64,000 nucleotides of DNA from Escherichia coli. GTDB taxonomy: Bacteria > Pseudomonadota > Gammaproteobacteria > Enterobacterales > Enterobacteriaceae. The notes beneath the pieces were generated by a model that was not told the DNA's origin, did no database searches, and saw nothing but the letters and a program-made list of their open reading frames with translations. Positions within the stretch are counted from its first letter, which is position 1. Each line of letters begins with the position of its first letter. This document shows, piece by piece, positions 1 through 64,000 of this stretch. The stretch lies in assembly GCF_016026235.1 (NCBI RefSeq), contig NZ_CP065613.1; one strand, 5' to 3'. The position numbers were made by a program, and so were the translations under genes.

Positions 1-1580
1 TGATCGCGGTAATCGCCGTAGGCGAGGGTGGCATCGCGTACCGGGTTGAGTAACGGCAGTTGCAGATTGCCGAATTCATCCTTTCCCTGCGGTGGTGGTA
101 CGTCCATAAAGGCTTTAGCCTGTGCCAGTACGTTAACGCCGGACTGCCAGTTCTGGTTGTAATAATGGTGCCAGCTTCCGACCAGCAATGCCGCCAGTGC
201 CGCGCCACAGGCGGAAAAGGCGGTCAGCCTGCGCCGGGAGCTGTTCAGCCAGACGCTGTTTTCACCTGCAAGGTTTGGCTCGGCCAGCAGGACTTCCGGG
301 AAGAGGCGGCGGGTGAAATACGGCGTTGTTTCCACCAGGGGCCAGGTCGCCAGCGAGCTGTTGCCCAGCCCGTACTGGCGGGCGGCGGACTGCGTGAAAA
401 TATCATCCACCTGGCCGCGCTGTAGCGAGGATGTGAGCCAGACGCCGCGCAGCATCACATCCATATTCTCGCCGTCCAGCAATGCGGCGAGCAGTGAAGT
501 GACGATTTCTCCCGTTCCCTGCATCTGACGGGAGAAACTGAACACGGCGCTGCGTAGCGCAGCACCGGTCTGCACGAGCATCAGGTCTGACAGCGCCAGG
601 TTCATCTGTTGCCCCCACGTCTGCCAGAACGCACTCAGCTCACTGCGCCAGTCATCGTTTTCATGGGCGCGGCGGGTAAATGTGACGCCGAGGATCGCAT
701 CGCGGCCTTTTTTATCCAGCGAATGGAAAAGTGCGGCAAAGCCAGTCAGCAGATCCAGCCGGGTCAGCACCACATAAACGGGCAACCGGCAGTGCAGGCA
801 CTGGCGGATCTCCTGGAGTTGCTGACGCAGATTTTGTACCAGTGCTTCGCGGCGGGGTTTATCCGCCGTCAGCAGATCGGGAAGATCGAGCGTCAGGATC
901 AGACCGTTGAGCGGCTGGCGTGCGCGTGTTTGCATTAGCCAGCCCAGCCAGTGTTCGCGCAGGCGGCGGTGGAGCAGATCATCCCCGCCGGGGGAGGTCA
1001 GTACACCGTCAACATCGAAAATCACCGCCTGGTTGCCCACTCGTGGTGTGATCAGCGGATGGTATTCCACACCCCGGATGCTTTCCGGCGTGTAAATAAT
1101 GTCAGATGGAAAGCTCTCACGCAACAGCGTGCTTTTACCGCTACCGGCAGGTCCAATGACCATATACCACGGCAGTTGCCACAGATAGCGGTGGTTATCC
1201 AGATGGCGGCGCAGGCGCAGCAGCCAGTGATCCAGATATTGCTGCTGGCGGTGGAGTTGCACGGTCAGCGGATCTTTTTCTTCCTCCCGCTGCTGTTTCT
1301 GCTGTTTTTCCAGCTTTTGCAGACGCTTCATTACCCGCCAGGTGAGCCAGATCAGAGCGGTAAGTCCCCAGACGGCAGTCGCAAGCCAGCGGTTTGCCAG
1401 GGGAGCCAGCCAGTGCTGCTCATAGAGCGTCCATTTCGGACCCTGCCACCAGATCCATACCAGCAGAAAAAACCATGCCAGCATCAGTAGCCAGGTGGCG
1501 GAAACTTTAAACCGCGGCATCGCTGGCCTGAGCGCAGATTTCAACGTGCTGAACAGTCGGGATGTGGGAAATTTGAACAC
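1..1580 (-). CDS. tssM: TssM (IcmF-like) T6SS inner-membrane protein, N-terminal part; gene continues past window start
   Basis: Minus-strand frame open from window edge to GTG at 1580 (AGGAG 5 nt upstream; alternative ATG at 1520). Own translation gives a hydrophobic N-terminus and Walker A GPAGSGKS. Not in ORF track because it is truncated by the window edge. Confidence 0.7.
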   Translation of the reverse strand, partial: MFKFPTSRLFSTLKSALRPAMPRFKVSATWLLMLAWFFLLVWIWWQGPKWTLYEQHWLAPLANRWLATAVWGLTALIWLTWRVMKRLQKLEKQQKQQREEEKDPLTVQLHRQQQYLDHWLLRLRRHLDNHRYLWQLPWYMVIGPAGSGKSTLLRESFPSDIIYTPESIRGVEYHPLITPRVGNQAVIFDVDGVLTSPGGDDLLHRRLREHWLGWLMQTRARQPLNGLILTLDLPDLLTADKPRREALVQNLRQQLQEIRQCLHCRLPVYVVLTRLDLLTGFAALFHSLDKKGRDAILGVTFTRRAHENDDWRSELSAFWQTWGQQMNLALSDLMLVQTGAALRSAVFSFSRQMQGTGEIVTSLLAALLDGENMDVMLRGVWLTSSLQRGQVDDIFTQSAARQYGLGNSSLATWPLVETTPYFTRRLFPEVLLAEPNLAGENSVWLNSSRRRLTAFSACGAALAALLVGSWHHYYNQNWQSGVNVLAQAKAFMDVPPPQGKDEFGNLQLPLLNPVRDATLAYGDYRD

Positions 1581-1599
1581 AGTAACTCCTTGTTATCTT

Positions 1600-3042
1600 T
1601 TACTGTTCTGCCGTGAGTTTTTGTTCCAGTGCTTTCAGCAGGGAAGGCTCCCATTCGGGTAGCATCATGTGTAAGCCTGTTTTGAAGAGCATCCGGTACT
1701 GCTGTTGTGCAAGCTGAACCATACCGGCTTCTTCCAGTAACTGCGCGCCGAAAAATTGGCGATGAAACTGGTTACGGGGATCACCTTCGGGCAGGTTTTC
1801 CAGATACCGCAGCGCGGTTTCCAGCCCGTTCTCATCGAAGCACGCCCTGGCCGCCTGTAATTCTTCATCGGTCTGTACAGCTGCTGCGGTTTGGTTGCCT
1901 GAGCCCGATGGTGCCAGCCACTGTTTCGTCTGTTCGGACACAAACGGAGTGCGGTCGTTAAACAACAGGTTGATCAGTGCGGGCAGGCGGGCCAGAAACC
2001 CGGTAACTTCATCACGAATAGCATCCGCCACCTGTTTATAACCGAGGCGCAACGCGGTCTGTGCTGAGAGGTAATGGCCGTCCAGCCAGTACGGGGCCAG
2101 CAGCAGGCTTTTTTCCACCTGCTGCCATAGCGCCATGTCGGCATTGTTCAGCCGCGCCAGGTAATCATCCATCATATCGACAGGGAAGGCTGCCAGTGGG
2201 GTCCGTCCATCGCTTTCTGCCTGCGGAGTACTGGTGATGGTCTGCCACAGCGCATGGCGGCGCAGTCGGTAACCCTGCGGTGACTCCGGCTGGCGCTCAC
2301 AGAGAATGGCTGCCACCTTCAGCAGGGTGTCGCGCCATGCTTTATCGTCGTGGCTGTCAACAGTGACTTGCGGGATTGGAGTGGCTGCAGCAGGAGGCTG
2401 AGCGGCAACCGTGTGCGGTGACATATCCGGTACAGATCCGGTCGTGGCCTGCGGCGCACTGGCGGCGGTTCGTGCCGATGATGGCATTTCAGGCGCGACA
2501 TCACGAAACGCGCGCTGAAACAGGGCAAATAAATCGTCTGTCGCCTTAGCCAGCTCAGGCGCGTTGTGCGCCTGCCAGCACTGTGCCAGTTTTGCCAGCT
2601 CTCCCAGCAAAGCATCGCGCTGTGTTGTCGCAGCATTCCCGGCAAAGTCCTGAACGGCAGACTCAAAGCGTTTTATCACCTGGGCGGCAAAGCGTTTTTT
2701 GTGGGCCATGTTCTGCGGTGCGGCGCATGTCCAGTAGTGCTCTGTATATTGTGCCAGCATCCTGGAGGCCAGCAGAATATCACCGGCATGTTGCAGGGTA
2801 CGCAGCAGGTGGGCCAGCAGGCGAAAATCTTTGGTTTCTGAGGCCAGAAGCATCAGGCCCCGGCGCTGAAGTTCGGGGATATCAAGCTGGCTGTGCGCCA
2901 GTGAGCCTAGCTTGACGATTTCGCTGTCGATAAACTCCCAGTCTGCATTACCATCATCAAGCGCGGCGGACAGCTTATCTTCCGGCAGGTTTTCCAGCAG
3001 GTGTGCAAGCCATACATCAGGATTACGTAAGTCCATTGCCAT
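1600..3042 (-). CDS. tssA: TssA (ImpA-family) T6SS protein
   Basis: Track ORF 1600..3108; start trimmed to ATG 3042 (GGGAG upstream, immediately after stop of upstream gene). N-terminal region resembles ImpA_N; position between tssM and clpV. Confidence 0.75.
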   Translation of the reverse strand: MAMDLRNPDVWLAHLLENLPEDKLSAALDDGNADWEFIDSEIVKLGSLAHSQLDIPELQRRGLMLLASETKDFRLLAHLLRTLQHAGDILLASRMLAQYTEHYWTCAAPQNMAHKKRFAAQVIKRFESAVQDFAGNAATTQRDALLGELAKLAQCWQAHNAPELAKATDDLFALFQRAFRDVAPEMPSSARTAASAPQATTGSVPDMSPHTVAAQPPAAATPIPQVTVDSHDDKAWRDTLLKVAAILCERQPESPQGYRLRRHALWQTITSTPQAESDGRTPLAAFPVDMMDDYLARLNNADMALWQQVEKSLLLAPYWLDGHYLSAQTALRLGYKQVADAIRDEVTGFLARLPALINLLFNDRTPFVSEQTKQWLAPSGSGNQTAAAVQTDEELQAARACFDENGLETALRYLENLPEGDPRNQFHRQFFGAQLLEEAGMVQLAQQQYRMLFKTGLHMMLPEWEPSLLKALEQKLTAEQ

Positions 3043-3046
3043 ATTC

Positions 3047-3790
3047 TTATTCTCCCGCCCAGTGGCAGGCGTCGCGTAGCGGCGCAATAACCCGTGCCAG
3101 CCCGTCAATGTTAAAGGTCAGCTTTCCGGCGGCGTTGTCTGCGCCGGTATCCACCGTCAGCGTTTTTGCGCCGAACAGTTGCTTAATTTCATCAATCCCG
3201 GATAACCCCCTGCTGGACTCCAGCAGGGTGCCGTTCTCGCGCACAAACCAGTGGCTGCGCAGTGCCCGTGTGTCGGCATTCAGGGTGACGGCGATATCGT
3301 GGACATCCAGAGGGTGCATCAGCGCCACCTGCATCCGGGTAATATTGTCCACGCAACTGAACATCAGCACCGGGCGTGGCGGAACATGGCCGATAGCCGG
3401 GGTGGTTATCACCACCGTCGGGCGTTCCCCCGGCACCTGCGTCACCAGCAGCTCCGTGGTGTTGCCCTGGCGGCGTTTTTCCTGCTCTGTGGCGCGGGTC
3501 CAGGCTTCGCCCACAAAGCTGGCTTTGACCAGTGCGGCGTTGCCGAAGCCGGGCTGTTCCGGCGCAAGAATGCGGTCATAACAGTCAAGCCGCTCCAGCG
3601 CCGCAGACTCCCGCCGACAGGACTGCATGGCCTGTAACGTAGCTGTCGCATCCGGCGGGGTCGTGGTGGCGACGGCGACCGCCACACCGGCCATTGACGA
3701 TGTTTCTGCGGGCGCGGCACTGGCCGGTAAGCCCGCCATCAGGCCCGCGATAAACCATCCTGTCTGCCGGAAAACGCGCAACCTGCTCAT
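3047..3790 (-). CDS. T6SS-associated secreted protein (VasI/DUF2094-like), signal peptide
   Basis: 247 aa ORF with N-terminal signal-like segment ending in AAPA; sits between clpV and tssA as in other T6SS clusters. Confidence 0.45.
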   Translation of the reverse strand: MSRLRVFRQTGWFIAGLMAGLPASAAPAETSSMAGVAVAVATTTPPDATATLQAMQSCRRESAALERLDCYDRILAPEQPGFGNAALVKASFVGEAWTRATEQEKRRQGNTTELLVTQVPGERPTVVITTPAIGHVPPRPVLMFSCVDNITRMQVALMHPLDVHDIAVTLNADTRALRSHWFVRENGTLLESSRGLSGIDEIKQLFGAKTLTVDTGADNAAGKLTFNIDGLARVIAPLRDACHWAGE

Positions 3791-6519
3791 AAAACCATTT
3801 CATCCTCTGTGACGGACTCGTCGTCCTGAGCATCTTCCACGTCTGCCGTGAATGCACCGTCTGCCGCCGACAGGCGGATGCGGGCAATCGCCGTGTTAGC
3901 CGCCATTTTCTGCAACAGCAGCAGCGAGAGCGGCGGCAGCATGTCGCCGTCGATGACCGATTCGAGCATCCTCGCGCCGTTTTCCGCGCGGGTGACGCGG
4001 CTCATGATTTCGTCCGTCACTTCCGGCTCAATAACCACCTCCGCGCCAAAGCGGCTGCGCAGCACGTTATCCAGGCGGGCCAGTTTCCCGGCGATGATGG
4101 TGGCGAGCGTCTCTTTCGACAGCGGCAGGTAAGGCACCACCTCCATTCGCGCAAGCAGGGCAGGTTTAAAGAAGTCAGCCAGCACCGGATAGAGGGCTTC
4201 CTGCATGGTCTCCGGGTCATCCGCGTGTTCGACAATCATCTGGTAACCGAGGTTGGAGGTGAGGAAGAAGACGATATTCTTACAGTCAATCAGGCGGCCT
4301 TCGCCGTCTGCCATCTCGCCCTTGTCGAACGCCTGGTAGAACAGGTTGAGCACATCCGGGTGCGCTTTTTCCACTTCATCGAGCAGTACCACCGAGTAGG
4401 GTTTCTGGCGGATGGCTTCAGTCAGTACGCCGCCTTCGCCATAGCCGACATAGCCCGGAGGGGAGCCAATCAGCCGCGAGACGGTGTGCTTCTCCTGGAA
4501 CTCGGACATATTGATGGTGGTGAGGTACTGGCGACCGCCGTAGAGCAGCTCTGCCAGTTGCAGGACGGTTTCGGTTTTACCCACGCCGCTGGGGCCAGCC
4601 AGCAGGAACGCGCCGAGCGGGCGTCCCGGACGGCGCAGGTCGGCGCGTGCGGTCAGCAGGTGTTTATGCAGGCTGGCAATTGCCAGGTCCTGGCCTTTGA
4701 TGGTGTCACCAAGCCACTTCGGCAGGTCGGTGATGACCGACATTTCATTCTGCGACAGGCGGTTAAGCGGTACGCCGGTCCATTCGGCAATCACCGCCGC
4801 AATCTGTTTTTTATCGACGTGCGGGGAAACCAGCAACCGGTCGTTATGCAGGGCGTCCAGTTCGGCAGTGAGTTGTACTAGCTGCTGCACCGGGGAAACT
4901 GTTTCAGCGGTCTCTTCCGGCTGTGTACTGCCCGCATCATCAGCCGGTGCGGTACCGGTATTATCCTGTTCTGACTCTGGCGGCGTATCCACTACGGCAT
5001 CTGTGTCCTCTGTCACACCCAGCAATAGCTGGCGCAGCGCGATAATTTCCCGTACCAGCGTCTGCTGCTGGTGCCAGGCCGCTTCCAGTTCATCCAGCGC
5101 CGTCAGCGTTTCATCGTACTGCACCAGCACCTCAGTCATCCGTGAAGTGTCGGTACGCAGCCCGATGCGAAGCTCGCGCTCAAGCTGGCGAATTTCCGCC
5201 TCCTGCTGGTGGCTCAGGGTGGTCAGCGCCGAGATTTGCTTCGGTGGCGATGACAGGTTGATTGCCACACGTGCGCAGGCCGTATCCAGCACATCAATGG
5301 CTTTGTCTGGCAACTGACGCCCGGAGAGATAACGCTCACTTAATGTCGCAGCGGCCTGCAAGGCGTCATCATCAATCAGCACACCGTGAGACTGTTCATA
5401 GACCGAAGAGAGGCCGCGCAGAATAATGGTGGCTTCGGCAGCACTGGGTTCACTGACCTTCACCAACTGGAAGCGACGCGACAGGGCGGCGTCTTTCTCG
5501 AAGTATTTTTTGTACTCGCTCCAGGTGGTGGCGGCGATGGTTTTCAGCTCGCCACGCGCCAGTGCCGGTTTGAGCAGGTTGGAGATATCCAGCCCGCCCT
5601 GCTGGTTGCCCGCGCCAATCAGGGTATGCGCTTCGTCGATAAACAGAATGACCGGCACCGGAGAGGAAATGACCTCCGCCATCAGCCCCTTGAAACGTTT
5701 TTCAAACTCACCTTTCACCGATGCTCCGGCCTGCAATGCGCCCAGGTCAAGAGTCATGATATCGGTGTTTTTCAGCTTATCCGGCACCTGCCCTGCCACG
5801 ATGCGCAGCGCCAGCCCTTCAATCAGCGCGCTTTTGCCCACGCCGGCTTCGCCCACCACCACCGGATTGTTTTTACGGCGGCGGCAGAGAATGTCGATCA
5901 TCAGGTCGATTTCGTGGTCGCGGCACAGTACCGGGTCAAGTTTTCCGTTACGGGCGTCTGCGGTCATGTTTTTGGCGTAGCGGGCCAGCAGGGTGTCGCT
6001 GGTTTCCGTTGCGCGGGGCGTTTGCCCGCCAGCCAGATCCACGGATTCGGCGGATTCTTTTGTCCATGCGGCGAAATCCTGCTGTAACTGGTCGCGGTTT
6101 ATGGCCGTCAGCAGACGGGCAGCAGCGGGTGGAATATAGCGCAGCGGTGAATGCAACAGAGTAAGCAGCAGGACGCCGCTGCGCAGTTCGCTGTGCTGCA
6201 TCTGGGCCGAGGCCAGCAGCCATGACTCCTTGAGCCATTCGACCAGCATCGGGGAGAAGCTGGGATAGCCATCGGCGGAACGTCCGCCGGGATAACTCTC
6301 CACGGTCAGCGCCTGGCGTAAATCCTCCGCACTGATGCCTGTGCGTTCGGCAATCACCCTTACGTCGTTGCGCGGGATTGCCAGCATCTGTAACAGCACA
6401 TGGGCAACGGTGATCTCACTGGCCTGCTGGCTCATACACTCCGAGGCAGCCATTTCCAGCGCCTGTTTTGCAAAGGGGTTAAGCCGCTTTACCAGCGTGG
6501 CTAAATCAATCTGGATCAT
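3787..6519 (-). CDS. clpV: ClpV (TssH) AAA+ ATPase
   Basis: 910 aa; two AAA+ modules with Walker A GEAGVGKS and GPSGVGKT; Clp N-domain-like start. Confidence 0.9.
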   Translation of the reverse strand: MIQIDLATLVKRLNPFAKQALEMAASECMSQQASEITVAHVLLQMLAIPRNDVRVIAERTGISAEDLRQALTVESYPGGRSADGYPSFSPMLVEWLKESWLLASAQMQHSELRSGVLLLTLLHSPLRYIPPAAARLLTAINRDQLQQDFAAWTKESAESVDLAGGQTPRATETSDTLLARYAKNMTADARNGKLDPVLCRDHEIDLMIDILCRRRKNNPVVVGEAGVGKSALIEGLALRIVAGQVPDKLKNTDIMTLDLGALQAGASVKGEFEKRFKGLMAEVISSPVPVILFIDEAHTLIGAGNQQGGLDISNLLKPALARGELKTIAATTWSEYKKYFEKDAALSRRFQLVKVSEPSAAEATIILRGLSSVYEQSHGVLIDDDALQAAATLSERYLSGRQLPDKAIDVLDTACARVAINLSSPPKQISALTTLSHQQEAEIRQLERELRIGLRTDTSRMTEVLVQYDETLTALDELEAAWHQQQTLVREIIALRQLLLGVTEDTDAVVDTPPESEQDNTGTAPADDAGSTQPEETAETVSPVQQLVQLTAELDALHNDRLLVSPHVDKKQIAAVIAEWTGVPLNRLSQNEMSVITDLPKWLGDTIKGQDLAIASLHKHLLTARADLRRPGRPLGAFLLAGPSGVGKTETVLQLAELLYGGRQYLTTINMSEFQEKHTVSRLIGSPPGYVGYGEGGVLTEAIRQKPYSVVLLDEVEKAHPDVLNLFYQAFDKGEMADGEGRLIDCKNIVFFLTSNLGYQMIVEHADDPETMQEALYPVLADFFKPALLARMEVVPYLPLSKETLATIIAGKLARLDNVLRSRFGAEVVIEPEVTDEIMSRVTRAENGARMLESVIDGDMLPPLSLLLLQKMAANTAIARIRLSAADGAFTADVEDAQDDESVTEDEMVL

Positions 6520-6528
6520 AAGATGTCC

Positions 6529-7302
6529 TTATCGGAGTAATTTATTGAGCTGATGCAGAATATCCTGTGTCTGGCTGTCCAGACGCAGCAGATAAAACAG
6601 ATAAAATACGGCCAGCACAACAAGACCTCCGCACATTACATGCCTGATGGTCAGCCGCCGGATTAACTGATAACGCCCACCCTGTATGTTGTTCTTCTGG
6701 TGAAGCAGCGGAAATGGCGCATCGCCGCGCAGTTTGTGCAGGGCATGGTGCAGGCGCTGGTAGATCCGCTCAAATTCATCCTGTTGCTGAATGGCAACCT
6801 TGTAGCGCCCGCGAAAGCCGAGCGAAAAACAAAGGTATAAAAATTCCAGCAGATCCTGGTAACGTATCGGCTCCCGGATAAGGCGTTCGAGCAGGATAAA
6901 CACTTTCTCGCCGCCCCAGGCTTCGTTATGAAAATGAACCAGCAGCGACTGTTTGATCCATTCGTTTTTGTTGGACCAGCCGTTGCCCAGCGCCGCTTCG
7001 TCAATAAACGTGCAGAGAATGTAGCGGAACGAAACAATGACGCCCGGTTCGTATCCCTGTTCCTGGAGTAGTTGTTCTACGGCCTGGACATCGGTTACCA
7101 CCTGGGCAAACAGATGTTCTGGCATGGCCTGGCTGTTCATGGTGGACAGACGCATCACCATGCCGAGCAACGGCGTGGCGGCGTCAATCATTGGGTTCAG
7201 GCTGTTGCCGCGAAGGGCGAGACGGTACTGACGTCCTGATGTTCCGCTCTCCGGCTCCATGGGAAAAACCGACGGTTCACCCATATCGCTGATATCGCTC
7301 AT
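6529..7302 (-). CDS. tssL: TssL (DotU-like) T6SS membrane protein
   Basis: 257 aa with C-terminal TM helix (GGLVVLAVFYLFYLL); position between tssK and clpV. Confidence 0.7.
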   Translation of the reverse strand: MSDISDMGEPSVFPMEPESGTSGRQYRLALRGNSLNPMIDAATPLLGMVMRLSTMNSQAMPEHLFAQVVTDVQAVEQLLQEQGYEPGVIVSFRYILCTFIDEAALGNGWSNKNEWIKQSLLVHFHNEAWGGEKVFILLERLIREPIRYQDLLEFLYLCFSLGFRGRYKVAIQQQDEFERIYQRLHHALHKLRGDAPFPLLHQKNNIQGGRYQLIRRLTIRHVMCGGLVVLAVFYLFYLLRLDSQTQDILHQLNKLLR

Positions 7303-7306
7303 TCAC

Positions 7307-8653
7307 TTATCCCCTTATCGCCCAGAGCTGAAGGTTCAGATCGGGGAAGGTGCCGGAGATATGCAGCGCCAGCGCGCCCGCTTTTATCACGTCCTGCCAG
7401 GCTGGGGTGCCTTTTTCCAGTTCGAAGTAAACATAACCTTCATGCCAGGGCAACTGACGCGGCGCAGCGGTAAGCGTGTGCAGCGGAATACCCGGCACCT
7501 GCACGCTGACCACGCTGCGGATTTTGTCGGTAGCGGCCACTTTCGACTGCTGGATGAACTGGCGTTGTACCTGGTCGTAGGGCATCCTGGCGCGCACTGC
7601 CAGTACCAGCTTGCAGGACTGCAACAGTGTGGGATCGTTGATGGTGGCGATCCAGGTCCCCTCTGAAAAGAACAGCGGCAGATTCTGCGCACGCGGCACC
7701 AGTACGGTATTGAGCGCGCGCCGCAGTTCCGGGATCACGGTTCTGGTGAAGGTCGCGGTAAGATCCCTGTGATTATATGGCTCCACGGTGCAGGGCAGGC
7801 GATTACCTTCGGTAAAGGTCATCAGTTCTCCCAGCAGCCCCACCAGATTCCGGTAGAAGGCTTCCGGATGCAGCGTGTGCAGTTGGGAACGATGCGTGAA
7901 CTGCATTTGATGGCGGTTAAGCATCTGCAACATCATAAATTCGGCTACATCGGCGATCCCGCTCTGTTCAGGCGAACCAATGCGCCCGGCCAGGTCAGCG
8001 GCGCGGGTGGCAAGTAGTCCCTGCACCTCGCCGGAGAATGCCCCGAGCAACCCGCTGACACGGACGGCCTGAATGGTGGGAATAAAGGTGTTGTCCAGCA
8101 CCAGCGCGCCGGTGGCATTTTTATTGAGGATACGGCACAGGGGGAGAGTCACCATCGCGCTGAGATCATCTGCGCCGCTGACTATCCTGGGGATCAACTG
8201 TCCCAGACCGACTGGCTGTTCGTCGCCTTCGTCAGTGTGAAAATCACGGACGCGGGTATGGGTGAGGCGGTAACGCTCCGTACCCTGACCGGCGCTGTGC
8301 AACCCCTGGATTTCATTGATCACGTCGCTTATCACCGGCAGCGCCAGATAAATACTGTGGCTCTCTTTCGATGAAAGGGTTCCCGGCTGGAAAGGTTCCG
8401 GCAGCAGATCCTGGTCGGGAATACTGAATACGGTGCCGTCAGGCATGCAGCCCGCCGCACGGTCAATCATAATTTTGCCCTGAGCAAGCAGTTCGGTATT
8501 GATGGAGAGTTCCGTAAAGCCCCAGAAAAAATCACCCAGTGCATCCAGACGACGGGTCAGCAGGTACTCGCAGTGACGCTGCTGTTGCTGAAAATGCTGC
8601 GGCAGGGCAAACAGCCCTTCCTGCCAGATCACCTTGTTTTTCATTGTTGCCAT
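7307..8653 (-). CDS. tssK: TssK baseplate protein
   Basis: 448 aa; N-terminus MATMKNKVIWQEGLFALPQHFQQ typical of TssK; gene order. Confidence 0.8.
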   Translation of the reverse strand: MATMKNKVIWQEGLFALPQHFQQQQRHCEYLLTRRLDALGDFFWGFTELSINTELLAQGKIMIDRAAGCMPDGTVFSIPDQDLLPEPFQPGTLSSKESHSIYLALPVISDVINEIQGLHSAGQGTERYRLTHTRVRDFHTDEGDEQPVGLGQLIPRIVSGADDLSAMVTLPLCRILNKNATGALVLDNTFIPTIQAVRVSGLLGAFSGEVQGLLATRAADLAGRIGSPEQSGIADVAEFMMLQMLNRHQMQFTHRSQLHTLHPEAFYRNLVGLLGELMTFTEGNRLPCTVEPYNHRDLTATFTRTVIPELRRALNTVLVPRAQNLPLFFSEGTWIATINDPTLLQSCKLVLAVRARMPYDQVQRQFIQQSKVAATDKIRSVVSVQVPGIPLHTLTAAPRQLPWHEGYVYFELEKGTPAWQDVIKAGALALHISGTFPDLNLQLWAIRG

Positions 8654-8655
8654 CG

Positions 8656-9180
8656 TCAGTTTTCCTCTTTTTTCATCTCAATCGCACTGGCGCGGATGTG
8701 CACCAGCAGGCGATAGTGGTGGCCGATACTTTCTACCGGCTCAATTTGTTTCCATTCTGTGGCCTGGTCGTCTGAAAAATAGGCAATGACACCGATATAA
8801 CTGGTTTTCTCATCCAGCTTGATCGGCGGCCGTGTTTTTACGGTGTCCGGCAACAGGTTGAAGTCCTGATGATCGATATAGTTTTTCCCCAGCACGTCGG
8901 GCAGCGCGGTGGTGGCAACCTGGTCGTAGTCGGCGGCCTGGAATTTGGAGTCGTCGCTCAGGTAAACCAGTTGGACATCCACCGGCGCAGCTTCGCCGTC
9001 CGCCGTCAGGTTGCTGTCCGGCTCGGTCAGCAGCGTGACGGTTAGCTCGGTTGACTGATCCATCAGCTTTCCGACCTGAATATCCGGATTGCGGATCACC
9101 TGGCTGATTTTTTTCGCTGTTTCACAGCCAGTTAATACGACGCTCATCAGAACGCAGGCCAGAAACGCTTTGCCGTTCAT
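8656..9180 (-). CDS. tssJ: TssJ outer-membrane lipoprotein
   Basis: 174 aa, lipobox LTGC after signal peptide; upstream of tssK. Confidence 0.7.
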   Translation of the reverse strand: MNGKAFLACVLMSVVLTGCETAKKISQVIRNPDIQVGKLMDQSTELTVTLLTEPDSNLTADGEAAPVDVQLVYLSDDSKFQAADYDQVATTALPDVLGKNYIDHQDFNLLPDTVKTRPPIKLDEKTSYIGVIAYFSDDQATEWKQIEPVESIGHHYRLLVHIRASAIEMKKEEN

Positions 9181-10469
9181 GCTTCCGGCTCCCGCTGTTT
9201 TTCTCGCAGCACCCGGTCATAGACCTGGGCATAAACTTCATTGAACAGCATTTCAAATCCTTGCTGTCGGCTGGAGGCCAGCTCATCGTAATAGTTGCTG
9301 TACATCTGCCATGCCCAGGCGTCGTCCATTTTCTGGCGCAGTTCATGGCTGCGGCGGTATTGCGCAAAGCGGCGCATCAGGTTGCCCGGCGAGAAGGCCT
9401 CCAGCATGACACGCAACGCTTCCACAATCGCCGCCCGGTTAGCCTCTTCATGATGCCGGATGTTGCGCAGGCTTTCGCCGATGGCCGCGGGTGCTGCGAG
9501 ATGTACCGGACTTTTACCCTCAGCGAACATGACGTTCAGCGCAGTGGCGTAGTCCATATCAAGGCGAAGCGGGTTGTCTTCCAGTGGACGCAGGTGTTTA
9601 TCCGACAGGCTGTTCTGTTGTTGTTGCAGGCTCAGCAATCCCTTAATGGCAGCCTGCAACGCCCGTCCGGCCTCTTCGAGAAACTCATCCGCATCCTGAG
9701 AATCGTGCAGCGTCAGCGGGCACTCCATACCGCGCAGCAGCGGGGTCACGGCCAGGTGGTACTGCGCCATGGCAGAAAATTCATCGTCGTCCTCATAACG
9801 GGCATTGCCGGGCGGCAGATCCATAAACGGCGTATTGATCCCGTTTGCACCTGTCAGTTCGGAGGCGGGGGCGACGGGCCGGGAAACGCGTGGTGCGATC
9901 GGATCATCTGCCACCATCAGGCTTTCCGTCTGGAGTGCCTGGAGCGGATCGCTGGAAAAACCGTGCGCCACCGTGGGGGCAAGCTGATGCTGGAACGGCA
10001 TTCCCGGATAGGACGGTTGTCCCTCGGTGGTCAGCAGGGTGTCCGCCAGACTGTCGCGGTTCATCACAATCGTTTCCGGGGTTGCCATCCGCTCGTCGTA
10101 GGTGACAGCCGCGCCGTCATGCAGAAACGCTTTCAACGCCAGTGCACCGAGCTGGATCTCATCCCCTTGGCGCAGGCGGATGAGCGCATCGGAAGAAACC
10201 GGGGCCAGATTAATCATCAGTCCCGGCGTCAGGCACCGCAGGCAATAGGCTCCGTCGTGCCGGATAACGGTACAGGCACGCGCAGCAATGCTTCCCGCCC
10301 GATCCTGTACCTGCCAGTGACATTCCGGCGTATGACCAATATCACCGCCGTTTTCGCTGAACAGGCATTTTGCGGCGCGTCCGCTTTCCAGTTCGTTGCC
10401 ATTCATCACCTGTAAAGTCAGTGAGGCCTGGCGGGATTGCTGTTTTTCCTCAGCCATAAGTGGTTCCAT
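9177..10469 (-). CDS. tagH: FHA-domain protein TagH (Fha)
   Basis: Track ORF 9177..10619; start trimmed to ATG 10469 just after tssG stop. FHA-like N-terminal region (TLQVMNGNELESGRAAKCLFSENGGDIGHTPECHWQV). Confidence 0.65.
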   Translation of the reverse strand: MEPLMAEEKQQSRQASLTLQVMNGNELESGRAAKCLFSENGGDIGHTPECHWQVQDRAGSIAARACTVIRHDGAYCLRCLTPGLMINLAPVSSDALIRLRQGDEIQLGALALKAFLHDGAAVTYDERMATPETIVMNRDSLADTLLTTEGQPSYPGMPFQHQLAPTVAHGFSSDPLQALQTESLMVADDPIAPRVSRPVAPASELTGANGINTPFMDLPPGNARYEDDDEFSAMAQYHLAVTPLLRGMECPLTLHDSQDADEFLEEAGRALQAAIKGLLSLQQQQNSLSDKHLRPLEDNPLRLDMDYATALNVMFAEGKSPVHLAAPAAIGESLRNIRHHEEANRAAIVEALRVMLEAFSPGNLMRRFAQYRRSHELRQKMDDAWAWQMYSNYYDELASSRQQGFEMLFNEVYAQVYDRVLREKQREPEA

Positions 10470-10473
10470 AGAA

Positions 10474-11523
10474 TTATTCCCTGATTCGGATGGTGATGGC
10501 GGGCGGTACTTTCGGCTGACCAATAAAGCTGGTTCTACCGAGGCGGGAGCTGGCCGGATCGCCAAGGCGCATCCCTTTAGCCTGCTGTGGTGCCAGGCAC
10601 AGCCGTAAATCCCAAGCAAACTGGTCGCGCAGAATAAAGGAAAGGAACATGGTCAGAGGCAGGTGATTTTCGCCATCGGGTAAAAATGAGAGATAACGCT
10701 CCCGCGACAGGTTGCCAATCTGCAACAGAAATTTTCCGCTGCGATCCGGCACCCGTGCGCCGAGGGTAAAATTAACGCCAAGTATGGAGCGTCCCGGAAT
10801 ATGTCCAGCCGTTTTTCCTTTCGGATTACGTACACCAAGCCGGTTCTGGTGTGCCGGATCAATGGCGACTTTACGCAGTTGCCAGCGTTCAATGGTGACA
10901 TCCGGCAAATCAAAACAGTGCGACACCAGATTACAGATAACCTCCGGCGCGCGGCCTGGTGTTGCCAGAATTCCGGCGTAAGCCAGCATTTTGCTGTGGT
11001 TAATGGCAAGCCTGTCGCGCACGCTCTGATTACCCAGCCCGACCAGCGCGTACATGCGCTGTGAAAAGGTGTCAGTGCCGCCATTACGAAAGCAGATGTA
11101 GTAGCGGTATTTGCGCCAGGCATGATAGGCAAACTGTGTCCAGCGGTGGCTGAACAGATCGAGAAATTCTTTAAGGCCGTCTTCGTTCTGTGCGGACTCC
11201 TGCGCCATCTGATCCAGATAATAGCCCGGTAGCGGCGACTGGCTGCCGGAAAAACCAAGGAACCGGGTTTGCAGTACATACTGTCCGTTCTGGCTACGGG
11301 AAAGCGCACTCAGGTCCGTACCCGGAAAACCGATACTGGCGTCAGAGCTGAAACGCACGATCTCCCGGGCAGGCTCGGTACGCAGGGAAATATCCTGGCC
11401 CGGAGCGCCATACCGACGGTACAGCGCCTCCATCAGCACATAGAAATTGCAGTTGCGCACATCCGCCGATAACGGCGGTTTTACCGCTATATAAGGGCGT
11501 GCTGACCCATTTTCTCCTGCCAT
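10474..11523 (-). CDS. tssG: TssG baseplate protein
   Basis: 349 aa; follows tssF in conserved tssE-tssF-tssG order. Confidence 0.7.
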   Translation of the reverse strand: MAGENGSARPYIAVKPPLSADVRNCNFYVLMEALYRRYGAPGQDISLRTEPAREIVRFSSDASIGFPGTDLSALSRSQNGQYVLQTRFLGFSGSQSPLPGYYLDQMAQESAQNEDGLKEFLDLFSHRWTQFAYHAWRKYRYYICFRNGGTDTFSQRMYALVGLGNQSVRDRLAINHSKMLAYAGILATPGRAPEVICNLVSHCFDLPDVTIERWQLRKVAIDPAHQNRLGVRNPKGKTAGHIPGRSILGVNFTLGARVPDRSGKFLLQIGNLSRERYLSFLPDGENHLPLTMFLSFILRDQFAWDLRLCLAPQQAKGMRLGDPASSRLGRTSFIGQPKVPPAITIRIRE

Positions 11524-13347
11524 TCCCAGGCCTCCTGACTTTCCGTGTTGATAATTTTCAGACAGTGGTACGAATTGATGCTGGCGTAGAGAGCAAAAAA
11601 GTGCGAGAGCACTGTACCAAGAAGATAAATTTCACCTTCGCAGATAAATGGATCGGGACGTATCCACAGCGTGGTCGCCAGCCCGCGAACCGGCACGCCT
11701 TTAAACAACCTGTCAACAGGTTTGGTTTCGAGTTTTTCTATGGCATCCAGTTTCTGGCGCGACAGTCTGGCCCGCTGCGGATGGTGAGCGCCTGGCAGGT
11801 CGAAGGTCCGCAGGATCTGGATCAGTGTCTCCCTGTCCAGCAGGGAGAGGTAGTTCAGGTTCATCGCGGAAATCAGCGACCAGTGCATGTCAGCCGTCCG
11901 TGACTGGCCAGAGCGGCTGCGTTGGGCGTGTGACATTATGAAATGAGGCCACCGCCGGGTTTTTGTTGACGGCCACGCAGATATCGCCGATATGCAGCCG
12001 AGCAGGGATCATACGGTTGGTACAGATTAATGACGTGGTGATCACATCATCATTAAACCGTGAGCTGTCCGGAATGCTGCCGTCCGCATGGACAAAGGCG
12101 ATACTATGTTCAAGCCCGCGGTGAAACAGGGATGTTTTAGTCCGGTGATGCCAGTAGACGACTTCCCGCTGGCGGCTGTACTCCATCTGGTGCTGGAAAC
12201 TTTCAAATTCGGGCCAGACACGCGCCTGGCTGCCAGGGTTGGATTCAGTACCTGAAACTTTGACTTTGCTGGTGACTGTGCTTATCTGAAAAATGTCATA
12301 AGCGTCGGGATGCCGGTGGCTGGCGCGCAGCGGGTATTCCGCTATCCGTCCATCAGGCCTGACGGGTTCCGCATAATGCGTAAACAGGTTAATGGCTGGC
12401 GTACAGTGCAGACGCAGTGAGTCCTGGCGTAGCTTGATGTCGGCAGGTAACGGGCGGTTAAAGTGCAGGCGCAGCGTAAACGCGCTGACCGAGAAATCGT
12501 CCGGTAGTGGCGCAACATCGCGCAGATGGAAAAAAAAGAAGGCTTCGGGATAGCAGAAATACTCCTGGAGTACCCGATAGCCGCTGTGGACATTTTTCGG
12601 CCACGGTAGCAGGGCGTCCTGGTTTTCAAATCCGGCGGCCTCCAGCCACAGATCCGGCAGCGGCAGGCGGTACTCTCCGGCAATCAGTTCCGCATCCATC
12701 AGGCATTCGCAAAACCACAGATAAAGCTGGTGTCGGGTATAATCGTCTTCATTACCCAGCCAGAACGTTATTTTGTTCAGGTCAAGCATGGCGGGGGAGA
12801 CATTGTTATCTGCGGTAAAACTGATATCTATGATGCCTTCTTTCAGGCTGCTGGCGTTGCGGGTGTCGAGAATGCGCAGTGGTTGCAGCCAGATATCGCG
12901 CGCCAGCGTGAAATGACAGGCTACGGAAGAAACGATTTTATCATGATTGTCAGACAGCACCTTCTGAGCAGCCAGGGCGGACTTTTCTGAGCGGCTTCTG
13001 ATCAGTTCATTACGGCAGACTTGAACAGGGACTTTTAACTGATCGGTTTTGGGTTCATAGGCAATAACCGTCATGGCCGGAACTGGGCGTAAATAGTTTG
13101 CCCACAGCATACGGATTAGCCCATGGGTGAATTCGGGGAATTCGTCCTCAAGTTTCTGACGCAGGCTACCGGACATAAAGGCAAAGGCTTCCATCAGGCG
13201 CTCCACGTCCGGATCACCCTCTTTCTCGGCCAGAAAGTGGGCCAGATGTGGTTTTTCCTGCGCCAGCAGTTTGCCAAGCTGGCGAAGATAATCCAGCTCT
13301 TCGCGGTAGTAACGTTCTTCAAAAGCCACAGAGATCACTCCACACAA
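11487..13347 (-). CDS. tssF: TssF baseplate protein, apparently frameshifted (two overlapping ORFs 11890..13347 and 11487..11936)
   Basis: The 485 aa and 149 aa ORFs together give about 620 aa, the normal TssF size; the C-terminal piece carries the conserved TssF C-terminus (NLNYLSLLDRETL...). Frames differ by one nucleotide within 11890-11950. Confidence 0.6.
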
Positions 13348-13760
13348 TAGCGTTGATGATTGTCCAGCAAAATGTCAAATTCAAACACTCCCCAGGTTTC
13401 GCTGACATCGACCGTAGCCACAATATGAAAACGTAGTTCCACAGGGGCGTATTCATCCGGTGCCGCAGCCGTAACAACAACATCGGTAATACGAGGTTCG
13501 TAATGTAAAATGCACTGGCTAATGGACTTACGGATTTCTCGTCTGAAATCGCTGGAGGCCAGCGATTCATCATTTAAATCAGTAATCCCCAGCTCTGGTG
13601 AGCCATAACAACTGCCGGAGCGGGTATTCAGGACCTGTTGCAGGTTACGTCTGATGGAACGTATCAGTGCTTCTTTTGGATTCTGGTATGAAGGCGGGTT
13701 GGCCGCCTCACGGATACGTTCAAAAAGACTGCTGGTTGGCCCTGAATCCCGTCTTTGCAT
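13335..13760 (-). CDS. tssE: TssE (gp25-like) baseplate protein
   Basis: 141 aa; gp25/lysozyme-like family size and position after tssC. Confidence 0.75.
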   Translation of the reverse strand: MQRRDSGPTSSLFERIREAANPPSYQNPKEALIRSIRRNLQQVLNTRSGSCYGSPELGITDLNDESLASSDFRREIRKSISQCILHYEPRITDVVVTAAAPDEYAPVELRFHIVATVDVSETWGVFEFDILLDNHQRYCVE

Positions 13761-13764
13761 CTGA

Positions 13765-15249
13765 TTATTCCTTATCCAGTCGTCCGACCAGACTCAGGTC
13801 GAAACTGGCACCCATGTATTTAAAATGCGGTCTGACAGAAATCGCGACCTGGTACCAGCCTGGCTCACCATCCACATCAAGTACCTCGATCTTCGCCTGA
13901 CGTAATGGCCGGTGGCTGCGGACTTCGGCAGGCGGATTCTCCTGGTCGGCCACATACTGGCGAATCCAGGTGTTCAGCTCGCGCTCCAGGTCACTGCGTT
14001 CTTTCCATGAGCCAAGCTGTTCGCGCTGAATTACCTTGATGTAATGCGCTAACCTACTGATAACAAATAAGTATGGCAGCTGGGTGCCGAGTTTATAGTT
14101 GGTCTCCGCAGCCTTGCCTTCGGGGGTTTTGGGGAATGTTTTGGGTTTCTGCACCGAGTTGGCCGAGAAAAAGCACGCATTATCAGACCCTTTACGCATG
14201 GTCAGTGTGATAAAGCCTTCTTCCGCCAGCTCATACTCTCTCCGGTCAGTGATCAACACTTCAGTCGGAATTTTTGCCTGCATTTGCCCCATGGATTCAT
14301 ACAGATGCACCGGGAGGTCTTTGACTGCGCCGCCGCTGGAAGGGCCAATGATATTGGGACACCAGCGATATTTAGCAAAACTTTCAGCCAGGTTCGCAGC
14401 TAGTAAAAACGAGGTGTTCCCCCACAAATAAGACTCGTGACTCTGGCTGACGTCTTCATGGTAACGGAAGGTCCTGGCTGGGTTCTCATCCGGCGAGTAA
14501 GGGTGACGCAGCAGGAACCGGGGGGCGGTCAGCCCCAGGTAGCGTGAATCTTCTGATTCACGCAAGGCACGCCAGCGGGAATAGGCCGGGCCTTCAAAGA
14601 TGGCTCCTGGTTCTTTAATCCCCGGTAACTCTGTCCATGAGTCCAGACCGAAAAATTCGGATGATACTGATGAGAGGAACGGGCTGTGCGCCATCGCACT
14701 GACCTGGCTGATATATTTCAGCAACTTCATATCCGGCGTGGTGTTCTTAAAGGCAAAGTTGCCGATTACCGCCGCCACTGGCTCACCGCCAAATTGTCCG
14801 TAACCGCTTGAATATACATGTTTGTAATATGCAGACTGCGTGATTTCAGGTGCAAATTCGAAATCATCCAGCAGTTCTTCCTGAGTGACATTCAGGAAAT
14901 GGACCTTGATGTTTTCCCGTGTATCCGCGCGTTCAACCAGCAGCTTCAGCGAGCGCAGCAGGGATTCCAGTTCCTGAAACTCCGGGGCGTGAATAATGGC
15001 ATCCATCTGCCTGCTGGTTCGGGCATCAATATCAGCAATCATGGCGTCAACGGCCAGGATATTGATAGGTTCAGCGCTACTGTCACCCTGTAACATGGCG
15101 GCAATAAAGGCGCTCACGCCCTGGCGGGTGATATCGTAGCTTTCTGATTTAGGCTGGACGCGTGTTTGCGCCATGATTTCATCAAGCAGAGATGGGGGCG
15201 CGGCGGTTTGCGACGCGCTGACGGGAGCAATATCTTCCTTTACTGACAT
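13765..15249 (-). CDS. tssC: TssC (VipB) sheath large subunit
   Basis: 494 aa, highly conserved sheath protein sequence. Confidence 0.9.
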   Translation of the reverse strand: MSVKEDIAPVSASQTAAPPSLLDEIMAQTRVQPKSESYDITRQGVSAFIAAMLQGDSSAEPINILAVDAMIADIDARTSRQMDAIIHAPEFQELESLLRSLKLLVERADTRENIKVHFLNVTQEELLDDFEFAPEITQSAYYKHVYSSGYGQFGGEPVAAVIGNFAFKNTTPDMKLLKYISQVSAMAHSPFLSSVSSEFFGLDSWTELPGIKEPGAIFEGPAYSRWRALRESEDSRYLGLTAPRFLLRHPYSPDENPARTFRYHEDVSQSHESYLWGNTSFLLAANLAESFAKYRWCPNIIGPSSGGAVKDLPVHLYESMGQMQAKIPTEVLITDRREYELAEEGFITLTMRKGSDNACFFSANSVQKPKTFPKTPEGKAAETNYKLGTQLPYLFVISRLAHYIKVIQREQLGSWKERSDLERELNTWIRQYVADQENPPAEVRSHRPLRQAKIEVLDVDGEPGWYQVAISVRPHFKYMGASFDLSLVGRLDKE

Positions 15250-15271
15250 ACTGAAAATCCTTCTGTGAAAA

Positions 15272-15775
15272 TTATTTCTGAACGGCGATACCCAGTTCTT
15301 GGATCAGCTGCTCGCGGCTGTCTTCGTTTTCCAGTAGCGCCTGAAGTTGTGCGCGGAAGGCCGGAATATTGCCTAGTGGAGACTTAAGTGCGACCAGAGC
15401 TTCACGCAATTCGAGAAGACGTTTTATTTCTGGTACCTGGCTGGCAATATGGTCCGGAGAAAGGTCATCCATAGATTTGACTTTCAGGTTGACGTACATT
15501 TGCTCATTGGGAGCGTCACTGAGTTCAGCCGGAACAACAAACTCCCGTTCAATGTCAGCTTCTGAAATGACTGCGTTGAGGTTATAGCGGTTGATAGCAA
15601 TGGCAGTTCGCTCGTCCAACGGCGTGTTATCTGGTTTCCCTTTCAGATTGCCGGTGATCAATAAATTCAGCGGCAATTCGATATCAGCAGCCACCCCATC
15701 AACTTTTGGTGTATACCGAACGCTGATTCTTTCTTTCGGCGCGACACTGCCGCCATTGTTGTTCATTTTGCTCAT
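15272..15775 (-). CDS. tssB: TssB (VipA) sheath small subunit
   Basis: 167 aa; conserved TssB sequence, immediately upstream of tssC. Confidence 0.85.
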   Translation of the reverse strand: MSKMNNNGGSVAPKERISVRYTPKVDGVAADIELPLNLLITGNLKGKPDNTPLDERTAIAINRYNLNAVISEADIEREFVVPAELSDAPNEQMYVNLKVKSMDDLSPDHIASQVPEIKRLLELREALVALKSPLGNIPAFRAQLQALLENEDSREQLIQELGIAVQK

Positions 15776-16476
15776 AAAAATGTTCCCGTTCAGGCCATGA
15801 GCACAGCATTTTCGTACTGCATAAAAATACCGAAGATACCGTTTCAGTGGCAGTTAGATAATGTAACCTTCCTTCTGTTGTGATCAGTATTCTACTCATG
15901 AAATAAAATATTAAAAGAACTATTTATATTTTAGAAAGAGATGTATTCTTCCTTGCTAATATATTATAGTGAAATAAATTTTGGTATTTATAGACTTGGT
16001 GAATATGATTTTACGGTCAATAAAATACCATAATATATTGATTTATATGCATTTATTAAATTGATTAATAAGTTTTATGTATGGTTTTATCAATTAATTA
16101 ATTGCTAGCAATACATCATAAGGAATTCCTTTAAGGAATGTCTTAATTGCGTGCTGGAACGATGGCGGAGTAAGTGTCGTAATAATTTGTTTTTGACGCG
16201 GCTGTGGATTTTTATGGGGGGGAGATACGTTATGGATAATTGTGCTGTTGAAGTTGATATATTTTTAGCTTATGTGACCGTGTTCTGAAATTGACTAAAA
16301 ATATATTTAAACACCATAAAAGAGTTTTTCAGTAGGTGCTAATTACGTGTGCCTGTAACTCGAATAAAGAAAAGGGTGTGGTTCCTGATGTGAGCCGCAT
16401 CACACTCTAACCCGTCGGGGATTAACGACGGGTTGTTCGTAAAACAGCAGTTGATAATTTCACAAGGAGTTCATAA
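15776..16476. promoter_or_regulatory. AT-rich divergent intergenic region between tssB and hcp (candidate promoters / nucleoid-protein silencing region)
   Basis: About 700 bp, extremely AT-rich with phased A/T tracts, no ORF of 60 aa or more; flanked by divergent tssB operon and hcp. Confidence 0.4.
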
Positions 16477-16995
16477 ATGCCAACCCCATGTTACATTTCA
16501 ATTACAGGTCAGACCCAGGGGAACATCACTGCCGGTGCTTTCACCGCAGATTCTGTCGGCAATATCTACGTGCAGGGACACGAAGATGAAATGCTGGTGC
16601 AGGAGTTTCTGCATAACGTTACTGTTCCAACCGATCCACAGTCTGGTCAACCTTCCGGGCAGCGCGCGCACAAACCGTTCATTTTCACCGTGGCGCTGAA
16701 CAAAGCCGTTCCGCTGCTGTACAACGCGCTGGCCTCCGGTGAAATGCTGCCGAAAGTGGAGCTGCACTGGTGGCGTACTTCAGTTGAAGGCAAGCAGGAG
16801 CACTACTTCACCACACGTCTTACTGACGCGACGATTGTGGACATGAACCTGCACATGCCGCACTGCCAGGACCCTGCACAGCGTGAGTTTACGCAATTGC
16901 TCGCAGTATCACTGGCATACCGTAAGGTTGAGTGGGAGCACATCAAATCCGGTACTTCTGGTGCCGATGACTGGCGTGCACCGCTGGAAGCATAA
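16477..16995 (+). CDS. hcp: Hcp (TssD) T6SS tube protein
   Basis: 172 aa; MPTPCYISITGQTQGNITAGAFTADSVGNIYVQGHEDEMLVQEF typical Hcp. Confidence 0.9.
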   Translation: MPTPCYISITGQTQGNITAGAFTADSVGNIYVQGHEDEMLVQEFLHNVTVPTDPQSGQPSGQRAHKPFIFTVALNKAVPLLYNALASGEMLPKVELHWWRTSVEGKQEHYFTTRLTDATIVDMNLHMPHCQDPAQREFTQLLAVSLAYRKVEWEHIKSGTSGADDWRAPLEA

Positions 16996-17003
16996 ATCTG
17001 AGT

Positions 17004-17041
17004 CAACAACATCCTGCCTTCGTGCAGGATGTTGTTTTTGT
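17004..17041 (+). terminator. Rho-independent terminator after hcp
   Basis: Inverted repeat CAACAACATCCTGC / GCAGGATGTTGTT followed by TTTTTG, 9 nt after hcp stop. Confidence 0.6.
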
Positions 17042-17215
17042 ACGTGTAAAAAATGAGTGTCAGTAAGGAGTTACGCTTTCATGAGGGAGATGGCGGATGC
17101 CGGAAACCCGGGCGGTAGCGTACCTGAAAATGTAAAGATGAGTGTAACGCTGCACTGGCACCCTTTGCTGCATGGTGAGAATCATTTGGTCCGTGAATAA
17201 ATCAGGGAGGTCATT

Positions 17216-19615
17216 ATGTCCTTAAAAGGTCTGCGCTTTACGCTGGAGGCTGACGGCCAGGAGCCGGACACCTTTGCAGTGGTGAATTTCAGGTTAATCC
17301 AGAACCAGTCTTATCCGTTTGTGATGAGTGTGGATGTTGCCAGCGACTCTTTTATGCAGACGGCGGAGATGCTGCTGGAGAAGAAGGCGACGCTGACCAT
17401 CTGGCAGGGCGTCATCCCGCTGCGTTATGTTACCGGCGTGGTGGCGGGCTTTGGCATGCAGGAGAACAATGGCTGGCAGATGCGTTACCACCTGCGTATT
17501 GAGCCGCCGTTATGGCGGTGCGGGCTGCGGCAGAATTTCCGTATCTTCCAGCAGCAGGATATCCGGACGATATCGGCCACGTTACTGAACGAGAACGGCG
17601 TCACGGAGTGGACGCCGCTGTTTTATGAGGACCATCCGGCGCGGGAGTTCTGTGTGCAGTACGGGGAGTCGGACCTGGCGTTTCTGTCCCGGCTGTGGGC
17701 GGAGGAGGGAATTTTCTTCTTTGAGCGGTTTGCGGCGGACAGTCCGGAGCAGAAGCTGACGCTGTGCGACGATGTGGCGGGGCTGTCACAGGCGGGAGAG
17801 CTTCCGTTTAACCCGGACACATCGGCAGGAGCGGAGACAGAGTGTGTCAGTATGTTCCGTTATGAGGCGTATGTCCGCCCGTCGTCGGTGCAGAGCCAGG
17901 ATTACACGTTTAAGGTGCCGGACTGGCCGGGGATGTATGAGCAGCAGGGTGAGAACCTGAACGGACAGCTGGCGCAGTACGAGATATTTGATTATCCGGG
18001 AAGGTTCAAGGATGAGCAGCACGGCAAGGATTTCACGCTGTACCAGATGGAGAGCCTGCGCAGTGATGCGGAAAAGGCCACAGGGCAGAGTAATTCGCCG
18101 AGGCTGTGGCCGGGAACGCGGTTTACGCTGACGGGGCATCCGCAGAAGATGCTGAACCGTGAATGGCAGGTGGTACAGAGCATTCTGTCAGGAAACCAGC
18201 CGCAGGCGCTGCACGGCAGCCAGGGAAAGGGAACCACACTGGGAAATCAGTTAGAGGTGATACCGGCGGACCGGACGTGGCGTCCACGGCTGCAAAGCAA
18301 ACCGAAGGTGGACGGGCCACAGAGCGCCATTGTCACCGGGCCTGCGGGAGAGGAAATCTTCTGCGATGAACATGGCCGGGTACGGGTGAAGTTCCACTGG
18401 GACCGTTATCACGGGATGACGGAGGCGAGTTCATGCTGGGTGCGGGTATCGCAGGCGTGGGCGGGGCCGGGGTTTGGTAACCTGGCGATACCGCGGGTGG
18501 GCCAGGAGGTGATTGTTGATTTTCTGAACGGAGACCCGGACCAGCCGCTGGTCATGGGCCGGACGCACCATGAGGACAACCGTTCGCCGGGCGACCTGCC
18601 GGGAACGAAGACGCAGATGACCATCCGGTCGAAGACCTATAAAGGAAGCGGATTTAACGAACTGCGCTTCGAGGACGCCACCAGTAATGAGCAGGTGTAT
18701 ATCCATGCGCAGAAGAACATGGATACGGAGGTGCTCAACGACCGGACAACGGATGTGAAACATGACCATACGGAAACCATCGGTAACGACCAGAAGATAA
18801 CGGTGGTGAAGGGTCAGACGGTTCAGGTCGGTACAAAAAAAGAGGGGGGCCACGACCAGAGTATCACGGTGGCGAACGACCGGCGTATCACGGTACGTAA
18901 TGACCAGACTCTGAAGGTGACGAATGACCGGACGGTGAGCGTGAGTCACGATGACGGTCTGTACGTCAGAAACGACCGTAAAGTGACGGTGGAAGGGAAG
19001 CAGGAGCATAAGACGACGGGGAACCATATCAGTCTGGTGGAGGGGAAACACAGCCTGGTGGTGAAGGGGGACCTGGCGGAGAAGGTGAGTGGCGCGCTGG
19101 GGATAAAAGTGGACGGGGATATCGTGCTGGAGAGCAGCAGCCGGATAAGCCTGAAGGTGGGTGGCTCGTTTATCGTCATTCAGCCGGGCGGAGTGGATAT
19201 TGCCGGGCCGAAGATAAACCTGAACGGTGGGGGCAGTGCGGGGACACCGGTGGGGACGATGCAGCCGGCGGTGCTGGAGGCTCCGGAGGATGAGAGCAGT
19301 GATGATGGCAGTGATGACTCCGGAGAGGATAGTGGCAATCCCGCAGGGAGTGACGGAGGAGGTGATGGCGGTGACGATGAAGATGATCCTGAAAAATATA
19401 CCCTCCAGTTCCATTTTACGGACGATGACGGGATACCGTATTCAGAGACGCAGTATATTGCCTTTTTTGAGGATGGCACACAGACGCGTGGTGAAACAGA
19501 CAGAGAGGGATATACAGAAATATTTTATACAGATACAGCACAGGAAATTAAAGTCCAATTGTTATTTTCGGATGCTTTTTATATTGAGCCGGAGGGGCAT
19601 TATGGCAGGGAATAA
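17216..19615 (+). CDS. vgrG: VgrG (TssI) spike protein with acidic C-terminal extension
   Basis: 799 aa; gp27/gp5-like body, repeated RNDxT/V-type beta-helix motifs, C-terminal acidic linker (DDGSDDSGED...GGDDEDD) plus about 70 aa tail. Confidence 0.9.
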   Translation: MSLKGLRFTLEADGQEPDTFAVVNFRLIQNQSYPFVMSVDVASDSFMQTAEMLLEKKATLTIWQGVIPLRYVTGVVAGFGMQENNGWQMRYHLRIEPPLWRCGLRQNFRIFQQQDIRTISATLLNENGVTEWTPLFYEDHPAREFCVQYGESDLAFLSRLWAEEGIFFFERFAADSPEQKLTLCDDVAGLSQAGELPFNPDTSAGAETECVSMFRYEAYVRPSSVQSQDYTFKVPDWPGMYEQQGENLNGQLAQYEIFDYPGRFKDEQHGKDFTLYQMESLRSDAEKATGQSNSPRLWPGTRFTLTGHPQKMLNREWQVVQSILSGNQPQALHGSQGKGTTLGNQLEVIPADRTWRPRLQSKPKVDGPQSAIVTGPAGEEIFCDEHGRVRVKFHWDRYHGMTEASSCWVRVSQAWAGPGFGNLAIPRVGQEVIVDFLNGDPDQPLVMGRTHHEDNRSPGDLPGTKTQMTIRSKTYKGSGFNELRFEDATSNEQVYIHAQKNMDTEVLNDRTTDVKHDHTETIGNDQKITVVKGQTVQVGTKKEGGHDQSITVANDRRITVRNDQTLKVTNDRTVSVSHDDGLYVRNDRKVTVEGKQEHKTTGNHISLVEGKHSLVVKGDLAEKVSGALGIKVDGDIVLESSSRISLKVGGSFIVIQPGGVDIAGPKINLNGGGSAGTPVGTMQPAVLEAPEDESSDDGSDDSGEDSGNPAGSDGGGDGGDDEDDPEKYTLQFHFTDDDGIPYSETQYIAFFEDGTQTRGETDREGYTEIFYTDTAQEIKVQLLFSDAFYIEPEGHYGRE

Positions 19616-20405
19616 TAATACTAGTGGGACTTCACAACCCGAGTCGCAAGTATGTGTAGTACCGCAAAAAATTACAAATAAATTTAAAATAATGATGAGT
19701 AAGGCTTGTAAAGCACAGAAAATGGTTTTATTGAAAAGAGCAGATGATATTATGTCATGGGAGGGGGAACAACAACGAGATTTTATTAAAGTTTTTGGCC
19801 TTAAAGGCGAGGACATTATAAAAATCAGAAAGGTTGGGGAAGATACTGGGAAACGAATGCAAGCGAGACTATTCATAATGGATGGCATCAGACGAATAAT
19901 GACGATTGCAAATGGTTTGACGATCGAAAGCTATAAAGATTATACGAACTGCAATGAATTTGCTGCTTTTATTAGTCCACATCTTGATCCTCCTTACATT
20001 GTAAATATCGGAGCGCATTTTGAATACAGACATGGTATAAAACAGTCGGTTACAGGTAGAGACTCTCATGTAAGTACACTTTGCCATGAAATGTCCCATA
20101 TATTTTGGTATTGGGGTGACAATCAAAAAGGTGGTATGTGGACTCAGGATTATACGGGTATTAATAAGTTCGCAACAAGTAATAAGGATGAAGTTAGCTA
20201 TGAGAAACATGTTTCAGTGGCTAATGATCTGGTTACATTGCGTAAAGATCAGTTATTTGAGAATGCATATAATGTTGAAAGATATTTTTATATAAAATTA
20301 AATGATGAAGATATTGAAGCTCAAGATGAGAATATGTTAGCAAAAAAAGTAGAGGATAAAATAAAAGAGATAGAAAAATGTTTTGATGAGTTGATGGGGA
20401 AATAA
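19602..20405 (+). CDS. Putative VgrG-associated effector, zincin-like metallopeptidase candidate (HExxH)
   Basis: ATG at 19602 overlaps vgrG stop by 14 nt (track ORF 19227..20405 begins inside vgrG). AT-rich; motif STLCHEMSHIFWYWGD...WTQDYTG (HExxH plus a downstream Asp). Confidence 0.45.
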   Translation: MAGNNNTSGTSQPESQVCVVPQKITNKFKIMMSKACKAQKMVLLKRADDIMSWEGEQQRDFIKVFGLKGEDIIKIRKVGEDTGKRMQARLFIMDGIRRIMTIANGLTIESYKDYTNCNEFAAFISPHLDPPYIVNIGAHFEYRHGIKQSVTGRDSHVSTLCHEMSHIFWYWGDNQKGGMWTQDYTGINKFATSNKDEVSYEKHVSVANDLVTLRKDQLFENAYNVERYFYIKLNDEDIEAQDENMLAKKVEDKIKEIEKCFDELMGK

Positions 20406-20468
20406 GATGAAGAGGTTGGCTTTCTATAATCTAAATTATGTTGTACTGATGGTTTTTTTCTTTGTTTT

Positions 20469-21155
20469 TTGCCATTATCTATTGCAATTGCAATAGATAA
20501 TGAGAATCTTTTTGTAAAAAAATACAGATTCGGTTTTGAACGAAGAAGTGACAATGGGAAACCAATTATTTATCTTAGCCATAATTTAGCGCCAGAGGAA
20601 AATATAAGTAATGAATTAACAAATGATGTTGTTGTTAAATTGGTGGTTAAGCCACATGCTGAAAATATTTTAGCTACTATAACTTTTTATAACAGTAGTA
20701 CTAAATCGTATTTTCTCCCCAGAATATATTATCCAAAGAACTTCCAAAAAGGAAATGGAGATGTATTTGATGCTTTGTGTGATGACGAATTCTTGATTAC
20801 ATCAGGAAATATTAGCTTAGACTATCTAGGAGGCTTTTGTCCCTTTGAGCTTGATTTGAATTTGAGCCGATGGGTGGAAATTACGGCAGGTAAAAAAATA
20901 TCTTTTGATGTAAAATTGAATGATATGCATTCATTTCTCCCCAGTTTAAATAATTATCATATAAAAACATTAAACTACAAACTTGTTAGGAGAAAATGGT
21001 TTGTATTAAAATCAATTAATGAAACATTCCTCTCTATTTTGATGAAAAGATACTCATGTAATGAATATGATTTTAGAGCTATATCATTTAGTGGAGAGGG
21101 ATGTGATAATTATGAATTTGATAAAAATACGTTTTTTTTGTTAATCAAATATTAG
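20469..21155 (+). CDS. Hypothetical protein, immunity candidate for the upstream effector
   Basis: AT-rich 228 aa ORF directly downstream; begins with TTG in the track; a 29-codon ATG-initiated hydrophobic peptide (20407..20496) lies in another frame just upstream across a T-run. Confidence 0.3.
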   Translation: MPLSIAIAIDNENLFVKKYRFGFERRSDNGKPIIYLSHNLAPEENISNELTNDVVVKLVVKPHAENILATITFYNSSTKSYFLPRIYYPKNFQKGNGDVFDALCDDEFLITSGNISLDYLGGFCPFELDLNLSRWVEITAGKKISFDVKLNDMHSFLPSLNNYHIKTLNYKLVRRKWFVLKSINETFLSILMKRYSCNEYDFRAISFSGEGCDNYEFDKNTFFLLIKY

Positions 21156-21394
21156 ATAAAGATGATGAGCAACATTCTGTTCATATTAGGTCTAATGAAT
21201 TTTCCATCAATATCGATGGAAGCTTGGTAAAGCAACCTTATTGATTAAAATGTATCGCAGGTTTTATTTTCTGTAATGCTGGTGCATGTGCGTAAATATT
21301 TCTTAAGAGCCGGAAACACCTCTTCCGCCTTTATCGACGATAAACCTACCGCCAGAACCGGTGATGCCATTGACTGCGGTGGCGTGGTTAAAGG

Positions 21395-21732
21395 TGGCGG
21401 GCGATGTGGTGCTGGAGAGCAGCAGCCGGATAAGCCTGAAGGTGGGCGGTTCGTTTGTGGTCATCCATTCAGGGGGCGTGGACATCGTCGGGCCGAAAAT
21501 CAATCTCAATAGCGGCGGTAGTCCGGGAACGCCGGTGCCGACGCTGCAACCGGCGGTTCTGAAAGCGCTGGCAGATGATAAAAGTTTAGCGGCTGAGCAA
21601 AATGATAGTAATGCATCGTCCGATCAGAATGATAACAACGATGAGGGTGAGGAAGCGCCAGAAAAATCGGTGTGTAAGGAGTGCCTGAAAAGGGCGCAAG
21701 AAGCCGCCGCCGTTTTTGCGCCTCGTGGATAA
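21395..21732 (+). pseudogene. vgrG 3-prime fragment (orphan VgrG C-terminal region)
   Basis: 21395-21560 is near-identical at DNA and protein level to vgrG 19103-19270 (GDVVLESSSRISLKVGGSFVVI...GPKINLN); upstream sequence is unrelated to vgrG; distinct C-terminal tail. Confidence 0.7.
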
Positions 21733-21738
21733 GGGAGA

Positions 21739-22509
21739 ATGACAATGATAACAGTATCGCCACACGCTACCGATCAAGACAAATATATTATCTGGCTGAA
21801 GCAAGCTGAATCATTCTGTTCTGCCGCTGGTTTGGATTACATAGATGTGCTTGTTGACCAGGCTGGAACCGACCAACCTTTGCAAAATGATATGCTTCAT
21901 CTGTGGCCAGCCATTCACTGGTATGCCCTGTTTGAAGGAACGCCTGAAGCTGAGACGATGGAGTATTCCCCTGTAGTGTTACGCCTGTACTTTGCGCTCA
22001 GTAGCCATCGCAAATTTCTGGCACAACTGATGGCGTCATTTGCTGATACGCCGCGTCTTACTTTGTTGATATCCCCTCTTACATTCGACCTGCTGGGGCG
22101 GCATCTTCAGGTATTGTCACAGGTTCAGTGGGAAGAACAGACCGGATTGCTGCGTTACTATGATAATCGGGTGTTCCCTTTACTGTTCACACATGTTTTG
22201 ACTAACGAGCAGCAGGCGACATTTACTGATATTGCGTTGTTCTGGAGCTGGTTAGACCGTGATGGTGAGATTAACTGGAAATCAGGAAGTTTTTCACCAG
22301 AACGCAGGCTTACTGACAACCCGGAGATGAATCGGGTGGATGATGTACAGGTGGGATTGATGGGCTGTATCTGCGACGCTGAAGTCCTGATGAAGGAGAA
22401 AGCAGTCAGTGAACTCAGTCAGGAAAGCTATTTTGCCCACTGTCTTGATATTGCTTTCAGAGCCAATGACGCGAAATATTTCGGAGCTTTGCGGGACTTC
22501 GAAGGATAA
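21739..22509 (+). CDS. DUF4123-like T6SS effector adaptor (Tap/Tec-type)
   Basis: 256 aa immediately after the vgrG fragment (RBS AAGGGAG); size and position typical of DUF4123 adaptors. Confidence 0.6.
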   Translation: MTMITVSPHATDQDKYIIWLKQAESFCSAAGLDYIDVLVDQAGTDQPLQNDMLHLWPAIHWYALFEGTPEAETMEYSPVVLRLYFALSSHRKFLAQLMASFADTPRLTLLISPLTFDLLGRHLQVLSQVQWEEQTGLLRYYDNRVFPLLFTHVLTNEQQATFTDIALFWSWLDRDGEINWKSGSFSPERRLTDNPEMNRVDDVQVGLMGCICDAEVLMKEKAVSELSQESYFAHCLDIAFRANDAKYFGALRDFEG

Positions 22510-22822
22510 TATTGTGGTGATGTACGGGGAGATTTATCTGTTTAAAAGTCCGTAGCTGTTAATATCAAGAGATAATCGTGAAATAAACGGAAAATCAAGC
22601 TCGACATGTAATGGTAGTATCCATCATGTTGCATTTGTGTTCGATCGTAATGTCAGTTCACTTGGCTGCAATATATTTTGCGTAATATCATCAATGCTCT
22701 GTCGATATTCCAATGTGTGACAATCGAAAGATATGCATTTTATTTGCTTCTTTGTCAAAACTTTATTGTCGTAGAAACAATACCCATCAATTAAAATCTC
22801 TCAAAGTAAAAGAACCAGCAAC

Positions 22823-23377
22823 ATGTCCAGCAAAATAAGGAAAAGTATCAGTATGAGAGCGATTTTCAAATGTTATTCTCTAATGATTTTATTTGCAGTA
22901 TCAGGCTGTTCAATGGCAAAAAATAGCGGTGATTACACTGCTGTGGATATTAATGGGATAAATCATACGGATAAGGATATAAATTATATACACATCAATG
23001 GTTACGGCGGACCAAATATTGGCCCATTCGGAGACGGTGGAAGATATTGTTGCGTTATGCTGCCAGATAAGTGGCATTCTGGATTAAAAGCCCGAGTTGA
23101 GTGGGAGGTTGATCCAAATACAGCTCCTCTGCCTCCAGGCTATAAGGACAGGGAGAAATTTGAAGCATGGAAGAAAGTTGCGCTAAACAGTTTTAGAAAA
23201 TATTCAACAATTGTTGATATCCCGGAATATGATGCTGAGCTTTGTGGCCTGACCGTTCATTTTCTAACGTGTAATCAGATAAAAGTGACAACCGTCTGCC
23301 AGAAATATGGTACACCAAATTATCCTATCAAAGAACCCCGCGAGATGAAGGAACCAGCAACATGTCCAGCAAAATAA
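22823..23377 (+). CDS. DUF3304-like lipoprotein, Tli1-type immunity candidate (copy a)
   Basis: 184 aa, signal peptide with lipobox VSGC; paralogous to the next gene; Cys-rich (RYCCVMLPDKWHSGLKARVEWEVDPN). Confidence 0.5.
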   Translation: MSSKIRKSISMRAIFKCYSLMILFAVSGCSMAKNSGDYTAVDINGINHTDKDINYIHINGYGGPNIGPFGDGGRYCCVMLPDKWHSGLKARVEWEVDPNTAPLPPGYKDREKFEAWKKVALNSFRKYSTIVDIPEYDAELCGLTVHFLTCNQIKVTTVCQKYGTPNYPIKEPREMKEPATCPAK

Positions 23378-23904
23378 GAAATGGAATGAATATAACAAAA
23401 GTAGTTAAAGGCTGTCTGGTATTAATTTTGATGGTGATTTCGGGTTGCTCAGCAGCTAATTACGACGATTATACTGCAGGTGATCTCCGGGCAATAAATC
23501 ATATTAAAGGTATCAGTATTAATTGGTTCACCGTAAATGGTTATCGGGTCCATGGTTTGGGCGGTGGATATTGCTGCATAATGTTACCAGAGAAGTGGCA
23601 TTCTGGATTAAAAGCCCGGATCGAGTGGGAAGTAGACCCGAACCCCCTTGAACCTATTGCAATGAAAAAAGAAGGTTTTGGCTATGAAGAAGATGCTTAT
23701 GCTAAACATGCTGCAAATTATCAAAAATATAAAGTAATTGTTGATATCCCGGAATACGGCGCTGAACGTTGTGGCCTGACCGTTCATTTTCTGCCGTGTA
23801 ATCAGATTAAAGTGACAACCGTCTGCGAGGGCTATGGCACACCGAATTATCCTATCAAAGAACCCCGCGAGATGAAGGAACCTGCAACATGTCCAGCAAA
23901 ATAA
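23362..23904 (+). CDS. DUF3304-like lipoprotein, Tli1-type immunity candidate (copy b)
   Basis: 180 aa paralog of 22823..23377; the 3-prime approx 130 bp are about 90 percent identical between the copies. Confidence 0.5.
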   Translation: MSSKIRNGMNITKVVKGCLVLILMVISGCSAANYDDYTAGDLRAINHIKGISINWFTVNGYRVHGLGGGYCCIMLPEKWHSGLKARIEWEVDPNPLEPIAMKKEGFGYEEDAYAKHAANYQKYKVIVDIPEYGAERCGLTVHFLPCNQIKVTTVCEGYGTPNYPIKEPREMKEPATCPAK

Positions 23905-25982
23905 GTGGTCTGGCTTTTCCGTGTTATGCCCCCCCGGTGTTCCCTGAAGATGGGCGATTAATATTATCTGAAGTGCAGGTAAACGCGAACTACCTAAAAC
24001 AAATCAATAAAACAGAGGAGCACAAAACCAACTGTAGTAAACAGGCTGGATTTAGAATTGGCTTTACGTGTAATCAAAGTCTGCATATTAGTCTGTTTTT
24101 TGATGGTACAAATAATAATGAATATAATGACACAAAAGTCTCTCATCCAACCAATATTGCGAAATTATTCCACACAAGTATCGAAGACCGTAATGCTGGG
24201 TATTTTTCCTATTACATACCTGGTGTAGGCACACCATTTCCCAAGATAGGTGAAATGGATTACAGCAACAGCGGACTGGAATTTGCCACCGGTGGTGAAG
24301 ACAGGATTAATTGGGCATTATTACGCCTCGTGGATGCTCTTAGCTATGCTATTGACCCTACCCAAAATGGGCTGAATGAGAAGGTGGCAAAAGAGCACAT
24401 TCCTGTCATGCGAGCTCACTGGCCGATGACTGGTGAAGTGAATCGTCGCAATGTGATTAACCCCTACCTGGAAAAATTACAGGGGCAGTTAGAACAAGCC
24501 AGTCCGCGCCTGCTAAACGTAAAGCTATTTATCTACGGATTTTCCCGTGGCGCAGCGGAAGCGCGAACCTTTGTTAACTGGTTGACTCAGTTAGCTTGCC
24601 CGCAGAGGCAACAGGTGATGCTGGCCGGTTTAGCTGTCAGTATTGAGTTTTTGGGGCTGCTGGATACCGTAGCTTCTGTGGGGGCGGCGCATGTTTTGCC
24701 GGGCGCTGCCGGTCATATGGGATGGGCCGATAGTACTCAGCAACTCCCTGATGAGCGGCACTTTCCCGGCCTGATTAAATGCTGTCGTCACTTCGTTGCC
24801 GCGCATGAGCAGCGGCTGTGCTTCCCGCTGGATTCAATCCGTCGTCCTGAAGGCAATTATCCTTTATATGCAGAGGAAGTGATCTATCCGGGGATGCACT
24901 CTGATGTCGGTGGTGGCTATCCCGTTTGCGATCAGGGGAAGTCCTGTGGAGGTCCAGATGAAATTCTCTCTCAAATTGCTCTGCATGATATGTATCTTGC
25001 GGCGTTTGATGAGGGCTCTCCATTATCAGTGCATCCTTTATTCATAACCAAAATGATAAAAGATATTTCACCATCAAGAGCTATGTCTGATTCATCAATT
25101 GCTGAATTTGTCATCGCTCCAATGTTGATTAAACGCTTCAACATCTGGCGTCAAGCGCTGCTGAACACCACCTTGCAGGGTACAGAAGAAATGATTGATA
25201 CGAGGGAAGGTTATCACTCCTATCAACTTGCCCAGGTTCTTGAAAGCGCAATTAGCGATCAGATCGGCTGGATCACCGCCTGGCGTATCGGTCGCTATGC
25301 GAATAACAGCCTTCTTGTGCAACCTTTTTATATTAAGGCGCCACAGCTGGATAAAGATGGACTTGATAAAGAGGCTAAAGCGCGTAAAGAACAAATGGAA
25401 AATATTGAAAAAGAACAGGCGAACAAGCAGAAAGGGAATGGCACACTTGATGAAAGTAATCAGGGCATTCCTATCCTTGACCCAACCAATGCTCAGTATC
25501 AGTTGCGAGAGGCAGCCCGAGAATTTCAGAGCGATTATAAAGGATGGACGCGCGATATTAACGGCAGCGTCATGGAGAAAGCCATTCAGATTCTTGTGGA
25601 TGTCATTCCTAAATATCCGGTGTATCTGATTAATGGCGATGATGAAGCAAAAGAATATCAGCAAATTAAGGCTATGGGAGACGGACTCTATCCACAATTT
25701 TTTATTGATTCACTGGGAACGGGAACGCGTACTCAGCCATGCGCTGAATTACTGGCTCTCTATGATGACCAGGTTCACGACTCCCGCGCCTGGTTTATGC
25801 AAAGTTCGCTGGGTGGACGCGAACCCTGGGGCGGTTATTTTCGCTACCGCATGATTTACTTCGGTGATGAGGCTAATAAAGAGCTGAAGCTAATCTCTGC
25901 AGATGGCAAAGTTGTTGGCGATCAGCCCACATCCAACCGGGTCATTTATTGGATGGAATCGAAAACGGTGAGCCGAGGTTAA
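23889..25982 (+). CDS. Tle1-like phospholipase effector (DUF2235 alpha/beta hydrolase)
   Basis: 697 aa; DUF2235 hallmark HISLFFDGTNNN and nucleophile elbow GFSRG; follows adaptor and lipoprotein genes. Confidence 0.7.
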   Translation: MSSKISGLAFPCYAPPVFPEDGRLILSEVQVNANYLKQINKTEEHKTNCSKQAGFRIGFTCNQSLHISLFFDGTNNNEYNDTKVSHPTNIAKLFHTSIEDRNAGYFSYYIPGVGTPFPKIGEMDYSNSGLEFATGGEDRINWALLRLVDALSYAIDPTQNGLNEKVAKEHIPVMRAHWPMTGEVNRRNVINPYLEKLQGQLEQASPRLLNVKLFIYGFSRGAAEARTFVNWLTQLACPQRQQVMLAGLAVSIEFLGLLDTVASVGAAHVLPGAAGHMGWADSTQQLPDERHFPGLIKCCRHFVAAHEQRLCFPLDSIRRPEGNYPLYAEEVIYPGMHSDVGGGYPVCDQGKSCGGPDEILSQIALHDMYLAAFDEGSPLSVHPLFITKMIKDISPSRAMSDSSIAEFVIAPMLIKRFNIWRQALLNTTLQGTEEMIDTREGYHSYQLAQVLESAISDQIGWITAWRIGRYANNSLLVQPFYIKAPQLDKDGLDKEAKARKEQMENIEKEQANKQKGNGTLDESNQGIPILDPTNAQYQLREAAREFQSDYKGWTRDINGSVMEKAIQILVDVIPKYPVYLINGDDEAKEYQQIKAMGDGLYPQFFIDSLGTGTRTQPCAELLALYDDQVHDSRAWFMQSSLGGREPWGGYFRYRMIYFGDEANKELKLISADGKVVGDQPTSNRVIYWMESKTVSRG

Positions 25983-26039
25983 GTTCATAAGATTGAGGGG
26001 TTGGTGACCGGGAAAATGTAGACATGTAGTGCCTAATCA

Positions 26040-26100
26040 CCCCAGTTCAAACCCATCCGCATCCCGCCATGCCGGAAACTTCACACTGTACTCCCAGGGA
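26040..26100 (-). pseudogene. Diverged duplicate of the yafV 3-prime end
   Basis: 26053-26092 matches 29895-29928 (catccgcatccYgccatgccggaaactt); reverse translation reads ...KFPAWRDADGFELG*, like the yafV C-terminus ...[14 protein letters not shown]. Confidence 0.45.
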
Positions 26101-26238
26101 AAAATCACGTAATGCTGCTTTTTTTGTACTAAATAATTCGCATTTTATGTTCAATAATTGAGGTGTTCCTTATTACCTAAAGCTGTTTTTCATTGCTTAT
26201 ACATGATCAAATACTCATTGCATAATTAAGGGGGCAAA

Positions 26239-27055
26239 ATGGAACTTAAAAAATTGATGGAACATATTTCTATTATCCCCGATTACAGGCAAGCCTGGAA
26301 AGTGGAACATAAATTGCAGATATTCTATCTGTTAACTATTTGCGCCGTTATTTCTGGTGCATAATGCTGGGAAGATATAGAGGATTTGGGGAAACACAAC
26401 CCGATTTTTTGAAGTGATATGGTGATTTTGAAAATGGTATTCCTGTTCACGATATCATTGCCAGAGTTGTATCCTGTATCAGTCCTGAAAAATTTCATGA
26501 GTGCTTTATTAACTGGATGCGTGACTGTCATTCTTCAGATGATAAAGACGTCATTACAATTGATGGAAAAACGCTCCGGCACTCTTATGATAAAAGTCGT
26601 CACAAGGGAGCAATTTATGTCATTAAAATCCGTCTTCATATTGTTTGCATGTCTCTGATGAATTTATTGATTTTACGTTTGAATGGAAAGGGCTGAAGAA
26701 ATTATGCATGGCAGTCTCATTTCGCTCAATAATAGCAGAACAAAAGAAAAATCCCGAAATGACGGTCAGATATTATAGCATTTCTGCTGATTTAACCGCA
26801 GAGAAGTTCGCCACAGCGAACCGAAATCACTGGCAAGTGGAGAATAAATTGCACTGGCATCTGGACGTGGTAATGAATAAAGACGACTTTATAATAAGAA
26901 GATGAAATGCAACAGAATTATTTTCAGGGATACGGAACATCGCTATTAATATTTCAAAGAAAGATAAGATACTCAAGGCCGGGGCAAGATGTAAGATGTG
27001 AAAGCAGCTGCGGACAGAGACTACCTCGCGTCAGTCCTTTCGGGGGCGGGCTTTC
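26239..27055 (+). pseudogene. H-repeat associated protein (ISAs1-family transposase) pseudogene with internal deletion and frameshifts
   Basis: Starts [26 protein letters not shown]..., then stop/frame changes; contains [28 protein letters not shown] and C-terminal [23 protein letters not shown]...[20 protein letters not shown]; about 320 bp of the middle are missing relative to the full-length family. Confidence 0.7.
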
Positions 27056-27228
27056 GTAATCTTGCTCTGCAAGGGATGATAAAAAGTGCAACTTTATTCC
27101 ACGCAGCTATTTAGACAGCGTACAGTAAACAAACGAAAGTTGTTATTTCAATGGTCAGGGCAAGAGCATGAAGTGTTTACTACACACTATGCTCTTGTAC
27201 TGGAGTCAGGTCTTGTTTGGAGGGATAA

Positions 27229-27732
27229 ATGGTAGATATTGTCGAGGCCGATAAAACGGATATTTATTTCATTCAGGAGAGTGTTTATGGCAAAATCGGG
27301 TTGCCAGCTTTTGGTAATACAATAGGACCATCCGCACAGCAAGTTGTTAAAAAGGTATTCGCTGTCGTTAAAGAACGAGATAAGACACATGCAAAACAGA
27401 GATTATTGTTGGAATATAATGGTAACAAACTCTGGATGAATGCTATTGATGGCAGTGAAGCTATCCTACCAACAGAATTTTCTAAGCGATACGAACTTTC
27501 ATTATTCAATACTACTAATTTTGGAGAAGATCCTTTTCCTGATGTTAATTTATATAATAATATGAAATCAAGTTTTTTTGTAAGGTTTGGTGGAACATCC
27601 CATCCCGAGGCTTGGGCTATTTATAATGCAAGTACGAAAGAGGTTAAATATATAGAAACTGCAAGAGAAATTGATAAAATATTCAGTGATTTTAACTTGA
27701 GTGGTACATTGCCAATTCACATTGGTCAATGA
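27229..27732 (+). CDS. Hypothetical protein (AT-rich orphan ORF)
   Basis: 167 aa ORF in a very AT-rich segment between H-repeat fragments; no recognisable motif. Confidence 0.3.
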   Translation: MVDIVEADKTDIYFIQESVYGKIGLPAFGNTIGPSAQQVVKKVFAVVKERDKTHAKQRLLLEYNGNKLWMNAIDGSEAILPTEFSKRYELSLFNTTNFGEDPFPDVNLYNNMKSSFFVRFGGTSHPEAWAIYNASTKEVKYIETAREIDKIFSDFNLSGTLPIHIGQ

Positions 27733-28005
27733 TTTTTCAAATTGTGTGATTAAATAATTGAACATTAATGATGATTTATAGCATCATTATTCTATAACAT
27801 GAATAAACGGATTGAATGTGTTATGTTAAAAATGAGTTTATACGTAATAATATTGTTATTTCCCTTTCAGATTAGTGCAGCCATTACTAGCAAGGAAAGT
27901 GAGGTTGTTTCACCATTATTAATGGATGTTAATTCTTCACTAACAATGGAAAATATTTCTGAATTATCCACATCATCGGAACCATCGCAACAGGGGGTAT
28001 TTCCC

Positions 28006-29297
28006 TGAGGGATCCCCAGAAAATTTAGTAAACCATTATCATATTGGTATACCGTTGCTGTAGAACTTTCAGCCCTGCGTCAAGTGACAGTGTGTTTAGT
28101 ATGAGTGGAGAATGTCGAATCACATTCTCCGCCAGTTTTAATAACGAGATGACTCGCCTGTGCTTCACTGTATTTGCCTGATATTTATGATGTATCCCTT
28201 TGTTTTCCAGGCTGAAACCGCTTAACCACATAATGATACTGGCTAATGTTGCGATCAGACTCAATACCGTGACCCGCCCGGATGAATGACTGGCACCAAA
28301 CCGTAGTCCAAATCCCCAGCGAGGATTTTTTTCATCCCTGAAATTTTGCTCAATTTGCATTCTACGGCTGTATAATTTCATTACCTGTTTTGGCGAGAAC
28401 TCAGTACTGTTTGTGAAAATAAACCATGGTGATTTCCCGGCAGTACGAGCTTTAGCCGTCACCGATGGTCTGGTTGCTCTTTCCTTCGAGCGTTTAAATC
28501 TACGACCTTTAGGCTTACTTTTATAAAGATAAAAATGCCCTTCATGTTGTGCATTTTTATCTCGACCCAGCAGGCCTTCACCTAAATAAATTGCTGTCGT
28601 TGATGCTTTTGTGCCTGAGTCCGACACCTTTTCCCAGCCATTACCAACATTGTAATAATGATTGCCCAGTACCCGGCAAATATAGGTCCAGCCACGGGAG
28701 CGGAGCTGTTGGAACCATCGCCCCTGAAAACCGGCATCTGTAATAACAATGACATCAGTCCCGGGGGAAAAGCACTCAGCAAGCGATTCCAGAAAACGCT
28801 CATGTACATCTGCATTCGCTGTCTGTGATGATGGAACGACACAACTCATCAACGGTAAAGAACGCCCGTCACATGCCAGGCTTGCCCGCAAAAGCTGAAA
28901 ACGAGAGGCATGATAAGCACTCCAGTCAATGAGTATCACAACACGAGACATTCCCCGCGTAATCTTTTGGGTAATTCGCTGAAAAATGGTGGAAACCTCA
29001 TTTTGCAAATGTCGATTCCCCAACAGTCGATCCACCCGCTTTATTTTGTTTTTAACTGATGCCGTACCGGTTAAATGACGCCCGATACTGGTAAGTGTGA
29101 GGGAAGCGCCATTTATTACAGCATTAGTTGCGTCAATCAGTGATTTTTGACGGTAAAGATGCAAAGGGGCCAGTATATTGTTAAGGAAATTTTGGCATAA
29201 TGAACGTGCAGGCATAGTGGTGATCTCCTTGAAATTGTTAGCACAATCAATTAGATCACATCTCACTATGCCTGTCTTGTTTTCTGGGGATTCCTCA
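28006..29297 (-). mobile_element. IS4-family-like insertion sequence, copy 1 (intact), approx 1292 bp
   Basis: Terminal inverted repeats TGAGGGATCCCCAGAAAA / TGAGGAATCCCCAGAAAA; 11-bp direct repeat GGGGTATTTCC at 27994-28004 and 29298-29308; single transposase ORF. Confidence 0.8.
28025..29215 (-). CDS. IS transposase (intact)
   Basis: Track ORF 28025..29266; start placed at ATG 29215 (MPARSLCQNFLNN...) with RBS AAGGAG, matching the start in copy 2. Confidence 0.8.
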   Translation of the reverse strand: MPARSLCQNFLNNILAPLHLYRQKSLIDATNAVINGASLTLTSIGRHLTGTASVKNKIKRVDRLLGNRHLQNEVSTIFQRITQKITRGMSRVVILIDWSAYHASRFQLLRASLACDGRSLPLMSCVVPSSQTANADVHERFLESLAECFSPGTDVIVITDAGFQGRWFQQLRSRGWTYICRVLGNHYYNVGNGWEKVSDSGTKASTTAIYLGEGLLGRDKNAQHEGHFYLYKSKPKGRRFKRSKERATRPSVTAKARTAGKSPWFIFTNSTEFSPKQVMKLYSRRMQIEQNFRDEKNPRWGFGLRFGASHSSGRVTVLSLIATLASIIMWLSGFSLENKGIHHKYQANTVKHRRVISLLKLAENVIRHSPLILNTLSLDAGLKVLQQRYTNMIMVY

Positions 29298-29635
29298 GGG
29301 GTATTTCCTGTAATATGTACTCGACTTCATCCTGGCTCTGTAATGAAACGCCAGTTATTAACCGGCTGGGGGCCTGTTTTTATAATTGGGGATGATCCTT
29401 TTTCTCTGCGCTGGATGAGTGAACATCTGGAGATCCTTAAATCGCTAAATGCCCTTGGTTTGGTTGTTAATGTTGAATCAGTAGAACGAATGGAGGTATT
29501 ACAGCAGCGGGCTGATGGGTTATTGTTATTGCCAGTTATCTGCGATAATTTCGTGCAAACTCTGCAATTAAATGCTTATCCGGTATTAATCACAGAGATG
29601 GAAATATCACAATGATTAATAACATAATTACTGCA

Positions 29636-29835
29636 AATAATATCGTAATTTTGAAAATGGTAATCCTGTTCACGACACCATAATTAGAGTTATGTCTTGT
29701 ATCCGTTCAGTATAATTTCACGAATGCTTTATTAACTGGATGCGTGACTGCCATTCATCAAATGATAAAGACGTCATCGCAATTGATGGAAAAGCGCTTC
29801 CACACTCCTATGATAAAAGTGGTCGCAGGAGAGCG
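29636..29835 (+). pseudogene. H-repeat associated protein fragment (second, diverged copy of the 5-prime region)
   Basis: Encodes ...[35 protein letters not shown]...; about 85 percent DNA identity to 26420-26590, same orientation. Confidence 0.55.
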
Positions 29836-29886
29836 GGCTTTCGTAGTAATACCCCGACTCTCCCCGTCCTTAAACACAACCCCCAC

Positions 29887-30666
29887 TCACCACAACCTAA
29901 ACTCATCCGCATCCTGCCATGCCGGAAACTTTTCTCTATATTCCCGCAATGCCATCATCGACAGCTCCGCATCAATGCGCGTTGCCTGATGCGCGTCGGC
30001 AGTAGCGATAATCTCGCCTTGTGGATTAATCACCCGGCTGTCACCGCGATAATGGCAGCCGTTGCCATCGCTGCCGACGCGATTGCATCCCGCCACATAC
30101 GCCTGATTCTCAATCGCGCGGGCCGTCAGCAATGCCTGCCAGTGCAGAGAGCGCGGAGCAGGCCAGTTGGCAACGTAGATGGCGAGGTCATAATCGTTGA
30201 GATTGCGCGACCACACCGGAAAACGTAAGTCGTAGCACACCAACGGCAAAATACGCCAGCCGCGCCATTCCACAATCACTCGCGCATTGCCCGCTTTATA
30301 ATGTAGATGCTCATCTGCCATGCGGAACAGATGACGCTTATCATAAAAATGTACCGTGCCGCCCGGCTCAACCAGCAAAAAGCGGTTAACCGAACCAGAC
30401 TCCGTTTGTAATGCAACACTGCCTGCAATCAGCGCATTGCACTGCTGCGCCTTAGCTGTCATCCAGTTCACTACGTCATCTTGTGCTAGCGACGAAGCTG
30501 CCGCTTCCATGGCAAAGCCGCTGGTAAACATCTCCGGTAGAACGATCACATCGCGCCCGGTAATACCTTCCAGTTGACGATCAAAATGACGCAGGTTGGC
30601 AGGGCCATCCATCCACACCAGTGGTTGCTGCAAAAGCGTAATCTTCAAACCAGGCACGGTGTACAA
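29887..30666 (-). CDS. yafV: YafV-like carbon-nitrogen hydrolase (omega-amidase)
   Basis: 259 aa nitrilase-superfamily protein; true start may be a GTG three codons downstream ([11 protein letters not shown]...). Confidence 0.85.
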
Positions 30667-30810
30667 CTCCTTTATGCGAAGGGTTTTATAACTTTAACAC
30701 CTTATCAGGCAGTTGCCTTAGCGCAGAATAAATTGATAACAAATGCTGATATTGGAAATATCTGATTTGCAAATTATCGTGTTATCGCCAGGCTTTAGAA
30801 GGTTAATAAC

Positions 30811-31284
30811 ATGGGCAGGATAAGCTCGGGAGGAATGATGTTTAAGGCAATAACGACAGTCGCCGCTCTGGTCATCGCCACCAGTGCAATGGCGCAGGAT
30901 GATTTAACCATTAGCAGCCTTGCAAAGGGCGAAACCACCAAAGCTGCATTTAATCAGATGGTACAAGGGCATAAGCTGCCTGCCTGGGTGATGAAAGGCG
31001 GTACTTATACTCCCGCACAAACCGTAACGTTGGGAGATGAGACGTATCAGGTGATGAGCGCGTGCAAACCGCATGACTGTGGCTCGCAACGTATCGCTGT
31101 GATGTGGTCCGAGAAATCTAATCAGATGACGGGGCTGTTCTCGACTATTGATGAGAAAACGTCGCAAGAGAAACTCACCTGGCTGAATGTGAACGATGCG
31201 CTTTCGATTGATGGTAAAACGGTGCTGTTCGCGGCGTTGACCGGCAGCCTGGAAAACCATCCGGATGGCTTTAATTTTAAATAA
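30811..31284 (+). CDS. ivy: Ivy, inhibitor of vertebrate lysozyme
   Basis: 157 aa periplasmic protein with signal peptide and CKPHDCG motif. Confidence 0.85.
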   Translation: MGRISSGGMMFKAITTVAALVIATSAMAQDDLTISSLAKGETTKAAFNQMVQGHKLPAWVMKGGTYTPAQTVTLGDETYQVMSACKPHDCGSQRIAVMWSEKSNQMTGLFSTIDEKTSQEKLTWLNVNDALSIDGKTVLFAALTGSLENHPDGFNFK

Positions 31285-31294
31285 TTGGCGGATA

Positions 31295-31325
31295 AAGAAA
31301 CGGAGCCTTTCGGCTCCGTTATTCA
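31295..31325. terminator. Bidirectional stem-loop terminator between ivy and fadE
   Basis: CGGAGCC-TTTC-GGCTCCG hairpin flanked by A-run upstream and T-run downstream, between convergent genes. Confidence 0.5.
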
Positions 31326-31326
31326 A

Positions 31327-33771
31327 TTACGCGGCTTCAACTTTCCGCACTTTCTCCGGCAACTTTACCGGCTTCGTCGCCAGCTCTTCCGGATCAAAGT
31401 CATCAACGTTAATACTGCGCAGACGGCTTTCTTCAGCTTTCACCAGAATAGCGGCTTCATCTTTATCAATCAGCCCCTTCGCCAGCGCGTTGTGCGCCAG
31501 TTCATCCAGACGGGTAAACGGCAGGTTTTTACCCAGCTCTTTACAGATCCGCTGATGAATTGGGTCGGCGGCAATCACATCCACCAGCGCCTCTTCCAGC
31601 AAGCCAACCGGATTATGCTCGCTCGGCGTCAGGTACTGACCGCGACCAATGCGGGAACGGGTGGCGTTCGGCACTTGTAAAATCTTCGCCACTTTATGAT
31701 TCAGCTTGTCAGAAGGTGCCAGATAATGACGTCCGGTCGGGAAGATCACCACATTCAGCAGCCCGGCAACCACGCGGTTCGGGAAGTTTTGCAGTAAATC
31801 ATCCATCGCCTGTTCAGCCTGATACAGCGCATCTTGTACGCCCCAGTGCACCAGCGGCAGGTCGGCTTCATTACGGCCTTCGTCGTCATAACGCTTCAGC
31901 ACGGCAGAGGCGAGGTAGAGCTGGCTTAAAATATCCCCCAGACGGGCCGAGATGCGCTCGCGACGTTTCAGGCTGCCGCCCAGCACCGCCATAGACACAT
32001 CAGAAAGCAGGGCGAGGTTGGCGCTCAGGCGGTTCAGGTGCTGATAGTAGCGTTTAGTGGCATCGCCGGTTGGCGTGCTGCTGGTTAAACCGCGCGTCAG
32101 GCCCAGCCAGAAGCTGCGAACTTTGTTGCTACCGACGTGACCGATATGTTTGAACAACAGTTTATCGAACGCGTTGACGTCATTGTTCTTCGCCGCTTCC
32201 ATCTCTTCCAGCACGTACGGATGGCAACGAATCGCTCCTTGTCCGAAGATCATCATGCTGCGGGTCAGAATGTTAGCCCCTTCAACGGTGATGGCAATCG
32301 GTGCGCCCTGGTAAGCACGCGCCAGGAAGTTGCTTTGCCCGAGCATAATGCCTTTGCCACCAGTGATATCCATCGCATCAATAATCGACTGCTGCCCGCG
32401 GTGGGTACAGTGATACTTAACGATAGCCGACAGCACGGCAGGTTTTTCGCCGAGCATAATGCCGTAGGTAATCAGCGATGCCGCAGCATCCATCACGTAG
32501 GCATTACCGGCAATACGCGCCAGCGGCTCTTCAATCCCTTCCATCTTACCGATAGAGATTTTGAACTGACGGCGAATGTGAGCATACGCGCCCGTTGCCA
32601 GCGCTACCGATTTCACGCCGCCGGTTGAGTTGGAAGGCAGGGTGATGCCGCGGCCTACCGAGAGGCACTCCACCAGCATCCGCCAGCCTTGCCCGGCCAT
32701 TTTCGGCCCACCGATGATGTAATCGATCGGTACGAAGACATCTTTACCGCGCGTCGGTCCGTTCTGGAACGGTACGTTCAGCGGGAAGTGGCGACGACCA
32801 ATTTCCACGCCCGGCGTGGTGGTCGGGATCAGCGCACAGGTAATACCTAAATCTTCTGCGCCACCCAGCAGCTTTTCCGGGTCGGAGAGTTTAAACGCCA
32901 GCCCAAGCACAGTCGCAATCGGTGCCAGCGTAATATAGCGTTTGTTCCAGGTCAGACGCATCCCCAGCACCTGCTGGCCCTGCCATTCGCCCATGCAGAC
33001 AATCCCGGTGTCCGGAATCGCGCCCGCATCGGAACCCGCTTCCGGGCTTGTCAGTGCAAAGCAAGGGATCTCCTGACCACGCGCCAGACGCGGCAGATAG
33101 TGATCTTTCTGCTCGTCAGTGCCGTAATGTTGCAGCAGCTCGCCCGGGCCTAATGAGTTCGGCACGCCGACGGTAATCGCCAGGATCCCGCTCACGCCGG
33201 AGAGTTTTTGCAGCACGCGAGACTGGGCATAAGCTGAGAACTCCAGTCCGCCGTACTCTTTTTTGATAATCATCGCGAAGAAGCGATGCTCTTTAAGGTA
33301 CGCCCACAACTCCGGCGGCAGATCCGCCAGCTCATGAGTAATCTGGAAATCATTCGCCATCCGGCAGGCTTCTTCTACCGGGCCGTCGAGAAACGCTTGC
33401 TCTTCGGCGGTCAGGCGCGGCTGCGGATAGTTATGCAGCTTTTTCCAGTCCGGCTTGCCCTGGAACAAGTCGCCCTCCCACCAGGTGGTGCCCGCATCAA
33501 TCGCTTCTTTCTCAGTGCGCGACATCGGCGGCATCACCTTACGGAAACCGCGAAATACCGGCGCGGAAATCATCGACTTACGCATAGGCGCAAAGTTAAA
33601 TGGCACGAGGATAATGGCCAGAGGCACCAGTACCCACGCCGACCACAGACCAGCAACGCCGAGGGCGGCTGTCCAGGCGAGCAAAATCAGACTGCTGATA
33701 AATAAGCTCACGCGGTGATAGAACAACGCGCCGAGCAGGACAACCGTAGCGAGAATACTCAAAATCATCAT
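31327..33771 (-). CDS. fadE: FadE acyl-CoA dehydrogenase
   Basis: Track ORF 31327..33849; start trimmed to the [13 protein letters not shown]... methionine (814 aa). Confidence 0.9.
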
Positions 33772-34010
33772 AACGAAAAGCCCCTTACTTGTAGGAGGTC
33801 TGACCACTTGTGATGATATGGTTGTAGTGGATGTAAAAACATTTAGCAATGTGTTTACAATATAATTACAACAAAGCTCACATTGTTGCTGTTTTTATCC
33901 GCACTTCAGGTCAAAAAGTCCTGGTCATAGCACCTGCCCGTACTTCTCGCTTTTGGCGGTATCCGGTACACTGCATTTTGTCTATTACATTTATGCTGAA
34001 GGATATCCTC

Positions 34011-34589
34011 ATGTACCAGGATCTTATTCGTAACGAACTGAACGAAGCGGCGGAAACGCTGGCTAACTTTTTAAAAGATGACGCCAATATTCACGCCATT
34101 CAGCGCGCGGCGGTCCTGTTAGCAGACAGCTTTAAAGCCGGTGGCAAAGTGCTTTCCTGCGGCAACGGCGGTTCCCATTGCGACGCTATGCACTTTGCCG
34201 AAGAGTTGACCGGTCGCTACCGTGAAAACCGTCCGGGCTACCCGGCGATTGCTATTTCTGACGTTAGTCATATTTCCTGCGTCGGTAATGATTTCGGTTT
34301 CAATGATATTTTCTCCCGCTACGTTGAAGCGGTAGGTCGCGAAGGCGATGTACTGCTGGGGATCTCCACCTCCGGTAACTCTGCAAACGTGATCAAAGCG
34401 ATCGCAGCGGCGCGTGAGAAGGGGATGAAAGTGATCACCCTGACCGGTAAAGACGGCGGTAAAATGGCTGGCACGGCGGATATCGAAATTCGCGTTCCGC
34501 ACTTTGGTTATGCCGACCGCATTCAGGAGATTCACATTAAAGTGATCCATATCCTGATCCAGTTAATTGAAAAAGAGATGGTTAAGTAA
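34011..34589 (+). CDS. gmhA: GmhA (LpcA) sedoheptulose-7-phosphate isomerase
   Basis: Track ORF 33849..34589; start trimmed to [15 protein letters not shown]... (192 aa), SIS domain. Confidence 0.9.
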
Positions 34590-34594
34590 GTCTG

Positions 34595-34740
<146 letters not shown>

Positions 34741-34794
34741 CTTAAATCAATCTTCGCCGGGGGCCATGCGCTCCCGCTGTTGTGGAGGTTACCC

Positions 34795-35562
34795 ATGTGC
34801 GAATTGCTCGGGATGAGCGCCAACGTCCCTACCGATATCTGCTTTAGTTTCACCGGTCTGGTGCAGCGTGGTGGTGGAACCGGGCCACATAAAGATGGCT
34901 GGGGCATTACCTTTTACGAAGGTAAAGGCTGTCGCACATTTAAAGATCCACAACCCAGCTTTAATTCCCCCATCGCCAAACTTGTCCAGGACTACCCGAT
35001 AAAATCCTGTTCGGTGGTGGCTCATATTCGCCAGGCCAATCGGGGCGAGGTGGCGCTGGAAAATACTCACCCGTTTACCCGTGAGTTATGGGGGCGTAAC
35101 TGGACTTATGCCCATAACGGACAACTGACGGGCTACAAATCACTGGAAACCGGCAACTTCCGCCCGGTCGGTGAAACCGATAGCGAAAAAGCCTTCTGCT
35201 GGCTCCTGCATAAATTAACGCAGCGTTACCCGCGCACACCGGGCAACATGGCGGCAGTGTTTAAATATATCGCCTCACTGGCGGATGAACTGCGGCAGAA
35301 GGGCGTTTTCAACATGCTGCTTTCTGACGGGCGCTATGTGATGGCGTATTGCTCGACTAATTTACACTGGATCACCCGCCGCGCGCCGTTTGGCGTGGCA
35401 ACGCTGCTGGATCAGGATGTGGAAATCGACTTCAGCTCGCAGACCACACCGAATGATGTGGTCACGGTGATTGCAACACAGCCGCTGACGGGCAATGAAA
35501 CCTGGCAAAAGATTATGCCAGGCGAATGGCGCTTATTTTGCCTCGGGGAGCGTGTAGTTTGA
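34795..35562 (+). CDS. yafJ: YafJ class-II glutamine amidotransferase
   Basis: Starts [10 protein letters not shown] (N-terminal Cys nucleophile after Met); 255 aa. Confidence 0.85.
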
Positions 35563-36273
35563 TGCCAGTTGTGGCTGCACAACTTCGTGGCTTAACGGCT
35601 TGCTGACCACGTAACGACCATTGACCACAGAAACGGTCGGTGGCTTACGGGTTTGCTCAAAGTAGTCGTAACCCAGCTTCAGTTGCTCCCAGAAGTCCTT
35701 AAAGTTGGAATATTTATGGCGCTTCATATTGGCGTCGGTCATGCGGAACGGGTAAATACTCACTTGCACGCTCGGCTGACCAAACACCAGCGCACCAGTA
35801 ACGAACTGGAAGATCTCATCAATACCCTGATTGGTCATTGCGTAGCAGCCGATGGAAACACAATCGCCGTGGATCATCAGGTATTTCCCTTCATAACCAT
35901 GCGCACGGTCATAGGCATTGGGGAAACCAATATTAATCGCTTTGTAGTAACGGCTGTCTGGTTTTAACTGATTACGCTGGACGCTATAAAACCCTTCCGG
36001 GCTTTTGAAATCGCCCTGACGCTGTTTTGGCCCTAAGCCGCCGGAATATTTACAGATTTTATAACTGTCGAGCAGCTGATATTGCTCGCCCATTTTGACG
36101 TAGAGATCGAGCGTACGTTCTTCCTTGAAGATCTGGATGTAGACAGGGGATCCCATCAACTGCTGCTTATACTCTTTGCTCACTGGCGTGGTCGAGCTAC
36201 TGCTGCCCAGCAAACCGGCAAACGAAACGCACGGGATCAACAACATCGCAAGAATTAATGCGATTTTACGCAT
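35533..36273 (-). CDS. yafK: YafK L,D-transpeptidase-fold protein
   Basis: 246 aa with signal peptide and YkuD-like catalytic region ([14 protein letters not shown]). Confidence 0.85.
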
Positions 36274-36428
36274 ACTGCTTATTCCTTGATAAAACGGTTA
36301 CACACGCCAGGACGGCAAAATAGATCCCAAATCGGAATAGTCTGGATTTGGAAGGCTCACATTATCACCAAAAGAGTTTTACGCAAGCCTGTCGGCGCAG
36401 GGTTTACAAATTTCATCGGCAGCGTGCT

Positions 36429-36707
36429 TTACCCAAAGAGCGCCGCGTGAGTTCCAGTTCTCTCAAATCGTAAAAGTTTATCGGTAAGTTTGTAAATCAG
36501 GATCCAGTCCGGTTCGACATGAGCATCGCGATAACCTTTCCATGAACCTTGCAGCGGGTGGTCTTTATAAACAGCTGGAAGCGGTAAAGCATTATTGATA
36601 AGAAGCGTCATAAGATATTTCAATTTATTCATATACTTATGACGCTTTTGTGCAAGTTTTACATCCTTTGAAAATTGTCCCGAGTATTCAATATCCCTTT
36701 GAATCAT
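36429..36707 (-). CDS. yafQ: YafQ toxin (RelE-family mRNA interferase)
   Basis: 92 aa, directly downstream of dinJ with 2-nt gap. Confidence 0.85.
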   Translation of the reverse strand: MIQRDIEYSGQFSKDVKLAQKRHKYMNKLKYLMTLLINNALPLPAVYKDHPLQGSWKGYRDAHVEPDWILIYKLTDKLLRFERTGTHAALFG

Positions 36708-36709
36708 AT

Positions 36710-36970
36710 TTAAATTCCTAATTTATCAAATAAATCATCGGCGTCTTTGGCCTTATGAACATCAACGCCAGCTTCGCTGTTTTTGATTGATTGAATGGTT
36801 AATTGATTAGGCTCGCGTAAATCAAACGGCAATGCCTTTTCACGCGCGACCTTTGTGAGGGTTATGCGAACCAGGTCAGAGATGGTCAGCCCCATCCCGG
36901 CCAGTACGTCCGCCGCCTGATTCTTCAGATCTTCATCGATTCGGGCACGAACAAACGCGTTAGCAGCCAT
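36710..36970 (-). CDS. dinJ: DinJ antitoxin
   Basis: 86 aa RHH antitoxin upstream of yafQ. Confidence 0.85.
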   Translation of the reverse strand: MAANAFVRARIDEDLKNQAADVLAGMGLTISDLVRITLTKVAREKALPFDLREPNQLTIQSIKNSEAGVDVHKAKDADDLFDKLGI

Positions 36971-36985
36971 TGGGGTATCTCCTGT

Positions 36986-37005
36986 GCTGTATATTTATTC
37001 AGCTT
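36986..37005 (-). promoter_or_regulatory. LexA box (SOS operator) upstream of dinJ
   Basis: Minus-strand sequence AGCTGAATAAATATACAGCA: CTG-N10-CAG palindromic half-sites 16-35 nt upstream of dinJ start. Confidence 0.55.
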
Positions 37006-37179
37006 GAATTGTAGCTCAAATGAGCAACAGCGGCAATTCATGAGCAATTCAATAAACTGATGTATTTACATAATTCACTGAAATATATATGTTAATTTTA
37101 TAATAATGGTTTATTAAGTTTGTTCAGAAACGATCTGGGATACACTGCAACATTAAAGCATGACCAGCCATTATTGAGT

Positions 37180-37929
37180 ATGTCCTTGCCGTCGATTCCA
37201 TCCTTTGTATTGTCGGGATTACTGTTGATTTGTTTGCCGTTTTCTTCATTTGCCAGCGCCACCACATCACATATCTCTTTCAGCTACGCCGCCCGCCAGC
37301 GGATGCAAAACCGTGCGCGTTTATTAAAACAGTACCAAACCCATCTGAAAAAGCAGGCCAGCTATATTGTGGAAGGCAATGCCGAAAGCAGAAGGGCGCT
37401 GCGCCAGCACAACCGCGAACAGATAAAACAGCATCCAGAATGGTTTCCTGCGCCGCTCAAGGCGAGTGACAGACGCTGGCAGGCGCTGGCGGAAAACAAC
37501 CACTTTTTAAGCAGCGATCACCTGCATAACATCACCGAAGTGGCGATTCACCGCCTGGAGCAGCAGCTTGGCAAGCCTTACGTCTGGGGCGGCACGCGGC
37601 CTGATAAAGGCTTCGACTGTAGCGGGTTGGTTTTTTATGCCTACAACAAGATCCTCGAGGCGAAGCTCCCGCGCACGGCCAATGAGATGTATCACTACCG
37701 CCGGGCAACGATTGTGGCGAATAACGACCTGCGCCGGGGAGATTTGCTGTTTTTCCATATTCACAGTCGTGAGATTGCCGACCATATGGGGGTGTATCTG
37801 GGCGACGGTCAGTTTATTGAGTCACCGCGCACCGGGGAAACCATTCGGGTAAGTCGGTTAGCTGAACCTTTCTGGCAGGATCACTTTTTAGGCGCGCGGC
37901 GGATTTTGACGGAGGAGACGATTTTGTAG
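37180..37929 (+). CDS. yafL: YafL NlpC/P60-family peptidase lipoprotein
   Basis: Track ORF 37120..37929; start trimmed to MSLPSIPSF...; NlpC/P60 motifs DCSGLVFYAY and HMGVYLGDGQFIES. Confidence 0.8.
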   Translation: MSLPSIPSFVLSGLLLICLPFSSFASATTSHISFSYAARQRMQNRARLLKQYQTHLKKQASYIVEGNAESRRALRQHNREQIKQHPEWFPAPLKASDRRWQALAENNHFLSSDHLHNITEVAIHRLEQQLGKPYVWGGTRPDKGFDCSGLVFYAYNKILEAKLPRTANEMYHYRRATIVANNDLRRGDLLFFHIHSREIADHMGVYLGDGQFIESPRTGETIRVSRLAEPFWQDHFLGARRILTEETIL

Positions 37930-38010
37930 GACGGATAAGGCGTTTACGCCGCATCCGGCAGTTGTGCACGGATGCCTGATGCGACGCTGACGCGTCTTAT
38001 CATGCCTACA
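37930..38010. repeat. REP elements
   Basis: GTAGGACGGATAAGGCGTTTACGCCGCATCCGGCA... palindromes after yafL. Confidence 0.65.
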
Positions 38011-38104
38011 AATTTGTGCGTTTTTGCGAGCCGCTTTCCCGTTATTCCATCACCTCATTGCCGACCTTTCCTTTTCTTCTTACCGTTGAGAAAAAGGAGT
38101 CGCC

Positions 38105-38602
38105 ATGTCTGAATATCGTCGGTATTACATCAAAGGGGGAACCTGGTTTTTCACGGTTAACCTACGAAATCGTCGAAGCCACCTTCTGACCGCTCAGTTC
38201 CAGATGCTCCGTAACGCCATTATTAACGTTAAGCGAGACAGACCTTTTGAAATTAACGCCTGGGTCGTTTTGCCGGAGCATATGCATTGCATATGGACAT
38301 TACCCGAAAGCGATGATGATTTTTCCTCGCGCTGGCGGGAGATTAAAAAGCAGTTCACCCATGCTTGCGGATTGAATAATATCTGGCAACCGCGTTTTTG
38401 GGAGCATGCCATTCGCAATACCACAGATTACCGACATCATGTTGATTATATTTATATAAATCCAGTGAAACATGGCTGGGTAAAGCAGGTGAGAGATTGG
38501 CCATTCTCAACGTTCCATCGCGATGTGGCGCGAGGGTTATATCCCATTGATTGGGCGGGAGACATAACGGATTTAAATGCTGGCGAGCGTATTATTTTAT
38601 AA
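38105..38602 (+). CDS. rayT: RayT (TnpA-REP) REP-associated tyrosine transposase
   Basis: 165 aa with HxH-type motif (LPEHMHCIW) and Y1 transposase-like C-terminus; flanked on both sides by REP clusters. Confidence 0.8.
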   Translation: MSEYRRYYIKGGTWFFTVNLRNRRSHLLTAQFQMLRNAIINVKRDRPFEINAWVVLPEHMHCIWTLPESDDDFSSRWREIKKQFTHACGLNNIWQPRFWEHAIRNTTDYRHHVDYIYINPVKHGWVKQVRDWPFSTFHRDVARGLYPIDWAGDITDLNAGERIIL

Positions 38603-38604
38603 TT

Positions 38605-38785
<181 letters not shown>

Positions 38786-38787
38786 AC

Positions 38788-40864
<2,077 letters not shown>

Positions 40865-40881
<17 letters not shown>

Positions 40882-42004
40882 CCAGTTTAAGCACCTCTTT
40901 GGGAATGGAAATATGTCTGTTCAGGGCCGGGCGCGGCTGTGCGCCCTCGCGCCAGTGTTTCATTTGCAGGACGTAGGTCAGAACGTGGGCGATGGCCCGG
41001 TAAAGCTGAAACGGAATTTGCTGGTTCACCTGGGTGGTGTAGTAAACCGAGCGCGCCAGCCGCGGGAACTCGACCACTTCCACCTGATTCTCAGCGGCGA
41101 CCTGGCGAATATAGAGGGCGATTTCATCGGTGCCCTTCGCCACCACAAACGGCGCGGCGGCGCGCGACTGGTCATACTGCAACGCCACGGCGTAGTGGGT
41201 CGGGTTGGTGATCACCACGTTGGCTTTCGGCACCACTTTGCGAATTTGCCCCATCGCCAGTTGCCGTTGCAGCCGCCGCACGCGCGCCTTCACTTCCGGC
41301 TTGCCTTCCTGATTTTTGTACTCTTCTTTCAGCTCCTGTTTGGTCATCTTCAGCCCTTTGGTGAACAGGGCTTTCGCCAGCGGCACGTCGAGAAGCGCAA
41401 AGAAGATAAACAGGATGACAAAGTTGCGCATCACGCTGGCGTAGAGCGACAAACCCTCATTCATCGCCAGTTTGAAGGGGAGCGCCTGCAGGCCGAGAAA
41501 GGAGGCAAAGTTATTGCGCAGGCTTACCCACAGCATCACCAGCACCACCACCGACTTCACCGTCATCTTTCCCGTTTCCGCCAGATGCTCACTGGAAAAC
41601 AGCCGCCCAATGCCTTTTAACGGACTGATTTTGCTGAAGTCCGGGAGGATTTTTTTCGGTAAAAACAGCCAGCCGCCGGGCACCAGCGAAGAGAGCAGCG
41701 CGGCGGCGGGCATCGGCAGCAAGGTGAGAATAAACTTGCCGAGAATTAACAGGTGATGGCGCAGAAACTGGCCGATCACTTGCGGGTTATTAATCTCCTG
41801 CGCGTACTGATGCACGCTGATAAAACTCTCGCGTACAAAATCGGCATACCACGGGAAGCTGCTGGAGATCACCACAAACGCCGCAAACAGGCTCGCCGCC
41901 AGCCCCATATCCTTCGAGCGCGGCAGTTGCCCCTCTTCACGCGCTTTACGCAGCTTTTGCGCCGAGGGTTTCTCTGTTTTTTCTTCGCTGCTGCTATCCG
42001 CCAT
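40865..42004 (-). CDS. lfhB: Lateral flagellar export protein FlhB homolog
   Basis: 379 aa; N-terminus MADSSSEEKTEKPSAQKLRKAREEGQLPRSKD and NPTH autocleavage motif (VVITNPTHYAVAL). Confidence 0.85.
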
Positions 42005-42776
42005 AGTGACCTTTCAGCGCGTCGAGCTGCTGCAACACAAAATTCGCCAGATGCAGGTAGTGATCCGGCAGGTTGTAGAGCAAGGTGGCGAAGCAAACCA
42101 GCCCCGCCAGCATGTTGATGGGAAAGCCCAGTGAAAAGAGATTCAGCGGCGGCGCAATGCGGTTGAGCAGGCCAAAGCAGCCCTGCACAATCAGCATGAT
42201 AAAGGTGGTCGGCAGCGCCAGCAGCGATGCGGACGCCAGCACCCAGCTAAAGGCCAGCGCGATGGTGCGCAGGGTTTGTGGATGCAGCGCGTTGCCAATC
42301 GGCCAGTAGGTGAAACCTTTGTACAACACGCTTACCAGCAGCAGATGTCCGTCCATGGCAAAAAACAGCAGGATCGCGTAAACGTTAATAAGCTCCGCCA
42401 GCACGGTGGTCGATGCGCCGCTGCTTGGGTCGTTCATCACCGCCATGCTCATCCCCATATTGAACGAGAGAATTTGCCCGGCGAGTTGTAGCGCCAGAAA
42501 CAGAAACTGGAACATCAGCCCGAATAACATGCCCCATAAAATTTGCTCCACCGTCAGGATCAGACTGTTGAGCGATAACAGATCGTGGGGAATGGGATGG
42601 GGGATCAACGGCGTGATGATGATTGCCAGCGCCAGCGACAGAATAATCCGCACGCGCACGGTCAGGGCGCTGTTATCCAGCACCGGCACATAGCGCAGAA
42701 ACGCCATAATGCGCACGAAGGGAAACCACAGCCCCAGCGCCAGATCCGTCAGTTGCGTAACGTCGCTTGTGCGCAT
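41994..42776 (-). CDS. lfiR: Lateral flagellar export protein FliR homolog
   Basis: Track ORF 41994..42827; start trimmed to ATG 42776 adjacent to lfiQ stop; polytopic membrane protein. Confidence 0.75.
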   Translation of the reverse strand: MRTSDVTQLTDLALGLWFPFVRIMAFLRYVPVLDNSALTVRVRIILSLALAIIITPLIPHPIPHDLLSLNSLILTVEQILWGMLFGLMFQFLFLALQLAGQILSFNMGMSMAVMNDPSSGASTTVLAELINVYAILLFFAMDGHLLLVSVLYKGFTYWPIGNALHPQTLRTIALAFSWVLASASLLALPTTFIMLIVQGCFGLLNRIAPPLNLFSLGFPINMLAGLVCFATLLYNLPDHYLHLANFVLQQLDALKGHYGG

Positions 42777-42777
42777 C

Positions 42778-43050
42778 TTAATGAACCAGCAGAGCGGCTT
42801 GGGTAAACAGATGAATGCACAGATCATGCAACTGGATAATCATCCATTTGCCGCACACGCCCAGCACCACCAGCGTGACAATCAGCCTCGGCAAAAAGCT
42901 CAGGGTCTGTTCGTTAATCTGCGTCACCGCCTGGAACACGCTCACCAGCAGGCCAACCAGCAGGCTTGGCACCACCAGTACCGAAACCAGCAAAATCACT
43001 ACTTTTATGCCGCTGGCGACAATGTCGGCGGCAACGTCTACGGTCAACAT
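42778..43050 (-). CDS. lfiQ: Lateral flagellar export protein FliQ homolog
   Basis: 90 aa, two TM helices, FliQ-like. Confidence 0.8.
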   Translation of the reverse strand: MLTVDVAADIVASGIKVVILLVSVLVVPSLLVGLLVSVFQAVTQINEQTLSFLPRLIVTLVVLGVCGKWMIIQLHDLCIHLFTQAALLVH

Positions 43051-43052
43051 AA

Positions 43053-43805
43053 TCAGCCCAGCCCCAGCCCGCGAATGCTGGTGGTGAGCGTGCCGATGGT
43101 CAGCGACCAGCCGTCGATCAGCACAAACAGCATCAGCTTAAAGGGCAGCGAAACAATCAGCGGCGACAGCATCATCATCCCCATCGCCATCAATACGCTT
43201 GCGACAATCAGGTCGATAACCAGAAACGGGATGTAAATCATAAAGCCAATCTGGAAGGCCGTTTTCAGCTCGCTCAACACATAGGCAGGCACCACAATCG
43301 TGAGATCCTGGTCGGCGGCATTGCCCTTCGCGCCTCCGATGGTCATGATTTGCGCCATCGCTTTTTTGTCTGTCTGCGCCAGCATAAAGCGTTTGAGTGG
43401 CGTCGCGGCGGTGCTTAACGCATCGGTCAGGGTAATCTGATCGTTTTCGAACGGTACCACCGCGTGGTCGTAAATATTGAGCCAGATAGGGCGCATCACC
43501 AGCATGGTGAGGGAGAGCGCAATGCCAATCAGAATGCGATTCGGCGGCGTTTGTTGCAGCCCCAGCGCCTGGCGCAGCAGCGACAGCACGATAATAAAGC
43601 GCGTAAAGCAGGTCATCATCAGCACCATCGTCGGCAGCAAACCGACGAGGGTCATCAGAATCAGTACCTGAATTTTGACGCTGTACTCCTGGGTGTTGCC
43701 GTGGGTGACCACGTTAAGTAGCGCAATATCGCCGCCCTGGGCCAACGCCAGCGGGGCGAGCGCCAGCAGCCCAAGGCCCAGCGTCAGTTGAGTGCGGCGT
43801 TTCAT
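43053..43805 (-). CDS. lfiP: Lateral flagellar export protein FliP homolog
   Basis: 250 aa with signal peptide and FliP-conserved membrane blocks. Confidence 0.85.
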   Translation of the reverse strand: MKRRTQLTLGLGLLALAPLALAQGGDIALLNVVTHGNTQEYSVKIQVLILMTLVGLLPTMVLMMTCFTRFIIVLSLLRQALGLQQTPPNRILIGIALSLTMLVMRPIWLNIYDHAVVPFENDQITLTDALSTAATPLKRFMLAQTDKKAMAQIMTIGGAKGNAADQDLTIVVPAYVLSELKTAFQIGFMIYIPFLVIDLIVASVLMAMGMMMLSPLIVSLPFKLMLFVLIDGWSLTIGTLTTSIRGLGLG

Positions 43806-44173
43806 GGCGCCAGGTCGTTGATATCGCGGGTGTTAAACTCCAGCACGCGCAGGCCGTACTTCTCGTTGACCACCACCACTTCCGCTTTGCCCAGCAGGAT
43901 ATTGTTCACTTTAATATCCAGCGGCTCCCCGGCGAGTTTATCCAGCTCAATCACCGTGTCGTCGTCGATATTAAGGAGGTCGGCTAACATGATTTCCACC
44001 GACGACACTTCCAGCGTTAAGGTCACCGGAATGCGTTTCAGCAGCGTCATCGAGTCGGAAAAACGGTCTTCCAGGCGGGTGACCAGCGTTTCAGCGTCGG
44101 CGGATTTTGCGACAGGCGCAACTTCATCGGTGAGGCCAAAATCCCCGGCTAAAATATCTTCTTGCTTACTCAT
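43802..44173 (-). CDS. lfiN: Lateral flagellar switch protein FliN homolog
   Basis: Track ORF 43802..44233; start trimmed to ATG 44173; C-terminal SpoA-like region (LLGKAEVVVVNEKYGLRVLE). Confidence 0.7.
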   Translation of the reverse strand: MSKQEDILAGDFGLTDEVAPVAKSADAETLVTRLEDRFSDSMTLLKRIPVTLTLEVSSVEIMLADLLNIDDDTVIELDKLAGEPLDIKVNNILLGKAEVVVVNEKYGLRVLEFNTRDINDLAP

Positions 44174-45017
44174 GGCTATTCTCATTTTTGCCCGCCAGCT
44201 CCGACAAAAACAGTTTGTCTTTGTCTTCCACAATCAGAGCGCTAAATAATTCAGATTGCCCAATCGCCACCGGGAACGTTTCTCCCAGTGATATGGGTAA
44301 AATATCCCCGGCTTTTATCTGCGTGAGATCCGCGACATTCATCGATAGCTCGGCGATTTTGACGTTCAGGGTCAGCGGCAGGGAGCGGATGATCTCTTTA
44401 ATCAGGGCCGGTTTATTAACGGATTTCGCCACCTGCTGCGGTTTACTGTGCTCGCTGTGGCGGATCAGATTTAAAATAAAATCGGTGTGGGCGTCGTCGA
44501 GCAAAATACGAAAACTGCTCTCTTCATCGCCCGCAAGGGTAAAGGTTAATTGATACGCCCAGTGGGTAATTACCGTGCTGCTGTCCAGCTTTAATTTCAG
44601 CGCAATACCGGATGTTTGCAGATTAAATATCAGCGTGCAGATATCCAGCGCCAGACGGTTTTTTAATCGTGTTTCAGTTTTGGTCGGCAGGACGTTATGC
44701 GCTTTAGCCTCTTCCAGAGACGACTCCAGACCATAAAAATTGCCCAGCAGCATTAACAGCAAGGAGCGATCGATATTAAACGCCAGATGCCCGACCTGGG
44801 AAACCATCAGTTCAGCGTTTTTATTAATAATATCCATTTCGCAGCCAATCTTTTTTAAGGTGATATTGCTGCGATGCTTTTTGAGAAAGTAGCTGCCCAG
44901 ATGCGAATCAATCACGTCAAAATTCCCTGTAAACAGGGTCGGCAGGCGATGGTAGGGGCGTCCGAGCCGATTACCTTCTAATTTAAAGATGCCTGGCGTT
45001 TTACTGTACTTCAGCAT
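44166..45017 (-). CDS. lfiM: Lateral flagellar switch protein FliM-like
   Basis: 283 aa upstream of lfiN in conserved order; assignment mainly positional. Confidence 0.55.
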   Translation of the reverse strand: MLKYSKTPGIFKLEGNRLGRPYHRLPTLFTGNFDVIDSHLGSYFLKKHRSNITLKKIGCEMDIINKNAELMVSQVGHLAFNIDRSLLLMLLGNFYGLESSLEEAKAHNVLPTKTETRLKNRLALDICTLIFNLQTSGIALKLKLDSSTVITHWAYQLTFTLAGDEESSFRILLDDAHTDFILNLIRHSEHSKPQQVAKSVNKPALIKEIIRSLPLTLNVKIAELSMNVADLTQIKAGDILPISLGETFPVAIGQSELFSALIVEDKDKLFLSELAGKNENSHE

Positions 45018-45189
45018 GGCTTACTTTCTCTGCTGTAATGGTATGGGCGATTTTGTGCACGCAAATCCGGCAGTGACACAAGGTGAGGTATTAAATAGAG
45101 AGGGCGTGAAAGGGGCAAATTATTAATAGGGTGAAAAAATAATTAAATTATTAAAGGGTGAGATATCGGGCATCGTCATAACACATTGC

Positions 45190-45285
<96 letters not shown>

Positions 45286-45404
45286 TAACTCATTGTTTAC
45301 CATCAAATAATATTTTTATTATCGTTTAATTCGAACTTGTTAATCCCGCCGGTGATACGCTTCACAATATCCTGTTTTCTGTCGCTACTTATATCGTTCA
45401 CCCT

Positions 45405-46382
45405 ATGTCTGAACTTATTGCAACTGCCGCTTCCAGCATTAACGCTTTTACTCTGGCAAAGCGTGTCGCCGCCTTTAACGTGCCGGTGCTCATTCAGGGC
45501 GAAACCGGCGCGGGCAAAGAGTGCGTGGCAAAATATATTCACACCGTAGCCTTTGGTGAAAATGAAAACGTCCCCTATATCGGCGTGAACTGCGCGGCGA
45601 TCCCGGAAAACATGCTGGAAGCCACGTTATTTGGCTACGACAAAGGCGCATTTACCGGCGCAATTGCCAGCGTGCCAGGAAAAATGGAACTGGCGAATAA
45701 CGGTACCTTATTACTCGATGAAATTGGCGATATGCCGCTGGCATTACAGGCTAAAATATTACGCGTATTGCAGGAACAGCAGGTTGAGCGATTAGGCAGC
45801 AACCGACAAATTAAACTCAATTTTCGCCTGATTGCCTGCACCAATAAAAACCTTGAACAGGAAGTGGCTGCCGGGCGTTTTCGTGAAGATCTCTATTATC
45901 GTCTGGCGGTTATTCCTATTACCATGCCGCCGCTGCGCGAACGTCTGAACGATATTATTCCGCTGGCAGAGTCATTTATTAAAAAATACTCCACGGTGCT
46001 GGTGAAAAATATCACCCTTTCAGAATCTACCCGCCGTGCGCTGCTCAATTACCGCTGGCCCGGCAACGTGCGCCAGTTGGAGAACGCCATTCAGCGGGGA
46101 ATGATTTTAAACCGCGATGGCGTGATTTACCCGGACGCGTTAGGCCTGCCGGAAAATGACGTTGCCGACCGCAGCGAACTGCAATGGCCTGCCGTCAACA
46201 TTGCTGAAACCAGCGATTTAGGCCAGCACGGACGAAGCGCGCAATATCAATATATCGCCGACCTGATGCGTAAATATCAGGGCAACCGCAGCAAAATCGC
46301 CGACCTGTTAGGCATTACCCCGCGCGCACTGCGTTATCGACTGGCCTCCATGCGCAAGCAAGGTATCGAAGTTTTCTCCTGA
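45405..46382 (+). CDS. lafK: Sigma-54-dependent transcriptional activator (LafK-like), no receiver domain
   Basis: 325 aa; Walker A GETGAGKE, GAFTGA motif, C-terminal HTH; protein begins directly with the AAA+ domain. Confidence 0.75.
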   Translation: MSELIATAASSINAFTLAKRVAAFNVPVLIQGETGAGKECVAKYIHTVAFGENENVPYIGVNCAAIPENMLEATLFGYDKGAFTGAIASVPGKMELANNGTLLLDEIGDMPLALQAKILRVLQEQQVERLGSNRQIKLNFRLIACTNKNLEQEVAAGRFREDLYYRLAVIPITMPPLRERLNDIIPLAESFIKKYSTVLVKNITLSESTRRALLNYRWPGNVRQLENAIQRGMILNRDGVIYPDALGLPENDVADRSELQWPAVNIAETSDLGQHGRSAQYQYIADLMRKYQGNRSKIADLLGITPRALRYRLASMRKQGIEVFS

Positions 46383-46396
46383 CCCGGAAGTTAAAA

Positions 46397-46738
46397 ATGA
46401 GCATTACCACAATCAACAGCACCATGCAGGCGCAAATCATGCAGGACGTGCAGCGGATGCAGGCCAACGCCCAGGCGCCGGTGCTGCCCGCCATGACCTT
46501 CAGTTCCACTGACCTGGACGTTTCGTTTAACCGCATTATGCAGGGCGCGCTCGGTCACGTTGACCAGTTCCAGCAGGTGGCGGAGCAGCAGCAAACGGCA
46601 ATCGACCTGGGAAAAAGCGATGACCTGGCCGGCGCGATGATCGCCAGCCAGCAGGCGTCGCTCTCTTTCTCGGCGCTGGTTCAGGTGCGCAATAAAATTG
46701 CCACCGGGTTTAACGACCTGATGAGTATGTCGATCTAA
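46397..46738 (+). CDS. lfiE: Lateral flagellar FliE homolog
   Basis: 113 aa, position before fliF homolog. Confidence 0.6.
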   Translation: MSITTINSTMQAQIMQDVQRMQANAQAPVLPAMTFSSTDLDVSFNRIMQGALGHVDQFQQVAEQQQTAIDLGKSDDLAGAMIASQQASLSFSALVQVRNKIATGFNDLMSMSI

Positions 46739-46742
46739 CCCT

Positions 46743-48398
46743 ATGAATGCACAAATAAAGAAGTTAACCCAGGCGTTTCCGGCGTTTCGACTGCGTCTTG
46801 CAGATAACAAACGCTGGGCGTTGATGGCGGGTGTGGGGATTGCCGTGGCGGCGACGGCGATTATCGTCAGCGTGCTGTGGACCGCTAATCGCGGCTACGT
46901 CTCGCTCTACGGACGCCAGGAAAATCTGCCCGTGTCGCAGATTGTTACCGTGCTGGACGGTGAAAAACTCAGCTACCGCATCGACCCGCAAAGCGGGCAG
47001 ATACTGGTGCCGGAAGATGAACTGTCGAAAACGCGCATGACCCTTGCCGCGAAAGGCGTGCAGGCGATCTTGCCCAGCGGCTACGAGCTGATGGACAAAG
47101 ACGAAGTGCTCGGCAGCAGCCAGTTCGTACAGAATGTGCGCTACAAACGCAGCCTCGAAGGGGAGCTGGCGCAGAGCATCATGTCGCTGGACGCGGTGGA
47201 GAGCGCGCGGGTGCATCTGGCGCTCAACGAAGAAAGCTCGTTTGTGGTCAGCGATGTGCCGCAAAACAGCGCCTCGGTAGTGGTGCGCCTGCACTACGGC
47301 GCGAAGCTGAACATGGACCAGGTGAACGCCATCGTGCATCTGGTTTCCGGCAGTATTCCGGGGCTGCACGCCAGCAAAGTCAGCGTCGTCGATCAGGCGG
47401 GTAACTTGCTGACCGACGGCATTGGCGCGGGCGAGGCGGTTTCTGCCGCTACCCGTAAACGCGATCAGATCCTCAAAGATATTCAGGATAAAACCCGCGC
47501 CAGCGTGGCAAACGTGCTGGATTCGCTGGTCGGCAGCGGGAATTACCGCGTCAGCGTGATGCCGGATCTCGACCTCAGCACCATCGACGAAACCCAGGAA
47601 CACTACGGCGACGCGCCGAAAATCAACCGCGAAGAGAGCGTGCTGGATAGCGACACCAATCAGGTGGCGATGGGCGTGCCCGGTTCGCTCAGCAACCGTC
47701 CGCCCGTTGCGCCTAATCAGGTAACCAACGGCGCGACGCCTGCCGATGAAAATCGCTCGCCGGAAGCGCTTTCGAAACATAGCGAAAGCAAGCGCGATTA
47801 CTCTTACGACCGTAGCGTCCAGCATATTCAGCATCCCGGCTTTGCGGTGAAACGCCTCAACGTGGCGGTGGTGCTCAATCAAAACGCCCCGGCGCTGAAA
47901 AACTGGAAGCCGGAGCAGACCACGCAGCTTACCGCGTTGCTGAACAATGCCGCCGGTATCGACGTCCAGCGCGGTGACAATCTCACTTTATCGCTGCTCA
48001 ACTTTGTCCCGCAGGTGGTCCCGGTCGAGCCTGTCATTCCGCTGTGGAAAGATGACAGCGTGCTGGCCTGGGTGCGGCTGATTGGCTGCGGCCTGCTGGC
48101 GCTGTTGCTGCTGTTCTTCGTGGTGCGACCGCTGATGAAACGGCTGACGGCGGTGCGAGTGCCGGTTATCACACCAGAACCGGAAGCCGTCAGCGAACCG
48201 TGGATCGCCACGCCGGAAGAAGAACGTAAAAACGTCGATCTGCCGTCGCTGCCTGGCGATGACAGCCTGCCTTCGCAGAGTTCCGGCCTCGAAGTAAAAC
48301 TCGAGTTCTTGCAAAAACTGGCCATGAGCGACACCGATCGCGTAGCCGAAGTTCTCAGACAATGGATCACCAGCAATGAGCGAATTGACAACAAATAA
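46743..48398 (+). CDS. lfiF: Lateral flagellar MS-ring protein FliF homolog
   Basis: 551 aa with N-terminal and late TM segments. Confidence 0.85.
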   Translation: MNAQIKKLTQAFPAFRLRLADNKRWALMAGVGIAVAATAIIVSVLWTANRGYVSLYGRQENLPVSQIVTVLDGEKLSYRIDPQSGQILVPEDELSKTRMTLAAKGVQAILPSGYELMDKDEVLGSSQFVQNVRYKRSLEGELAQSIMSLDAVESARVHLALNEESSFVVSDVPQNSASVVVRLHYGAKLNMDQVNAIVHLVSGSIPGLHASKVSVVDQAGNLLTDGIGAGEAVSAATRKRDQILKDIQDKTRASVANVLDSLVGSGNYRVSVMPDLDLSTIDETQEHYGDAPKINREESVLDSDTNQVAMGVPGSLSNRPPVAPNQVTNGATPADENRSPEALSKHSESKRDYSYDRSVQHIQHPGFAVKRLNVAVVLNQNAPALKNWKPEQTTQLTALLNNAAGIDVQRGDNLTLSLLNFVPQVVPVEPVIPLWKDDSVLAWVRLIGCGLLALLLLFFVVRPLMKRLTAVRVPVITPEPEAVSEPWIATPEEERKNVDLPSLPGDDSLPSQSSGLEVKLEFLQKLAMSDTDRVAEVLRQWITSNERIDNK

Positions 48399-49386
48399 GA
48401 GCAACAGCTACCTGGAACAGGCGGCGATCCTGCTGCTGTGTCTGGGCGAAGAAGCGGCGGCGACGGTGATGCAAAAACTCAGCCGCGAAGAAGTGGTGCG
48501 CCTGAGCGAAAACATGGCGCGGCTTTCCGGCGTGAAAACCAGCATGGCGCGCAAAGTGATCAACAACTTCTTTGATGAGTTCCGCGAACAGAGCGGGATC
48601 AACGGTGCATCGCGATCCATGTTGCAGGGCATTCTCAACAAAGCCCTCGGCACCGAGATCGCCAGCAGCGTGATCAACGGCATCTACGGCGATGAGATCC
48701 GCTCGCGGATGGCACGCCTGCAATGGATGGAACCGCGCCAGCTGGCGATGCTGATCTCCGAAGAACATCTGCAATTACAGGCGGTGTTCCTCGCGTTTCT
48801 GACGCCAGAAATCTCGGCGGCGGTGCTCTCGTATCTCAATGAATCGGTGCAAAACGAAATTCTCTACCGGGTGGCGAAACTCAACGACGTTAACCGCGAT
48901 GTGGTGGATGAACTGGACAGGTTGATCGAACGCGGCCTGTCGGTGCTTTCGGAACATGGCTCGAAGGTGAAAGGCATTAAACAGGCGGCGGATATCGTCA
49001 ACCGCTTCCAGGGCAACCAGCAGGTGATCCTCGACCAGATGCGCGAGCGCGACGAGGACGTGCTGGAGCAGCTCCAGGATGAGATGTACGACTTCTTTAT
49101 CCTCAGCCGTCAGAACGAAGAGGTGCGCCGACGCCTGCTTGACGAAGTGCAGATGGAAGACTGGGCGGTGGCGCTGAAAGGCACCGAAGCCCTGCTGCGC
49201 CGTTCGATTTACGCGGTAATGCCAAAACGGCAGGCGCAGCAACTGGAAGCCATCACCGCGCGTCTGGGGCCGGTGCCGGTCAGCCGTATCGAACAGATCC
49301 GCCGCGAAATCATGGGCATCGCCCGTGAACTGGAAGAGGCGGGCGAAATTCAGCTACAGCTCTTTGCGGAACAGACGGCGGAGTAA
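48376..49386 (+). CDS. lfiG: Lateral flagellar motor switch protein FliG homolog
   Basis: 336 aa; FliG-like armadillo repeats. Confidence 0.85.
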   Translation: MSELTTNKSNSYLEQAAILLLCLGEEAAATVMQKLSREEVVRLSENMARLSGVKTSMARKVINNFFDEFREQSGINGASRSMLQGILNKALGTEIASSVINGIYGDEIRSRMARLQWMEPRQLAMLISEEHLQLQAVFLAFLTPEISAAVLSYLNESVQNEILYRVAKLNDVNRDVVDELDRLIERGLSVLSEHGSKVKGIKQAADIVNRFQGNQQVILDQMRERDEDVLEQLQDEMYDFFILSRQNEEVRRRLLDEVQMEDWAVALKGTEALLRRSIYAVMPKRQAQQLEAITARLGPVPVSRIEQIRREIMGIARELEEAGEIQLQLFAEQTAE

Positions 49387-49388
49387 CC

Positions 49389-50099
49389 ATGACCATTGAA
49401 ACACTGCGCGGGCGCTATCGCCTGCACCGTTTCCCGCCCCGCCAGCGTGCGGTGACCGGAGAACCGCTCACCGCCAGCATCAGCGCCGCCGATTACCAGC
49501 GCCAGTTGATGGACGGTTTTCAGGAAGGGCTGCAAAAAGGGTTTGCTCAGGGAATGACCGAAGGTCAGGAGCAGGGCTTTAGCGAAGGTCATCAGCAAGG
49601 TTTTGCCGAAGGGCGACGTCAGGGCTACACCGAAGGCAGCCTCGCCGGGCAGCAGGAAGGGCGCAAACAGTTTGTTGAGGCGGCGCAGCCGCTGGAAGCT
49701 ATCACCGGTAAAGTGAACGATTTCCTCGCCCATATCGAACGTAAACAGCGGGAAGATTTGCTGCAACTGGTGGAAAAAGTCACCCGTCAGGTGATCCGCT
49801 GCGAACTGGCGCTGCAACCGACGCAGTTGCTGGCGCTGGTGGAAGAGGCGCTGGCGGCCTTCCCGGCAATGCCGGAAACATTACAGGTGATGCTGAGTAC
49901 AGAAGAGTTTAACCGCCTGCGCGACGCGGTGCCGGAAAAAGTCAGCGAATGGGGGTTGACGCCTTCGCCGGATCTGCCGCTGGGGGAATGTCGGGTGATC
50001 ACTGACAAATCCGAACTGGATATCGGCTGCGAGCATCGCCTTGAACAATGCATGACCGCGCTGAAAGAAACACTCACGCCGGAGTCGCAGGGTGAGTGA
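49389..50099 (+). CDS. lfiH: Lateral flagellar FliH homolog
   Basis: 236 aa between fliG and fliI homologs; repeated GxxxG-type segment (QEGLQKGFAQGMTEGQEQGFSEG). Confidence 0.6.
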   Translation: MTIETLRGRYRLHRFPPRQRAVTGEPLTASISAADYQRQLMDGFQEGLQKGFAQGMTEGQEQGFSEGHQQGFAEGRRQGYTEGSLAGQQEGRKQFVEAAQPLEAITGKVNDFLAHIERKQREDLLQLVEKVTRQVIRCELALQPTQLLALVEEALAAFPAMPETLQVMLSTEEFNRLRDAVPEKVSEWGLTPSPDLPLGECRVITDKSELDIGCEHRLEQCMTALKETLTPESQGE

Positions 50100-51429
50100 T
50101 TTTTCTGCGTTCGATAACGCCCTGCGCTCGCTGGAGTCGATCCCGCTGGCCCGCGTCGCCGGGCGGCTGGTGCGCCTTAACGGCATCCTGCTGGAGAGTG
50201 TCGGCTGCCCGCTAATGACCGGGCAGCTGTGCCGCATCGAAAGTGCCAATCACACGCTGATCGACGCGCAGGCCGTGGGCTTTAATCGCGACATCACCTA
50301 TTTAATGCCGTTTAAACAGCCGGTCGGCCTGATGGCAGGCGCACGCGTCTTCCCAGAAGAAAAAGCCCACGACATCCTGATAGGCGAAAGCTGGTTAGGC
50401 CGCGTGGTGAATGGCCTCGGCGAACCGCTGGATGGCAAAGGCCGCCTGAACGGCAACGACCTTCTGCCGCCGTTGCCGCCCTCGGTTAATCCCTTAACTC
50501 GTCGTTCGGTAGACGAACCGCTGGACGTGGGCGTGAAAGCGATCAACGGCCTGCTGACCATCGGCAAAGGCCAGCGCGTCGGACTAATGGCGGGCAGCGG
50601 CGTCGGGAAAAGCGTGCTGCTGGGGATGATCACCCGCCAGACCAAAGCCGATATCGTGGTGGTTGGGCTGATTGGGGAACGCGGGCGCGAAGTGAAAGAG
50701 TTTATCGACCACTCGCTGGGCGCGGACGGGCTGGCAAAGTCTATCGTCGTCGTCGCGCCTGCCGATGAATCGCCGCTGATGCGTCTGAAAGCCACCGAAC
50801 TGTGCCACTCCATCGCCGCCTGGTTTCGCGACCGCGGGCATCACGTCTTACTGCTGGTGGATTCCCTGACCCGCTACGCGATGGCGCAGCGGGAAATCGC
50901 CCTTTCGCTCGGCGAACCGCCCGCCACCAAAGGCTATCCGCCGTCGGCATTCGGCATGATCCCCAAACTGGTCGAGAGCGCAGGCAACAGCGAAAGCGCG
51001 GGATCGATGACCGCCATTTACACCGTGCTGGCGGAAGGCGACGACCAGCAAGATCCGATTGTCGACTGCGCCCGCGCGGTGCTGGACGGGCATATCGTGT
51101 TAACCCGCAAACTGGCGGAAGCGGGGCACTATCCGGCCATTGATATCGGCCAGTCGATCAGCCGCTGCATGAATCAGGTCACCAGCCTGGAACATCAGCA
51201 ATCTGCCCGCGCGTTAAAGCAAAACTATGCCGCCTACATGGAGATCAAACCGCTGATCCCGCTCGGCGGCTACGTGGCAGGCGCCGACGCCAGCGTCGAC
51301 AAAGCGGTGAAAATGTTCCCAGCTATCGAGCGGTTTTTGCGCCAGGAGATGCGCGAACCCGCCTCCCTCGAACTGGTGCAAAGCCGCCTGCAAATCCTCT
51401 TTCCTGGTGTCAAAAAGGCAGAACAGTAA
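50092..51429 (+). CDS. lfiI: Lateral flagellar export ATPase FliI homolog
   Basis: 445 aa; Walker A GSGVGKS, F1-ATPase beta-like. Confidence 0.9.
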   Translation: MSDFSAFDNALRSLESIPLARVAGRLVRLNGILLESVGCPLMTGQLCRIESANHTLIDAQAVGFNRDITYLMPFKQPVGLMAGARVFPEEKAHDILIGESWLGRVVNGLGEPLDGKGRLNGNDLLPPLPPSVNPLTRRSVDEPLDVGVKAINGLLTIGKGQRVGLMAGSGVGKSVLLGMITRQTKADIVVVGLIGERGREVKEFIDHSLGADGLAKSIVVVAPADESPLMRLKATELCHSIAAWFRDRGHHVLLLVDSLTRYAMAQREIALSLGEPPATKGYPPSAFGMIPKLVESAGNSESAGSMTAIYTVLAEGDDQQDPIVDCARAVLDGHIVLTRKLAEAGHYPAIDIGQSISRCMNQVTSLEHQQSARALKQNYAAYMEIKPLIPLGGYVAGADASVDKAVKMFPAIERFLRQEMREPASLELVQSRLQILFPGVKKAEQ

Positions 51430-51431
51430 CT

Positions 51432-51866
51432 ATGCGACAAATCATCGACACCCTGGCGCAGTTGCAGCGCCTGCGGGATAAATCGGTCAAAGACAAAACC
51501 GTCGAGCTGGCAAAGCAAAAACAGATTTGCGCGGGCTATGACAACAATATCAAAGCATTAGGCTATCTGGTGGAGAAAACGTCTGCGGGCGCGGCGGCGT
51601 CGGTGGAATCGCTGAAAAACGTCAGCGGCTACAAAGGCACTTTGCGCAAGGTGATCGCCTGGCAGGAGCAGGAAAAAACGCTAGCTAACATCAAAGCCAC
51701 GCGAATGCAGAAAAACCTGACGGCGGCGGCGTGCGAAGAGAAAGTGGTGGCCCTGACGCTGGACGACAAACGCCGCGAGCAACAAGAAAGCGCCACGGCG
51801 AAAGCGCAAAAAGCGGTGGACGACATCGCCGTTCAGTGCTGGCTGCGGCATAAATTAGCGGAGTAG
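51432..51866 (+). CDS. lfiJ: Lateral flagellar FliJ homolog
   Basis: 144 aa coiled-coil protein after fliI homolog. Confidence 0.55.
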   Translation: MRQIIDTLAQLQRLRDKSVKDKTVELAKQKQICAGYDNNIKALGYLVEKTSAGAAASVESLKNVSGYKGTLRKVIAWQEQEKTLANIKATRMQKNLTAAACEEKVVALTLDDKRREQQESATAKAQKAVDDIAVQCWLRHKLAE

Positions 51867-51868
51867 CC

Positions 51869-52264
51869 ATGAAAACGGTCATCACCTTCGGCACCTTCGA
51901 TGTGTTTCATGTCGGTCATCTGCGCCTTTTACAACGCGCCCGCAAGCTGGGCGAACGGCTGCTGGTCGGCGTATTGTCCGACGCCCTGAACATCGCCAAA
52001 AAGGGCAGGGCACCGGTTTACCATCAGGATGACCGCATGGCGATCATCGCCGGGCTGGCGTGCGTGGATGGCGTATTTCTGGAGGAATCGCTGGCGCAGA
52101 AAGCGGAGTATTTGCGGGGGTACAGTGCGGATATTTTAGTGATGGGGGATGACTGGGCAGGGAAGTTTGACGATTTCTCGTGTGTCTGTGAGGTGGTCTA
52201 TTTTCCCCGTACGCCGTCGGTATCGACGACGGGGATCATTGAGGTGATTAGGGGGAATGCATGA
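51869..52264 (+). CDS. Glycerol-3-phosphate cytidylyltransferase (TagD/TarD-like)
   Basis: 131 aa; VITFGTFDVFHVGHLRLL (HxGH motif), VMGDDWAGKFD and EVVYFPRTPSVSTTGI closely parallel Bacillus TagD as I recall it. Confidence 0.8.
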   Translation: MKTVITFGTFDVFHVGHLRLLQRARKLGERLLVGVLSDALNIAKKGRAPVYHQDDRMAIIAGLACVDGVFLEESLAQKAEYLRGYSADILVMGDDWAGKFDDFSCVCEVVYFPRTPSVSTTGIIEVIRGNA

Positions 52265-52275
52265 CAAAATAAAAT

Positions 52276-52839
52276 TTATTTTTGAGCCTCAAAGTAATTG
52301 AAGAAATATGTGTTATATTTATTTGTGTCTTTTTGTTTTATTCCATTTTTGCTAAAATAACTGTTTTTGTTTGTTGATATCTCTATTTCGATAGATTTTT
52401 CTTTTTTCATATATTCAATTTTGCATTTGTAATATCTAATAACGATATTTTCCCCATCCTTTATAACTTCAAAAATATTTGCATCATGCAGTTTGTCTAA
52501 TTTTCTATTCAAAAAGAAAGCGTCTGTTACCAGCGTTTCAACCTTGTTATTATAAGAAAAAAAGAAGCTCGCTGCACCCATATCGTTGCTTTCAAAAACT
52601 TGCTGTATATTCCCTTTAAAAAGGATGGTTTGCACTATAGTTGTTGGGGAAGAGTTTTTCTTACTATGGTTACTATAAGTTTTCATATTAATAACCATAT
52701 CCTTAAGTATGTCATTTTCCCCATATACTTCAAAGGCAGGTAGGTTTTTATTATAATCTGGATACACTATTATCATGAATAATAGAATCAAGCTTCTCAA
52801 TATAATACTAATCATTTGATTTATTCTTCCGGTGATCAT
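52276..52839 (-). CDS. Hypothetical membrane/secreted protein (AT-rich insert, gene 2)
   Basis: 187 aa, N-terminal hydrophobic segment (MISIILRSLILLFMIIVY), Asn/Lys-rich; 32-nt overlap with upstream gene. Confidence 0.4.
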   Translation of the reverse strand: MITGRINQMISIILRSLILLFMIIVYPDYNKNLPAFEVYGENDILKDMVINMKTYSNHSKKNSSPTTIVQTILFKGNIQQVFESNDMGAASFFFSYNNKVETLVTDAFFLNRKLDKLHDANIFEVIKDGENIVIRYYKCKIEYMKKEKSIEIEISTNKNSYFSKNGIKQKDTNKYNTYFFNYFEAQK

Positions 52840-53629
52840 TAAAACTGCTTTGATTGCAGGTTAAAATCAATTTCCCATTATTATAACACTGCATAGGGAG
52901 AGACTTTAGTGGATTTTTATCATCCGGAAATAAGGCATCCCATCCTTGACCTTCAGAACAGGCAACCATGTATGTTGGTGAAAAAGACCAACCTATATTT
53001 ATTGACCTCATAATCGAAGTTGTCCTAATATCTGGGAAATAAGATGGATAAGTACTTTCTGTTTGTCCCCAGACATTAACGTCCTTAAAATTATCTAATA
53101 GGGATAATTTACTGGCAAAACCTTGTCCTGAATCATCACTTGCATAACTAGTGCGACAACCATACATAACAAACATAGCGTTATTTGACCAGTTAAAATC
53201 AATTGAATCCCATCCTCCGATTATGTTCATTTGTTGTGGGTATTTAGGCACGGAAGGTGTATTTACAGAGTCTGAGGTTGTAGGACCATGAATTGGCCCC
53301 CCATGTGAGAATAAACTGACTTCTTTAACTTTTGCTTTGGTTATACCTCCATTCTTGTTTATAAAGGTTTCTAATATTTCTTTGATTTGATTAAATGTGT
53401 TAATTGATAAATGGTAAACTATCTGTGTTTCTTTTTTATACTCGGGGGAGTAAAGGATGTTGAAATAACGCGTCAGACATGCTTCTTCAAAAATAGAACG
53501 TCGGCTATCACCGGACTCATCAACCCAAAATAATAGAAACAATTCCTTTGGGCGAGATATTTTTTGAGTGACAATGTTGTTTTGTTTCTGGCTTGTTGTA
53601 CCGGAAGTTACTTTTTTATCATAAGTCAT
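52808..53629 (-). CDS. Hypothetical protein (AT-rich insert, gene 1)
   Basis: 273 aa; candidate catalytic residues in SLFSHGGPIHG (approx 105-115) and MYGCRTSY (approx 155-162); no family recognised. Confidence 0.4.
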   Translation of the reverse strand: MTYDKKVTSGTTSQKQNNIVTQKISRPKELFLLFWVDESGDSRRSIFEEACLTRYFNILYSPEYKKETQIVYHLSINTFNQIKEILETFINKNGGITKAKVKEVSLFSHGGPIHGPTTSDSVNTPSVPKYPQQMNIIGGWDSIDFNWSNNAMFVMYGCRTSYASDDSGQGFASKLSLLDNFKDVNVWGQTESTYPSYFPDIRTTSIMRSINIGWSFSPTYMVACSEGQGWDALFPDDKNPLKSLPMQCYNNGKLILTCNQSSFNDHRKNKSND

Positions 53630-53844
53630 GTTATCGTTTATGCTCTATCAATTTTAACAAAATGTTAAATTACGCAATAATTGTTATAGTGTGTAACCTA
53701 TATTTATGATAAGCAATATGTTTAGCAAGATTCAGGTTTTTTCAGAATTCATAAAGATCGCTCCCCCACAATCTACGACTTTTACCGATTCACCAGTCAT
53801 AAAGCGATGAGTTTGAAATCAGAGGGTAGTTAAGTGCGTTGTTC

Positions 53845-53945
53845 GTGCCAGATGCGGCGTAAACGCCTTAACCGGCCTACAAATCCTTACAAATTCAATA
53901 CATTGCAAGGTCGCGTAGGCCTGATAAGCGAAGCGCATCAGGCAC
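53845..53945. repeat. REP elements
   Basis: GCCAGATGCGGCGTAAACGCCTTAACCGGCCTAC and GTAGGCCTGATAAGCGAAGCGCATCAGGC palindromes. Confidence 0.6.
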
Positions 53946-53954
53946 TTGCGCGGT

Positions 53955-54767
53955 TTACCCAAACGCCTCTACAATCACCATCGCCGCCCGTTCTCCCGCT
54001 TTGCCATCCATAAACGCATCGCAATAATGATGGCGAATTTCCGCCAGCTTCGTCTGCACCGCCCCCCAGTCAAACGCCTCTGACAGCAAATAACGCAGTT
54101 CCGCGACATTATGAGCCACCGGCAATATTTCGCGAATCCGCTGGTCGGCGCTCTCTGCCGTGGAGTAACTTTTCTCACCGTCGAGCAAATCATTCATGCC
54201 CGGAAAGTCGAGCAGGATCACCCGCTTATCAACGTGGATAGCATCGAAAATAAAACCGCTGTTATCGGTCAGCACGTAATCGGCCTTTGCCAGTAGCGCC
54301 AGCGTGTGGCGGGCGGAGTCGGTGCGCTGTTTTAAGTGCCTGCGCGCCAGGGCCAGCGATGCGGCTTCTTCCGGGCGTGAGCAGGTGCCGTGGTGCAGTT
54401 TGCAAATCAGGTTCACATCACCGCTTAAGCGGCCCAATTTTTCTGCCCAGTGGGGCAGGGAGCTTAGTGCGCCAAACGTTGGGGCGTAGAGCACCGTAGG
54501 TTTACGGTCATCCAGTTCGATATTTCTCGGCAACGCGCGATCAAACGTGCCGTTATGCCAGGCGTCGAAGCGCGGGTTGCCGACCACTTTTGCGCTGCCG
54601 AAATGTTCCAGCGCCTGCTGGCTGTAGTGGCTGTAACACAAAATGCGCTGATAAAAACGGTTCCAGTCGGCGTGGTTCCACGTCTCTTTAGCTAAGCCGT
54701 ACATAGCGCGGACGTTCACCGCTGCCAGGCCATTGAGTATGGCGTGTGGTAGGGGCTGACCAGGCAT
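53955..54767 (-). CDS. CDP-glycerol glycerophosphotransferase (TagF/TagB-like) C-terminal region
   Basis: 270 aa with TagF-family blocks GNPRFD, VLYAPTF, KLHH, YVLTDNSGFIFDAIHVDKRVILLD. Confidence 0.65.
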   Translation of the reverse strand: MPGQPLPHAILNGLAAVNVRAMYGLAKETWNHADWNRFYQRILCYSHYSQQALEHFGSAKVVGNPRFDAWHNGTFDRALPRNIELDDRKPTVLYAPTFGALSSLPHWAEKLGRLSGDVNLICKLHHGTCSRPEEAASLALARRHLKQRTDSARHTLALLAKADYVLTDNSGFIFDAIHVDKRVILLDFPGMNDLLDGEKSYSTAESADQRIREILPVAHNVAELRYLLSEAFDWGAVQTKLAEIRHHYCDAFMDGKAGERAAMVIVEAFG

Positions 54768-56392
54768 TTCACTCGCAGGCCGTGTGCCTGCATTGCCGAT
54801 AAGTGCATTCCTTTAAGCTGCGGGTCGTCGATGCTTTTTAGCGTTGCCAGCATCTCATCAAGAAACGGTTTAAACACGCGGTCGTTGATCACCAGCGTGC
54901 AGCTCTGCCCCTGCGCCTGTAGCGCGGTGATGATTGGGCGGTAGAGCGCGTAGTGGAAGGAGGTTTCCATAAAAAAGCCGATGGTGTCGGCGATGGGTAA
55001 TGCGGATGGCTTTGTGGCTACGGGTAACTTATTGAAATAGTGACCAATGTTGTCAGTCGCTTTTTTCTCTATATCGCTAAAGCCCGGTCGCTGATAACTA
55101 AGGCTCGGATAACAGGCCAGCCATTTGTCGGCGCGTAGCAGCGGCTGCCAGCAGGCTTCCAGCGAGTGCTCATCGTTGCTCATCTGCTGCGCCAGTTGCG
55201 GGTAGTAGCGGCTGTTCACCAGATAAGCGCATACCTTGCGGCAGTCCCGCGCGTGCACCAGCCCCGGCAAACTTTTTAGCATCGTTCCCTGCGAAATTTC
55301 GCCGCCAAGGATCATCACCTGCCAGGGAATTTTCGCCAGGCTCGCCAGCAGCGTGTTCAGCACCTGAATATGTTTCTCCTGCTTGAGAATAACCGCGTCA
55401 TCTTCCAGCAGCAGGTAGTTTTGCCAGCTGTGCTGTTGCGCCAGGCGCAGCGCCTGCAAGTGTGAATGGCGGCGGCCCCGTTGACCGTTTTCATCTTCAT
55501 TGGCGGCAAGGCGGGTGATCTTCTCGGGTGGAATATGCAGCAGTGCCAGTTCTTCACGGATCTGCTGTAAGCGATCCGGGCGTTTATCCAGATTCACGAT
55601 GACCACCTGATCAATCGCCTGATGGTTGATTGCCTGGTGATGAGTGGCGTTATGCAGACTCAGATAAGCGTTGCGTAGCAGCGGATCGCTGACGATGTCG
55701 CTCAGTTCGGCGTTTACAGGCGTGCTGGCCCCGAGAATAAAGTCTTTATCAAAGGTGTTGTGGCTGTGCGAGATACACAGAATCGTGCGCTCGCCGGGCA
55801 ACTGCAGCGGGTTAACGCTGAAATTGTTGGTGAAACTTTTCTCTTCGCTCAGATTGCAATCGTCATCGTAACGGTGCTTTTTCAGGTAGTTACAGTGATA
55901 GCAAAAGGTGCCGTTGAGGATGTTATGCGGGCCAAAGCTGCGGCTTTGAAAGATACGGTTGATATGGCTGTACCAGATGGGGATCTGGTCAGAACCGGAG
56001 ATGAGCGCCCGGTGTTTTTGCATTATGGCGATGGTGTAAGAGATTTTATCTGCCGGGTAGTAGTCGTCGTCATCCATGCAGAGGATATATTCGCCGCGCG
56101 CCAGTTCGTTGAGCATATTGCGTTTTTTGCCCAGCGGCAGTTTTTCCGGGTGATGGATGTAGCGGATGTTGAAGGACTCCGGCGTGCCATTGGTCAGGCG
56201 GTCGATGATGTGTTGATGGCTTTGCGGGGAGTCGTCGAGGATGACCAGTTCGCGGTGATCTGCCGGGTAGTCCTGATAGCGGTACATGTAGAGCAGGTAC
56301 GGCAGGAATGTGGCACGGTTCCAAGTTGGCGTGACGACGCTCACGAAGGGTTTTTCGCGGTGAGTAGCGAGTGTTTTGATGATGGTTTGCAT
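54716..56392 (-). CDS. Multidomain glycosyltransferase (GT2-like N-terminus, GT25-like middle, TagF-like tail)
   Basis: 558 aa; GT2-type start (VSVVTPTWNRATFLP...ILDDSP, DDD), central VVIVNLDKRPDRL block; overlaps the downstream TagF-like ORF by 52 nt in another frame. Confidence 0.6.
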   Translation of the reverse strand: MQTIIKTLATHREKPFVSVVTPTWNRATFLPYLLYMYRYQDYPADHRELVILDDSPQSHQHIIDRLTNGTPESFNIRYIHHPEKLPLGKKRNMLNELARGEYILCMDDDDYYPADKISYTIAIMQKHRALISGSDQIPIWYSHINRIFQSRSFGPHNILNGTFCYHCNYLKKHRYDDDCNLSEEKSFTNNFSVNPLQLPGERTILCISHSHNTFDKDFILGASTPVNAELSDIVSDPLLRNAYLSLHNATHHQAINHQAIDQVVIVNLDKRPDRLQQIREELALLHIPPEKITRLAANEDENGQRGRRHSHLQALRLAQQHSWQNYLLLEDDAVILKQEKHIQVLNTLLASLAKIPWQVMILGGEISQGTMLKSLPGLVHARDCRKVCAYLVNSRYYPQLAQQMSNDEHSLEACWQPLLRADKWLACYPSLSYQRPGFSDIEKKATDNIGHYFNKLPVATKPSALPIADTIGFFMETSFHYALYRPIITALQAQGQSCTLVINDRVFKPFLDEMLATLKSIDDPQLKGMHLSAMQAHGLRVKCLVSPYHTPYSMAWQR

Positions 56393-57092
56393 GATATGTT
56401 TACGAAGTAGATAAGGCCGGGAAAAACCGGCCTGAAAGCGTTAGCAAGGTAGCAGCGAAAACGCATAAAGCAGCGGCTCTGCGCAACATTCAGCCTGAAT
56501 TTGTTGGCGAATCAGCAGCGCATTTTCACTCTCTCGCCAGCGTTCAAACATGGCAAAGAGGGCGAAAATATCCTCCTGCCGCAGCGGAGAACCATCCAGC
56601 GTCCATAAACTGATTAACGTGCGGAGGAGATAAAAATCGCACACCAGCGGGAAATAATCCGCCCCGTCAGTCTGCCCAATCATATCGTGGTAAACGCGGT
56701 AAATCAGCCAGTTACGCATCATCCAGGGCGCGGTGGCAAAATGCTGTTGCCAGGTGGTTTGCCACTGCGTCTGAAGCTGCTGTTGTAACAGGGCTTCGCT
56801 GTTGGCGTCATGCAGCGTCAGTAAAGTAACCTGCAACGGCAGCGAGGCTTTGCGCGGGCTTTCCGGCAAAATCGACCAGTCAAACGCACAACCGCCGAGC
56901 AGCGTCATCAACTGGCGCGCCAGCTGTGGCACGGGTGGGAGCTGGGCGTACTGTGCCTGTAGCGTACCTTTTTTCGCATGATCGGCCAGCGCCTGTGGCA
57001 GCGTCGTCAAACGGGCCAGGATGTCTCCGTCTCTGCCCGGCATTTTGCTGGCGCGGGAGAGCAAAATCCCGACAGCATACAGGGAAAGCTCC

Positions 57093-58383
57093 TGAGGAAT
57101 CCCCAGAAAACAAGACAGGCATAGTGAGATGTGATCTAATTGATTGTGCTAACAATTTCAAGGAGATCACCACTATGCCTGCACGTTCATTATGCCAAAA
57201 TTTCCTTAACAATATACTGGCCCCTTTGCATCTTTACCGTCAAAAATCACTGATTGACGCAACTAATGCTGTAATAAATGGCGCTTCCCTCACACTTACC
57301 AGTATCGGGCGTCATTTAACCGGTACGGCATCAGTTAAAAACAAAATAAAGCGGGTGGATCGACTGTTGGGGAATCGACATTTGCAAAATGAGGTTTCCA
57401 CCATTTTTTAGCGAATTACCCAAAAGATTACGCGGGGAATGTCTCGTGTTGTGATACTCATTGACTGGAGTGCTTATCATGCCTCTCGTTTTCAGCTTTT
57501 GCGGGCAAGCCTGGCATGTGACGGGCGTTCTTTACCGTTGATGAGTTGTGTCGTTCCATCATCACAGACAGCGAATGCAGATGTACATGAGCGTTTTCTG
57601 GAATCGCTTGCTGAGTGCTTTTCCCCCGGGACTGATGTCATTGTTATTACAGATGCCGGTTTTCAGGGGCGATGGTTCCAACAGCTCCGCTCCCGTGGCT
57701 GGACCTATATTTGCCGGGTACTGGGCAATCATTATTACAATGTTGGTAATGGCTGGGAAAAGGTGTCGGACTCAGGCACAAAAGCATCAACGACAGCAAT
57801 TTATTTAGGTGAAGGCCTGCTGGGTCGAGATAAAAATGCACAACATGAAGGGCATTTTTATCTTTATAAAAGTAAGCCTAAAGGTCGTAGATTTAAACGC
57901 TCGAAGGAAAGAGCAACCAGACCATCGGTGACGGCTAAAGCTCGTACTGCCGGGAAATCACCATGGTTTATTTTCACAAACAGTACTGAGTTCTCGCCAA
58001 AACAGGTAATGAAATTATACAGCCGTAGAATGCAAATTGAGCAAAATTTCAGGGATGAAAAAATCCTCGCTGGGGATTTGGACTACGGTTTGGTGCCAGT
58101 CATTCATCCGGGCGGGTCACGGTATTGAGTCTGATCGCAACATTAGCCAGTATCATTATGTGGTTAAGCGGTTTCAGCCTGGAAAACAAAGGGATACATC
58201 ATAAATATCAGGCAAATACAGTGAAGCACAGGCGAGTCATCTCGTTATTAAAACTGGCGGAGAATGTGATTCGACATTCTCCACTCATACTAAACACACT
58301 GTCACTTGACGCAGGGCTGAAAGTTCTACAGCAACGGTATACCAATATGATAATGGTTTACTAAATTTTCTGGGGATCCCTCA
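57093..58383 (+). mobile_element. IS4-family-like insertion sequence, copy 2 (mutated), inverted relative to copy 1
   Basis: Same inverted repeats as copy 1; 11-bp direct repeat GGGAAAGCTCC at 57082-57092 and 58385-58395. Confidence 0.8.
57175..58364 (+). pseudogene. IS transposase pseudogene (nonsense codon plus 1-bp deletion)
   Basis: Relative to copy 1: CAG to TAG at approx 57410 and an A6 run where copy 1 has A7 (approx 58066-58071); track shows three ORF pieces. Confidence 0.75.
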
Positions 58384-58802
58384 GGGGAAAGCTCCGGGGT
58401 TAAATCACGGAGCGTGAGGGTACTCAAAATCACCTGGTTTACTATCGCATCGCGCGCGGAAAGCTCTGCGGAATTATCTTCCACAGGGCGGTAGGTGAGC
58501 TGTAAATCAAAGGCCCTGACATCGTTGAGCACCGCTTCGCAGCTGGCAATATCGGTCAATGACAGGCTCAGGCGAATCTCGTTTTTCCACACCTTGCGGA
58601 CGTATAAAGGCGAACCGGGGTGACGCGCTAAAAATTTGCGCACGTATTCCGGTTCGTAACATTCAATAAAACTCATAGGTGGCTTCCAGTCTTTAATGCT
58701 GTGCAGGATATGCAATAAGCGTGCCGGGGATTTTTGTAATTAAAAACAAGGGATTGGAAATCAGGCGGAAAATCCATTTCCGCTATGGGGAAGGTATTCG
58801 CG

Positions 58803-59231
58803 TTATTCCTGATAGAGAAAATCTGCTTCGCTGCCTAAAAACGACTGAATAAATTCATACTGGCGAATCAACAGCTCGCCGTTTTTATCGTTGTAGGCTT
58901 TGCAGCGTTCCGCTTTTTGCTCAAGGCGTTGCCACAACTGCTGTGCTGCCGCTTTTTGTACCGCAGGAAGCCAGGCAAATACCTGCGCCAGACCGTCACG
59001 ATTTACGCTAACACCGAGCATTTTCAGCAGGCTGTGCCGTTGATGGCTATGTCCATGCAACTGCTCATAGTGATGCATTATCTCCTCGTTTACTGCCAGC
59101 AGCTCCTCGCTGGCGCGGCGAATCATGCAGATCCGCTGGCGCTGGAGACGTTCGCGCAGGGAATCATACAGCGCGTCGTCGTCACGAATTCCCTGCAGCA
59201 ACGCCTTCACCTGTTGTAACCGGATACTCAC
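58803..59231 (-). CDS. lfgN: Lateral flagellar chaperone FlgN-like
   Basis: 142 aa helical protein downstream of flgM homolog; mainly positional. Confidence 0.5.
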   Translation of the reverse strand: MSIRLQQVKALLQGIRDDDALYDSLRERLQRQRICMIRRASEELLAVNEEIMHHYEQLHGHSHQRHSLLKMLGVSVNRDGLAQVFAWLPAVQKAAAQQLWQRLEQKAERCKAYNDKNGELLIRQYEFIQSFLGSEADFLYQE

Positions 59232-59243
59232 TTCATCGGCCTC

Positions 59244-59522
59244 TTAGTTCTGGAAAAAACTCAGCATGTCGCTGGCTAACTGTTCGGTGTTCACTTGCGG
59301 GCTGCCGGAGGCCAGCATCGCCTGCATTTGCGCCACTTTGTCGCTGTCGATATCGCTCTCTTGCTGGTCGTTCAGCGTTTGCTGGGCAGACTGCAATCCC
59401 GCCTGAGTAATGTCGTCGGCGCTCAGCGCCGTGGTGGTGGTCGCCGTGCTTTTGGGCGGCTGGCTGGCGCCTGCCGTCGTGGCTGTCGGGCGATTGCCTG
59501 GCATAGTCGGGGTGATTTTCAT
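59244..59522 (-). CDS. lfgM: Anti-sigma-28 factor FlgM-like
   Basis: 92 aa, Ser/Thr/Gln-rich with FlgM-like C-terminal helix; between flgA and flgN homologs. Confidence 0.55.
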   Translation of the reverse strand: MKITPTMPGNRPTATTAGASQPPKSTATTTTALSADDITQAGLQSAQQTLNDQQESDIDSDKVAQMQAMLASGSPQVNTEQLASDMLSFFQN

Positions 59523-59602
59523 CGCAACCTCGTCTCGGTATTTGGGTGGGTTACACTGGTAAAGCGGTTAACAGGCGGCAAAACTTTAATCGCCTGCGCA
59601 AA

Positions 59603-60361
59603 TTACTCCGCACTTACCGTCGTCACCACGCCGCTTTCTGCCACCATCGCGCTGATGATCCGCTGGCTGCTGGCGTTACGTATTTTCACCATCTCGCCTT
59701 TGCGACCATTTTTCAGCGCCACGCCGGGCATCGAGGCGGTGATCCCTGCGCTCTGGTAAACAATCATCACCGGCTGATCGCGCTCGACCAGCACAGGCGA
59801 AACCAGTTCTTCTTTGGTGATTGGCCTGCCCGGTTGCAGCGCGTGCTTACTGCTTAAACCAATTGCGTCATTGAGATCCATCAACACATCGCGGCGCTGG
59901 GCGCTGACGTTGTAGGGCTTCAACTCCACATCATTCGCCGTGAGCGGCGTATCGCGGGCAACCAGTGACTTTGTCATCACCACCGGCACCAGCACATCCG
60001 GGCGCACCGCCACGTTCATCTGCCAGCTTTGCGGGCAACTGACGGTGAAGTTCATCCGGTTGAGGGCGATTTCCGCAGGCGAAGTGAGCGTAACGCCGGG
60101 TGTTGTCGCACAGGGCGCGGCGGTCGCAATCTGCGAGGGAATGTAGACCTTAAAGGTGTAGCGATAGTCATGCCACTGCCGCTGCTGCGCCAGCGATTCA
60201 ATTTCCTGGCTCGCGGCATTCAGCACCTGGGCGTTGACTTGTTCCCGTGCGCTGTGTTGCACGGGGTGGACGGCGGCGTAGCCCGGTAAGGCCAGCGCCA
60301 GGAGGAAATACAACTTCCGCCTGCAAAATTGAAAACTCATAAACCCTTTCTCATCAGTCAC
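59603..60361 (-). CDS. lfgA: FlgA-like P-ring assembly chaperone
   Basis: 252 aa with signal peptide and C-terminal GEMVKIRNASSQRIISAMV motif; divergent from lfgB. Confidence 0.7.
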   Translation of the reverse strand: MTDEKGFMSFQFCRRKLYFLLALALPGYAAVHPVQHSAREQVNAQVLNAASQEIESLAQQRQWHDYRYTFKVYIPSQIATAAPCATTPGVTLTSPAEIALNRMNFTVSCPQSWQMNVAVRPDVLVPVVMTKSLVARDTPLTANDVELKPYNVSAQRRDVLMDLNDAIGLSSKHALQPGRPITKEELVSPVLVERDQPVMIVYQSAGITASMPGVALKNGRKGEMVKIRNASSQRIISAMVAESGVVTTVSAE

Positions 60362-60374
60362 TTAAAAAATGACA

Positions 60375-60391
60375 CGGCGATTGCTTAGCGT
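60375..60391 (+). promoter_or_regulatory. Candidate sigma-54 promoter upstream of lfgB
   Basis: TGACACGGCGATTGCT matches TGGCAC-N5-TTGC except the first G of the -24 GG; about 30 nt upstream of the lfgB start; sigma-54 activator lafK is in the locus. Confidence 0.25.
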
Positions 60392-60421
60392 ATGCGGATT
60401 GAAGCAGGAGTGACGCAGGAA

Positions 60422-60757
60422 ATGGGGATCAGTTTTCAGCAGGCATTGGGAGTACATCCGCAGGCAGTGAAGTTACGTCTTGAGAGGACCGAGCTACTGA
60501 CTGCGAATCTGGCGAACGTTGATACGCCAAATTTCAAGGCTAAAGATATTGATTTTGCCAGGGAGATGCAACGGGCAAATAACGCGGCGGTGGATGTCCA
60601 GTACCGCGTGCCGATGCAGCCTTCCGAAGATGGCAACACCGTGGAACTGAACAGCGAACAGGCGCGGTTTTCACAAAATAGTATGGATTATCAAAGCAGT
60701 CTGACCTTTCTGAATCTGCAAATCAGCGGCATCAGAGAGGCCATTGAAGGGAAATAA
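60422..60757 (+). CDS. lfgB: Lateral flagellar rod protein FlgB homolog
   Basis: Track ORF 60392..60757; start trimmed to MGISFQQALGVHPQAVKLRLERTELLTANLANVDTPNFKAKDIDF. Confidence 0.8.
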   Translation: MGISFQQALGVHPQAVKLRLERTELLTANLANVDTPNFKAKDIDFAREMQRANNAAVDVQYRVPMQPSEDGNTVELNSEQARFSQNSMDYQSSLTFLNLQISGIREAIEGK

Positions 60758-60759
60758 GC

Positions 60760-61191
60760 ATGTCATTTACTGATATCTATCAGATTTCCGGCTCGGCGAT
60801 GACGGCGCAAACGCTACGTTTGAATACCGTTGCCAGTAACCTGGCGAATGCCAATGCGCCCGCCAGCAGCGAGGCGCAGGCGTATAAAGCGCGCAGCCCA
60901 GTGTTTGCGGCGGTGTATCACCACAGCTTGCTGGCGGGAACGCATCGCCATGCGATCGACGGTGCCAGCGTGCAGGTGCAGGACGTGCTGCAAACCGGCG
61001 GGGCGGTGAAACGCTATGAACCGCATTCGCCGCTCGCCGATGCTAACGGCGACGTCTGGTATCCCGACGTCAACGTGGTGGAACAGATGGCGGACATGAT
61101 GTCGGCCTCGCGCGATTTCGAAACCAATGTCGATGTGCTCAACAACGTGAAAAGTATGCAGCAAAGTTTGCTGAAACTGGGAGAAGCCTGA
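60760..61191 (+). CDS. lfgC: Lateral flagellar rod protein FlgC homolog
   Basis: 143 aa; FlgC-conserved N- and C-terminal blocks. Confidence 0.85.
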   Translation: MSFTDIYQISGSAMTAQTLRLNTVASNLANANAPASSEAQAYKARSPVFAAVYHHSLLAGTHRHAIDGASVQVQDVLQTGGAVKRYEPHSPLADANGDVWYPDVNVVEQMADMMSASRDFETNVDVLNNVKSMQQSLLKLGEA

Positions 61192-61904
61192 TGAATACCC
61201 TGGCGCTGAATGCGCAATCGCCGCAACCCACCGCCACGGCGGAAAGCAATAATGTGGCGGCCAGCGACACGACAAGCAGCAGCGATAGCTCGCCCGTCGA
61301 TACTTTCCTGACGCTGTTTGTCGCCGAGATCCAAAACCAGGACCCGACTGACCCGACCGACGCCACCGAATATATCGACCAGCTTTCGTCGATGGCGCAG
61401 GTGGCGATGATGGAAGAGATGAGTGTGCAGGCCAACACCAACGCGGTGCTGATGAGCAACATCCAGGTGATGGCGCTCGGTAACCTGGTGGGCGACGACA
61501 TTATGGTGCAGACCACCGCCTTGCAGGTGAGCGACCAGACCATAAATGGTCGCGCTACGCTGGACGACGCCTGTACCACCGCCGATCTCCACTTTACCGA
61601 TGCCGCAGGCGATGACTACACCGTCTCGCTGATCCCGGAAGGCAGTTCGTCCGTCGGGCCAGGGCAGGTGGATTTCTCGGTGAACCCTGCCGATTACGGT
61701 ATCCCGCCGGGCGATTACGACGTTTCGGTGGTCACCAATACCGGGGAAGAAGAGGTGCCGATTGAAGTGTCCGGCGAAGTGGAAGATGTGCGCATCCCGC
61801 TCGACGGCAGCTCTCCGGTGCTCAACGTTGCAGGCGTGGGCGAAGTGCCGTTCACCATGATTAGCCAGTTTGGCGTACCCGATGCCGACAGTAATGTAGC
61901 GTGA
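61191..61904 (+). CDS. lfgD: Lateral flagellar hook-cap protein FlgD homolog
   Basis: 237 aa; FLTLFVAEIQNQDPTDP motif typical of FlgD. Confidence 0.75.
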   Translation: MNTLALNAQSPQPTATAESNNVAASDTTSSSDSSPVDTFLTLFVAEIQNQDPTDPTDATEYIDQLSSMAQVAMMEEMSVQANTNAVLMSNIQVMALGNLVGDDIMVQTTALQVSDQTINGRATLDDACTTADLHFTDAAGDDYTVSLIPEGSSSVGPGQVDFSVNPADYGIPPGDYDVSVVTNTGEEEVPIEVSGEVEDVRIPLDGSSPVLNVAGVGEVPFTMISQFGVPDADSNVA

Positions 61905-61919
61905 TGTCCGGTGCCAAAT

Positions 61920-62008
61920 AGCCTGATGCGCTTCGCTTATCAGGCCAACACCAAAGTTATCGCCACCAGCACGCAGCTCGATGACGCGCTGTTCCAGGCA
62001 ATGTAATG
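61920..62008 (+). other. REP-like palindrome plus approx 20-codon coding remnant where lfgE is expected
   Basis: GCCTGATGCGCTTCGCTTATCAGGCC followed by an in-frame ...NTKVIATSTQLDDALFQAM-stop that overlaps the lfgF ATG as TAATG. Confidence 0.45.
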
Positions 62009-62743
62009 GACCGTTTGATTTATACCGCCCTGAGCGGTGCTTCTCAGACCCTGTACGAGCAGCAGATTAGCGCCAACAACCTGGCGAACGTCAACACCAA
62101 CGGTTTTCGCGCCGATATGGCGATGGCGACCAACGACAAGGTGAAAGGCAGCGGCTTCGACACGCGCTATATGGCGCAGGAAGGGGCCAGCGGCGTGAAC
62201 GACAGCACGGGTGTAGCGGAGAAAACCGAACGCCCGCTGGACGTGGCGATTCAGGGCGCGGGTTACATTGCGGTGCAGGATAAAAACGGCAACGAAGTCT
62301 ATACCCGCAACGGCAACATTCAGCAGGACGACCAGGGGCAACTGACTATCGACGGCAATCTGGTGCTGGGGGATAACGGGCCGATCATTCTGCCGCCGAA
62401 CGCCATTGCTTCGTTTGGCAGCGACGGCACGCTGTCGGTGACGCCCGATGACGGCGACGTAACCGCGACGATGGATATCGACCGCCTGAAGCTGGTGGAT
62501 ATCCCGGTCGCTAACCTGGCGAAAAATCCTGAAGGGATGCTGGTGACTAGCGACGGCATTCCGGCCCAGCGCGATGAAAACATCAAAGTCAGCGGCGGTT
62601 TTCTCGAAGGCAGCAACGTCTCGGCGGTGAGCGAGATGATGTCGTCCATCGCCATGAACCGCCAGTTTGAAGCGCAGATCAAAATGATGAAAACCGCCGA
62701 AGATATCAGCGACGCGGGCAACCGCTTATTGCGCGGCTCGTAA
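62006..62743 (+). CDS. lfgF: Lateral flagellar rod protein FlgF homolog
   Basis: 245 aa; MDRLIYTALSGASQTLYEQQISANNLANVNTNGFRAD. Confidence 0.8.
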   Translation: MDRLIYTALSGASQTLYEQQISANNLANVNTNGFRADMAMATNDKVKGSGFDTRYMAQEGASGVNDSTGVAEKTERPLDVAIQGAGYIAVQDKNGNEVYTRNGNIQQDDQGQLTIDGNLVLGDNGPIILPPNAIASFGSDGTLSVTPDDGDVTATMDIDRLKLVDIPVANLAKNPEGMLVTSDGIPAQRDENIKVSGGFLEGSNVSAVSEMMSSIAMNRQFEAQIKMMKTAEDISDAGNRLLRGS

Positions 62744-62749
62744 CCGCAC

Positions 62750-62800
<51 letters not shown>

Positions 62801-62821
62801 AATAACACGGAATTTACCACC

Positions 62822-63607
62822 ATGAACGCAGCATTATGGATCAGCAAAACTGGCCTCTCGGCGCAGGATGCTGAAATGAGCGCGATTGCCAACAACATCG
62901 CCAACGTTAACACCACTGGCTTCAAGCGCGATCGGGTGATGTTTCAGGATCTGTTTTACCAGACCCAGGAAGCGCCGGGGGCGATGCTCGACCAGAACAA
63001 CATCATGCCGACCGGGCTGCAATTCGGTAGCGGCGTGCGCATTGTTGGCACCCAGAAAACCTTCACCGAAGGCAACGTTGAAACCACCGACAACGCGATG
63101 AATGTCGCCATTATGGGGCAGGTTTTTTTGCAGGTGCAAAAGGCCAATGGCGATATTGCCTATACCCGCGATGGCAATTTGCAGGTGAACGCTGACGGCG
63201 TGCTGACCAACTCGCAGGGCTTGCCGTTGCAGCTGGAAATCGACGTTCCGGCAGGGGCGACTAATGTTGCTTTTGGCGAAGACGGCACGGTGACGGCGAT
63301 CTTACCCGGCGACAGCGACGTGACCGAGTTAGGGCAACTGACGCTGGTGAACTTCGCCAACCCGGCGGGGCTTTCCGCCGAGGGCGACAACCTCTATCTG
63401 GAAACCGCCGCCAGCGGTCAGCCGACCGAAGGCGTACCGGGCGAAGATGGGCTTGGCACCTTGCAGGACAACGCCCTGGAAGGCTCAAACGTGGATATTG
63501 TCAACGAAATGGTGGCGATGATTACGGTGCAACGTGCGTACGAGATGAACGCCAAAATGGTGTCGGCGGCGGACGATATGTTGCAGTACATCAGCCAGAC
63601 GCTGTAA
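62822..63607 (+). CDS. lfgG: Lateral flagellar distal rod protein FlgG homolog
   Basis: 261 aa, highly conserved FlgG sequence. Confidence 0.9.
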   Translation: MNAALWISKTGLSAQDAEMSAIANNIANVNTTGFKRDRVMFQDLFYQTQEAPGAMLDQNNIMPTGLQFGSGVRIVGTQKTFTEGNVETTDNAMNVAIMGQVFLQVQKANGDIAYTRDGNLQVNADGVLTNSQGLPLQLEIDVPAGATNVAFGEDGTVTAILPGDSDVTELGQLTLVNFANPAGLSAEGDNLYLETAASGQPTEGVPGEDGLGTLQDNALEGSNVDIVNEMVAMITVQRAYEMNAKMVSAADDMLQYISQTL

Positions 63608-63609
63608 GG

Positions 63610-63660
63610 CGAAATGTCGGATGCGACGCTGACGCGTCTTATCCGACCTACAAAAGCCCA
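63610..63660. repeat. REP element
   Basis: GTCGGATGCGACGCTGACGCGTCTTATCCGACCTAC after lfgG. Confidence 0.6.
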
Positions 63661-63689
63661 TAACTCACTGTATTTAAAACAGGCAGAAC

Positions 63690-64000
63690 GTGAAAAATTA
63701 TCTCTGGCTGGTGGCGCTGCTTCCCCTGCTTAGCGGGTGTGAATCGCAGGCCATTCTGGTCAAAAAAGACGACGCATACTTTGCGCCACCGAAAACCGAA
63801 GCGCCGCCTCCGGCAGACGGGCGTGCCGGGGGCGTATTTGAAACCGGCTACAACTGGTCGCTAACCGCCGATCGGCGGGCTTATCGTGTGGGCGATATCC
63901 TGACGGTGATCCTCGAAGAATCCACCCAGTCGAGCAAACAGGCGAAAACCAACTTCGGCAAAAGCAACACCGTCGATATCGGCGCGCCGACCATTTTTGG
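63690..64000 (+). CDS. lfgH: Lateral flagellar L-ring lipoprotein FlgH homolog, N-terminal part; continues past window end
   Basis: GTG start, signal peptide with lipobox LSGC, then FlgH-like sequence (GVFETGYNWSLTADRRAYRVGDILTVILEE); not in ORF track because truncated. Confidence 0.75.
   Translation, partial: MKNYLWLVALLPLLSGCESQAILVKKDDAYFAPPKTEAPPPADGRAGGVFETGYNWSLTADRRAYRVGDILTVILEESTQSSKQAKTNFGKSNTVDIGAPTIF

Follow-up and report, generated by a model that had tools for sequence, protein, structure and literature searches.

Predicted caspase-fold toxin and exported partner form a probable orphan T6SS effector-immunity cassette in the Flag-2 locus of Escherichia coli

Analysis of a 64,000-nucleotide stretch of an E. 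coli genome (contig NZ_CP065613.1, assembly GCF_016026235.1; hereafter the window) indicated that a foreign two-gene insert is probably an orphan antibacterial effector-immunity cassette of the T6SS, integrated in a cargo hotspot, variable region 1 (VR1), of the Flag-2 lateral flagellar locus. An earlier note, made from the sequence of the window, had likened the pair to toxin-immunity modules, and the foreign insert, the caspase-fold dyad and the exported, co-inherited partner all agree with that resemblance. The note had also proposed an undescribed system, which did not hold, as the kind of system is known: a T6SS effector-immunity cassette with a toxin of the predicted Tox-Caspase/DUF4347-like class (PMC3482391; PMC13323088). 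Hitherto undescribed are the family of the toxin, that of the immunity protein and the target. A likely role is thereby proposed for two genes annotated as hypothetical in about 130 complete E. coli genomes, as well as for their wider family. The insert and its surroundings comprise the following features:

51869-52264: TagD-like left neighbour; best match TIGR01518 (glycerol-3-phosphate cytidylyltransferase), 111 bits, under the curated cut-off
about 52256-53841, unstranded: AT-rich cargo insert of 1.6 kb in Flag-2 VR1, between the convergent TagD-like and GT2/TagF-like genes
52276-52815, minus strand: gene 2, predicted immunity gene, 179 aa from Met9 (RefSeq start); maximal ORF 52276-52839 (187 aa)
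52808-53629, minus strand: gene 1, predicted effector (toxin) gene, 273 aa, ORF intact
53630-53841, minus strand: AT-rich non-coding leader of the cassette, delimited from the sequence, presumed promoter region
53842-53950, unstranded: REP pair at the right boundary, shared with the unoccupied site of ATCC 8739
right neighbour: GT2 and Glyphos_transf (TagB/F-type) glycosyltransferase gene

The limits of the insert were derived by aligning the window with E. coli ATCC 8739 (L018), in which the site is empty; by this comparison, the insert replaced approximately 31 bp of that site and changed the last codons of the TagD-like gene. Both minus-strand genes described in the earlier note are present and intact, and profile matches of both neighbours agree with the position it gave them between TagD-like and TagF-like genes. 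The overlap of the two genes is real as well, although with the Met9 start of gene 2 it amounts to 8 nt instead of 32 nt. The very low GC content relative to the flagellar flanks was confirmed, with 0.30-0.36 along the gene pair versus 0.55-0.63 in the flanking flagellar genes (means of 0.326 for the pair and 0.525 for the remainder of the window; 33% for the insert). The REP element noticed at the far boundary was located, but it is no part of the insert; since REPs are found in the empty site too, the pair is ancestral to the intergenic region and marks, from outside the cassette, where the insertion took place. A consensus scan of the cassette for sigma-70 promoters and terminators returned sites no commoner than chance. 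The insert is horizontally acquired and foreign to the Flag-2 locus, as shown by the existence of an empty site and by a frequency of the insert of only about 10% among Flag-2-positive genomes.

Among complete Flag-2-positive E. coli genomes the insert was identified in 127 of 1275, and strains SMS-3-5 and NC101 are among the carriers. The remaining approximately 90% have no insert, and their TagD and glycosyltransferase genes adjoin. The effector ORF, itself intact, is conserved at 99% or more in 119 genomes. The same Flag-2 site is occupied by either of two alleles, with effectors 71% identical and immunities 53% identical, and some E. coli strains possess the immunity gene at this site without the effector. 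Empty sites, divergent alleles and immunity-only strains are population signatures of effector-immunity genes.

VR1 was described by De Maayer et al. (2020, PMC6993521) as an integration hotspot between lfiJ and lfgN. According to the VR1 section of that paper, the region holds mainly flagellin-modification enzymes, and T6SS-type cargo found there elsewhere includes vgrG-Rhs-Imm26, hcp, pesticin and Ntox44; the section does not single out the two-gene cassette, and about a third of the cargo genes appear in it only as hypothetical proteins. Such a location, the second allele at the identical Flag-2 site and the authors' speculation, in the same section, that toxin-like cargo is exported through Flag-2 would suit a pair serving the lateral flagellum, either as a Flag-2 type III export substrate or, alongside the TagD-like and TagF-like proteins, in the processing or modification of lateral flagellin. 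We consider this extremely unlikely, given the absence of the pair from about 90% of Flag-2-positive E. coli, its composition foreign to the locus, and homologues with no flagellar genes nearby, which lie after vgrG or hcp, at Rhs C-termini or, in Superficieibacter, between nfo and fruA. These contexts likewise lend no support to the Flag-2 export suggested in the VR1 section of De Maayer et al. (PMC6993521). The earlier note had asked whether homologues reside in flagellar glycosylation islands, and their contexts proved to be vgrG, hcp and Rhs. A flagellin glycosylation or modification enzyme was rejected as a candidate, as most homologue contexts are non-flagellar and gene 1 matched no transferase domain in Pfam or NCBIfam. 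Our data support Flag-2 VR1 as an integration hotspot for competition cargo, not toxin export by lateral flagella.

Gene 1 encodes a 31-kDa, presumably cytoplasmic protein without a signal peptide or N-terminal hydrophobic segment. Its conserved N-terminal leader (residues 1-27) is loosely ordered and is followed by a predicted caspase-fold (clan-CD-like, DUF4347-related) cysteine peptidase domain that spans residues 28-260, approximately. The AF2 model was of high confidence (pLDDT 93.5, pTM 0.89), and every match in a Foldseek search against the PDB belonged to clan CD, the closest solved structure being Tce1. The TM-scores to solved clan-CD enzymes were low (0.29-0.40), which counts against the effector-immunity reading. 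Two codons mark the predicted active site:

53303-53305, minus strand: predicted catalytic His109 (FSHG), directly after core strand 99-107
53156-53158, minus strand: predicted catalytic nucleophile Cys158 (YGC), directly after core strand 147-155

His109, succeeded by Gly110, and Cys158 stand in the model at the ends of core strands in the His-then-Cys arrangement of clan CD, 49 residues apart; both are invariant in two of our alignments (A1, A3) and at least 90% conserved in the third (A2). Remote-homology searches and structure prediction, proposed in the earlier note, thus led to a caspase fold with a conserved His/Cys dyad. Of the His/Cys segments that the note had flagged as possibly catalytic, SLFSH (His109) and YGC (Cys158) are (near-)invariant, while the second histidine (PIHG) is variable. 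Gene 1 is best read, from the model, as a clan CD caspase-fold cysteine peptidase with the dyad His109/Cys158 and a predicted activity. It shares the fold and the His-Gly...Cys dyad after consecutive core strands with the clan CD families (C14, legumain/GPI8 C13, clostripain C11, gingipain C25, CPD C80, CHAT), but differs from them by an identity of only 7-15% with no sequence-profile match, by extra C-terminal strands in the model and by motifs of its own (GQ-x5-PS, R202, YMV, FNDH), as well as by its predicted function, that of a toxin deployed between bacteria and countered by a dedicated inhibitor.

At the sequence level, Pfam DUF4347 (PF14252) matched gene 1 weakly (E 4.8e-4, 20.4 bits) and over model positions 25-116 of 164 only. 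Of 45 relatives none reached E<=0.001 and four reached E<=0.1, and some AFDB relatives carry the DUF4347 label. The gene 1 family is best described, as far as such profile scores allow, as a probable sister family of DUF4347 inside the same superfamily. Neither gene was matched by NCBIfam or PADLOC, and comparison of gene 1 with PDB chains, both as a single sequence and as a 102-sequence profile, returned only Rhs-core flanks or noise. A Tae-type peptidoglycan amidase was among the candidates discarded: in gene 1 the His precedes the Cys, the fold is caspase-like and Pfam gave no NlpC/P60 or CHAP match.

It is very improbable that the caspase-fold domain is not hydrolytic, acting instead as a transpeptidase or ligase (of GPI transamidase or legumain type) or as a non-catalytic binding module and poisoning the envelope in some other way. 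GPI transamidase and asparaginyl ligases do appear among the best structural matches; to our knowledge, however, the toxin-type members of the caspase fold described so far are all hydrolases. The conservation of the dyad and of the Gly residues around it matches that in active clan-CD hydrolases, and Cys mutation abolishes the toxicity of Tce2 (PMC13323088).

Gene 2 probably encodes a 179-aa protein starting at Met9, the start used in RefSeq and in all homologous loci, and an overlap of 8 nt between the immunity start and the effector stop is usual in these loci. Residues 2-16 constitute an N-terminal hydrophobic signal or anchor, in line with the export/anchor segment proposed in the earlier note, and the mostly beta body is predicted to face the periplasm (AF2 model pLDDT 83). 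Pfam gave no match. A single N-terminal hydrophobic/lipobox segment was identified in all ten partner sequences scanned, seven of them with a lipobox-like [LIVC]x[GAS]C. The E. coli allele is without the lipobox cysteine, which counts against the effector-immunity reading; the topology of gene 2 therefore rests on hydrophobicity and on the homologues. The pairing of the genes, which the note had wished to see surveyed, is obligatory: gene 1 homologues were never unpaired, and a homologous partner lay directly downstream of the effector gene in 11/11 loci examined, from Enterobacteriaceae to Bacteroidota (partner HMM E-values of 1e-84 to 5e-11, the most distant partner scoring 6.5e-4). We rejected a type II toxin-antitoxin module and anti-phage defence, as the partner carries an export/anchor signal and PADLOC found no match.

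Tce1 (PA0256, DUF4347; PDB 9qpe) and Tce2 (PA2372) are putative cysteine-protease effectors of the P. aeruginosa H3-T6SS (PMC13323088, 2026), with the dyads His186/Cys240 and His65/Cys115, respectively. They resemble the gene 1 product in a caspase/CPD-like alpha/beta fold, in a His-then-Cys dyad with a spacing of about 50 residues and in being putative T6SS cargo-type effectors. No sequence-level match links Tce1 to gene 1, even with the 102-sequence profile. Loading into the Hcp lumen was shown for Tce1, whereas the closest gene 1 homologues follow vgrG. In addition, the gene 1 family differs from both by an exported cognate partner in all loci examined and by Rhs- and Hcp-fused polymorphic toxins. 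Neither Tce protein has an immunity gene or is toxic when expressed in E. coli, and both were proposed to be anti-eukaryotic (PMC13323088). As an observation on this pair of effectors, the lack of immunity and of toxicity in E. coli counts against an antibacterial reading of gene 1.

An anti-eukaryotic T6SS effector similar to Tce2, with gene 2 as its chaperone or adaptor, would fit Tce1 being the closest solved structure, the report that Tce2 harms yeast through its Cys while E. coli is unharmed by either protein (PMC13323088), and the action of other caspase-fold toxins, the CPDs of TcdA/B and MARTX, inside eukaryotic cells. Nevertheless, we give this explanation little credence: all ten partners scanned have an export/lipoprotein signal, unlike a cytoplasmic chaperone, Tce1 and Tce2 are without such a partner (PMC13323088), loci with the immunity alone, and effectors and immunities that diverge between alleles, are what one expects of interbacterial toxins, and Rhs toxins of environmental Bacteroidota account for many of the relatives. 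A Tce1/Tce2-type cargo effector of the Hcp lumen was likewise set aside on account of the immunity-type partner in every gene 1 locus examined and its absence from Tce1/Tce2.

The gene 1 family is widespread, and an exhaustive profile search was required to reveal it; word-indexed homology search gave only seven effector relatives and 4-12 immunity relatives. It comprises at least 338 sequence clusters, for which no Pfam or NCBIfam model exists. The effector domain is C-terminal in 154/154 representatives and occurs standalone or at the C-terminus of Rhs, Hcp and other scaffolds, which is the pattern of polymorphic toxins. In proteins of 801-3576 aa it is preceded by Rhs/YD repeats and an Rhs core. 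A regular-expression search identified an Rhs-type junction in at least 43 of the 154 representatives, a lower bound that misses three proteins in which the Rhs core upstream of the domain was detected by TIGR03696 (P0053, P0068, P0073). Fusions to Hcp (TssD) were found in two family members, and LysM and Hint fusions also occur. Among the genomic loci, effector homologues are situated directly 3' of vgrG in two (L004, L011) and after or near hcp in two (L012, L014), and in another (L019) the homologue shares an array with genes for a CHAP peptidoglycan hydrolase and the T6SS adaptor DUF4123.

The window itself harbours a candidate delivery machine about 30 kb from the cassette, identified by megablast with the annotation of a near-identical cluster and by tblastn:

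1603-19615, unstranded: T6SS cluster with tssA, vasI, tssH, tssL, tssK, tssJ, tagH, tssG, tssF, tssE, tssC, tssB, hcp and vgrG
16477-16995: hcp of this cluster
17216-19615: vgrG of this cluster

The C-terminal TTR-like motif of the window VgrG is common to the VgrGs that precede effector homologues. Two features count against the effector-immunity reading: the window copy of the pair is not adjacent to vgrG, hcp or PAAR, and tssF appears in tblastn to be frameshifted near position 11893, so that firing of the toxin from this cluster may be impossible in the strain. The same frameshift, the 30 kb between vgrG and the cassette, the AT-rich composition with a promoter scan not above chance and the immunity-only versions of the site in other E. 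coli could also be understood if the cassette were a remnant kept mainly for defence, with an immunity gene useful against toxin-bearing kin and an effector left undeployed, being silenced or lacking a working or compatible T6SS. We regard this as unlikely. The effector ORF is not only intact and conserved but has kept its dyad, which argues that selection acts on the toxin too. Moreover, the tssF frameshift may be an assembly error, because that of the TagF-like glycosyltransferase gene is a second one in the window, and further T6SS clusters elsewhere are frequent in E. coli genomes.

For an effector-immunity cassette we envisage the following mode of action. The toxin would be loaded on the T6SS spike or tube, with a VgrG bearing a C-terminal TTR-like domain, or Hcp, as the likely carrier, and would be fired into adjacent Gram-negative cells. 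There it would act in the periplasm and cleave an envelope substrate, either the stem peptides of peptidoglycan or an essential periplasmic or envelope protein. The gene 2 protein would be exported and kept at the inner membrane by its N-terminal signal or anchor (as a lipoprotein in most relatives), where it may bind to toxin arriving from sister cells and inhibit it. T6SS export of the window copy, the periplasmic site of action, the protease activity and the substrate are what we infer.

The cassette has the architecture of Tae/Tai (Tse1-Tsi1, Ssp1-Rap1a) and Tlde1-Tldi1 pairs, namely a signal-less effector with a periplasmic or lipoprotein immunity, a small overlapping bicistronic cassette, orphan copies and immunity-only loci, Cys/His chemistry, and LysM, CHAP and M23 associations that hint at the cell wall. 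However, Tae proteins have papain-like NlpC/P60/CHAP folds with the Cys before the His and Tlde1 has a YkuD fold, in contrast to the caspase fold of gene 1. Closer in this respect is Tox-Caspase, a computationally predicted class of C-terminal domains in polymorphic toxins (Zhang, Aravind et al. 2012, PMC3482391) which shares a caspase-like fold, catalytic H and C, a C-terminal position on Rhs/T6SS toxins and adjoining immunity genes. The class is purely computational and broad, and its listed immunities, Imm36 and Imm57, are not the gene 2 family; periplasmic action was shown for no member (PMC3482391), and that of gene 1 is likewise a prediction.

Full-text literature searches found no characterised periplasmic clan-CD T6SS effector, nor any mention of either protein or of two homologues under their RefSeq/UniProt accessions. 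We tentatively suggest, with somewhat less than even confidence, that the pair represents the first family of antibacterial toxins that have a caspase fold (clan-CD-like) and act in the periplasm, with a dedicated periplasmic inhibitor family and a new target of interbacterial toxins. If this is true, a caspase-fold toxin family extends, on Rhs and T6SS scaffolds, through both Bacteroidota and Proteobacteria, and the new target would be either an essential protein of the envelope or a bond in the stem peptide of peptidoglycan, for whose cleavage a caspase-type active site is used. The DUF4347/Tce group of T6SS cysteine-protease effectors would be extended from its proposed anti-eukaryotic role to interbacterial warfare and a new immunity family added. 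A substrate in the envelope would mean that a caspase-type active site has been turned on bacterial cell walls and that a natural protein inhibitor of the fold exists. Hints of a cell-wall target may be seen, by analogy, in the LysM fusion of the effector domain (P0027), the CHAP neighbour and an M23-fused structural relative. Furthermore, Arg54, Arg202 and Gln133/Gln189 are invariant in the gene 1 family, and we speculate from their order, which is like that of the Arg-Gln-Arg S1 pocket of caspases, that an acidic P1 group such as D-iGlu or meso-DAP might be recognised.

The AT-rich insert between the TagD-like gene and the GT2/TagF-like glycosyltransferase gene in variable region 1 (VR1) of the Flag-2 (lateral flagella) locus was described accurately in the earlier note, as the intact reading frames, the drop in GC content, the neighbours and the REP sequences were all recovered.

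Features of the cassette and its right border in the window
about 52256-53841, cassette insert, from alignment with the empty site of E. coli ATCC 8739
52808-53629, minus strand, gene 1 (candidate effector), intact ORF of 273 aa
52276-52839, minus strand, gene 2 (partner), intact maximal ORF of 187 aa
52276-52815, minus strand, gene 2 from Met9, the RefSeq start, 179 aa
53842-53950, REP sequences at the right of the cassette

The GC content across the two genes is 0.30-0.36 versus 0.55-0.63 in the flanking flagellar genes (0.326 for the pair versus 0.525 for the remaining window). By megablast the locus is E. coli Flag-2, matching many E. coli chromosomes at 97.7-99.9% identity, in which both genes are annotated as “hypothetical protein” (WP_000220508.1 and WP_000623467.1 in SMS-3-5). 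The top match of the left neighbour is glycerol-3-phosphate cytidylyltransferase, with a score under the curated cut-off, and the right neighbour is a TagB/F-type glycosyltransferase (814 aa, GT2 and Glyphos_transf). In ATCC 8739 these two genes lie just 117 bp apart. The two-gene unit is thus a foreign cassette inserted in the Flag-2 locus, and the REPs are ancestral to the site, since the same ones occupy the spacer of the ATCC 8739 empty site. Among 5426 complete E. coli genomes the lfiI-lfiJ-tagD segment was found in 1275 and the cassette, counted as present at coverage of at least 80%, in 127, always in single copy. PMC6993521 documents Flag-2 VR1 as a cargo hotspot, elsewhere carrying vgrG-Rhs-Imm26, hcp, pesticin and Ntox44.

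The AlphaFold2 model of gene 1 (pLDDT 93.5, pTM 0.89, 102-sequence alignment) has a caspase fold. Foldseek against the PDB returned clan CD matches exclusively, weak ones (TM 0.29-0.40), and sequence comparison with solved structures gave no match; in AFDB50, family members, some labelled DUF4347, came first, followed by caspase-family proteins. In the model, His109-Gly110 comes after strand 99-107 and Cys158 after strand 147-155. The 49-residue spacing of this predicted dyad is that of clan-CD dyads, comparable to His186/Cys240 of Tce1 and His65/Cys115 of Tce2, putative cysteine-protease effectors of the P. aeruginosa H3-T6SS (PMC13323088). Each of the two residues is conserved in at least 90% of the 102 sequences, and neither varies in a further set of 45. 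Arg54, Gln133/Gln189 and Arg202 are also invariant and their sequence order matches that of the caspase S1 triad, a parallel offered as speculation.

Gene 1 had no match in NCBIfam and a sole, weak and partial match in Pfam, to DUF4347 (E 4.8e-4), and because of this weakness we treat its family as a sister family to DUF4347. An indexed search found seven relatives with invariant His109 (FSH) and Cys158 (YGC), and an exhaustive profile search found 338 clusters at E<=1e-3, including 86 at E<=1e-30. The domain lies at the extreme C-terminus of every one of the 154 representatives examined; 37 are complete standalone proteins resembling that of the window, and at least 43 show an Rhs-core-type junction directly upstream of the domain. 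Seven are full Rhs/YD-repeat proteins (801-3576 aa), TIGR03696 (Rhs-associated core) was detected in three further ones, and other N-terminal partners are Hcp/TssD (two proteins), LysM and Hint. Such an architecture is that of a polymorphic-toxin C-terminal domain. It occurs, among others, in Escherichia, Superficieibacter, Salmonella enterica subsp. salamae, Acinetobacter, Entomomonas, Aquimarina, Bizionia, Chryseobacterium and Prevotella; all source protein names seen were “hypothetical” or “uncharacterized”, and our literature search found no paper on the family. Residues 1-27 of the effector (window 53629-53549, minus strand) form a conserved, poorly ordered leader common to standalone members (consensus ..KKVT.G....NNI..QKI[ST]R.KELFLLFW) and absent from Rhs-fused versions; it may be a loading signal.

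A homologue of gene 2 follows the effector gene in 11 of 11 loci examined (the window, L002, L004, L005, L008, L009, L011, L012, L014, L017 and L019), with partner HMM E-values between 1e-84 and 5e-11, except for L012, the most distant, at 6.5e-4; the partner is thus obligatory. The partners have in common the motifs PxFE[VI]YG..IL..IN, TDAF, HDAN and YY. The product of gene 2 is likely 179 aa long, because RefSeq starts at Met9 and gene 2 then overlaps the stop codon of the effector by 8 nt, as it does in L002, L008 and L009. A hydropathy scan found exactly one hydrophobic segment, N-terminal, in 10 of 10 partner sequences. Seven of the ten carry a lipobox-like [LIVC]-x-[GAS]-C, three of them in strict agreement with PROSITE PS51257; in the window allele this Cys is replaced by Tyr, therefore its product would be signal-anchored or processed by SPase I. 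In the model of gene 2 (pLDDT 83) a mostly beta domain comes after an N-terminal helix. The effector lacks a signal sequence. These features argue that gene 2 encodes the cognate, exported partner of gene 1. Pairing of a cytoplasmic toxin with a protector that faces the periplasm is characteristic of T6SS effectors acting in the recipient periplasm (Tae/Tai, Tle/Tli, Tlde1/Tldi1).

Relatives of the effector are repeatedly linked to vgrG, hcp, DUF4123 and Rhs, and among the contexts examined the Flag-2 location is limited to Escherichia alleles.

Genomic contexts of effector homologues
L004, begins 1 nt after vgrG
L011 (Entomomonas moraniae), begins 4 nt after vgrG
L012 (Bacteroidota metagenome), comes after hcp
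L014, two same-strand hcp genes about 7 kb upstream
L019 (LysM-fused member), array also containing the DUF4123 T6SS adaptor and a CHAP peptidoglycan hydrolase
L002 (Superficieibacter electus), isolated AT-rich island with nfo on one side and fruA on the other

The L019 array also holds (2005-3617) a second LysM protein of 389 aa, whose own His/Cys motifs “IFAHG ... YACRTG” suggest another caspase/DUF4347-like effector; the next gene encodes a multi-pass membrane protein of 146 aa, which represents another type of immunity. The window carries a T6SS cluster at about 1.6-26 kb (tssA to tssB, hcp, vgrG and a Tle1 module). The C-terminal TTR-like motif of its VgrG (17216-19615), ..LQFHFTDDDGIPYSETQYIAF..GETDREGYTEIFY.., is also present in the VgrGs directly preceding the effector homologues in L004 (276-2624) and L011 (5664-7997). 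This domain is possibly the docking domain for the effector family, a lead rather than proof. Downstream of vgrG, window 19227-25982 is a second, canonical effector-immunity set. It comprises an M35-type peptidase-like gene and its partner, part of another vgrG (a fragment at about 21388-21567), an adaptor with DUF4123, a tandem pair of DUF3304 lipoprotein genes and a phospholipase of the Tle1 type.

We propose that the cassette works like periplasm-acting T6SS effector-immunity pairs. The 273-aa protein would be loaded onto the T6SS, perhaps via its leader and the VgrG TTR-type domain, or via Hcp, and injected into neighbouring Gram-negative cells; once in their periplasm, it would cleave an envelope substrate. 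Weak pointers to the cell wall are the LysM fusion, the CHAP neighbour and a structural relative fused to M23. The 179-aa protein would sit at the inner membrane, on its periplasmic side, in the producer and its kin, and would block incoming toxin. Judging from its model, the toxin groups structurally with DUF4347/Tce1 and with “Tox-Caspase”, a class predicted computationally (PMC3482391). However, the structurally solved relatives Tce1 and Tce2 are without immunity genes, were not harmful when expressed in E. coli and are proposed to be anti-eukaryotic (PMC13323088), whereas the gene 1 family has a partner gene. Gene 1 represents a new, uncharacterised family within a known kind of system, and gene 2 an unnamed immunity family; confirmation of a periplasmic target would make the system more notable. 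Other readings were rejected: the fold and residue order of gene 1 are wrong for a Tae-type amidase, and the tests for a flagellar modification enzyme and for a TA or defence system also failed.

The site varies between strains. AHM8C160RI carries a divergent allele there, 79% identical to the window allele in nucleotides (effector about 71%, partner about 53% identical in protein); the accompanying fic (protein adenylyltransferase) gene and duplicated TagD-like gene fragment (L017 1402-2998) suggest import by recombination with another Flag-2 locus. Some strains keep gene 2 alone, such as 88COLEC (L016 3501-5855), where it is followed by three small AT-rich ORFs (212, 166 and 126 aa), of which two, the first and second, have signal peptides and none has a match in NCBIfam or PADLOC; this looks like an orphan-immunity islet.

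Two genes of the window are broken. Residues 19-479 of tssF (11490-13347, minus strand) map to 13275-11893 and residues 479-613 to 11894-11490 in a different frame, implying a 1-nt frameshift near 11893. Either tssF is a pseudogene, and this strain may then lack an active T6SS-1, or the assembly has an indel here. The VR1 glycosyltransferase (53955-56392, minus strand), which SMS-3-5 and ATCC 8739 have as one gene of 814 aa, is split by a 1-nt deletion near 54740 into 270-aa and 558-aa ORFs. Either the frameshifts reflect indel errors of the assembly, or T6SS-1 is defective and the Flag-2 locus decaying in this strain; if the latter holds, immunity may now be the main role of the cassette. Transposase-like ORFs (IS4/IS5-type) occupy 56926-58128, where other strains have a lysine-N-methylase (LafV/FliB-like) gene, and the nearest genome, FDAARGOS_943, has IS5 also within the cassette region; in this lineage, decay of Flag-2 VR1 seems to be under way.

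What the first reader, a model, noticed from the sequence alone, without database searches (positions are those of the whole stretch)
54700..54780. Possible frameshift splitting one multidomain glycosyltransferase into two ORFs
TagF-family sequence blocks are distributed across the tail of the 558 aa ORF and the 270 aa ORF that overlaps it by 52 nt in another frame. One ancestral gene of roughly 820 aa (GT2, GT25 and TagF-like domains) interrupted by an indel is the simplest explanation. Alternatively they are two overlapping genes.
Basis: inference. Interest (0 to 1): 0.4.

Follow-up and report, generated by a model that had tools for sequence, protein, structure and literature searches.

The report
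Frameshifted lateral-flagella glycosyltransferase pseudogene
The two overlapping ORFs are one 812-codon, three-domain glycosyltransferase gene of the E. coli second (Flag-2) flagellar locus, broken by a real, inherited one-base deletion; it is an ordinary pseudogene in a locus that is decaying in this lineage.

Summary
ORFs 54716-56392(-) (558 aa) and 53955-54767(-) (270 aa) overlap by 52 nt in different frames. The cause is a single missing base at + strand 54741-54742: GG here, GGG in the 99.8%-identical sister strain. Restoring it gives one 812-aa ORF, collinear with the 812/814-aa single genes found in about 1,277 complete E. coli genomes and with 807-857-aa orthologues in other Enterobacterales.

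The deletion is not a sequencing error. The same allele is in at least seven independent assemblies, some differing by 1-3 SNPs.

The gene sits in variable region 1 of Flag-2, next to a TagD-like cytidylyltransferase and the FliB-like methylase LafV. In this lineage LafV is cut by ISEc60 and the hook gene lfgE is deleted. Other E. coli lineages carry independent lesions in the same gene. Interest is low.

The parts
53955..56392 (-). Whole glycosyltransferase pseudogene. It is 2,438 nt; adding one base gives 2,439 nt, or 812 codons plus a stop. It belongs to the Flag-2 VR1 'GT2-1' type.
   Evidence: inserting any base after gene nt 1652 gives one 812-aa ORF. The orthologues WP_021556464.1 (814 aa) and WP_063266241.1 (812 aa) are single CDSs.
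54716..56392 (-). ORF1, 558 aa: 551 native residues followed by 7 out-of-frame residues (YSMAWQR) and TGA.
   Evidence: The exact protein is in NCBI as STL99655.1.
53955..54767 (-). ORF2, 270 aa: 9 out-of-frame residues (MPGQPLPHA) followed by native residues 552-812.
   Evidence: The exact protein is in NCBI as STL99658.1. Only a weak Shine-Dalgarno-like sequence precedes its ATG.
54741..54742 (.). Site of the 1-bp deletion. The window has GG on the + strand (CC on the coding strand). The sister strain FDAARGOS_943 has GGG (CCC); other E. coli have CCT on the coding strand (AGG on the + strand).
   Evidence: Alignments. The deletion allele is present in L006-L012 and absent from L001-L004.
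55643..56359 (-). Domain 1, residues ~12-250: GT2-family GT-A glycosyltransferase with a DDDD motif at residues 107-110.
   Evidence: PF00535 at 67.6 bits, E 1.6e-18. The model has pLDDT mostly above 85 here. The motif is conserved in 41-42 of 42 aligned homologues.
55028..55609 (-). Domain 2, residues ~262-455: GT25-like GT-A domain with motifs NLDKRPDR (267-274) and EDD (330-332).
   Evidence: Foldseek top hit is COLGALT1/GLT25D1 at E 2e-17. PF01755 matches 5 of 15 homologous domains. For this protein itself the hit is only E 0.022.
54740..54991 (-). TagF-like domain 3, first part (residues 468-551, strands 468-475, 498-502, 527-530, 541-546), left in ORF1.
   Evidence: Secondary structure of the model. 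Stand-alone homologues start at this point.
53958..54740 (-). TagF-like domain 3, remainder (residues 552-812): the last three strands of the N-subdomain plus the whole C-subdomain. It carries invariant H667 (KLHHGT), D705 and D710. This part is left in ORF2.
51869..52264 (+). TagD-like glycerol-3-phosphate cytidylyltransferase (131 aa), the probable supplier of CDP-glycerol to domain 3.
   Evidence: PF01467 at E 2e-19 and TIGR01518 at E 3.6e-32, which is below its equivalog cut-off. The same neighbour occurs in other E. coli and in Enterobacter kobei.
56442..57092 (-). C-terminal fragment of lafV, the FliB-like flagellin lysine N-methylase, cut by ISEc60.
   Evidence: NF038110 matches profile positions 208-368 only. 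The gene is an intact 310-aa CDS in the sister strain.
57092..58386 (+). ISEc60 (IS4-like) inserted in lafV. Its transposase is itself disabled by a nonsense change at 57409 and an A7 to A6 change at 58057-58063.
58386..58676 (-). N-terminal fragment of lafV, on the far side of the IS.
   Evidence: Coordinate mapping to FDAARGOS_943 lafV.
61905..61938 (.). Deletion junction where the Flag-2 hook gene lfgE (flgE) is missing. flgD ends at 61904. Only about 69 nt of the flgE 3' end remain before flgF (62006-62743).
   Evidence: The sister strain has the same arrangement.

Best explanation
The two ORFs are the halves of a single gene inactivated by a genuine, vertically inherited 1-bp deletion: C3 to C2 on the coding strand, window + strand 54741-54742, codon 551 of 812.

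The ancestral product is a three-module enzyme encoded in variable region 1 of the Flag-2 (lateral flagella) locus. Module 1 is a GT2 GT-A glycosyltransferase. Module 2 is a GT25-like GT-A glycosyltransferase; its tandem arrangement with module 1 resembles collagen galactosyltransferase COLGALT1. Module 3 is a TagF-like GT-B CDP-polyol phosphotransferase.

By inference from the domain families and from the neighbouring genes (TagD-like cytidylyltransferase, LafV methylase), the intact enzyme builds a short glycan carrying glycerol-phosphate on the lateral flagellin.

The frameshift leaves a 558-aa product with modules 1 and 2 and four of the seven N-subdomain strands of module 3. The nucleotide-binding half, with invariant H667, D705 and D710, is stranded in a second frame without a good start signal, so module 3 is destroyed.

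The lesion is one of several in a Flag-2 locus that is already defunct in this IS-rich E. coli lineage. The hook gene lfgE is deleted and lafV is cut by ISEc60. This looks like relaxed selection and pseudogene decay, not a regulatory device.

What is shown: the deletion, its inheritance, the single-gene state of orthologues, the domain architecture and the position of the break. What is inferred: substrate, donor and loss of function.
For: - **One indel only.** The window differs from three orthologues by a single internal indel across the whole gene, and repair gives an 812-aa ORF.
- **Single-gene orthologues.** About 1,277 complete E. coli genomes hold at least 80% of the region, and the loci examined annotate a single 812/814-aa CDS. 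Orthologues of 807-857 aa occur in Escherichia, Citrobacter, Enterobacter, Atlantibacter, Leminorella and Plesiomonas. They are single genes next to lafV in every Flag-2 locus inspected.
- **Real mutation.** The exact 558-aa and 270-aa proteins are found on at least 14 contigs. These include GCA_900449985.1, GCA_000805835.1, GCA_902503985.1 and Logan assemblies of four different sequencing runs. All carry the deletion, and the isolates differ from each other by 1-3 SNPs.
- **Assembly not error-ridden.** The window shows only 4 single-base indels and about 45 SNPs against the sister strain over 64 kb.
- **Domain split.** The model has mean pLDDT 86.2 with domain 3 at residues 468-812. Residue 551 lies between strands 541-546 and 557-563.
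- **Decaying locus.** Independent lesions hit the same gene elsewhere: ISEc60 in the sister strain, A7 to A6 in one lineage and T6 to T5 in another.
Against: - No reads, transcript or protein data were available, so loss of function is inferred, not measured.
- Natural two-module relatives of 457-496 aa exist ('GT2-3' in PMC6993521). The 558-aa product might therefore keep GT-A activity.
- The TagD neighbour is not universal among orthologues. It is absent within 5-6 kb in Atlantibacter and Leminorella, which weakens the CDP-glycerol inference.
- The TagF catalytic-base position (H444) aligns to a variable Y/H column.
Confidence: 0.93

Rival explanations
1. Sequencing or assembly artefact: the gene is intact in the organism and one base of a short homopolymer was miscalled.
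For: The site is a short C/G run. One other homopolymer difference in the window, A6 versus A7 in the IS at 58057-58063, is not shared by the otherwise identical NCTC assembly, so at least one indel in the window could be an error.
Against: The identical deletion is present in at least seven independent assemblies from different sequencing runs. Isolates differ by 1-3 SNPs. The run is only 3 bases long. The window has only 4 single-base indels per 64 kb against its sister strain.
Confidence: 0.02
2. Two genuine overlapping genes: a split enzyme whose two polypeptides are both made, by translational coupling through the 52-nt overlap, and work separately or reassemble.
For: Both ORFs are long and open. 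GT-B enzymes consist of two subdomains, and modular two-domain relatives exist. Another lineage is split closer to the domain boundary, into 425/440 + 338 aa.
Against: The break is inside the N-subdomain sheet, 4 strands on one side and 3 on the other, not at a domain boundary. The split is confined to one small clade: 0 of 5,426 complete genomes carry this allele. The 99.8%-identical sister strain has the uninterrupted frame at this site. ORF2 begins with 9 non-native residues and has only a weak ribosome-binding sequence. The rest of the flagellar system is already broken.
Confidence: 0.03
3. Programmed -1 ribosomal frameshift or transcriptional slippage, or phase variation, that still yields full-length enzyme in part of the population.
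For: There is a 97-nt stretch (54716-54812) in which both frames are open. Frameshift-prone tracts do exist elsewhere in this gene in other lineages (A7 and T6).
Against: There is no X XXY YYZ heptamer in the dual-open stretch. The frameshift is not conserved in any orthologue. A C2/C3 run is too short for appreciable slippage. All isolates of the clade carry the same C2 state.
Confidence: 0.02

Closest known systems
Flag-2 VR1 glycosyltransferase 'GT2-1' of De Maayer et al. 2020 (PMC6993521). Examples are the E. coli proteins WP_021556464.1 (814 aa) and WP_063266241.1 (812 aa).
   Same: Same locus position, between lfiJ/tagD and lafV/lfgN. Similar length (average 828 aa in the paper's table). 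Identity is 92-94%. It shares the GT2 domain and the TagD and LafV neighbours.
   Different: The window copy carries a 1-bp deletion at codon 551 and is split into 558-aa and 270-aa ORFs. The paper records only the GT2 domain. The GT25-like and TagF-like modules are shown here.
TagF / TarL / Cps3D / Bcs3 family of CDP-polyol phosphotransferases (PF04464; PDB 3l7i, 8va1, 8qoy, 8a0c)
   Different: Here the module is the C-terminal part of a flagellar-locus enzyme in a Gram-negative organism, fused to two GT-A domains. The Pfam score of this protein is at or below the gathering threshold (19.5-23.0 bits against 22.1). The TagF H444 position is not conserved. Nothing shows polymerase activity rather than single-transfer activity.
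Human collagen galactosyltransferase COLGALT1/GLT25D1 (GT25; PDB 9evk, 8zgc)
   Same: The best Foldseek match covers about 545 columns, that is two tandem GT-A domains. The 'INL..R.DR' and 'EDD' motifs of the catalytic GT25 domain align with residues 267-274 and 330-332.
   Different: Identity is 12-16%. The sequence-profile match is not significant on its own (E 0.013). TM-score is only about 0.4, because the domains are oriented differently. Here the first GT-A domain keeps a DxD-type motif, and a third domain is present.
Two-module Flag-2 glycosyltransferases ('GT2-3', about 474 aa; for example P0130 of Lelliottia)
   Same: Homologous to modules 1 and 2 at 43-48% identity. They occupy the same position beside lafV in Flag-2.
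   Different: They end naturally after module 2. The window's 558-aa product instead ends in a partial third domain. In many of these relatives the module 2 motifs are degraded.
C. difficile 630 flagellin type A glycan locus (CD0240-CD0244; PMC4441256)
   Same: It offers a precedent for a flagellin glycan with a phosphodiester-linked substituent. That glycan is made by a GT2-type initiating enzyme plus a cytidylyltransferase-like protein and a glycerophosphotransferase-like protein (CD0244).
   Different: The proteins are separate, the substituent is different (phospho-N-methyl-threonine), and there is no close sequence relationship. This is an analogy only.

Membership tests
Frameshift pseudogene (unitary gene disrupted by an indel) | Close orthologues are a single uninterrupted ORF. 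| tested here: met
   Single CDSs of 812 and 814 aa in E. coli GPEC1186 and XH990. About 1,277 complete genomes hold the region. Single genes of 807-857 aa occur in six other genera.
Frameshift pseudogene (unitary gene disrupted by an indel) | One indel accounts for the frame change, and repairing it restores a full-length collinear ORF. | tested here: met
   There is a single gap at gene nt 1653. The repaired ORF is 812 aa.
Frameshift pseudogene (unitary gene disrupted by an indel) | The break interrupts a folded domain rather than separating domains. | tested here: met
   Residue 551 lies between strands 541-546 and 557-563 of the GT-B N-subdomain. TagF aligns over 321 residues spanning both parts.
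Frameshift pseudogene (unitary gene disrupted by an indel) | The lesion is real in the organism and not an assembly error. | tested here: met
   The same allele is in at least 7 independent assemblies or runs, with 1-3 SNP differences between isolates. Raw reads were not inspected.
TagF-like CDP-glycerol/ribitol phosphotransferase (PF04464, GT-B) | Pfam PF04464 match above the gathering score. | tested here: inconclusive
   ORF2 alone scores 23.0 bits against a cut-off of 22.1. The repaired protein scores 19.5 bits and the isolated domain 21.9 bits. All 41 relatives of the domain match, the best at 7.8e-16.
TagF-like CDP-glycerol/ribitol phosphotransferase (PF04464, GT-B) | GT-B fold superposable on TagF or TarL. 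| tested here: met
TagF-like CDP-glycerol/ribitol phosphotransferase (PF04464, GT-B) | Conserved active-site histidines (S. epidermidis TagF H444 and H584). | tested here: inconclusive
   The H584 equivalent, H667, is invariant in 41 of 41 relatives. The H444-aligned position is H549 in Escherichia, but that column and the adjacent one vary between Y and H across the family.
TagF-like CDP-glycerol/ribitol phosphotransferase (PF04464, GT-B) | Uses a CDP-activated polyol donor. | not testable with these tools
   The support is indirect. A TagD-like cytidylyltransferase is adjacent here and in Enterobacter kobei, but not within 5-6 kb in Atlantibacter or Leminorella.
Glycosyltransferase family 2 (PF00535) | Pfam match above the gathering score, plus a DxD motif. 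| tested here: met
   67.6 bits against a cut-off of 23.3. The DDDD motif at 107-110 is conserved in 41-42 of 42 homologues.
Glycosyltransferase family 25 (PF01755) | Pfam match above the gathering score. | tested here: not met
   15.1 bits against a cut-off of 24, E 0.022, covering only 41 residues. Five of 15 homologous middle domains do match, the best at 1e-8.
Glycosyltransferase family 25 (PF01755) | GT-A fold and motifs like a solved GT25 enzyme. | tested here: met
Programmed ribosomal frameshift gene | The frameshift is conserved among orthologues and has a slippery site. | tested here: not met
   No orthologue shares the shift. There is no X XXY YYZ heptamer in the 97-nt dual-open stretch.
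Flag-2 VR1 flagellin-modification gene set (De Maayer 2020) | Located between lfiJ and lfgN of a Flag-2 locus, with LafV and/or TagD. | tested here: met
   The window order is fliH-fliI-fliJ-tagD ... GT-lafV-(IS)-flgN-flgM-flgA. This matches the paper's description.

The most novel reading that the evidence does not exclude
The repeated, independent lesions in this gene in E. coli all spare the two GT-A modules and remove or break only the TagF-like module. They are A7 to A6 at codon ~444, T6 to T5 at codon ~474, C3 to C2 at codon 551, and ISEc60 at codon ~670.

Natural two-module paralogues exist. The lesions could therefore reflect selection, or low-rate homopolymer switching, that converts a three-module flagellin-modifying enzyme into a two-module one. 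That would drop a glycerol-phosphate decoration from the lateral flagellin rather than being neutral decay.

A further speculative thread: the tandem GT-A part is most similar to the collagen hydroxylysine galactosyltransferase, and the gene is always adjacent to a flagellin lysine methylase. This hints at lysine-directed chemistry.
Probability: 0.08. Interest if true: 0.45.

Novelty: already known. Interest (0 to 1): 0.13.

Why it matters
For annotation, the two 'putative glycosyltransferase' CDSs deposited for this lineage (STL99655.1 and STL99658.1) should be a single frameshifted pseudogene.

Biologically, this is one more marker of Flag-2 decay in an IS-rich E. coli clade and has no wider consequence.

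The useful by-product is the domain map of the commonest Flag-2 glycosyltransferase: GT2, GT25-like and TagF-like modules. That map explains why a TagD-like cytidylyltransferase travels with it in several of the loci inspected here (E. coli, Enterobacter kobei). It also predicts a glycerol-phosphate-containing glycan on lateral flagellin in strains where the system is intact, which can be tested by mass spectrometry.

Tried and rejected
- **Sequencing error.** Rejected on the evidence of independent assemblies and the low indel density of the window.
- **Programmed frameshift or phase variation.** No slippery heptamer, no conservation, and a run of only 2-3 bases.
- **GT25 by sequence.** PF01755 is below threshold for this protein, and the profile-versus-PDB match is not significant on its own (E 0.013). 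The domain is called 'GT25-like' on fold evidence only.
- **TagD co-occurrence as proof of donor.** It is not universal: no PF01467 gene lies within 5-6 kb in Atlantibacter or Leminorella, and the Plesiomonas homologue lies beside different genes (an NTP_transferase, a GATase and a PEP-utilising enzyme; a MotB-like gene is at the locus edge).
- **TagF H444 equivalence.** The aligned column is variable, so no claim is made.
- **Literature.** Searches for functional work on this enzyme or on LafV found only the comparative-genomics papers.
- **Second split gene (tssF).** The exact look-up of the 485-aa fragment found nothing, so whether that frameshift is real is undecided.
- **Intact versus broken copies.** I did not count how many of the ~1,277 complete-genome copies are intact. 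Only the window's allele (0 genomes) and the A6 allele (2 genomes) were counted.
Full report
**Observation.** The window holds ORF 54716..56392(-) of 558 aa and ORF 53955..54767(-) of 270 aa. They share 52 nt (54716-54767) and are in different frames; the ORF2 ATG is at gene index 1625, frame 2 relative to ORF1. The description is accurate.

**Cause of the split.** I aligned the 2,438-nt stretch 53955-56392 (minus strand) with the orthologous genes of three E. coli genomes. These were XH990, GPEC1186 and FDAARGOS_943, found by megablast and retrieved with their annotation.
- The only internal gap is one base missing from the window after gene nt 1652.
- On the coding strand the window reads ACACGCC-ATAC.
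- The 99.8%-identical FDAARGOS_943 reads ACACGCCCATAC, and the more distant strains read ACACGCCTGCGC.
- On the + strand this is GG at 54741-54742 where the sister strain has GGG.
- Inserting any base there gives one ORF of 812 aa.
- ORF1 is therefore 551 native residues plus YSMAWQR. ORF2 is MPGQPLPHA plus native residues 552-812.

**Are orthologues one gene?** Yes.
- 1,277 of 5,426 complete E. coli genomes hold at least 80% of the region. In the two intact loci examined it is annotated as a single CDS, 814 aa in XH990 and 812 aa in GPEC1186.
- A protein search found full-length relatives of 807-857 aa in E. coli, E. ruysiae, E. albertii, E. fergusonii, Citrobacter, Enterobacter, Atlantibacter, Leminorella, Dryocola and Plesiomonas.
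- In Atlantibacter, Citrobacter, Enterobacter kobei and Leminorella the gene is a single ORF immediately downstream of the FliB-like methylase gene, inside a Flag-2 cluster.
- None of the 5,426 complete genomes carries the window's allele. The best match is the sister strain, at 98.8% because of the one-base gap.

**Real mutation or artefact?** The mutation is real.
- The exact 558-aa and 270-aa sequences exist in public collections as STL99655.1 and STL99658.1, on 8 contigs in the collection's count; the contig index finds the 558-aa product on at least 14 contigs.
- These come from three NCBI assemblies (GCA_900449985.1, GCA_000805835.1, GCA_902503985.1) and Logan assemblies of at least four separate runs.
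- All seven retrieved loci carry the deletion string. Some differ from the window by 1-3 SNPs, so they are different isolates of one clade.
- Across the 64 kb the window differs from FDAARGOS_943 by about 45 substitutions, four single-base indels and one 9-bp repeat unit. That is not the pattern of an error-prone assembly.
- Raw reads could not be inspected.

**What the intact gene encodes.**
- *Pfam.* It gives a clear GT2 domain at residues 18-131 (E 1.6e-18). It gives a borderline PF04464 (TagF-type) match in ORF2, at 23.0 bits against a cut-off of 22.1. On the repaired protein that match is at residues 603-726 and scores 19.5 bits.
- *Structure model.* An AlphaFold2 model of the repaired protein, built with 44 homologues, has mean pLDDT 86.2. 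It shows three domains: 12-250, 262-455 and 468-812, with a low-confidence linker at 459-466.
- *Extent of domain 3.* An exhaustive HMMER search with residues 455-812 found 817 relatives. They include stand-alone proteins of 357-389 aa that align from domain position ~16 to ~356, equivalent to residues 470-810.
- *Family of domain 3.* A profile of 41 of these relatives hits Cps3D (6.6e-16), TagF (6.5e-14) and TarL (7.6e-10). All 41 match PF04464.
- *Active-site residues.* H667 (KLHHGT) aligns with TagF H584 and is invariant, as are D705 and D710. The position aligned with TagF H444 is H549 here, but that column varies between Y and H across the family.
- *Middle domain.* It matches PF01755 (GT25) only at E 0.022 in this protein. 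Five of 15 homologous middle domains match, the best at 1e-8. The NL..R.DR and EDD motifs align with the catalytic domain of COLGALT1. I call it GT25-like, not a demonstrated member.

**Where the break falls.** Residue 551 lies between strands 541-546 and 557-563 of the N-terminal Rossmann-like half of domain 3. Four strands stay in ORF1. Three strands and the whole nucleotide-binding half go to ORF2.

**Rival mechanisms.** There is no X XXY YYZ slippery site in the 97 nt where both frames are open. The ORF2 ATG has only a weak Shine-Dalgarno-like sequence. Programmed frameshifting and a functional two-gene arrangement are both unlikely.

**Context.**
- The gene lies in variable region 1 of the Flag-2 (lateral flagella) locus. 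It sits between fliH-fliI-fliJ plus a TagD-like cytidylyltransferase (51869-52264) and lafV-flgN-flgM-flgA.
- De Maayer et al. (PMC6993521) catalogue this region. 'GT2-1' averages 828 aa and occurs in 222 strains of 8 genera. TagD occurs in 235 strains. LafV methylases occur in 342 of 592 loci. They predict flagellin glycosylation, possibly with teichoic-acid-like components.
- The fused TagF-like module shown here gives a direct reason for the TagD association. That association is not universal, however.
- The C. difficile type A flagellin glycan is a loose precedent for a phosphodiester-linked substituent (PMC4441256).

**State of the locus in this lineage.**
- lafV is cut by an ISEc60 copy at 57092-58386. 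Its own transposase carries a nonsense change and a homopolymer frameshift.
- The hook gene lfgE is deleted between flgD and flgF, at junction 61905-61938.
- The sister strain lacks the frameshift but has ISEc60 inserted in the same glycosyltransferase gene. It also has an IS in flgH and a stop in flgL.
- Two further E. coli lineages carry independent frameshifts in this gene: A7 to A6 at nt ~1333, giving 425/440 + 338 aa, and T6 to T5 at nt 1423, giving 500 + 312 aa.
- The picture is ordinary gene decay under relaxed selection. The same paper reports that loss, deletion or transposase disruption of individual Flag-2 genes is common in Enterobacterales (22% of strains lack at least one conserved gene), and cites a frameshift that inactivates Flag-2 in strain 042.

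**Verdict.** This is an already known kind of feature: a frameshift pseudogene in a catalogued gene family. Interest is low.

The only mildly novel thread is that all four independent lesions spare the two GT-A modules, and natural two-module paralogues exist. This could mean selective loss of the TagF-like module. With four events this cannot be separated from chance or from the placement of homopolymers.

Noticed in passing
window 11487-13347 (-): This is a second split gene of the same type. The type VI secretion baseplate gene tssF is 613 aa and intact in FDAARGOS_943. In the window it is broken into ORFs of 485 aa (11890..13347) and 149 aa (11487..11936), overlapping by 47 nt. The cause is one extra A at 11892, which is not in a homopolymer. 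An exact look-up of the 485-aa product found nothing, so whether this is real or an error is open.
   Followed up: partly
window 61905-61938: The Flag-2 hook gene lfgE (flgE, ~1.2 kb) and the REP array upstream of it are deleted. flgD ends at 61904, a REP-like element sits at the junction, and only about 69 nt of the flgE 3' end precede flgF. FDAARGOS_943 has the same arrangement. The lateral flagellar system cannot be functional in this lineage.
   Followed up: yes
window 57092-58386: An ISEc60 (IS4-like) copy is inserted in the lafV methylase gene. Its transposase has a CAG to TAG nonsense change at 57409 and an A7 to A6 frameshift at 58057-58063. The A6 state is the only difference, over the 7.7 kb compared (51716-59391), between the window and the NCTC assembly GCA_900449985.1. 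It may therefore be an assembly error or a very recent change.
   Followed up: partly
window 28003-29301: Another ISEc60 copy sits here, absent at this site in FDAARGOS_943. Conversely, the sister strain has IS21, IS600, IS1, IS5 and two ISEc60 copies at sites that are empty in the window. IS positions differ widely between two genomes that are 99.9% identical.
   Followed up: no
window 52276-53900: An AT-rich block (31-36% GC against ~57% in the flanks) lies between tagD and the glycosyltransferase gene. It holds two ORFs of 187 and 273 aa; the second has a weak DUF4347 match. The content of this block differs between E. coli strains: XH990 has four other small ORFs there. It looks like horizontally acquired cargo of unknown function.
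   Followed up: no
L021 3405 and L023 3417 (other E. coli lineages): There are independent frameshifts in the same gene: A7 to A6 at gene nt ~1333 (425/440 + 338 aa; the 338-aa fragment is listed in 188 blocks of the collection) and T6 to T5 at nt 1423 (500 + 312 aa). The first leaves a nearly complete TagF-like domain as a separate ORF.
   Followed up: partly
alignment A3 (middle domains of homologues): In the natural two-module relatives (457-496 aa) the GT25-type motifs NLD.R.DR and EDD are largely replaced, for example by LLLDAS or LILDDR. This suggests their middle domain may be catalytically inactive.
   Followed up: no
L017 6001-8628; protein P0108: Some homologues carry a KpsC/KpsS-type Capsule_synth domain (PF05159) in place of the TagF-like module. 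The C-terminal module of this enzyme family is therefore interchangeable.
   Followed up: no
window 1307: There is a 9-bp tandem unit (CTGCTGTTT) copy-number difference from the sister strain inside the type VI secretion region. It is in-frame in length.
   Followed up: no

What the first reader, a model, noticed from the sequence alone, without database searches (positions are those of the whole stretch)
56441..58715. IS insertion interrupts a flagellar variable-region gene; precise excision restores one ORF
Removing 57093-58383 and one copy of the 11-bp duplication GGGAAAGCTCC joins the two flanking ORFs in frame (...LTPELSLYAVGILLSRASKMPG...) into an approx 320 aa protein of unknown function, located between the glycosyltransferases and flgN. 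The insertion is therefore recent enough that the target gene is otherwise undamaged.
Basis: seen in the sequence. Interest (0 to 1): 0.45.

Follow-up and report, generated by a model that had tools for sequence, protein, structure and literature searches.

The report
ISEc60 insertion splitting lateral-flagellar lafV gene
A known mobile element (ISEc60) has jumped into lafV, a putative flagellin-methylase gene of the E. coli secondary (Flag-2) flagellar locus; this is an ordinary gene knockout in a locus that had already lost its hook gene.

Summary
The element occupies window 57093-58384 (1292 bp). It has 20-nt terminal inverted repeats and is flanked by GGGAAAGCTCC at 57082-57092 and 58385-58395. 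Removing 1303 nt (not 1291+11) restores a stop-free 310-aa ORF.

The element is ISEc60 (IS4 family, 99.8% identical to named copies). The target is not of unknown function. It is lafV, the FliB-like putative flagellin lysine-N-methylase of Flag-2 variable region 1.

A near-identical genome, E. coli FDAARGOS_943, has the empty site with one copy of the 11-mer and a lafV 100% identical to the reconstruction. In total 1278 of 5426 complete E. coli genomes carry uninterrupted lafV.

- The same insertion occurs in other public assemblies, so it marks a lineage rather than a single isolate.
- A different haplotype (97% identical flanks) carries ISEc60 at the same nucleotide in the opposite orientation. 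The site is therefore a recurrent target and fits the GGG-N5-CCC pattern seen at 13 other ISEc60 sites.
- This copy's transposase gene has a premature stop, plus a possibly artefactual frameshift.
- The Flag-2 locus was already defective: lfgE is deleted and the neighbouring glycosyltransferase is frameshifted.

This is ordinary IS-driven decay.

The parts
57093..58384 (+). ISEc60 copy (IS4 family), 1292 bp; other copies are 1293 bp
   Evidence: 99.8% identity over its full length to annotated ISEc60 elements. Aligned with three other copies.
57093..57111 (+). Left terminal inverted repeat (IRL), TGAGGAATCCCCAGAAAAC
   Evidence: Inverted repeat I1, 20 nt, 95% complementary; sequence read.
58366..58384 (+). 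Right terminal inverted repeat (IRR), TTTTCTGGGGATCCCTCAG
   Evidence: I1.
57175..58364 (+). Transposase pseudogene. It has CAG->TAG at 57409-57411 (codon 79) and a 1-nt deletion in an A-run at about 58057, just after the YREK motif. The intact protein is 396 aa.
   Evidence: Alignment and translation against intact copies. Pfam DDE_Tnp_1 9e-20 on the 229-aa middle ORF. The TAG is shared with assembly UGFA01000002.1, the A-run deletion is not.
57082..57092 (.). Target-site duplication, left copy, GGGAAAGCTCC
   Evidence: A single copy is present at the empty site in FDAARGOS_943.
58385..58395 (.). Target-site duplication, right copy, GGGAAAGCTCC
58385..58676 (-). lafV 5' fragment (codons 1-97). 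The ORF reads on into IRR and stops at 58326, giving a 116-aa fusion product.
   Evidence: ORF list. The exact 116-aa product is in public data as STL99644.1.
56441..57092 (-). lafV 3' fragment (from codon 95 to the stop)
   Evidence: ORF list and reconstruction. Pfam FliB_C is recorded on this fragment in the public assemblies.
58803..59231 (-). lfgN (FlgN chaperone), immediately upstream of lafV on the same strand
   Evidence: Pfam FlgN 3.9e-18; annotation of sister genomes.
54716..56392 (-). VR1 GT2 glycosyltransferase immediately downstream of lafV. A 1-nt deletion at 54740 truncates it to 558 aa; it is 814 aa elsewhere.
   Evidence: Pfam Glycos_transf_2; comparison with FDAARGOS_943; 814-aa versions.

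Best explanation
A copy of ISEc60 transposed into codon 98 of lafV. ISEc60 is a DDE-transposase element of the IS4 family. lafV is the FliB-like putative flagellin lysine-N-methylase gene in variable region 1 of the E. coli Flag-2 (lateral flagella) locus.

Staggered cuts 10-11 bp apart at the target GGGAAAGCTCC were filled in, producing the flanking duplication (inferred from the anatomy and from general IS biology). The gene is split into a 97-codon head fused to 19 IS-encoded codons and a promoterless tail of roughly 200 codons, so LafV is knocked out.

The site is a preferred ISEc60 target of the form G-run, short spacer, C-run. It has been hit at least twice independently.

The event post-dates the split from the FDAARGOS_943 lineage and is fixed in a small clone. 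It is probably selectively neutral, because the Flag-2 hook gene lfgE had already been deleted.

The inserted copy later lost its own transposase to a nonsense mutation. It can now move only in trans. It could be lost only through rare host-mediated recombination between the duplicated 11-mers.
For: Shown:
- IS identity 99.8%.
- DDE domain and IS4-family model.
- Terminal inverted repeats and an 11-bp duplication at 1303-nt spacing.
- In-frame restoration.
- Empty site with a single GGGAAAGCTCC, and lafV 100% identical, in FDAARGOS_943, whose flanks are about 99.95% identical.
- 1278 of 5426 complete genomes carry an uninterrupted lafV.
- Identical junctions in independent assemblies GCA_900449985.1 and GCA_001907395.1.
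- Opposite-orientation ISEc60 at the same nucleotide in GCA_036860915.1, on a 97%-identical haplotype.
- 13 other ISEc60 sites share the GGG-N(3-5)-CCC pattern with 10-12-bp duplications.
- lfgE is deleted in both the window and FDAARGOS_943.
- The nonsense codon is private to this copy among 5426 genomes but shared with the NCTC assembly.
- IS insertions in flag-2 loci, and LafV as a FliB orthologue, are described in PMC6993521.
Against: - The LafV methylase function is inferred only. The NCBIfam FliB equivalog scores 44 bits against a cut-off of 85 and covers only profile positions 107-368. The local Pfam copy gives no hit.
- Neutrality is an inference from the lfgE deletion. Genes beyond the window end (lafA and others) were not examined.
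- Two disabling lesions in a supposedly young IS copy are more than the background divergence of about 0.06% predicts. One of them (A6 versus A7 at 58057) may be an assembly error.
- Whether the donor copy was already defective is unknown.
Confidence: 0.92

Rival explanations
1. One ancestral insertion, not a hot spot. The window lineage and the L013 lineage inherited a single old lafV::ISEc60, which later inverted or spread by recombination.
For: Both lineages have the junction at the same nucleotide. Only one junction of the second lineage was seen, because the contig ends inside the IS.
Against: - The flanks differ by about 3% (101 mismatches in 3311 nt), whereas FDAARGOS_943, at 99.95% identity to the window, has the empty site.
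- Use of the same site in both orientations is seen at two unrelated ISEc60 sites as well: L024 versus L025, and L016/L018/L019, the latter with different duplication lengths.
Confidence: 0.06
2. Adaptive knockout. Loss of LafV (flagellin methylation) was selected, which would explain the recurrence.
For: Two independent hits in the same gene. IS-rich, Shigella-like genomes often show pathoadaptive gene loss (my own knowledge). Some carriers are labelled Shigella boydii.
Against: - Both hits are at exactly the same nucleotide, in a sequence that matches the element's general target pattern. That points to insertion bias rather than selection.
- In the window lineage the hook gene lfgE was already gone (shared with FDAARGOS_943), so LafV had no filament to modify.
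- The sister strain carries other IS hits, in the glycosyltransferase and flgH, which fits random decay.
Confidence: 0.05
3. Assembly artefact. A multi-copy IS was misplaced into lafV by the assembler.
For: The window shows homopolymer-type single-base discrepancies (58057). There is another ISEc60 copy in the window.
Against: - Independent short-read contigs from GCA_001907395.1 run from unique flank into both IS ends with 100% identity.
- A perfect 11-bp duplication flanks the element.
- This copy carries a private substitution.
Confidence: 0.01

Closest known systems
ISEc60 (IS4 family insertion sequence of E. coli, as named in RefSeq/PGAP annotation)
   Same: 99.8% nucleotide identity over the whole element. 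Same terminal repeats, the same 396-aa DDE transposase frame, and 10-12-bp target duplications.
   Different: This copy is 1 nt shorter and its transposase gene has a premature TAG at codon 79. It is a non-autonomous copy.
LafV / FliB flagellin lysine-N-methylase (Flag-2 VR1; De Maayer et al. 2020, PMC6993521)
   Same: Position between the VR1 glycosyltransferase and lfgN. 310 aa, like the 308-315-aa homologues in Escherichia, Citrobacter, Pseudocitrobacter and Phytobacter, which carry the Pfam FliB_C domain and are named lysine-N-methylase.
   Different: It matches only the C-terminal two-thirds of the FliB equivalog model and scores below its cut-off. No methylase activity has been shown for LafV; PMC6993521 says this needs experimental confirmation.
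IS186 hot-spot insertion (for example the lon promoter; saiSree et al. 2001, cited in PMC3861542)
   Same: Strong preference for a G-run/spacer/C-run target, duplications of about 10-12 bp, and repeated independent hits at one site. The flanks of IS186A in K-12 read GGGGATCACTCCCC.
   Different: The transposases are barely alignable: only the YREK segment aligns, E = 0.008. The resemblance lies in behaviour, not in close kinship.
IS-mediated decay of enterobacterial flag-2 loci (PMC6993521; PMC11420993)
   Same: IS1, IS4, IS5 and other transposases disrupt flag-2 genes, and gene deletions are common. The window shows both.
   Different: The paper names lfgF and lfiG as the commonly disrupted genes. 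Recurrent lafV disruption is not mentioned in the passages read.

Membership tests
ISEc60 / IS4-family insertion sequence | Near-identity of the whole element to named ISEc60 copies | tested here: met
   99.8% over 1292 nt to elements annotated 'IS4-like element ISEc60 family transposase'.
ISEc60 / IS4-family insertion sequence | DDE transposase (DDE_Tnp_1) with the IS4-family Y-x2-R-x3-E-x6-K motif | tested here: met
   PF01609 9e-20. NF033591 transpos_IS4_2 scores 360 bits against a cut-off of 152 on the intact sister copy. YSRRMQIEQNFRDEK is visible in the translation.
ISEc60 / IS4-family insertion sequence | Terminal inverted repeats and a flanking target-site duplication, with a matching empty site | tested here: met
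   20-nt inverted repeat, 95% complementary. 11-bp duplication. Single-copy empty site in FDAARGOS_943.
ISEc60 / IS4-family insertion sequence | Intact transposase ORF (autonomous element) | tested here: not met
   TAG at codon 79 and a 1-nt deletion at about 58057. The TAG is confirmed in a second assembly; the deletion is not.
FliB flagellin lysine-N-methylase (NCBIfam NF038110 equivalog) | Whole-protein score above the curated cut-off (85 bits) | tested here: not met
   44.2 bits, E = 1.7e-11.
FliB flagellin lysine-N-methylase (NCBIfam NF038110 equivalog) | Coverage of the N-terminal ~106 model positions | tested here: not met
   The match spans profile positions 107-368 of 373 only. The 125-nt gap to lfgN leaves no room for a longer N-terminus.
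LafV (Flag-2 VR1 FliB-like protein) | FliB_C domain and a length of about 310 aa | tested here: met
   Homologues of 308-315 aa all carry precomputed PF27117 FliB_C. The local Pfam copy lacks that model.
LafV (Flag-2 VR1 FliB-like protein) | Location in VR1 between lfiJ and lfgN of a flag-2 locus | tested here: met
   Gene order FliJ ... VR1 glycosyltransferase - lysine-N-methylase - FlgN - FlgM - FlgA in sister genomes. Definition taken from PMC6993521.
LafV (Flag-2 VR1 FliB-like protein) | Lysine N-methylation of lateral flagellin | not testable with these tools
   Needs mass spectrometry of LafA in lafV+ and lafV- strains.
IS186-like target selection | G-run / short spacer / C-run target, 10-12-bp duplication, recurrent hits at one site | tested here: met
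   13 distinct ISEc60 sites. lafV hit in both orientations. IS186A flanks for comparison.
IS186-like target selection | Close relatedness of the transposase to IS186 InsL | tested here: not met
   BLASTP aligns only 22 residues around YREK, E = 0.008.

The most novel reading that the evidence does not exclude
ISEc60 recognises a specific G-run/C-run (hairpin-like) target so precisely that lafV is a recurrent entry point in either orientation. Insertion, together with rare precise loss between the 11-bp duplications, could then act as a crude on/off switch for lateral-flagellin modification in lineages whose Flag-2 system still works.
Probability: 0.03. Interest if true: 0.4.

Novelty: already known. 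Interest (0 to 1): 0.12.

Why it matters
It matters little beyond bookkeeping.

- It shows that the split ORFs at 56441-58715 are one pseudogenised lafV and should be annotated as such.
- The junction gives a clean clonal marker for this E. coli lineage.
- It documents that ISEc60, like IS186, has a strong G-run/C-run target preference that produces identical independent insertions. That is a caution against reading shared IS junctions as proof of common descent.
- It adds another example of IS-driven erosion of the Flag-2 locus in IS-rich, Shigella-like E. coli.

Tried and rejected
- Pfam on the reconstructed protein gave no family, because the local copy lacks FliB_C.
- A 120-bp junction query found no complete E. 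coli genome with this insertion. The insertion was found only through exact protein look-ups of the fusion products.
- I searched for an ISEc60 copy sharing this copy's two defects, as a possible donor. None was found among 5426 genomes; the best hit was 99.7%.
- The promoter and terminator scan of 56300-59300 gave counts close to the shuffled expectation and no convincing outward promoter.
- Kinship of ISEc60 with IS186 was rejected by BLASTP.
- The saiSree 2001 paper itself is not held. The exact published IS186 consensus is therefore not quoted and is only illustrated by the K-12 IS186A flanks.
- Papers mentioning ISEc60 only list it and were not pursued.
- I did not predict a LafV structure, because it would not change the verdict on the insertion.

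Full report
**Observation.** Window 56441-58715 holds two minus-strand ORFs, 58326-58715 and 56441-57064. They are separated by a block with plus-strand transposase-like ORFs.

GGGAAAGCTCC occurs only twice in the window, at 57082-57092 and 58385-58395. These copies directly abut a 1292-bp block at 57093-58384. The ends of that block form a 20-nt, 95% complementary inverted repeat.

From the ATG at 58676 the restored gene is 933 nt, or 310 aa.

The duplication can also be read as 10 bp if the element ends are CTGAGG...CCTCAG. One sister copy fits only that reading. The total to remove is 1303 nt in either case.

**Identity of the element.** It is 99.8% identical over its full length to elements annotated 'IS4-like element ISEc60 family transposase', for example in strains FDAARGOS_943 (up to 38 places in its chromosome) and CFSAN029787.
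- Its middle ORF hits Pfam DDE_Tnp_1 at 9e-20.
- An intact sister copy scores 360 bits on NCBIfam transpos_IS4_2.
- The translation shows the YREK motif.

Compared with three other copies, this one has two private lesions. One is C->T at 57409, turning Gln79 into TAG. The other is loss of one A from an A7 run at about 58057, which shifts the frame just after the YREK motif. No ISEc60 copy in 5426 complete E. coli genomes shares either lesion.

The NCTC-type assembly UGFA01000002.1 is identical to the window over 8.35 kb except that it has A7 there. The nonsense mutation is therefore real. The frameshift may be a homopolymer error in one of the two assemblies.

**Identity of the target.** Sister genomes annotate the intact gene as 'lysine-N-methylase' or 'hypothetical protein'. 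It lies between a VR1 glycosyltransferase and flgN-flgM-flgA of the secondary flagellar locus.

De Maayer et al. 2020 (PMC6993521) call these FliB orthologues LafV. They place them in Flag-2 variable region 1, between lfiJ and lfgN, in 342 of 592 flag-2 loci. They also note that IS1, IS4, IS5 and other transposases commonly disrupt flag-2 genes.

Homologues of 308-315 aa in Escherichia, Citrobacter, Pseudocitrobacter and Phytobacter carry the Pfam FliB_C domain. The assignment to FliB proper is weak, however. The NCBIfam FliB equivalog gives 44 bits against a cut-off of 85 and aligns only to profile positions 107-368. LafV therefore corresponds to the C-terminal part of FliB, and its activity is untested.

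**Empty site and age.** E. coli FDAARGOS_943 matches the window at about 99.95% over roughly 60 kb. Its lafV is uninterrupted, 100% identical to the reconstruction, and contains a single GGGAAAGCTCC.

The two strains differ almost only in IS content.
- The sister strain carries ISEc60 in the glycosyltransferase and in flgH. It also has an IS5-family element, IS21 in tssC, IS600 and IS1A.
- The window has none of these. Instead it has its own two ISEc60 copies, at 28005-29297 and 57093-58384.

The insertion therefore post-dates a very shallow split. It is not unique to one isolate, though.
- The exact 116-aa LafV'-IS fusion product is on 12 contigs in public assemblies.
- Short-read contigs of GCA_001907395.1 run into both IS ends with 100% identity. 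This also excludes misassembly.
- No complete genome in the 5426-genome set has the junction.
- 1278 complete genomes have intact lafV.

**A recurrent target.** Protein MEG9067906.1 (P0124) reads LTPELS followed by PEESPENKTGIVRCDLIDCANNF, which is the left end of ISEc60.

Its contig (L013) places the IS left end at exactly the nucleotide where the window has the right end. The flank there is only 96.95% identical to the window and 99.7% identical to a different haplotype. Draft contigs with 100% identity to that flank end inside the same 11-mer in many samples, and some carriers of these fragments are labelled Shigella boydii. This is a second, independent insertion.

Thirteen other ISEc60 sites collected from complete genomes show the same kind of target. 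Examples are GGGATATCCCC, GGGAAAATCCCC, GGGTTTCCCCC, GGGAGATCACC and GAGACTGCTCC. That is a G-run, 3-5 mostly A/T bases, then a C-run, with duplications of 10-12 bp.

Two further sites are also used in both orientations or with different stagger: L024 versus L025, and L016/L018/L019.

This resembles IS186, which has a published hot spot and consensus target (saiSree 2001, cited in PMC3861542). The flanks of IS186A in K-12 read GGGGATCACTCCCC. The two transposases align only around the YREK motif, so this is a likeness in behaviour and not close kinship.

**Consequence.** LafV is cut after codon 97 of 310.

The gene lies downstream of lfgN and 48 nt upstream of the glycosyltransferase on the same strand, so a polar effect is possible. 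That glycosyltransferase is already frameshifted at 54740, a lesion shared with two other assemblies of this lineage.

More importantly, the hook gene lfgE is missing. 32 nt at 61906-61937 replace 1217 nt of the reference haplotype, and FDAARGOS_943 shares this deletion, so it predates the insertion.

The most likely reading is neutral IS-driven decay of an already disabled locus, steered to this nucleotide by the element's target preference. The promoter and terminator scan gave nothing above the shuffled expectation.

**Verdict.** The case is ordinary: a named IS in a named accessory gene, of a kind already described for flag-2 loci. The only mildly new points are the recurrent same-nucleotide use of the lafV site and the G-run/C-run target pattern of ISEc60.

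Noticed in passing
window 28005-29297 (- strand): A second ISEc60 copy, 1293 bp, with an intact 396-aa transposase and the duplication GGGGTATTTCC. The site is empty in FDAARGOS_943, where it lies inside a gene annotated 'integrating conjugative element protein'.
   Followed up: partly
window 61905-62005: The Flag-2 hook gene lfgE is deleted. 32 nt (61906-61937) replace 1217 nt of the AHM8C212RI haplotype, leaving FlgD (61191-61904) next to FlgF (from 62006). FDAARGOS_943 shares the deletion, so it is older than the IS insertions.
   Followed up: partly
window 54740 (glycosyltransferase, - strand, 53.9-56.4 kb): A 1-nt deletion relative to FDAARGOS_943 truncates the VR1 GT2 / glycerophosphotransferase-like protein to 558 aa; it is 814 aa in other haplotypes. 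The same lesion is present in GCA_001907395.1 and GCA_900449985.1, so it is real rather than a sequencing error.
   Followed up: partly
window 2451-28000 compared with L003: The type VI secretion cluster is collinear with FDAARGOS_943 but lacks that strain's IS21 (in tssC), IS600 (next to a vgrG fragment) and IS1A insertions. The two near-identical strains have undergone separate IS expansions.
   Followed up: no
L024 vs L025; L016, L018, L019: ISEc60 sits at the same hairpin-like sites in opposite orientations or with different duplication lengths. One site is the CS1-fimbrial/TcfC intergenic AAGGGAGGGCTACCCCTCCCTT. The other is the plasmid site GGCGGGGAAAATCCCCGCC, with duplications of 12, 11 and 12 bp. 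This indicates strong target specificity.
   Followed up: partly
window 58057 vs L005: The only difference between the window and assembly UGFA01000002.1 over 8.35 kb is A6 versus A7 in the transposase gene. This is probably a homopolymer error in one of the two assemblies.
   Followed up: no

What the first reader, a model, noticed from the sequence alone, without database searches (positions are those of the whole stretch)
60362..60421. Near-consensus sigma-54 promoter between divergent lfgA and lfgB
TGACACGGCGATTGCT has the correct -24/-12 spacing and matches TGGCAC-N5-TTGC except at the first G of the GG dinucleotide. A sigma-54 activator lacking a receiver domain is encoded in the locus, so sigma-54-dependent control of the rod/hook operon is plausible but the mismatch is at a critical base.
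Basis: partly seen in the sequence, partly recalled or inferred. Interest (0 to 1): 0.3.

Follow-up and report, generated by a model that had tools for sequence, protein, structure and literature searches.

The report
Mutated sigma-54 promoter of lateral-flagella rod operon
The motif is the real, deeply conserved sigma-54 promoter of the second (Flag-2) flagellar rod/hook operon, but in this strain alone it carries a G-to-A change at a base that all 80 other species sampled keep, inside a gene cluster that is visibly decaying.

Summary
The sequence TGACACGGCGATTGCT is at 60370-60385 (+), 37 nt upstream of the lfgB start codon (60422), with canonical -24/-12 spacing. The mismatch is the second G of the GG (TGG to TGA), not the first.

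As a bare pattern it is no rarer than chance in 64 kb. Its position and orthology make it real: all 80 other species with this operon carry TGGCAY-N5-TTGC-like sites with both Gs at the same place.

The A is private. A 36-mer with A hits 1 of 5426 complete E. coli genomes (FDAARGOS_943, the window's near-twin). The same 36-mer with G hits 619.

That lineage also has a private deletion of the hook gene lfgE and IS insertions, so the promoter lesion is best read as part of Flag-2 decay.

The receiver-less activator LafK (45405-46382) is intact, with GAFTGA and an HTH. A second sigma-54 site lies at 58709-58729 (-).

Beyond the finding, a palindrome GCGGAAA-N5-TTTCCGC sits about 40-52 nt upstream of the GG at every sigma-54 promoter of the locus. 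It recurs across species and in a Vibrio-like lateral flgB promoter. Inside lfgA it is held at synonymous sites. It is probably the LafK enhancer site.

Overall an ordinary member of a known promoter class, plus one possibly unreported operator motif.

The parts
60370..60385 (+). Sigma-54 core promoter of the lfgB operon (P_lfgB): the -24 element TGACAC (ancestrally TGGCAC), a 5-nt spacer, and the -12 element TTGCT.
   Evidence: Sequence. The orthologous TGGCAY-N5-TTGC is present in 80 of 80 species. PWM score is 15.9 bits as found and 22.7 with G restored; the ortholog median is 25.8.
60372..60372 (+). Lineage-private G-to-A substitution at the second G of the -24 GG.
   Evidence: The 36-mer with A hits 1 of 5426 E. 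coli genomes. With G it hits 619. Other G haplotypes hit 29 and 67 genomes. The alignment of 11 other Escherichia shows G in all.
60302..60320 (.). Palindrome GAGGAAATACAACTTCCGC, a candidate LafK enhancer (UAS). Its centre is about -85 relative to the predicted start. It lies inside codons 8-13 of lfgA.
   Evidence: It is conserved at a fixed distance in orthologs. Synonymous sites are frozen, e.g. TTC in 66 of 66.
60352..60364 (+). IHF-like site CATCAGTCACTTA (consensus WATCAA-N4-TTR) between the palindrome and the -24 element.
   Evidence: The anchored logo of 77 unique orthologous promoters shows tca-N5-tTaaA at -43 to -31. A relaxed match sits at the same position in 44 of 78. IHF binding is inferred, not tested.
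60396..60421 (+). Predicted transcript start (about 12 nt after the -12 C at 60384) and the roughly 26-nt leader with AGGAG before the lfgB ATG.
   Evidence: Inference from standard sigma-54 geometry and the sequence. No transcript data.
60422..64000 (+). The lfgB operon as far as the window reaches: lfgB 60422-60757, lfgC 60760-61191, lfgD 61191-61904, [lfgE deleted], lfgF 62006-62743, lfgG 62822-63607, and the start of lfgH.
   Evidence: ORFs; annotation of the sister genome.
59603..60340 (-). lfgA (P-ring chaperone), divergent from lfgB. Its 5' end carries the palindrome.
   Evidence: Pfam ChapFlgA, E = 4e-29; annotation.
45405..46382 (+). lafK: a sigma-54 activator with no receiver domain. 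It has Walker A GETGAGKE, GAFTGA, Walker B DE and a C-terminal Fis-type HTH.
   Evidence: Pfam Sigma54_activat at residues 6-172 (E = 1e-63), AAA_lid_14, and HTH_8 at 281-314. Motifs read.
58709..58729 (-). Second sigma-54 promoter, CCCCGGCACGCTTATTGCATA, in front of the FliB-like flagellin lysine-N-methylase gene (ATG at 58674).
   Evidence: Best PWM hit of the whole window at 17.1 bits. It is conserved in Escherichia and Citrobacter loci. The gene matches NCBIfam Lys_methyl_FliB weakly, below the curated cut-off, and is annotated lysine-N-methylase in RefSeq.
58765..58783 (.). Perfect palindrome GCGGAAAATCCATTTCCGC in non-coding DNA, 39 nt upstream of the GG of the second promoter.
   Evidence: The same arrangement is seen in other species, with 10 perfect copies at 39-42 nt.
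61938..61950 (+). Junction of a roughly 1.2-kb deletion that removes the hook gene lfgE.
   Evidence: BLAST against four other Escherichia loci shows a 1.2-kb gap with a 13-nt overlap. The junction occurs in 1 of 5426 E. coli genomes; 1227 others match only the flgE 3' half.
57092..58386 (+). ISEc60-like (IS4 family) insertion that splits the methylase gene driven by the second sigma-54 promoter.
   Evidence: 99.6-99.8% identical to the two ISEc60 copies of L001, and absent at this site in L001 and in other Escherichia. Annotation.

Best explanation
The site is P_lfgB, the class II promoter of the Flag-2 (lateral-type) flagellar rod/hook operon lfgBCD(E)FGHIJKL. Proposed mechanism:
1. Sigma-54 RNA polymerase binds the -24/-12 element (60370-60385) as a closed complex.
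2. LafK, an activator with no receiver domain, binds the palindrome GGAAA-N5-TTTCC centred about 85 bp upstream (60302-60320, inside the first codons of lfgA).
3. With help from an IHF-like bend site (60352-60364), LafK contacts sigma-54 through its GAFTGA loop and uses ATP to open the promoter.
4. Transcription starts near 60396.

In this lineage only, the second G of the invariant GG has mutated to A. That should weaken sigma-54 binding strongly. It is one of several private lesions (lfgE deletion, IS insertions) in a Flag-2 locus that is being lost.

Shown here: orthology, invariance of GG/GC, privacy of the A allele, LafK domain make-up, recurrence and DNA-level constraint of the palindrome, and the locus lesions.
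Inferred: binding by sigma-54, LafK and IHF, the start site, and the size of the promoter defect.
For: Orthology and conservation
- Eighty loci from 80 species, fetched with LfgB, all carry a GG-N10-GC sigma-54 motif upstream of lfgB. It lies 30-82 nt from the start codon.
- In the 62 unique sites, G-25, G-24, G-13 and C-12 are invariant while the spacer varies.
- The Escherichia alignment shows the window differs from all others at this one base of the motif.

Privacy of the allele
- A allele: 1 of 5426 genomes. G allele in the same context: 619. Two other G haplotypes: 29 and 67.
- The PWM penalty for the A is 6.8 bits.

Activator
- LafK is intact, with a sigma-54 interaction domain from residue 6, GAFTGA and HTH_8.

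Other sites and the palindrome
- Other sigma-54 sites in the locus lie at 58709-58729 (-) and at L001 34071-34091.
- The palindrome accompanies all three.
- Across species it has 3 or fewer mismatches in 54 of 78 lfgB promoters, at 50-53 or 60 nt, and in 20 of 33 other sigma-54 hits, at 39-42 or 48 nt. Downstream control regions never fall below 4 mismatches.
- The window holds 3 near-perfect copies against 0.28 expected.
- Inside lfgA, codon 6 is TTC in 66 of 66 sequences. Arg is only AGG/CGG. Flanking amino acids vary (R/G/V/W/M/L and R/P/L) while the DNA stays NGG and CNC.
- A Vibrio-like contig carries the exact published V. parahaemolyticus flgB2 sigma-54 site. Its only GGAA-N7-TTCC in 12.5 kb lies 40 nt upstream of the GG.

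Literature
- RpoN binds the V. parahaemolyticus flgB2 promoter in EMSA (PMC9817140).
- A. hydrophila lateral PflgB is class II and falls from 970 to 20 Miller units in a lafK mutant (PMC5013049).

Decay of the locus
- lfgE deletion and IS insertions.
Against: - There are no transcript, binding or reporter data for this strain or for any Escherichia Flag-2.
- A single change in GG is not always fatal. Characterised Myxococcus sigma-54 promoters with GA at -24 are reported (PMC7910581), so residual activity is possible.
- The PWM score of the site is not above what random 64-kb sequence gives. The case rests on position and orthology.
- LafK binding to the palindrome is inferred from co-occurrence only; another factor could bind it.
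- The Citrobacter group has a weak palindrome at lfgB (3-4 mismatches).
- No sigma-54 site was found upstream of lfiM, lafK or lfiE, so not all of Flag-2 is under this control.
- rpoN is not in the window. That E. coli has it rests on general knowledge.
Confidence: 0.72

Rival explanations
1. The promoter still works. GA at -24 only lowers affinity modestly, and the lfgB operon remains LafK/sigma-54 inducible in this strain.
For: Sigma-54 promoters with a one-base change in GG or GC, including GA at -24, have been characterised in M. xanthus (PMC7910581). Everything else is intact in the window: TGxCACG, TTGCT, spacing, palindrome, IHF-like site and LafK.
Against: Both Gs are invariant in 80 of 80 orthologous promoters, and in every other sigma-54 hit of these loci that carries the palindrome (3 or fewer mismatches at 39-48 nt). 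That argues for strong selection against exactly this change. The allele is confined to a lineage whose operon already lacks the hook gene.
Confidence: 0.2
2. It is a chance match with no promoter function.
For: One-mismatch matches occur at chance frequency in the window, 8 against 7.7 expected. A PWM score of 15.9 is reached by 57 of 200 random windows.
Against: The site is at the exact orthologous position of a canonical motif in 80 species, on the right strand, 37 nt before lfgB. It comes with a conserved upstream palindrome and an IHF-like site.
Confidence: 0.02
3. The A is a sequencing or assembly error, and the strain really has TGGCAC.
For: It is a single-base difference seen in only one lineage.
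Against: The same A is in the window and in the finished genome FDAARGOS_943. The two differ from each other in IS positions, so they are not the same assembly. The context is not a homopolymer at the changed base.
Confidence: 0.03
4. The G-to-A change was selected to silence a now useless or harmful hook-less operon, rather than being neutral decay.
For: The mutation hits one of the four most critical bases of the promoter. The same lineage has lost lfgE, so expressing rod and ring proteins without a hook would be wasteful.
Against: The order of events is unknown. The lineage shows many IS insertions and pseudogenes, consistent with relaxed selection generally. One mutation cannot separate selection from drift.
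Confidence: 0.15

Closest known systems
LafK/sigma-54-dependent class II promoter of the lateral flagellar flgB operon in Vibrio parahaemolyticus (flgB2, VPA0264) and Aeromonas hydrophila (PflgB_L)
   Same: It is the same gene (lateral-type flgB as first gene of the rod/hook operon), the same -24/-12 motif and the same receiver-less activator, LafK. RpoN binds the Vibrio flgB2 promoter (PMC9817140). The Aeromonas PflgB loses 98% of its activity in a lafK mutant (PMC5013049). A Vibrio-like contig shows the same GGAA-N7-TTCC palindrome 40 nt upstream of the GG.
   Different: Here the system sits in an Escherichia Flag-2 locus, generally regarded as cryptic or non-functional in E. coli. The -24 GG is mutated to GA in this lineage. 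No experimental data exist for this promoter.
Classical enhancer-dependent sigma-54 promoters with an IHF bend (for example K. pneumoniae nifH with NifA, P. putida Pu with XylR)
   Same: The architecture matches: an upstream palindromic activator site, an IHF-like site between it and the core, and a TGGCAC-N5-TTGC core. The activator has an AAA+ domain with GAFTGA and a C-terminal HTH.
   Different: The palindrome is unusually close (centre about -75 to -87) and differs in sequence from the NifA, NtrC, XylR and FleQ sites I know of (from memory, not tested). The activator has no regulatory N-terminal domain, like PspF.
PspF, the E. coli sigma-54 activator that lacks a receiver domain
   Same: LafK likewise starts directly with the AAA+ sigma-54 interaction domain and ends in an HTH.
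   Different: The regulon is different (flagellar rather than phage-shock) and so is the DNA site. LafK falls below the curated cut-offs of the PspF models.

Membership tests
Sigma-54 (RpoN) dependent promoter | GG dinucleotide at -25/-24 | tested here: not met
   The window has GA, with base 60372 = A. All 80 orthologs and all other Escherichia sampled have GG. So the ancestral site is a member, and the window's allele is a mutated member.
Sigma-54 (RpoN) dependent promoter | GC dinucleotide at -13/-12 within TTGCW | tested here: met
   TTGCT at 60381-60385.
Sigma-54 (RpoN) dependent promoter | Fixed spacing: GG and GC 12 nt apart (TGGCAC-N5-TTGC) | tested here: met
   TGACAC GGCGA TTGC.
Sigma-54 (RpoN) dependent promoter | Placed upstream of a gene on the same strand, at leader distance | tested here: met
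   The -12 C at 60384 is 37 nt from the lfgB ATG at 60422. The range in orthologs is 30-82 nt.
Sigma-54 (RpoN) dependent promoter | A cognate enhancer-binding AAA+ activator with a GAFTGA loop | tested here: met
   LafK at 45405-46382: Sigma54_activat E = 1e-63, GAFTGA present, HTH_8.
Sigma-54 (RpoN) dependent promoter | An upstream activator binding site (UAS) | tested here: inconclusive
   A conserved palindrome at fixed distance accompanies all sigma-54 sites of the locus. Binding by LafK is not demonstrated.
Sigma-54 (RpoN) dependent promoter | Transcription depends on rpoN and starts about 12 nt after the GC | not testable with these tools
   This needs 5'-RACE or reporter assays. Homologous promoters in Vibrio and Aeromonas behave this way (PMC9817140, PMC5013049).
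Flag-2 / lateral flagellar gene cluster (lfh-lfi-lafK-lfg-laf) | Gene order lfhAB-lfiRQPNM / lafK-lfiEFGHIJ / lfgNMA / lfgBCDEFGHIJKL with lafK present | tested here: met
   ORF map and RefSeq annotation of the sister genome, compared with the cluster description in PMC6993521. The exception is that lfgE is deleted here.
IHF-assisted sigma-54 promoter | WATCAA-N4-TTR site between the UAS and the core promoter | tested here: inconclusive
   The window has CATCAGTCACTTA, two mismatches. A conserved tca-N5-tTaaA lies at a fixed position across species, with 44 of 78 relaxed matches. There is no binding test.

The most novel reading that the evidence does not exclude
The palindrome GCGGAAA-N5-TTTCCGC (core GGAA-N7-TTCC) is the operator of LafK, for which I found no published binding site in the library searched. 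Under this reading:
- It defines the LafK regulon: lfgB operon, the fliB-like methylase gene and the lafB operon.
- It is conserved from a Vibrio-like lateral flagellar locus through Enterobacterales, with variants at other distances or spacing in a few more distant Gammaproteobacteria.
- At lfgB it is written into the first codons of the divergent lfgA gene. It dictates the Lys and Phe of the LfgA signal peptide and freezes synonymous sites across more than 60 species.
Probability: 0.55. Interest if true: 0.45.

Novelty: new member of a known kind. Interest (0 to 1): 0.3.

Why it matters
For the finding itself, little is new. Lateral-flagella flgB operons are already known to be sigma-54/LafK dependent, and a broken promoter in a broken locus is ordinary gene decay.

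It is useful in three ways:
- It is a clean natural example that the second G of the -24 GG is under absolute constraint: 80 of 80 species keep it. The private allele offers a ready-made promoter-down control for anyone testing Flag-2 expression in E. coli.
- The comparative set gives a regulatory map of Flag-2. There are three sigma-54 promoters (lfgB, the methylase gene, lafB) and none before lfiM, lafK or lfiE. This matches the class I / class II split reported for Aeromonas.
- The recurrent palindrome gives a directly testable candidate for the LafK binding site. It is also a clear case of a regulatory element constraining the coding sequence of a neighbouring gene.

Tried and rejected
- Bare pattern and PWM significance. 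Neither the one-mismatch IUPAC search nor the PWM puts the site above chance for a 64-kb window, so I did not rest the case on score.
- A sigma-70 promoter for lfgB. The consensus scan finds none in 60150-60650. The mutation makes ATGACA, a 5-of-6 match to the -35 hexamer, but no -10 hexamer follows at 16-18 nt (by eye). I rejected the idea that the change creates a sigma-70 promoter.
- The weak sigma-54-like hit at 60158-60178 (-) inside lfgA (10.0 bits). No ortholog has a hit of 14 bits or more there, so I treated it as chance.
- The one-mismatch hits at 46689 (-) and 50234 (-). Both are antisense inside lfiE and lfiI, and neither reaches 3 bits with the PWM. Chance.
- Sigma-54 sites upstream of lfiM, lafK or lfiE: none at 3 bits or more.
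- A sigma-28 pattern search was uninformative at 3 mismatches and I dropped it.
- Protein-coding constraint as the explanation of the lfgA-embedded palindrome. Rejected because synonymous positions are frozen while amino acids vary, and because the same palindrome occurs in non-coding DNA at the other promoters.
- Literature. Ren et al. 2005, Stewart & McCarter 2003 and Wilhelms et al. 2013 are not held. I could not check whether they already list this promoter or a LafK site. A search for 'LafK' returned no paper describing a binding site.
- The metagenome scan with the Vibrio flgB2 19-mer gave five loci. Four are unrelated chance matches, and only L093 is a lateral flgB locus.

Full report
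**1. What the window is.**
The region from about 38.8 kb to the end of the window is an Escherichia Flag-2 (lateral-type, second flagellar) gene cluster. Bases 59500-61300 are 99.9% identical to E. coli FDAARGOS_943 and about 96% identical to some 1,280 other complete E. coli genomes.

RefSeq annotation of that sister genome, with my ORF map, gives this order:
- lfhA, lfhB and lfiRQPNM on the minus strand.
- lafK-lfiEFGHIJ on the plus strand.
- A variable glycosyltransferase/methylase block.
- lfgN, lfgM and lfgA on the minus strand.
- lfgBCD-FG... on the plus strand.

This matches the published Flag-2 layout (PMC6993521). Key coordinates are lfgA 59603-60340 (-) and lfgB 60422-60757 (+). The longer ORF from 60392 listed is not the annotated start.

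**2. The observation.**
TGACAC GGCGA TTGCT lies at 60370-60385 on the lfgB strand. Spacing is canonical for TGGCAC-N5-TTGC. The one departure is at 60372.

As a pattern the site is unremarkable:
- One-mismatch matches occur 8 times in the window against 7.7 expected.
- I built a PWM from the orthologous promoters. The site scores 15.9 bits, and 57 of 200 random 64-kb sequences reach that as their best hit.
- The site is nonetheless one of only two hits above 15 bits in the real window.
- It lies in the 81-bp lfgA-lfgB spacer on the correct strand, 37 nt before the lfgB ATG.

**3. Orthology settles it.**
I aligned 15 LfgB proteins and fetched 80 loci from 80 species. These were Escherichia, Citrobacter, Enterobacter, Yersinia, Pantoea, Erwinia, Rosenbergiella, Tatumella and Mangrovibacter, plus a few Pseudomonas, Serpens, Methylomonas and Lysobacteraceae.
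- Every one has a GG-N10-GC sigma-54 motif upstream of lfgB, 30-82 nt from the start codon.
- In the 62 unique sites, both Gs of the GG and the G and C of the GC never vary. The five spacer bases vary freely.
- The window's site sits at the orthologous position. In an alignment with six E. coli and five other Escherichia, the motif differs only at 60372.

**4. The A is a private mutation.**
- A 36-mer centred on the base hits one of 5,426 complete E. coli genomes, FDAARGOS_943.
- The same 36-mer with G hits 619 genomes.
- Two other G haplotypes hit 29 and 67 genomes.
- FDAARGOS_943 and the window are not the same assembly, because their IS elements sit at different places. The A is therefore seen twice independently and is unlikely to be an error.
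- Restoring G raises the PWM score from 15.9 to 22.7 bits. The ortholog median is 25.8.

By general knowledge of sigma-54 promoters, GG and GC are the recognition hallmarks, and changes there are typically promoter-down. Exceptions exist: characterised M. xanthus promoters with GA at -24 are reported (PMC7910581). I therefore call the promoter 'probably crippled', not 'certainly dead'.

**5. The locus is decaying in this lineage.**
- Compared with four other Escherichia, about 1.2 kb between lfgD and lfgF is missing, with a 13-nt overlap at 61938-61950. This removes the hook gene lfgE.
- That junction also occurs in only one of 5,426 genomes. In 1,227 others the right half of the query lies inside an annotated flgE.
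- An ISEc60-like element (57092-58386) splits the FliB-like methylase gene in the window.
- The sister genome has other IS copies in the glycosyltransferase gene and in lfgH, and an internal stop in lfgL.

The promoter lesion is one of several. Whether it is neutral decay or selected silencing of a hook-less operon cannot be told from these data.

**6. The activator.**
LafK (45405-46382, 325 aa) begins directly with the sigma-54 interaction domain at residues 6-172 (E = 1e-63). It has an AAA lid and ends in a Fis-type HTH at 281-314.

**7. Other sigma-54 sites.**
- The best PWM hit of the whole window is 58709-58729 (-), CCCCGGCACGCTTATTGCATA. It lies 37 nt before the ATG of the methylase gene.
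- In the sister genome a third site, TATTGGCACGCCTTTTGCCAA (19.6 bits), precedes fliD/lafB. That position is beyond the window.
- No site of 3 bits or more precedes lfiM, lafK or lfiE.

This fits the Aeromonas scheme, in which PfliM (with lafK) is class I and PflgB is class II. There, PflgB drops from 970 to 20 Miller units in a lafK mutant (PMC5013049). In V. parahaemolyticus, sigma-54 motifs are listed for lateral flgB2 and lafB, and RpoN shifts the flgB2 promoter (PMC9817140).

**8. A candidate LafK enhancer.**
A palindrome GCGGAAA-N5-TTTCCGC lies upstream of each sigma-54 site:

| Promoter | Palindrome | Mismatches | Distance to GG |
|---|---|---|---|
| methylase gene (window) | 58765-58783, non-coding | 0 | 39 nt |
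| lfgB (window) | 60302-60320 | 2 over the 14 specified bases | about 50 nt |
| lafB (L001) | 34017-34035 | 1 | 39 nt |
| lafB (L001), second copy | 33994-34012 | 2 | further upstream |

. Further evidence:
- With 12 specified bases and up to 1 mismatch, the window holds 3 copies against 0.28 expected, and 0 of 100 shuffles reach 3.
- Across the 80 loci the palindrome has 3 or fewer mismatches in 54 of 78 lfgB promoters, at 50-53 or 60-61 nt. It has 3 or fewer in 20 of 33 other strong sigma-54 hits, at 39-42 or 48 nt, with ten perfect copies. Equally long downstream control regions never have fewer than 4 mismatches.
- The preferred distances differ by about one helical turn.
- At lfgB the palindrome lies inside lfgA, always in the same codon phase.
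- It is not a protein signal (66 unique sequences). The Phe codon is TTC in 66 of 66. Arg is only AGG or CGG. The neighbouring residues vary (R/G/V/W/M/L and R/P/L) while the DNA stays NGG and CNC.
- One metagenome contig (L093) carries the exact published V. parahaemolyticus flgB2 19-mer followed by an LfgB-like gene. Its only GGAA-N7-TTCC in 12.5 kb lies 40 nt upstream of the GG.
- Between the palindrome and the core, an anchored logo shows a conserved tca-N5-tTaaA in the frame of the IHF consensus. In the window this is CATCAGTCACTTA at 60352-60364.

I infer a compact UAS-IHF-core module. Binding by LafK and IHF is not shown.

**9. Comparison with what is known.**
The promoter belongs to the well-described class of LafK/sigma-54 class II lateral flagellar promoters. 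The window's allele fails the GG criterion and meets the rest.

I could not read Ren et al. 2005, Stewart & McCarter 2003 or Wilhelms et al. 2013. So I cannot say whether this E. coli promoter was already listed. I found no paper describing a LafK operator in the library, but the search is incomplete.

**10. Verdict.**
The correction is that the altered base is the second G. The addition is that the mismatch is a lineage-private lesion in a decaying locus.

As a finding it is ordinary, and I score interest at about 0.3. The more interesting by-product is the conserved palindrome, a testable candidate for the LafK binding site.

Noticed in passing
window 58709-58783 (-): A second sigma-54 promoter (CGGCACGCTTATTGC) with a perfect palindrome GCGGAAAATCCATTTCCGC 39 nt upstream. 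It lies in the lfgN-methylase intergenic region and is the best PWM hit of the whole window.
   Followed up: yes
window 61938-61950: The hook gene lfgE (about 1.2 kb) is cleanly deleted between lfgD and lfgF, with a 13-nt overlap at the junction. The junction is unique to this lineage among 5,426 E. coli genomes.
   Followed up: yes
window 57092-58386: An ISEc60-like IS4-family element is inserted in the FliB-like lysine-N-methylase gene. The near-identical genome FDAARGOS_943 lacks it here but has IS5 and ISEc60 copies at other Flag-2 sites, so the IS was recently active in this lineage.
   Followed up: partly
window 60302-60320, within lfgA codons 8-13: The regulatory palindrome overlaps the LfgA signal-peptide codons in one fixed phase across more than 60 species. 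It freezes synonymous sites (TTC 66 of 66; Arg only AGG/CGG).
   Followed up: yes
L001 33994-34091: A third sigma-54 promoter (TGGCACGCCTTTTGCC, 19.6 bits) before fliD/lafB, with two adjacent palindromes 23 bp apart centre to centre. It lies outside the window.
   Followed up: partly
window 45018-45404: The lfiM-lafK divergent intergenic region has no sigma-54 motif. It contains what looks by eye like an E. coli REP/BIME element (about 45190-45290). The promoters of these presumably class I operons are unidentified.
   Followed up: no
window 21310-21328: A near-perfect copy of the palindrome (CCGGAAACACCTCTTCCGC) lies in the type VI secretion region with no sigma-54 motif nearby. It may be chance, or a site for something else.
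   Followed up: partly
window 62759-62775, 34603-34619, 37932-37948, 38737-38753: Identical CGGATAAGGCGTTTACG strings, REP-like by eye. One sits in the lfgF-lfgG spacer inside the flagellar operon.
   Followed up: no
window 60158-60178 (-): A weak sigma-54-like motif (TGGCATGACTATCGC, 10 bits) inside lfgA, on the lfgA strand. It is not conserved in other species.
   Followed up: partly
window about 1-38000 (by homology to L088): The flanking region in the sister genome is a type VI secretion cluster broken by IS1, IS600, IS21 and ISAs1 elements (tssC split, vgrG truncated). This suggests genome-wide IS expansion in the lineage. I did not check whether the window has the same insertions.
   Followed up: no
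L079-L081 (Methylomonas), about 80 nt upstream of the lfgB GG: A related but differently spaced repeat, GCGGAAA-TTTT-TTGCCGC, precedes the sigma-54 site. The operator may have diverged in distant lineages.
   Followed up: no
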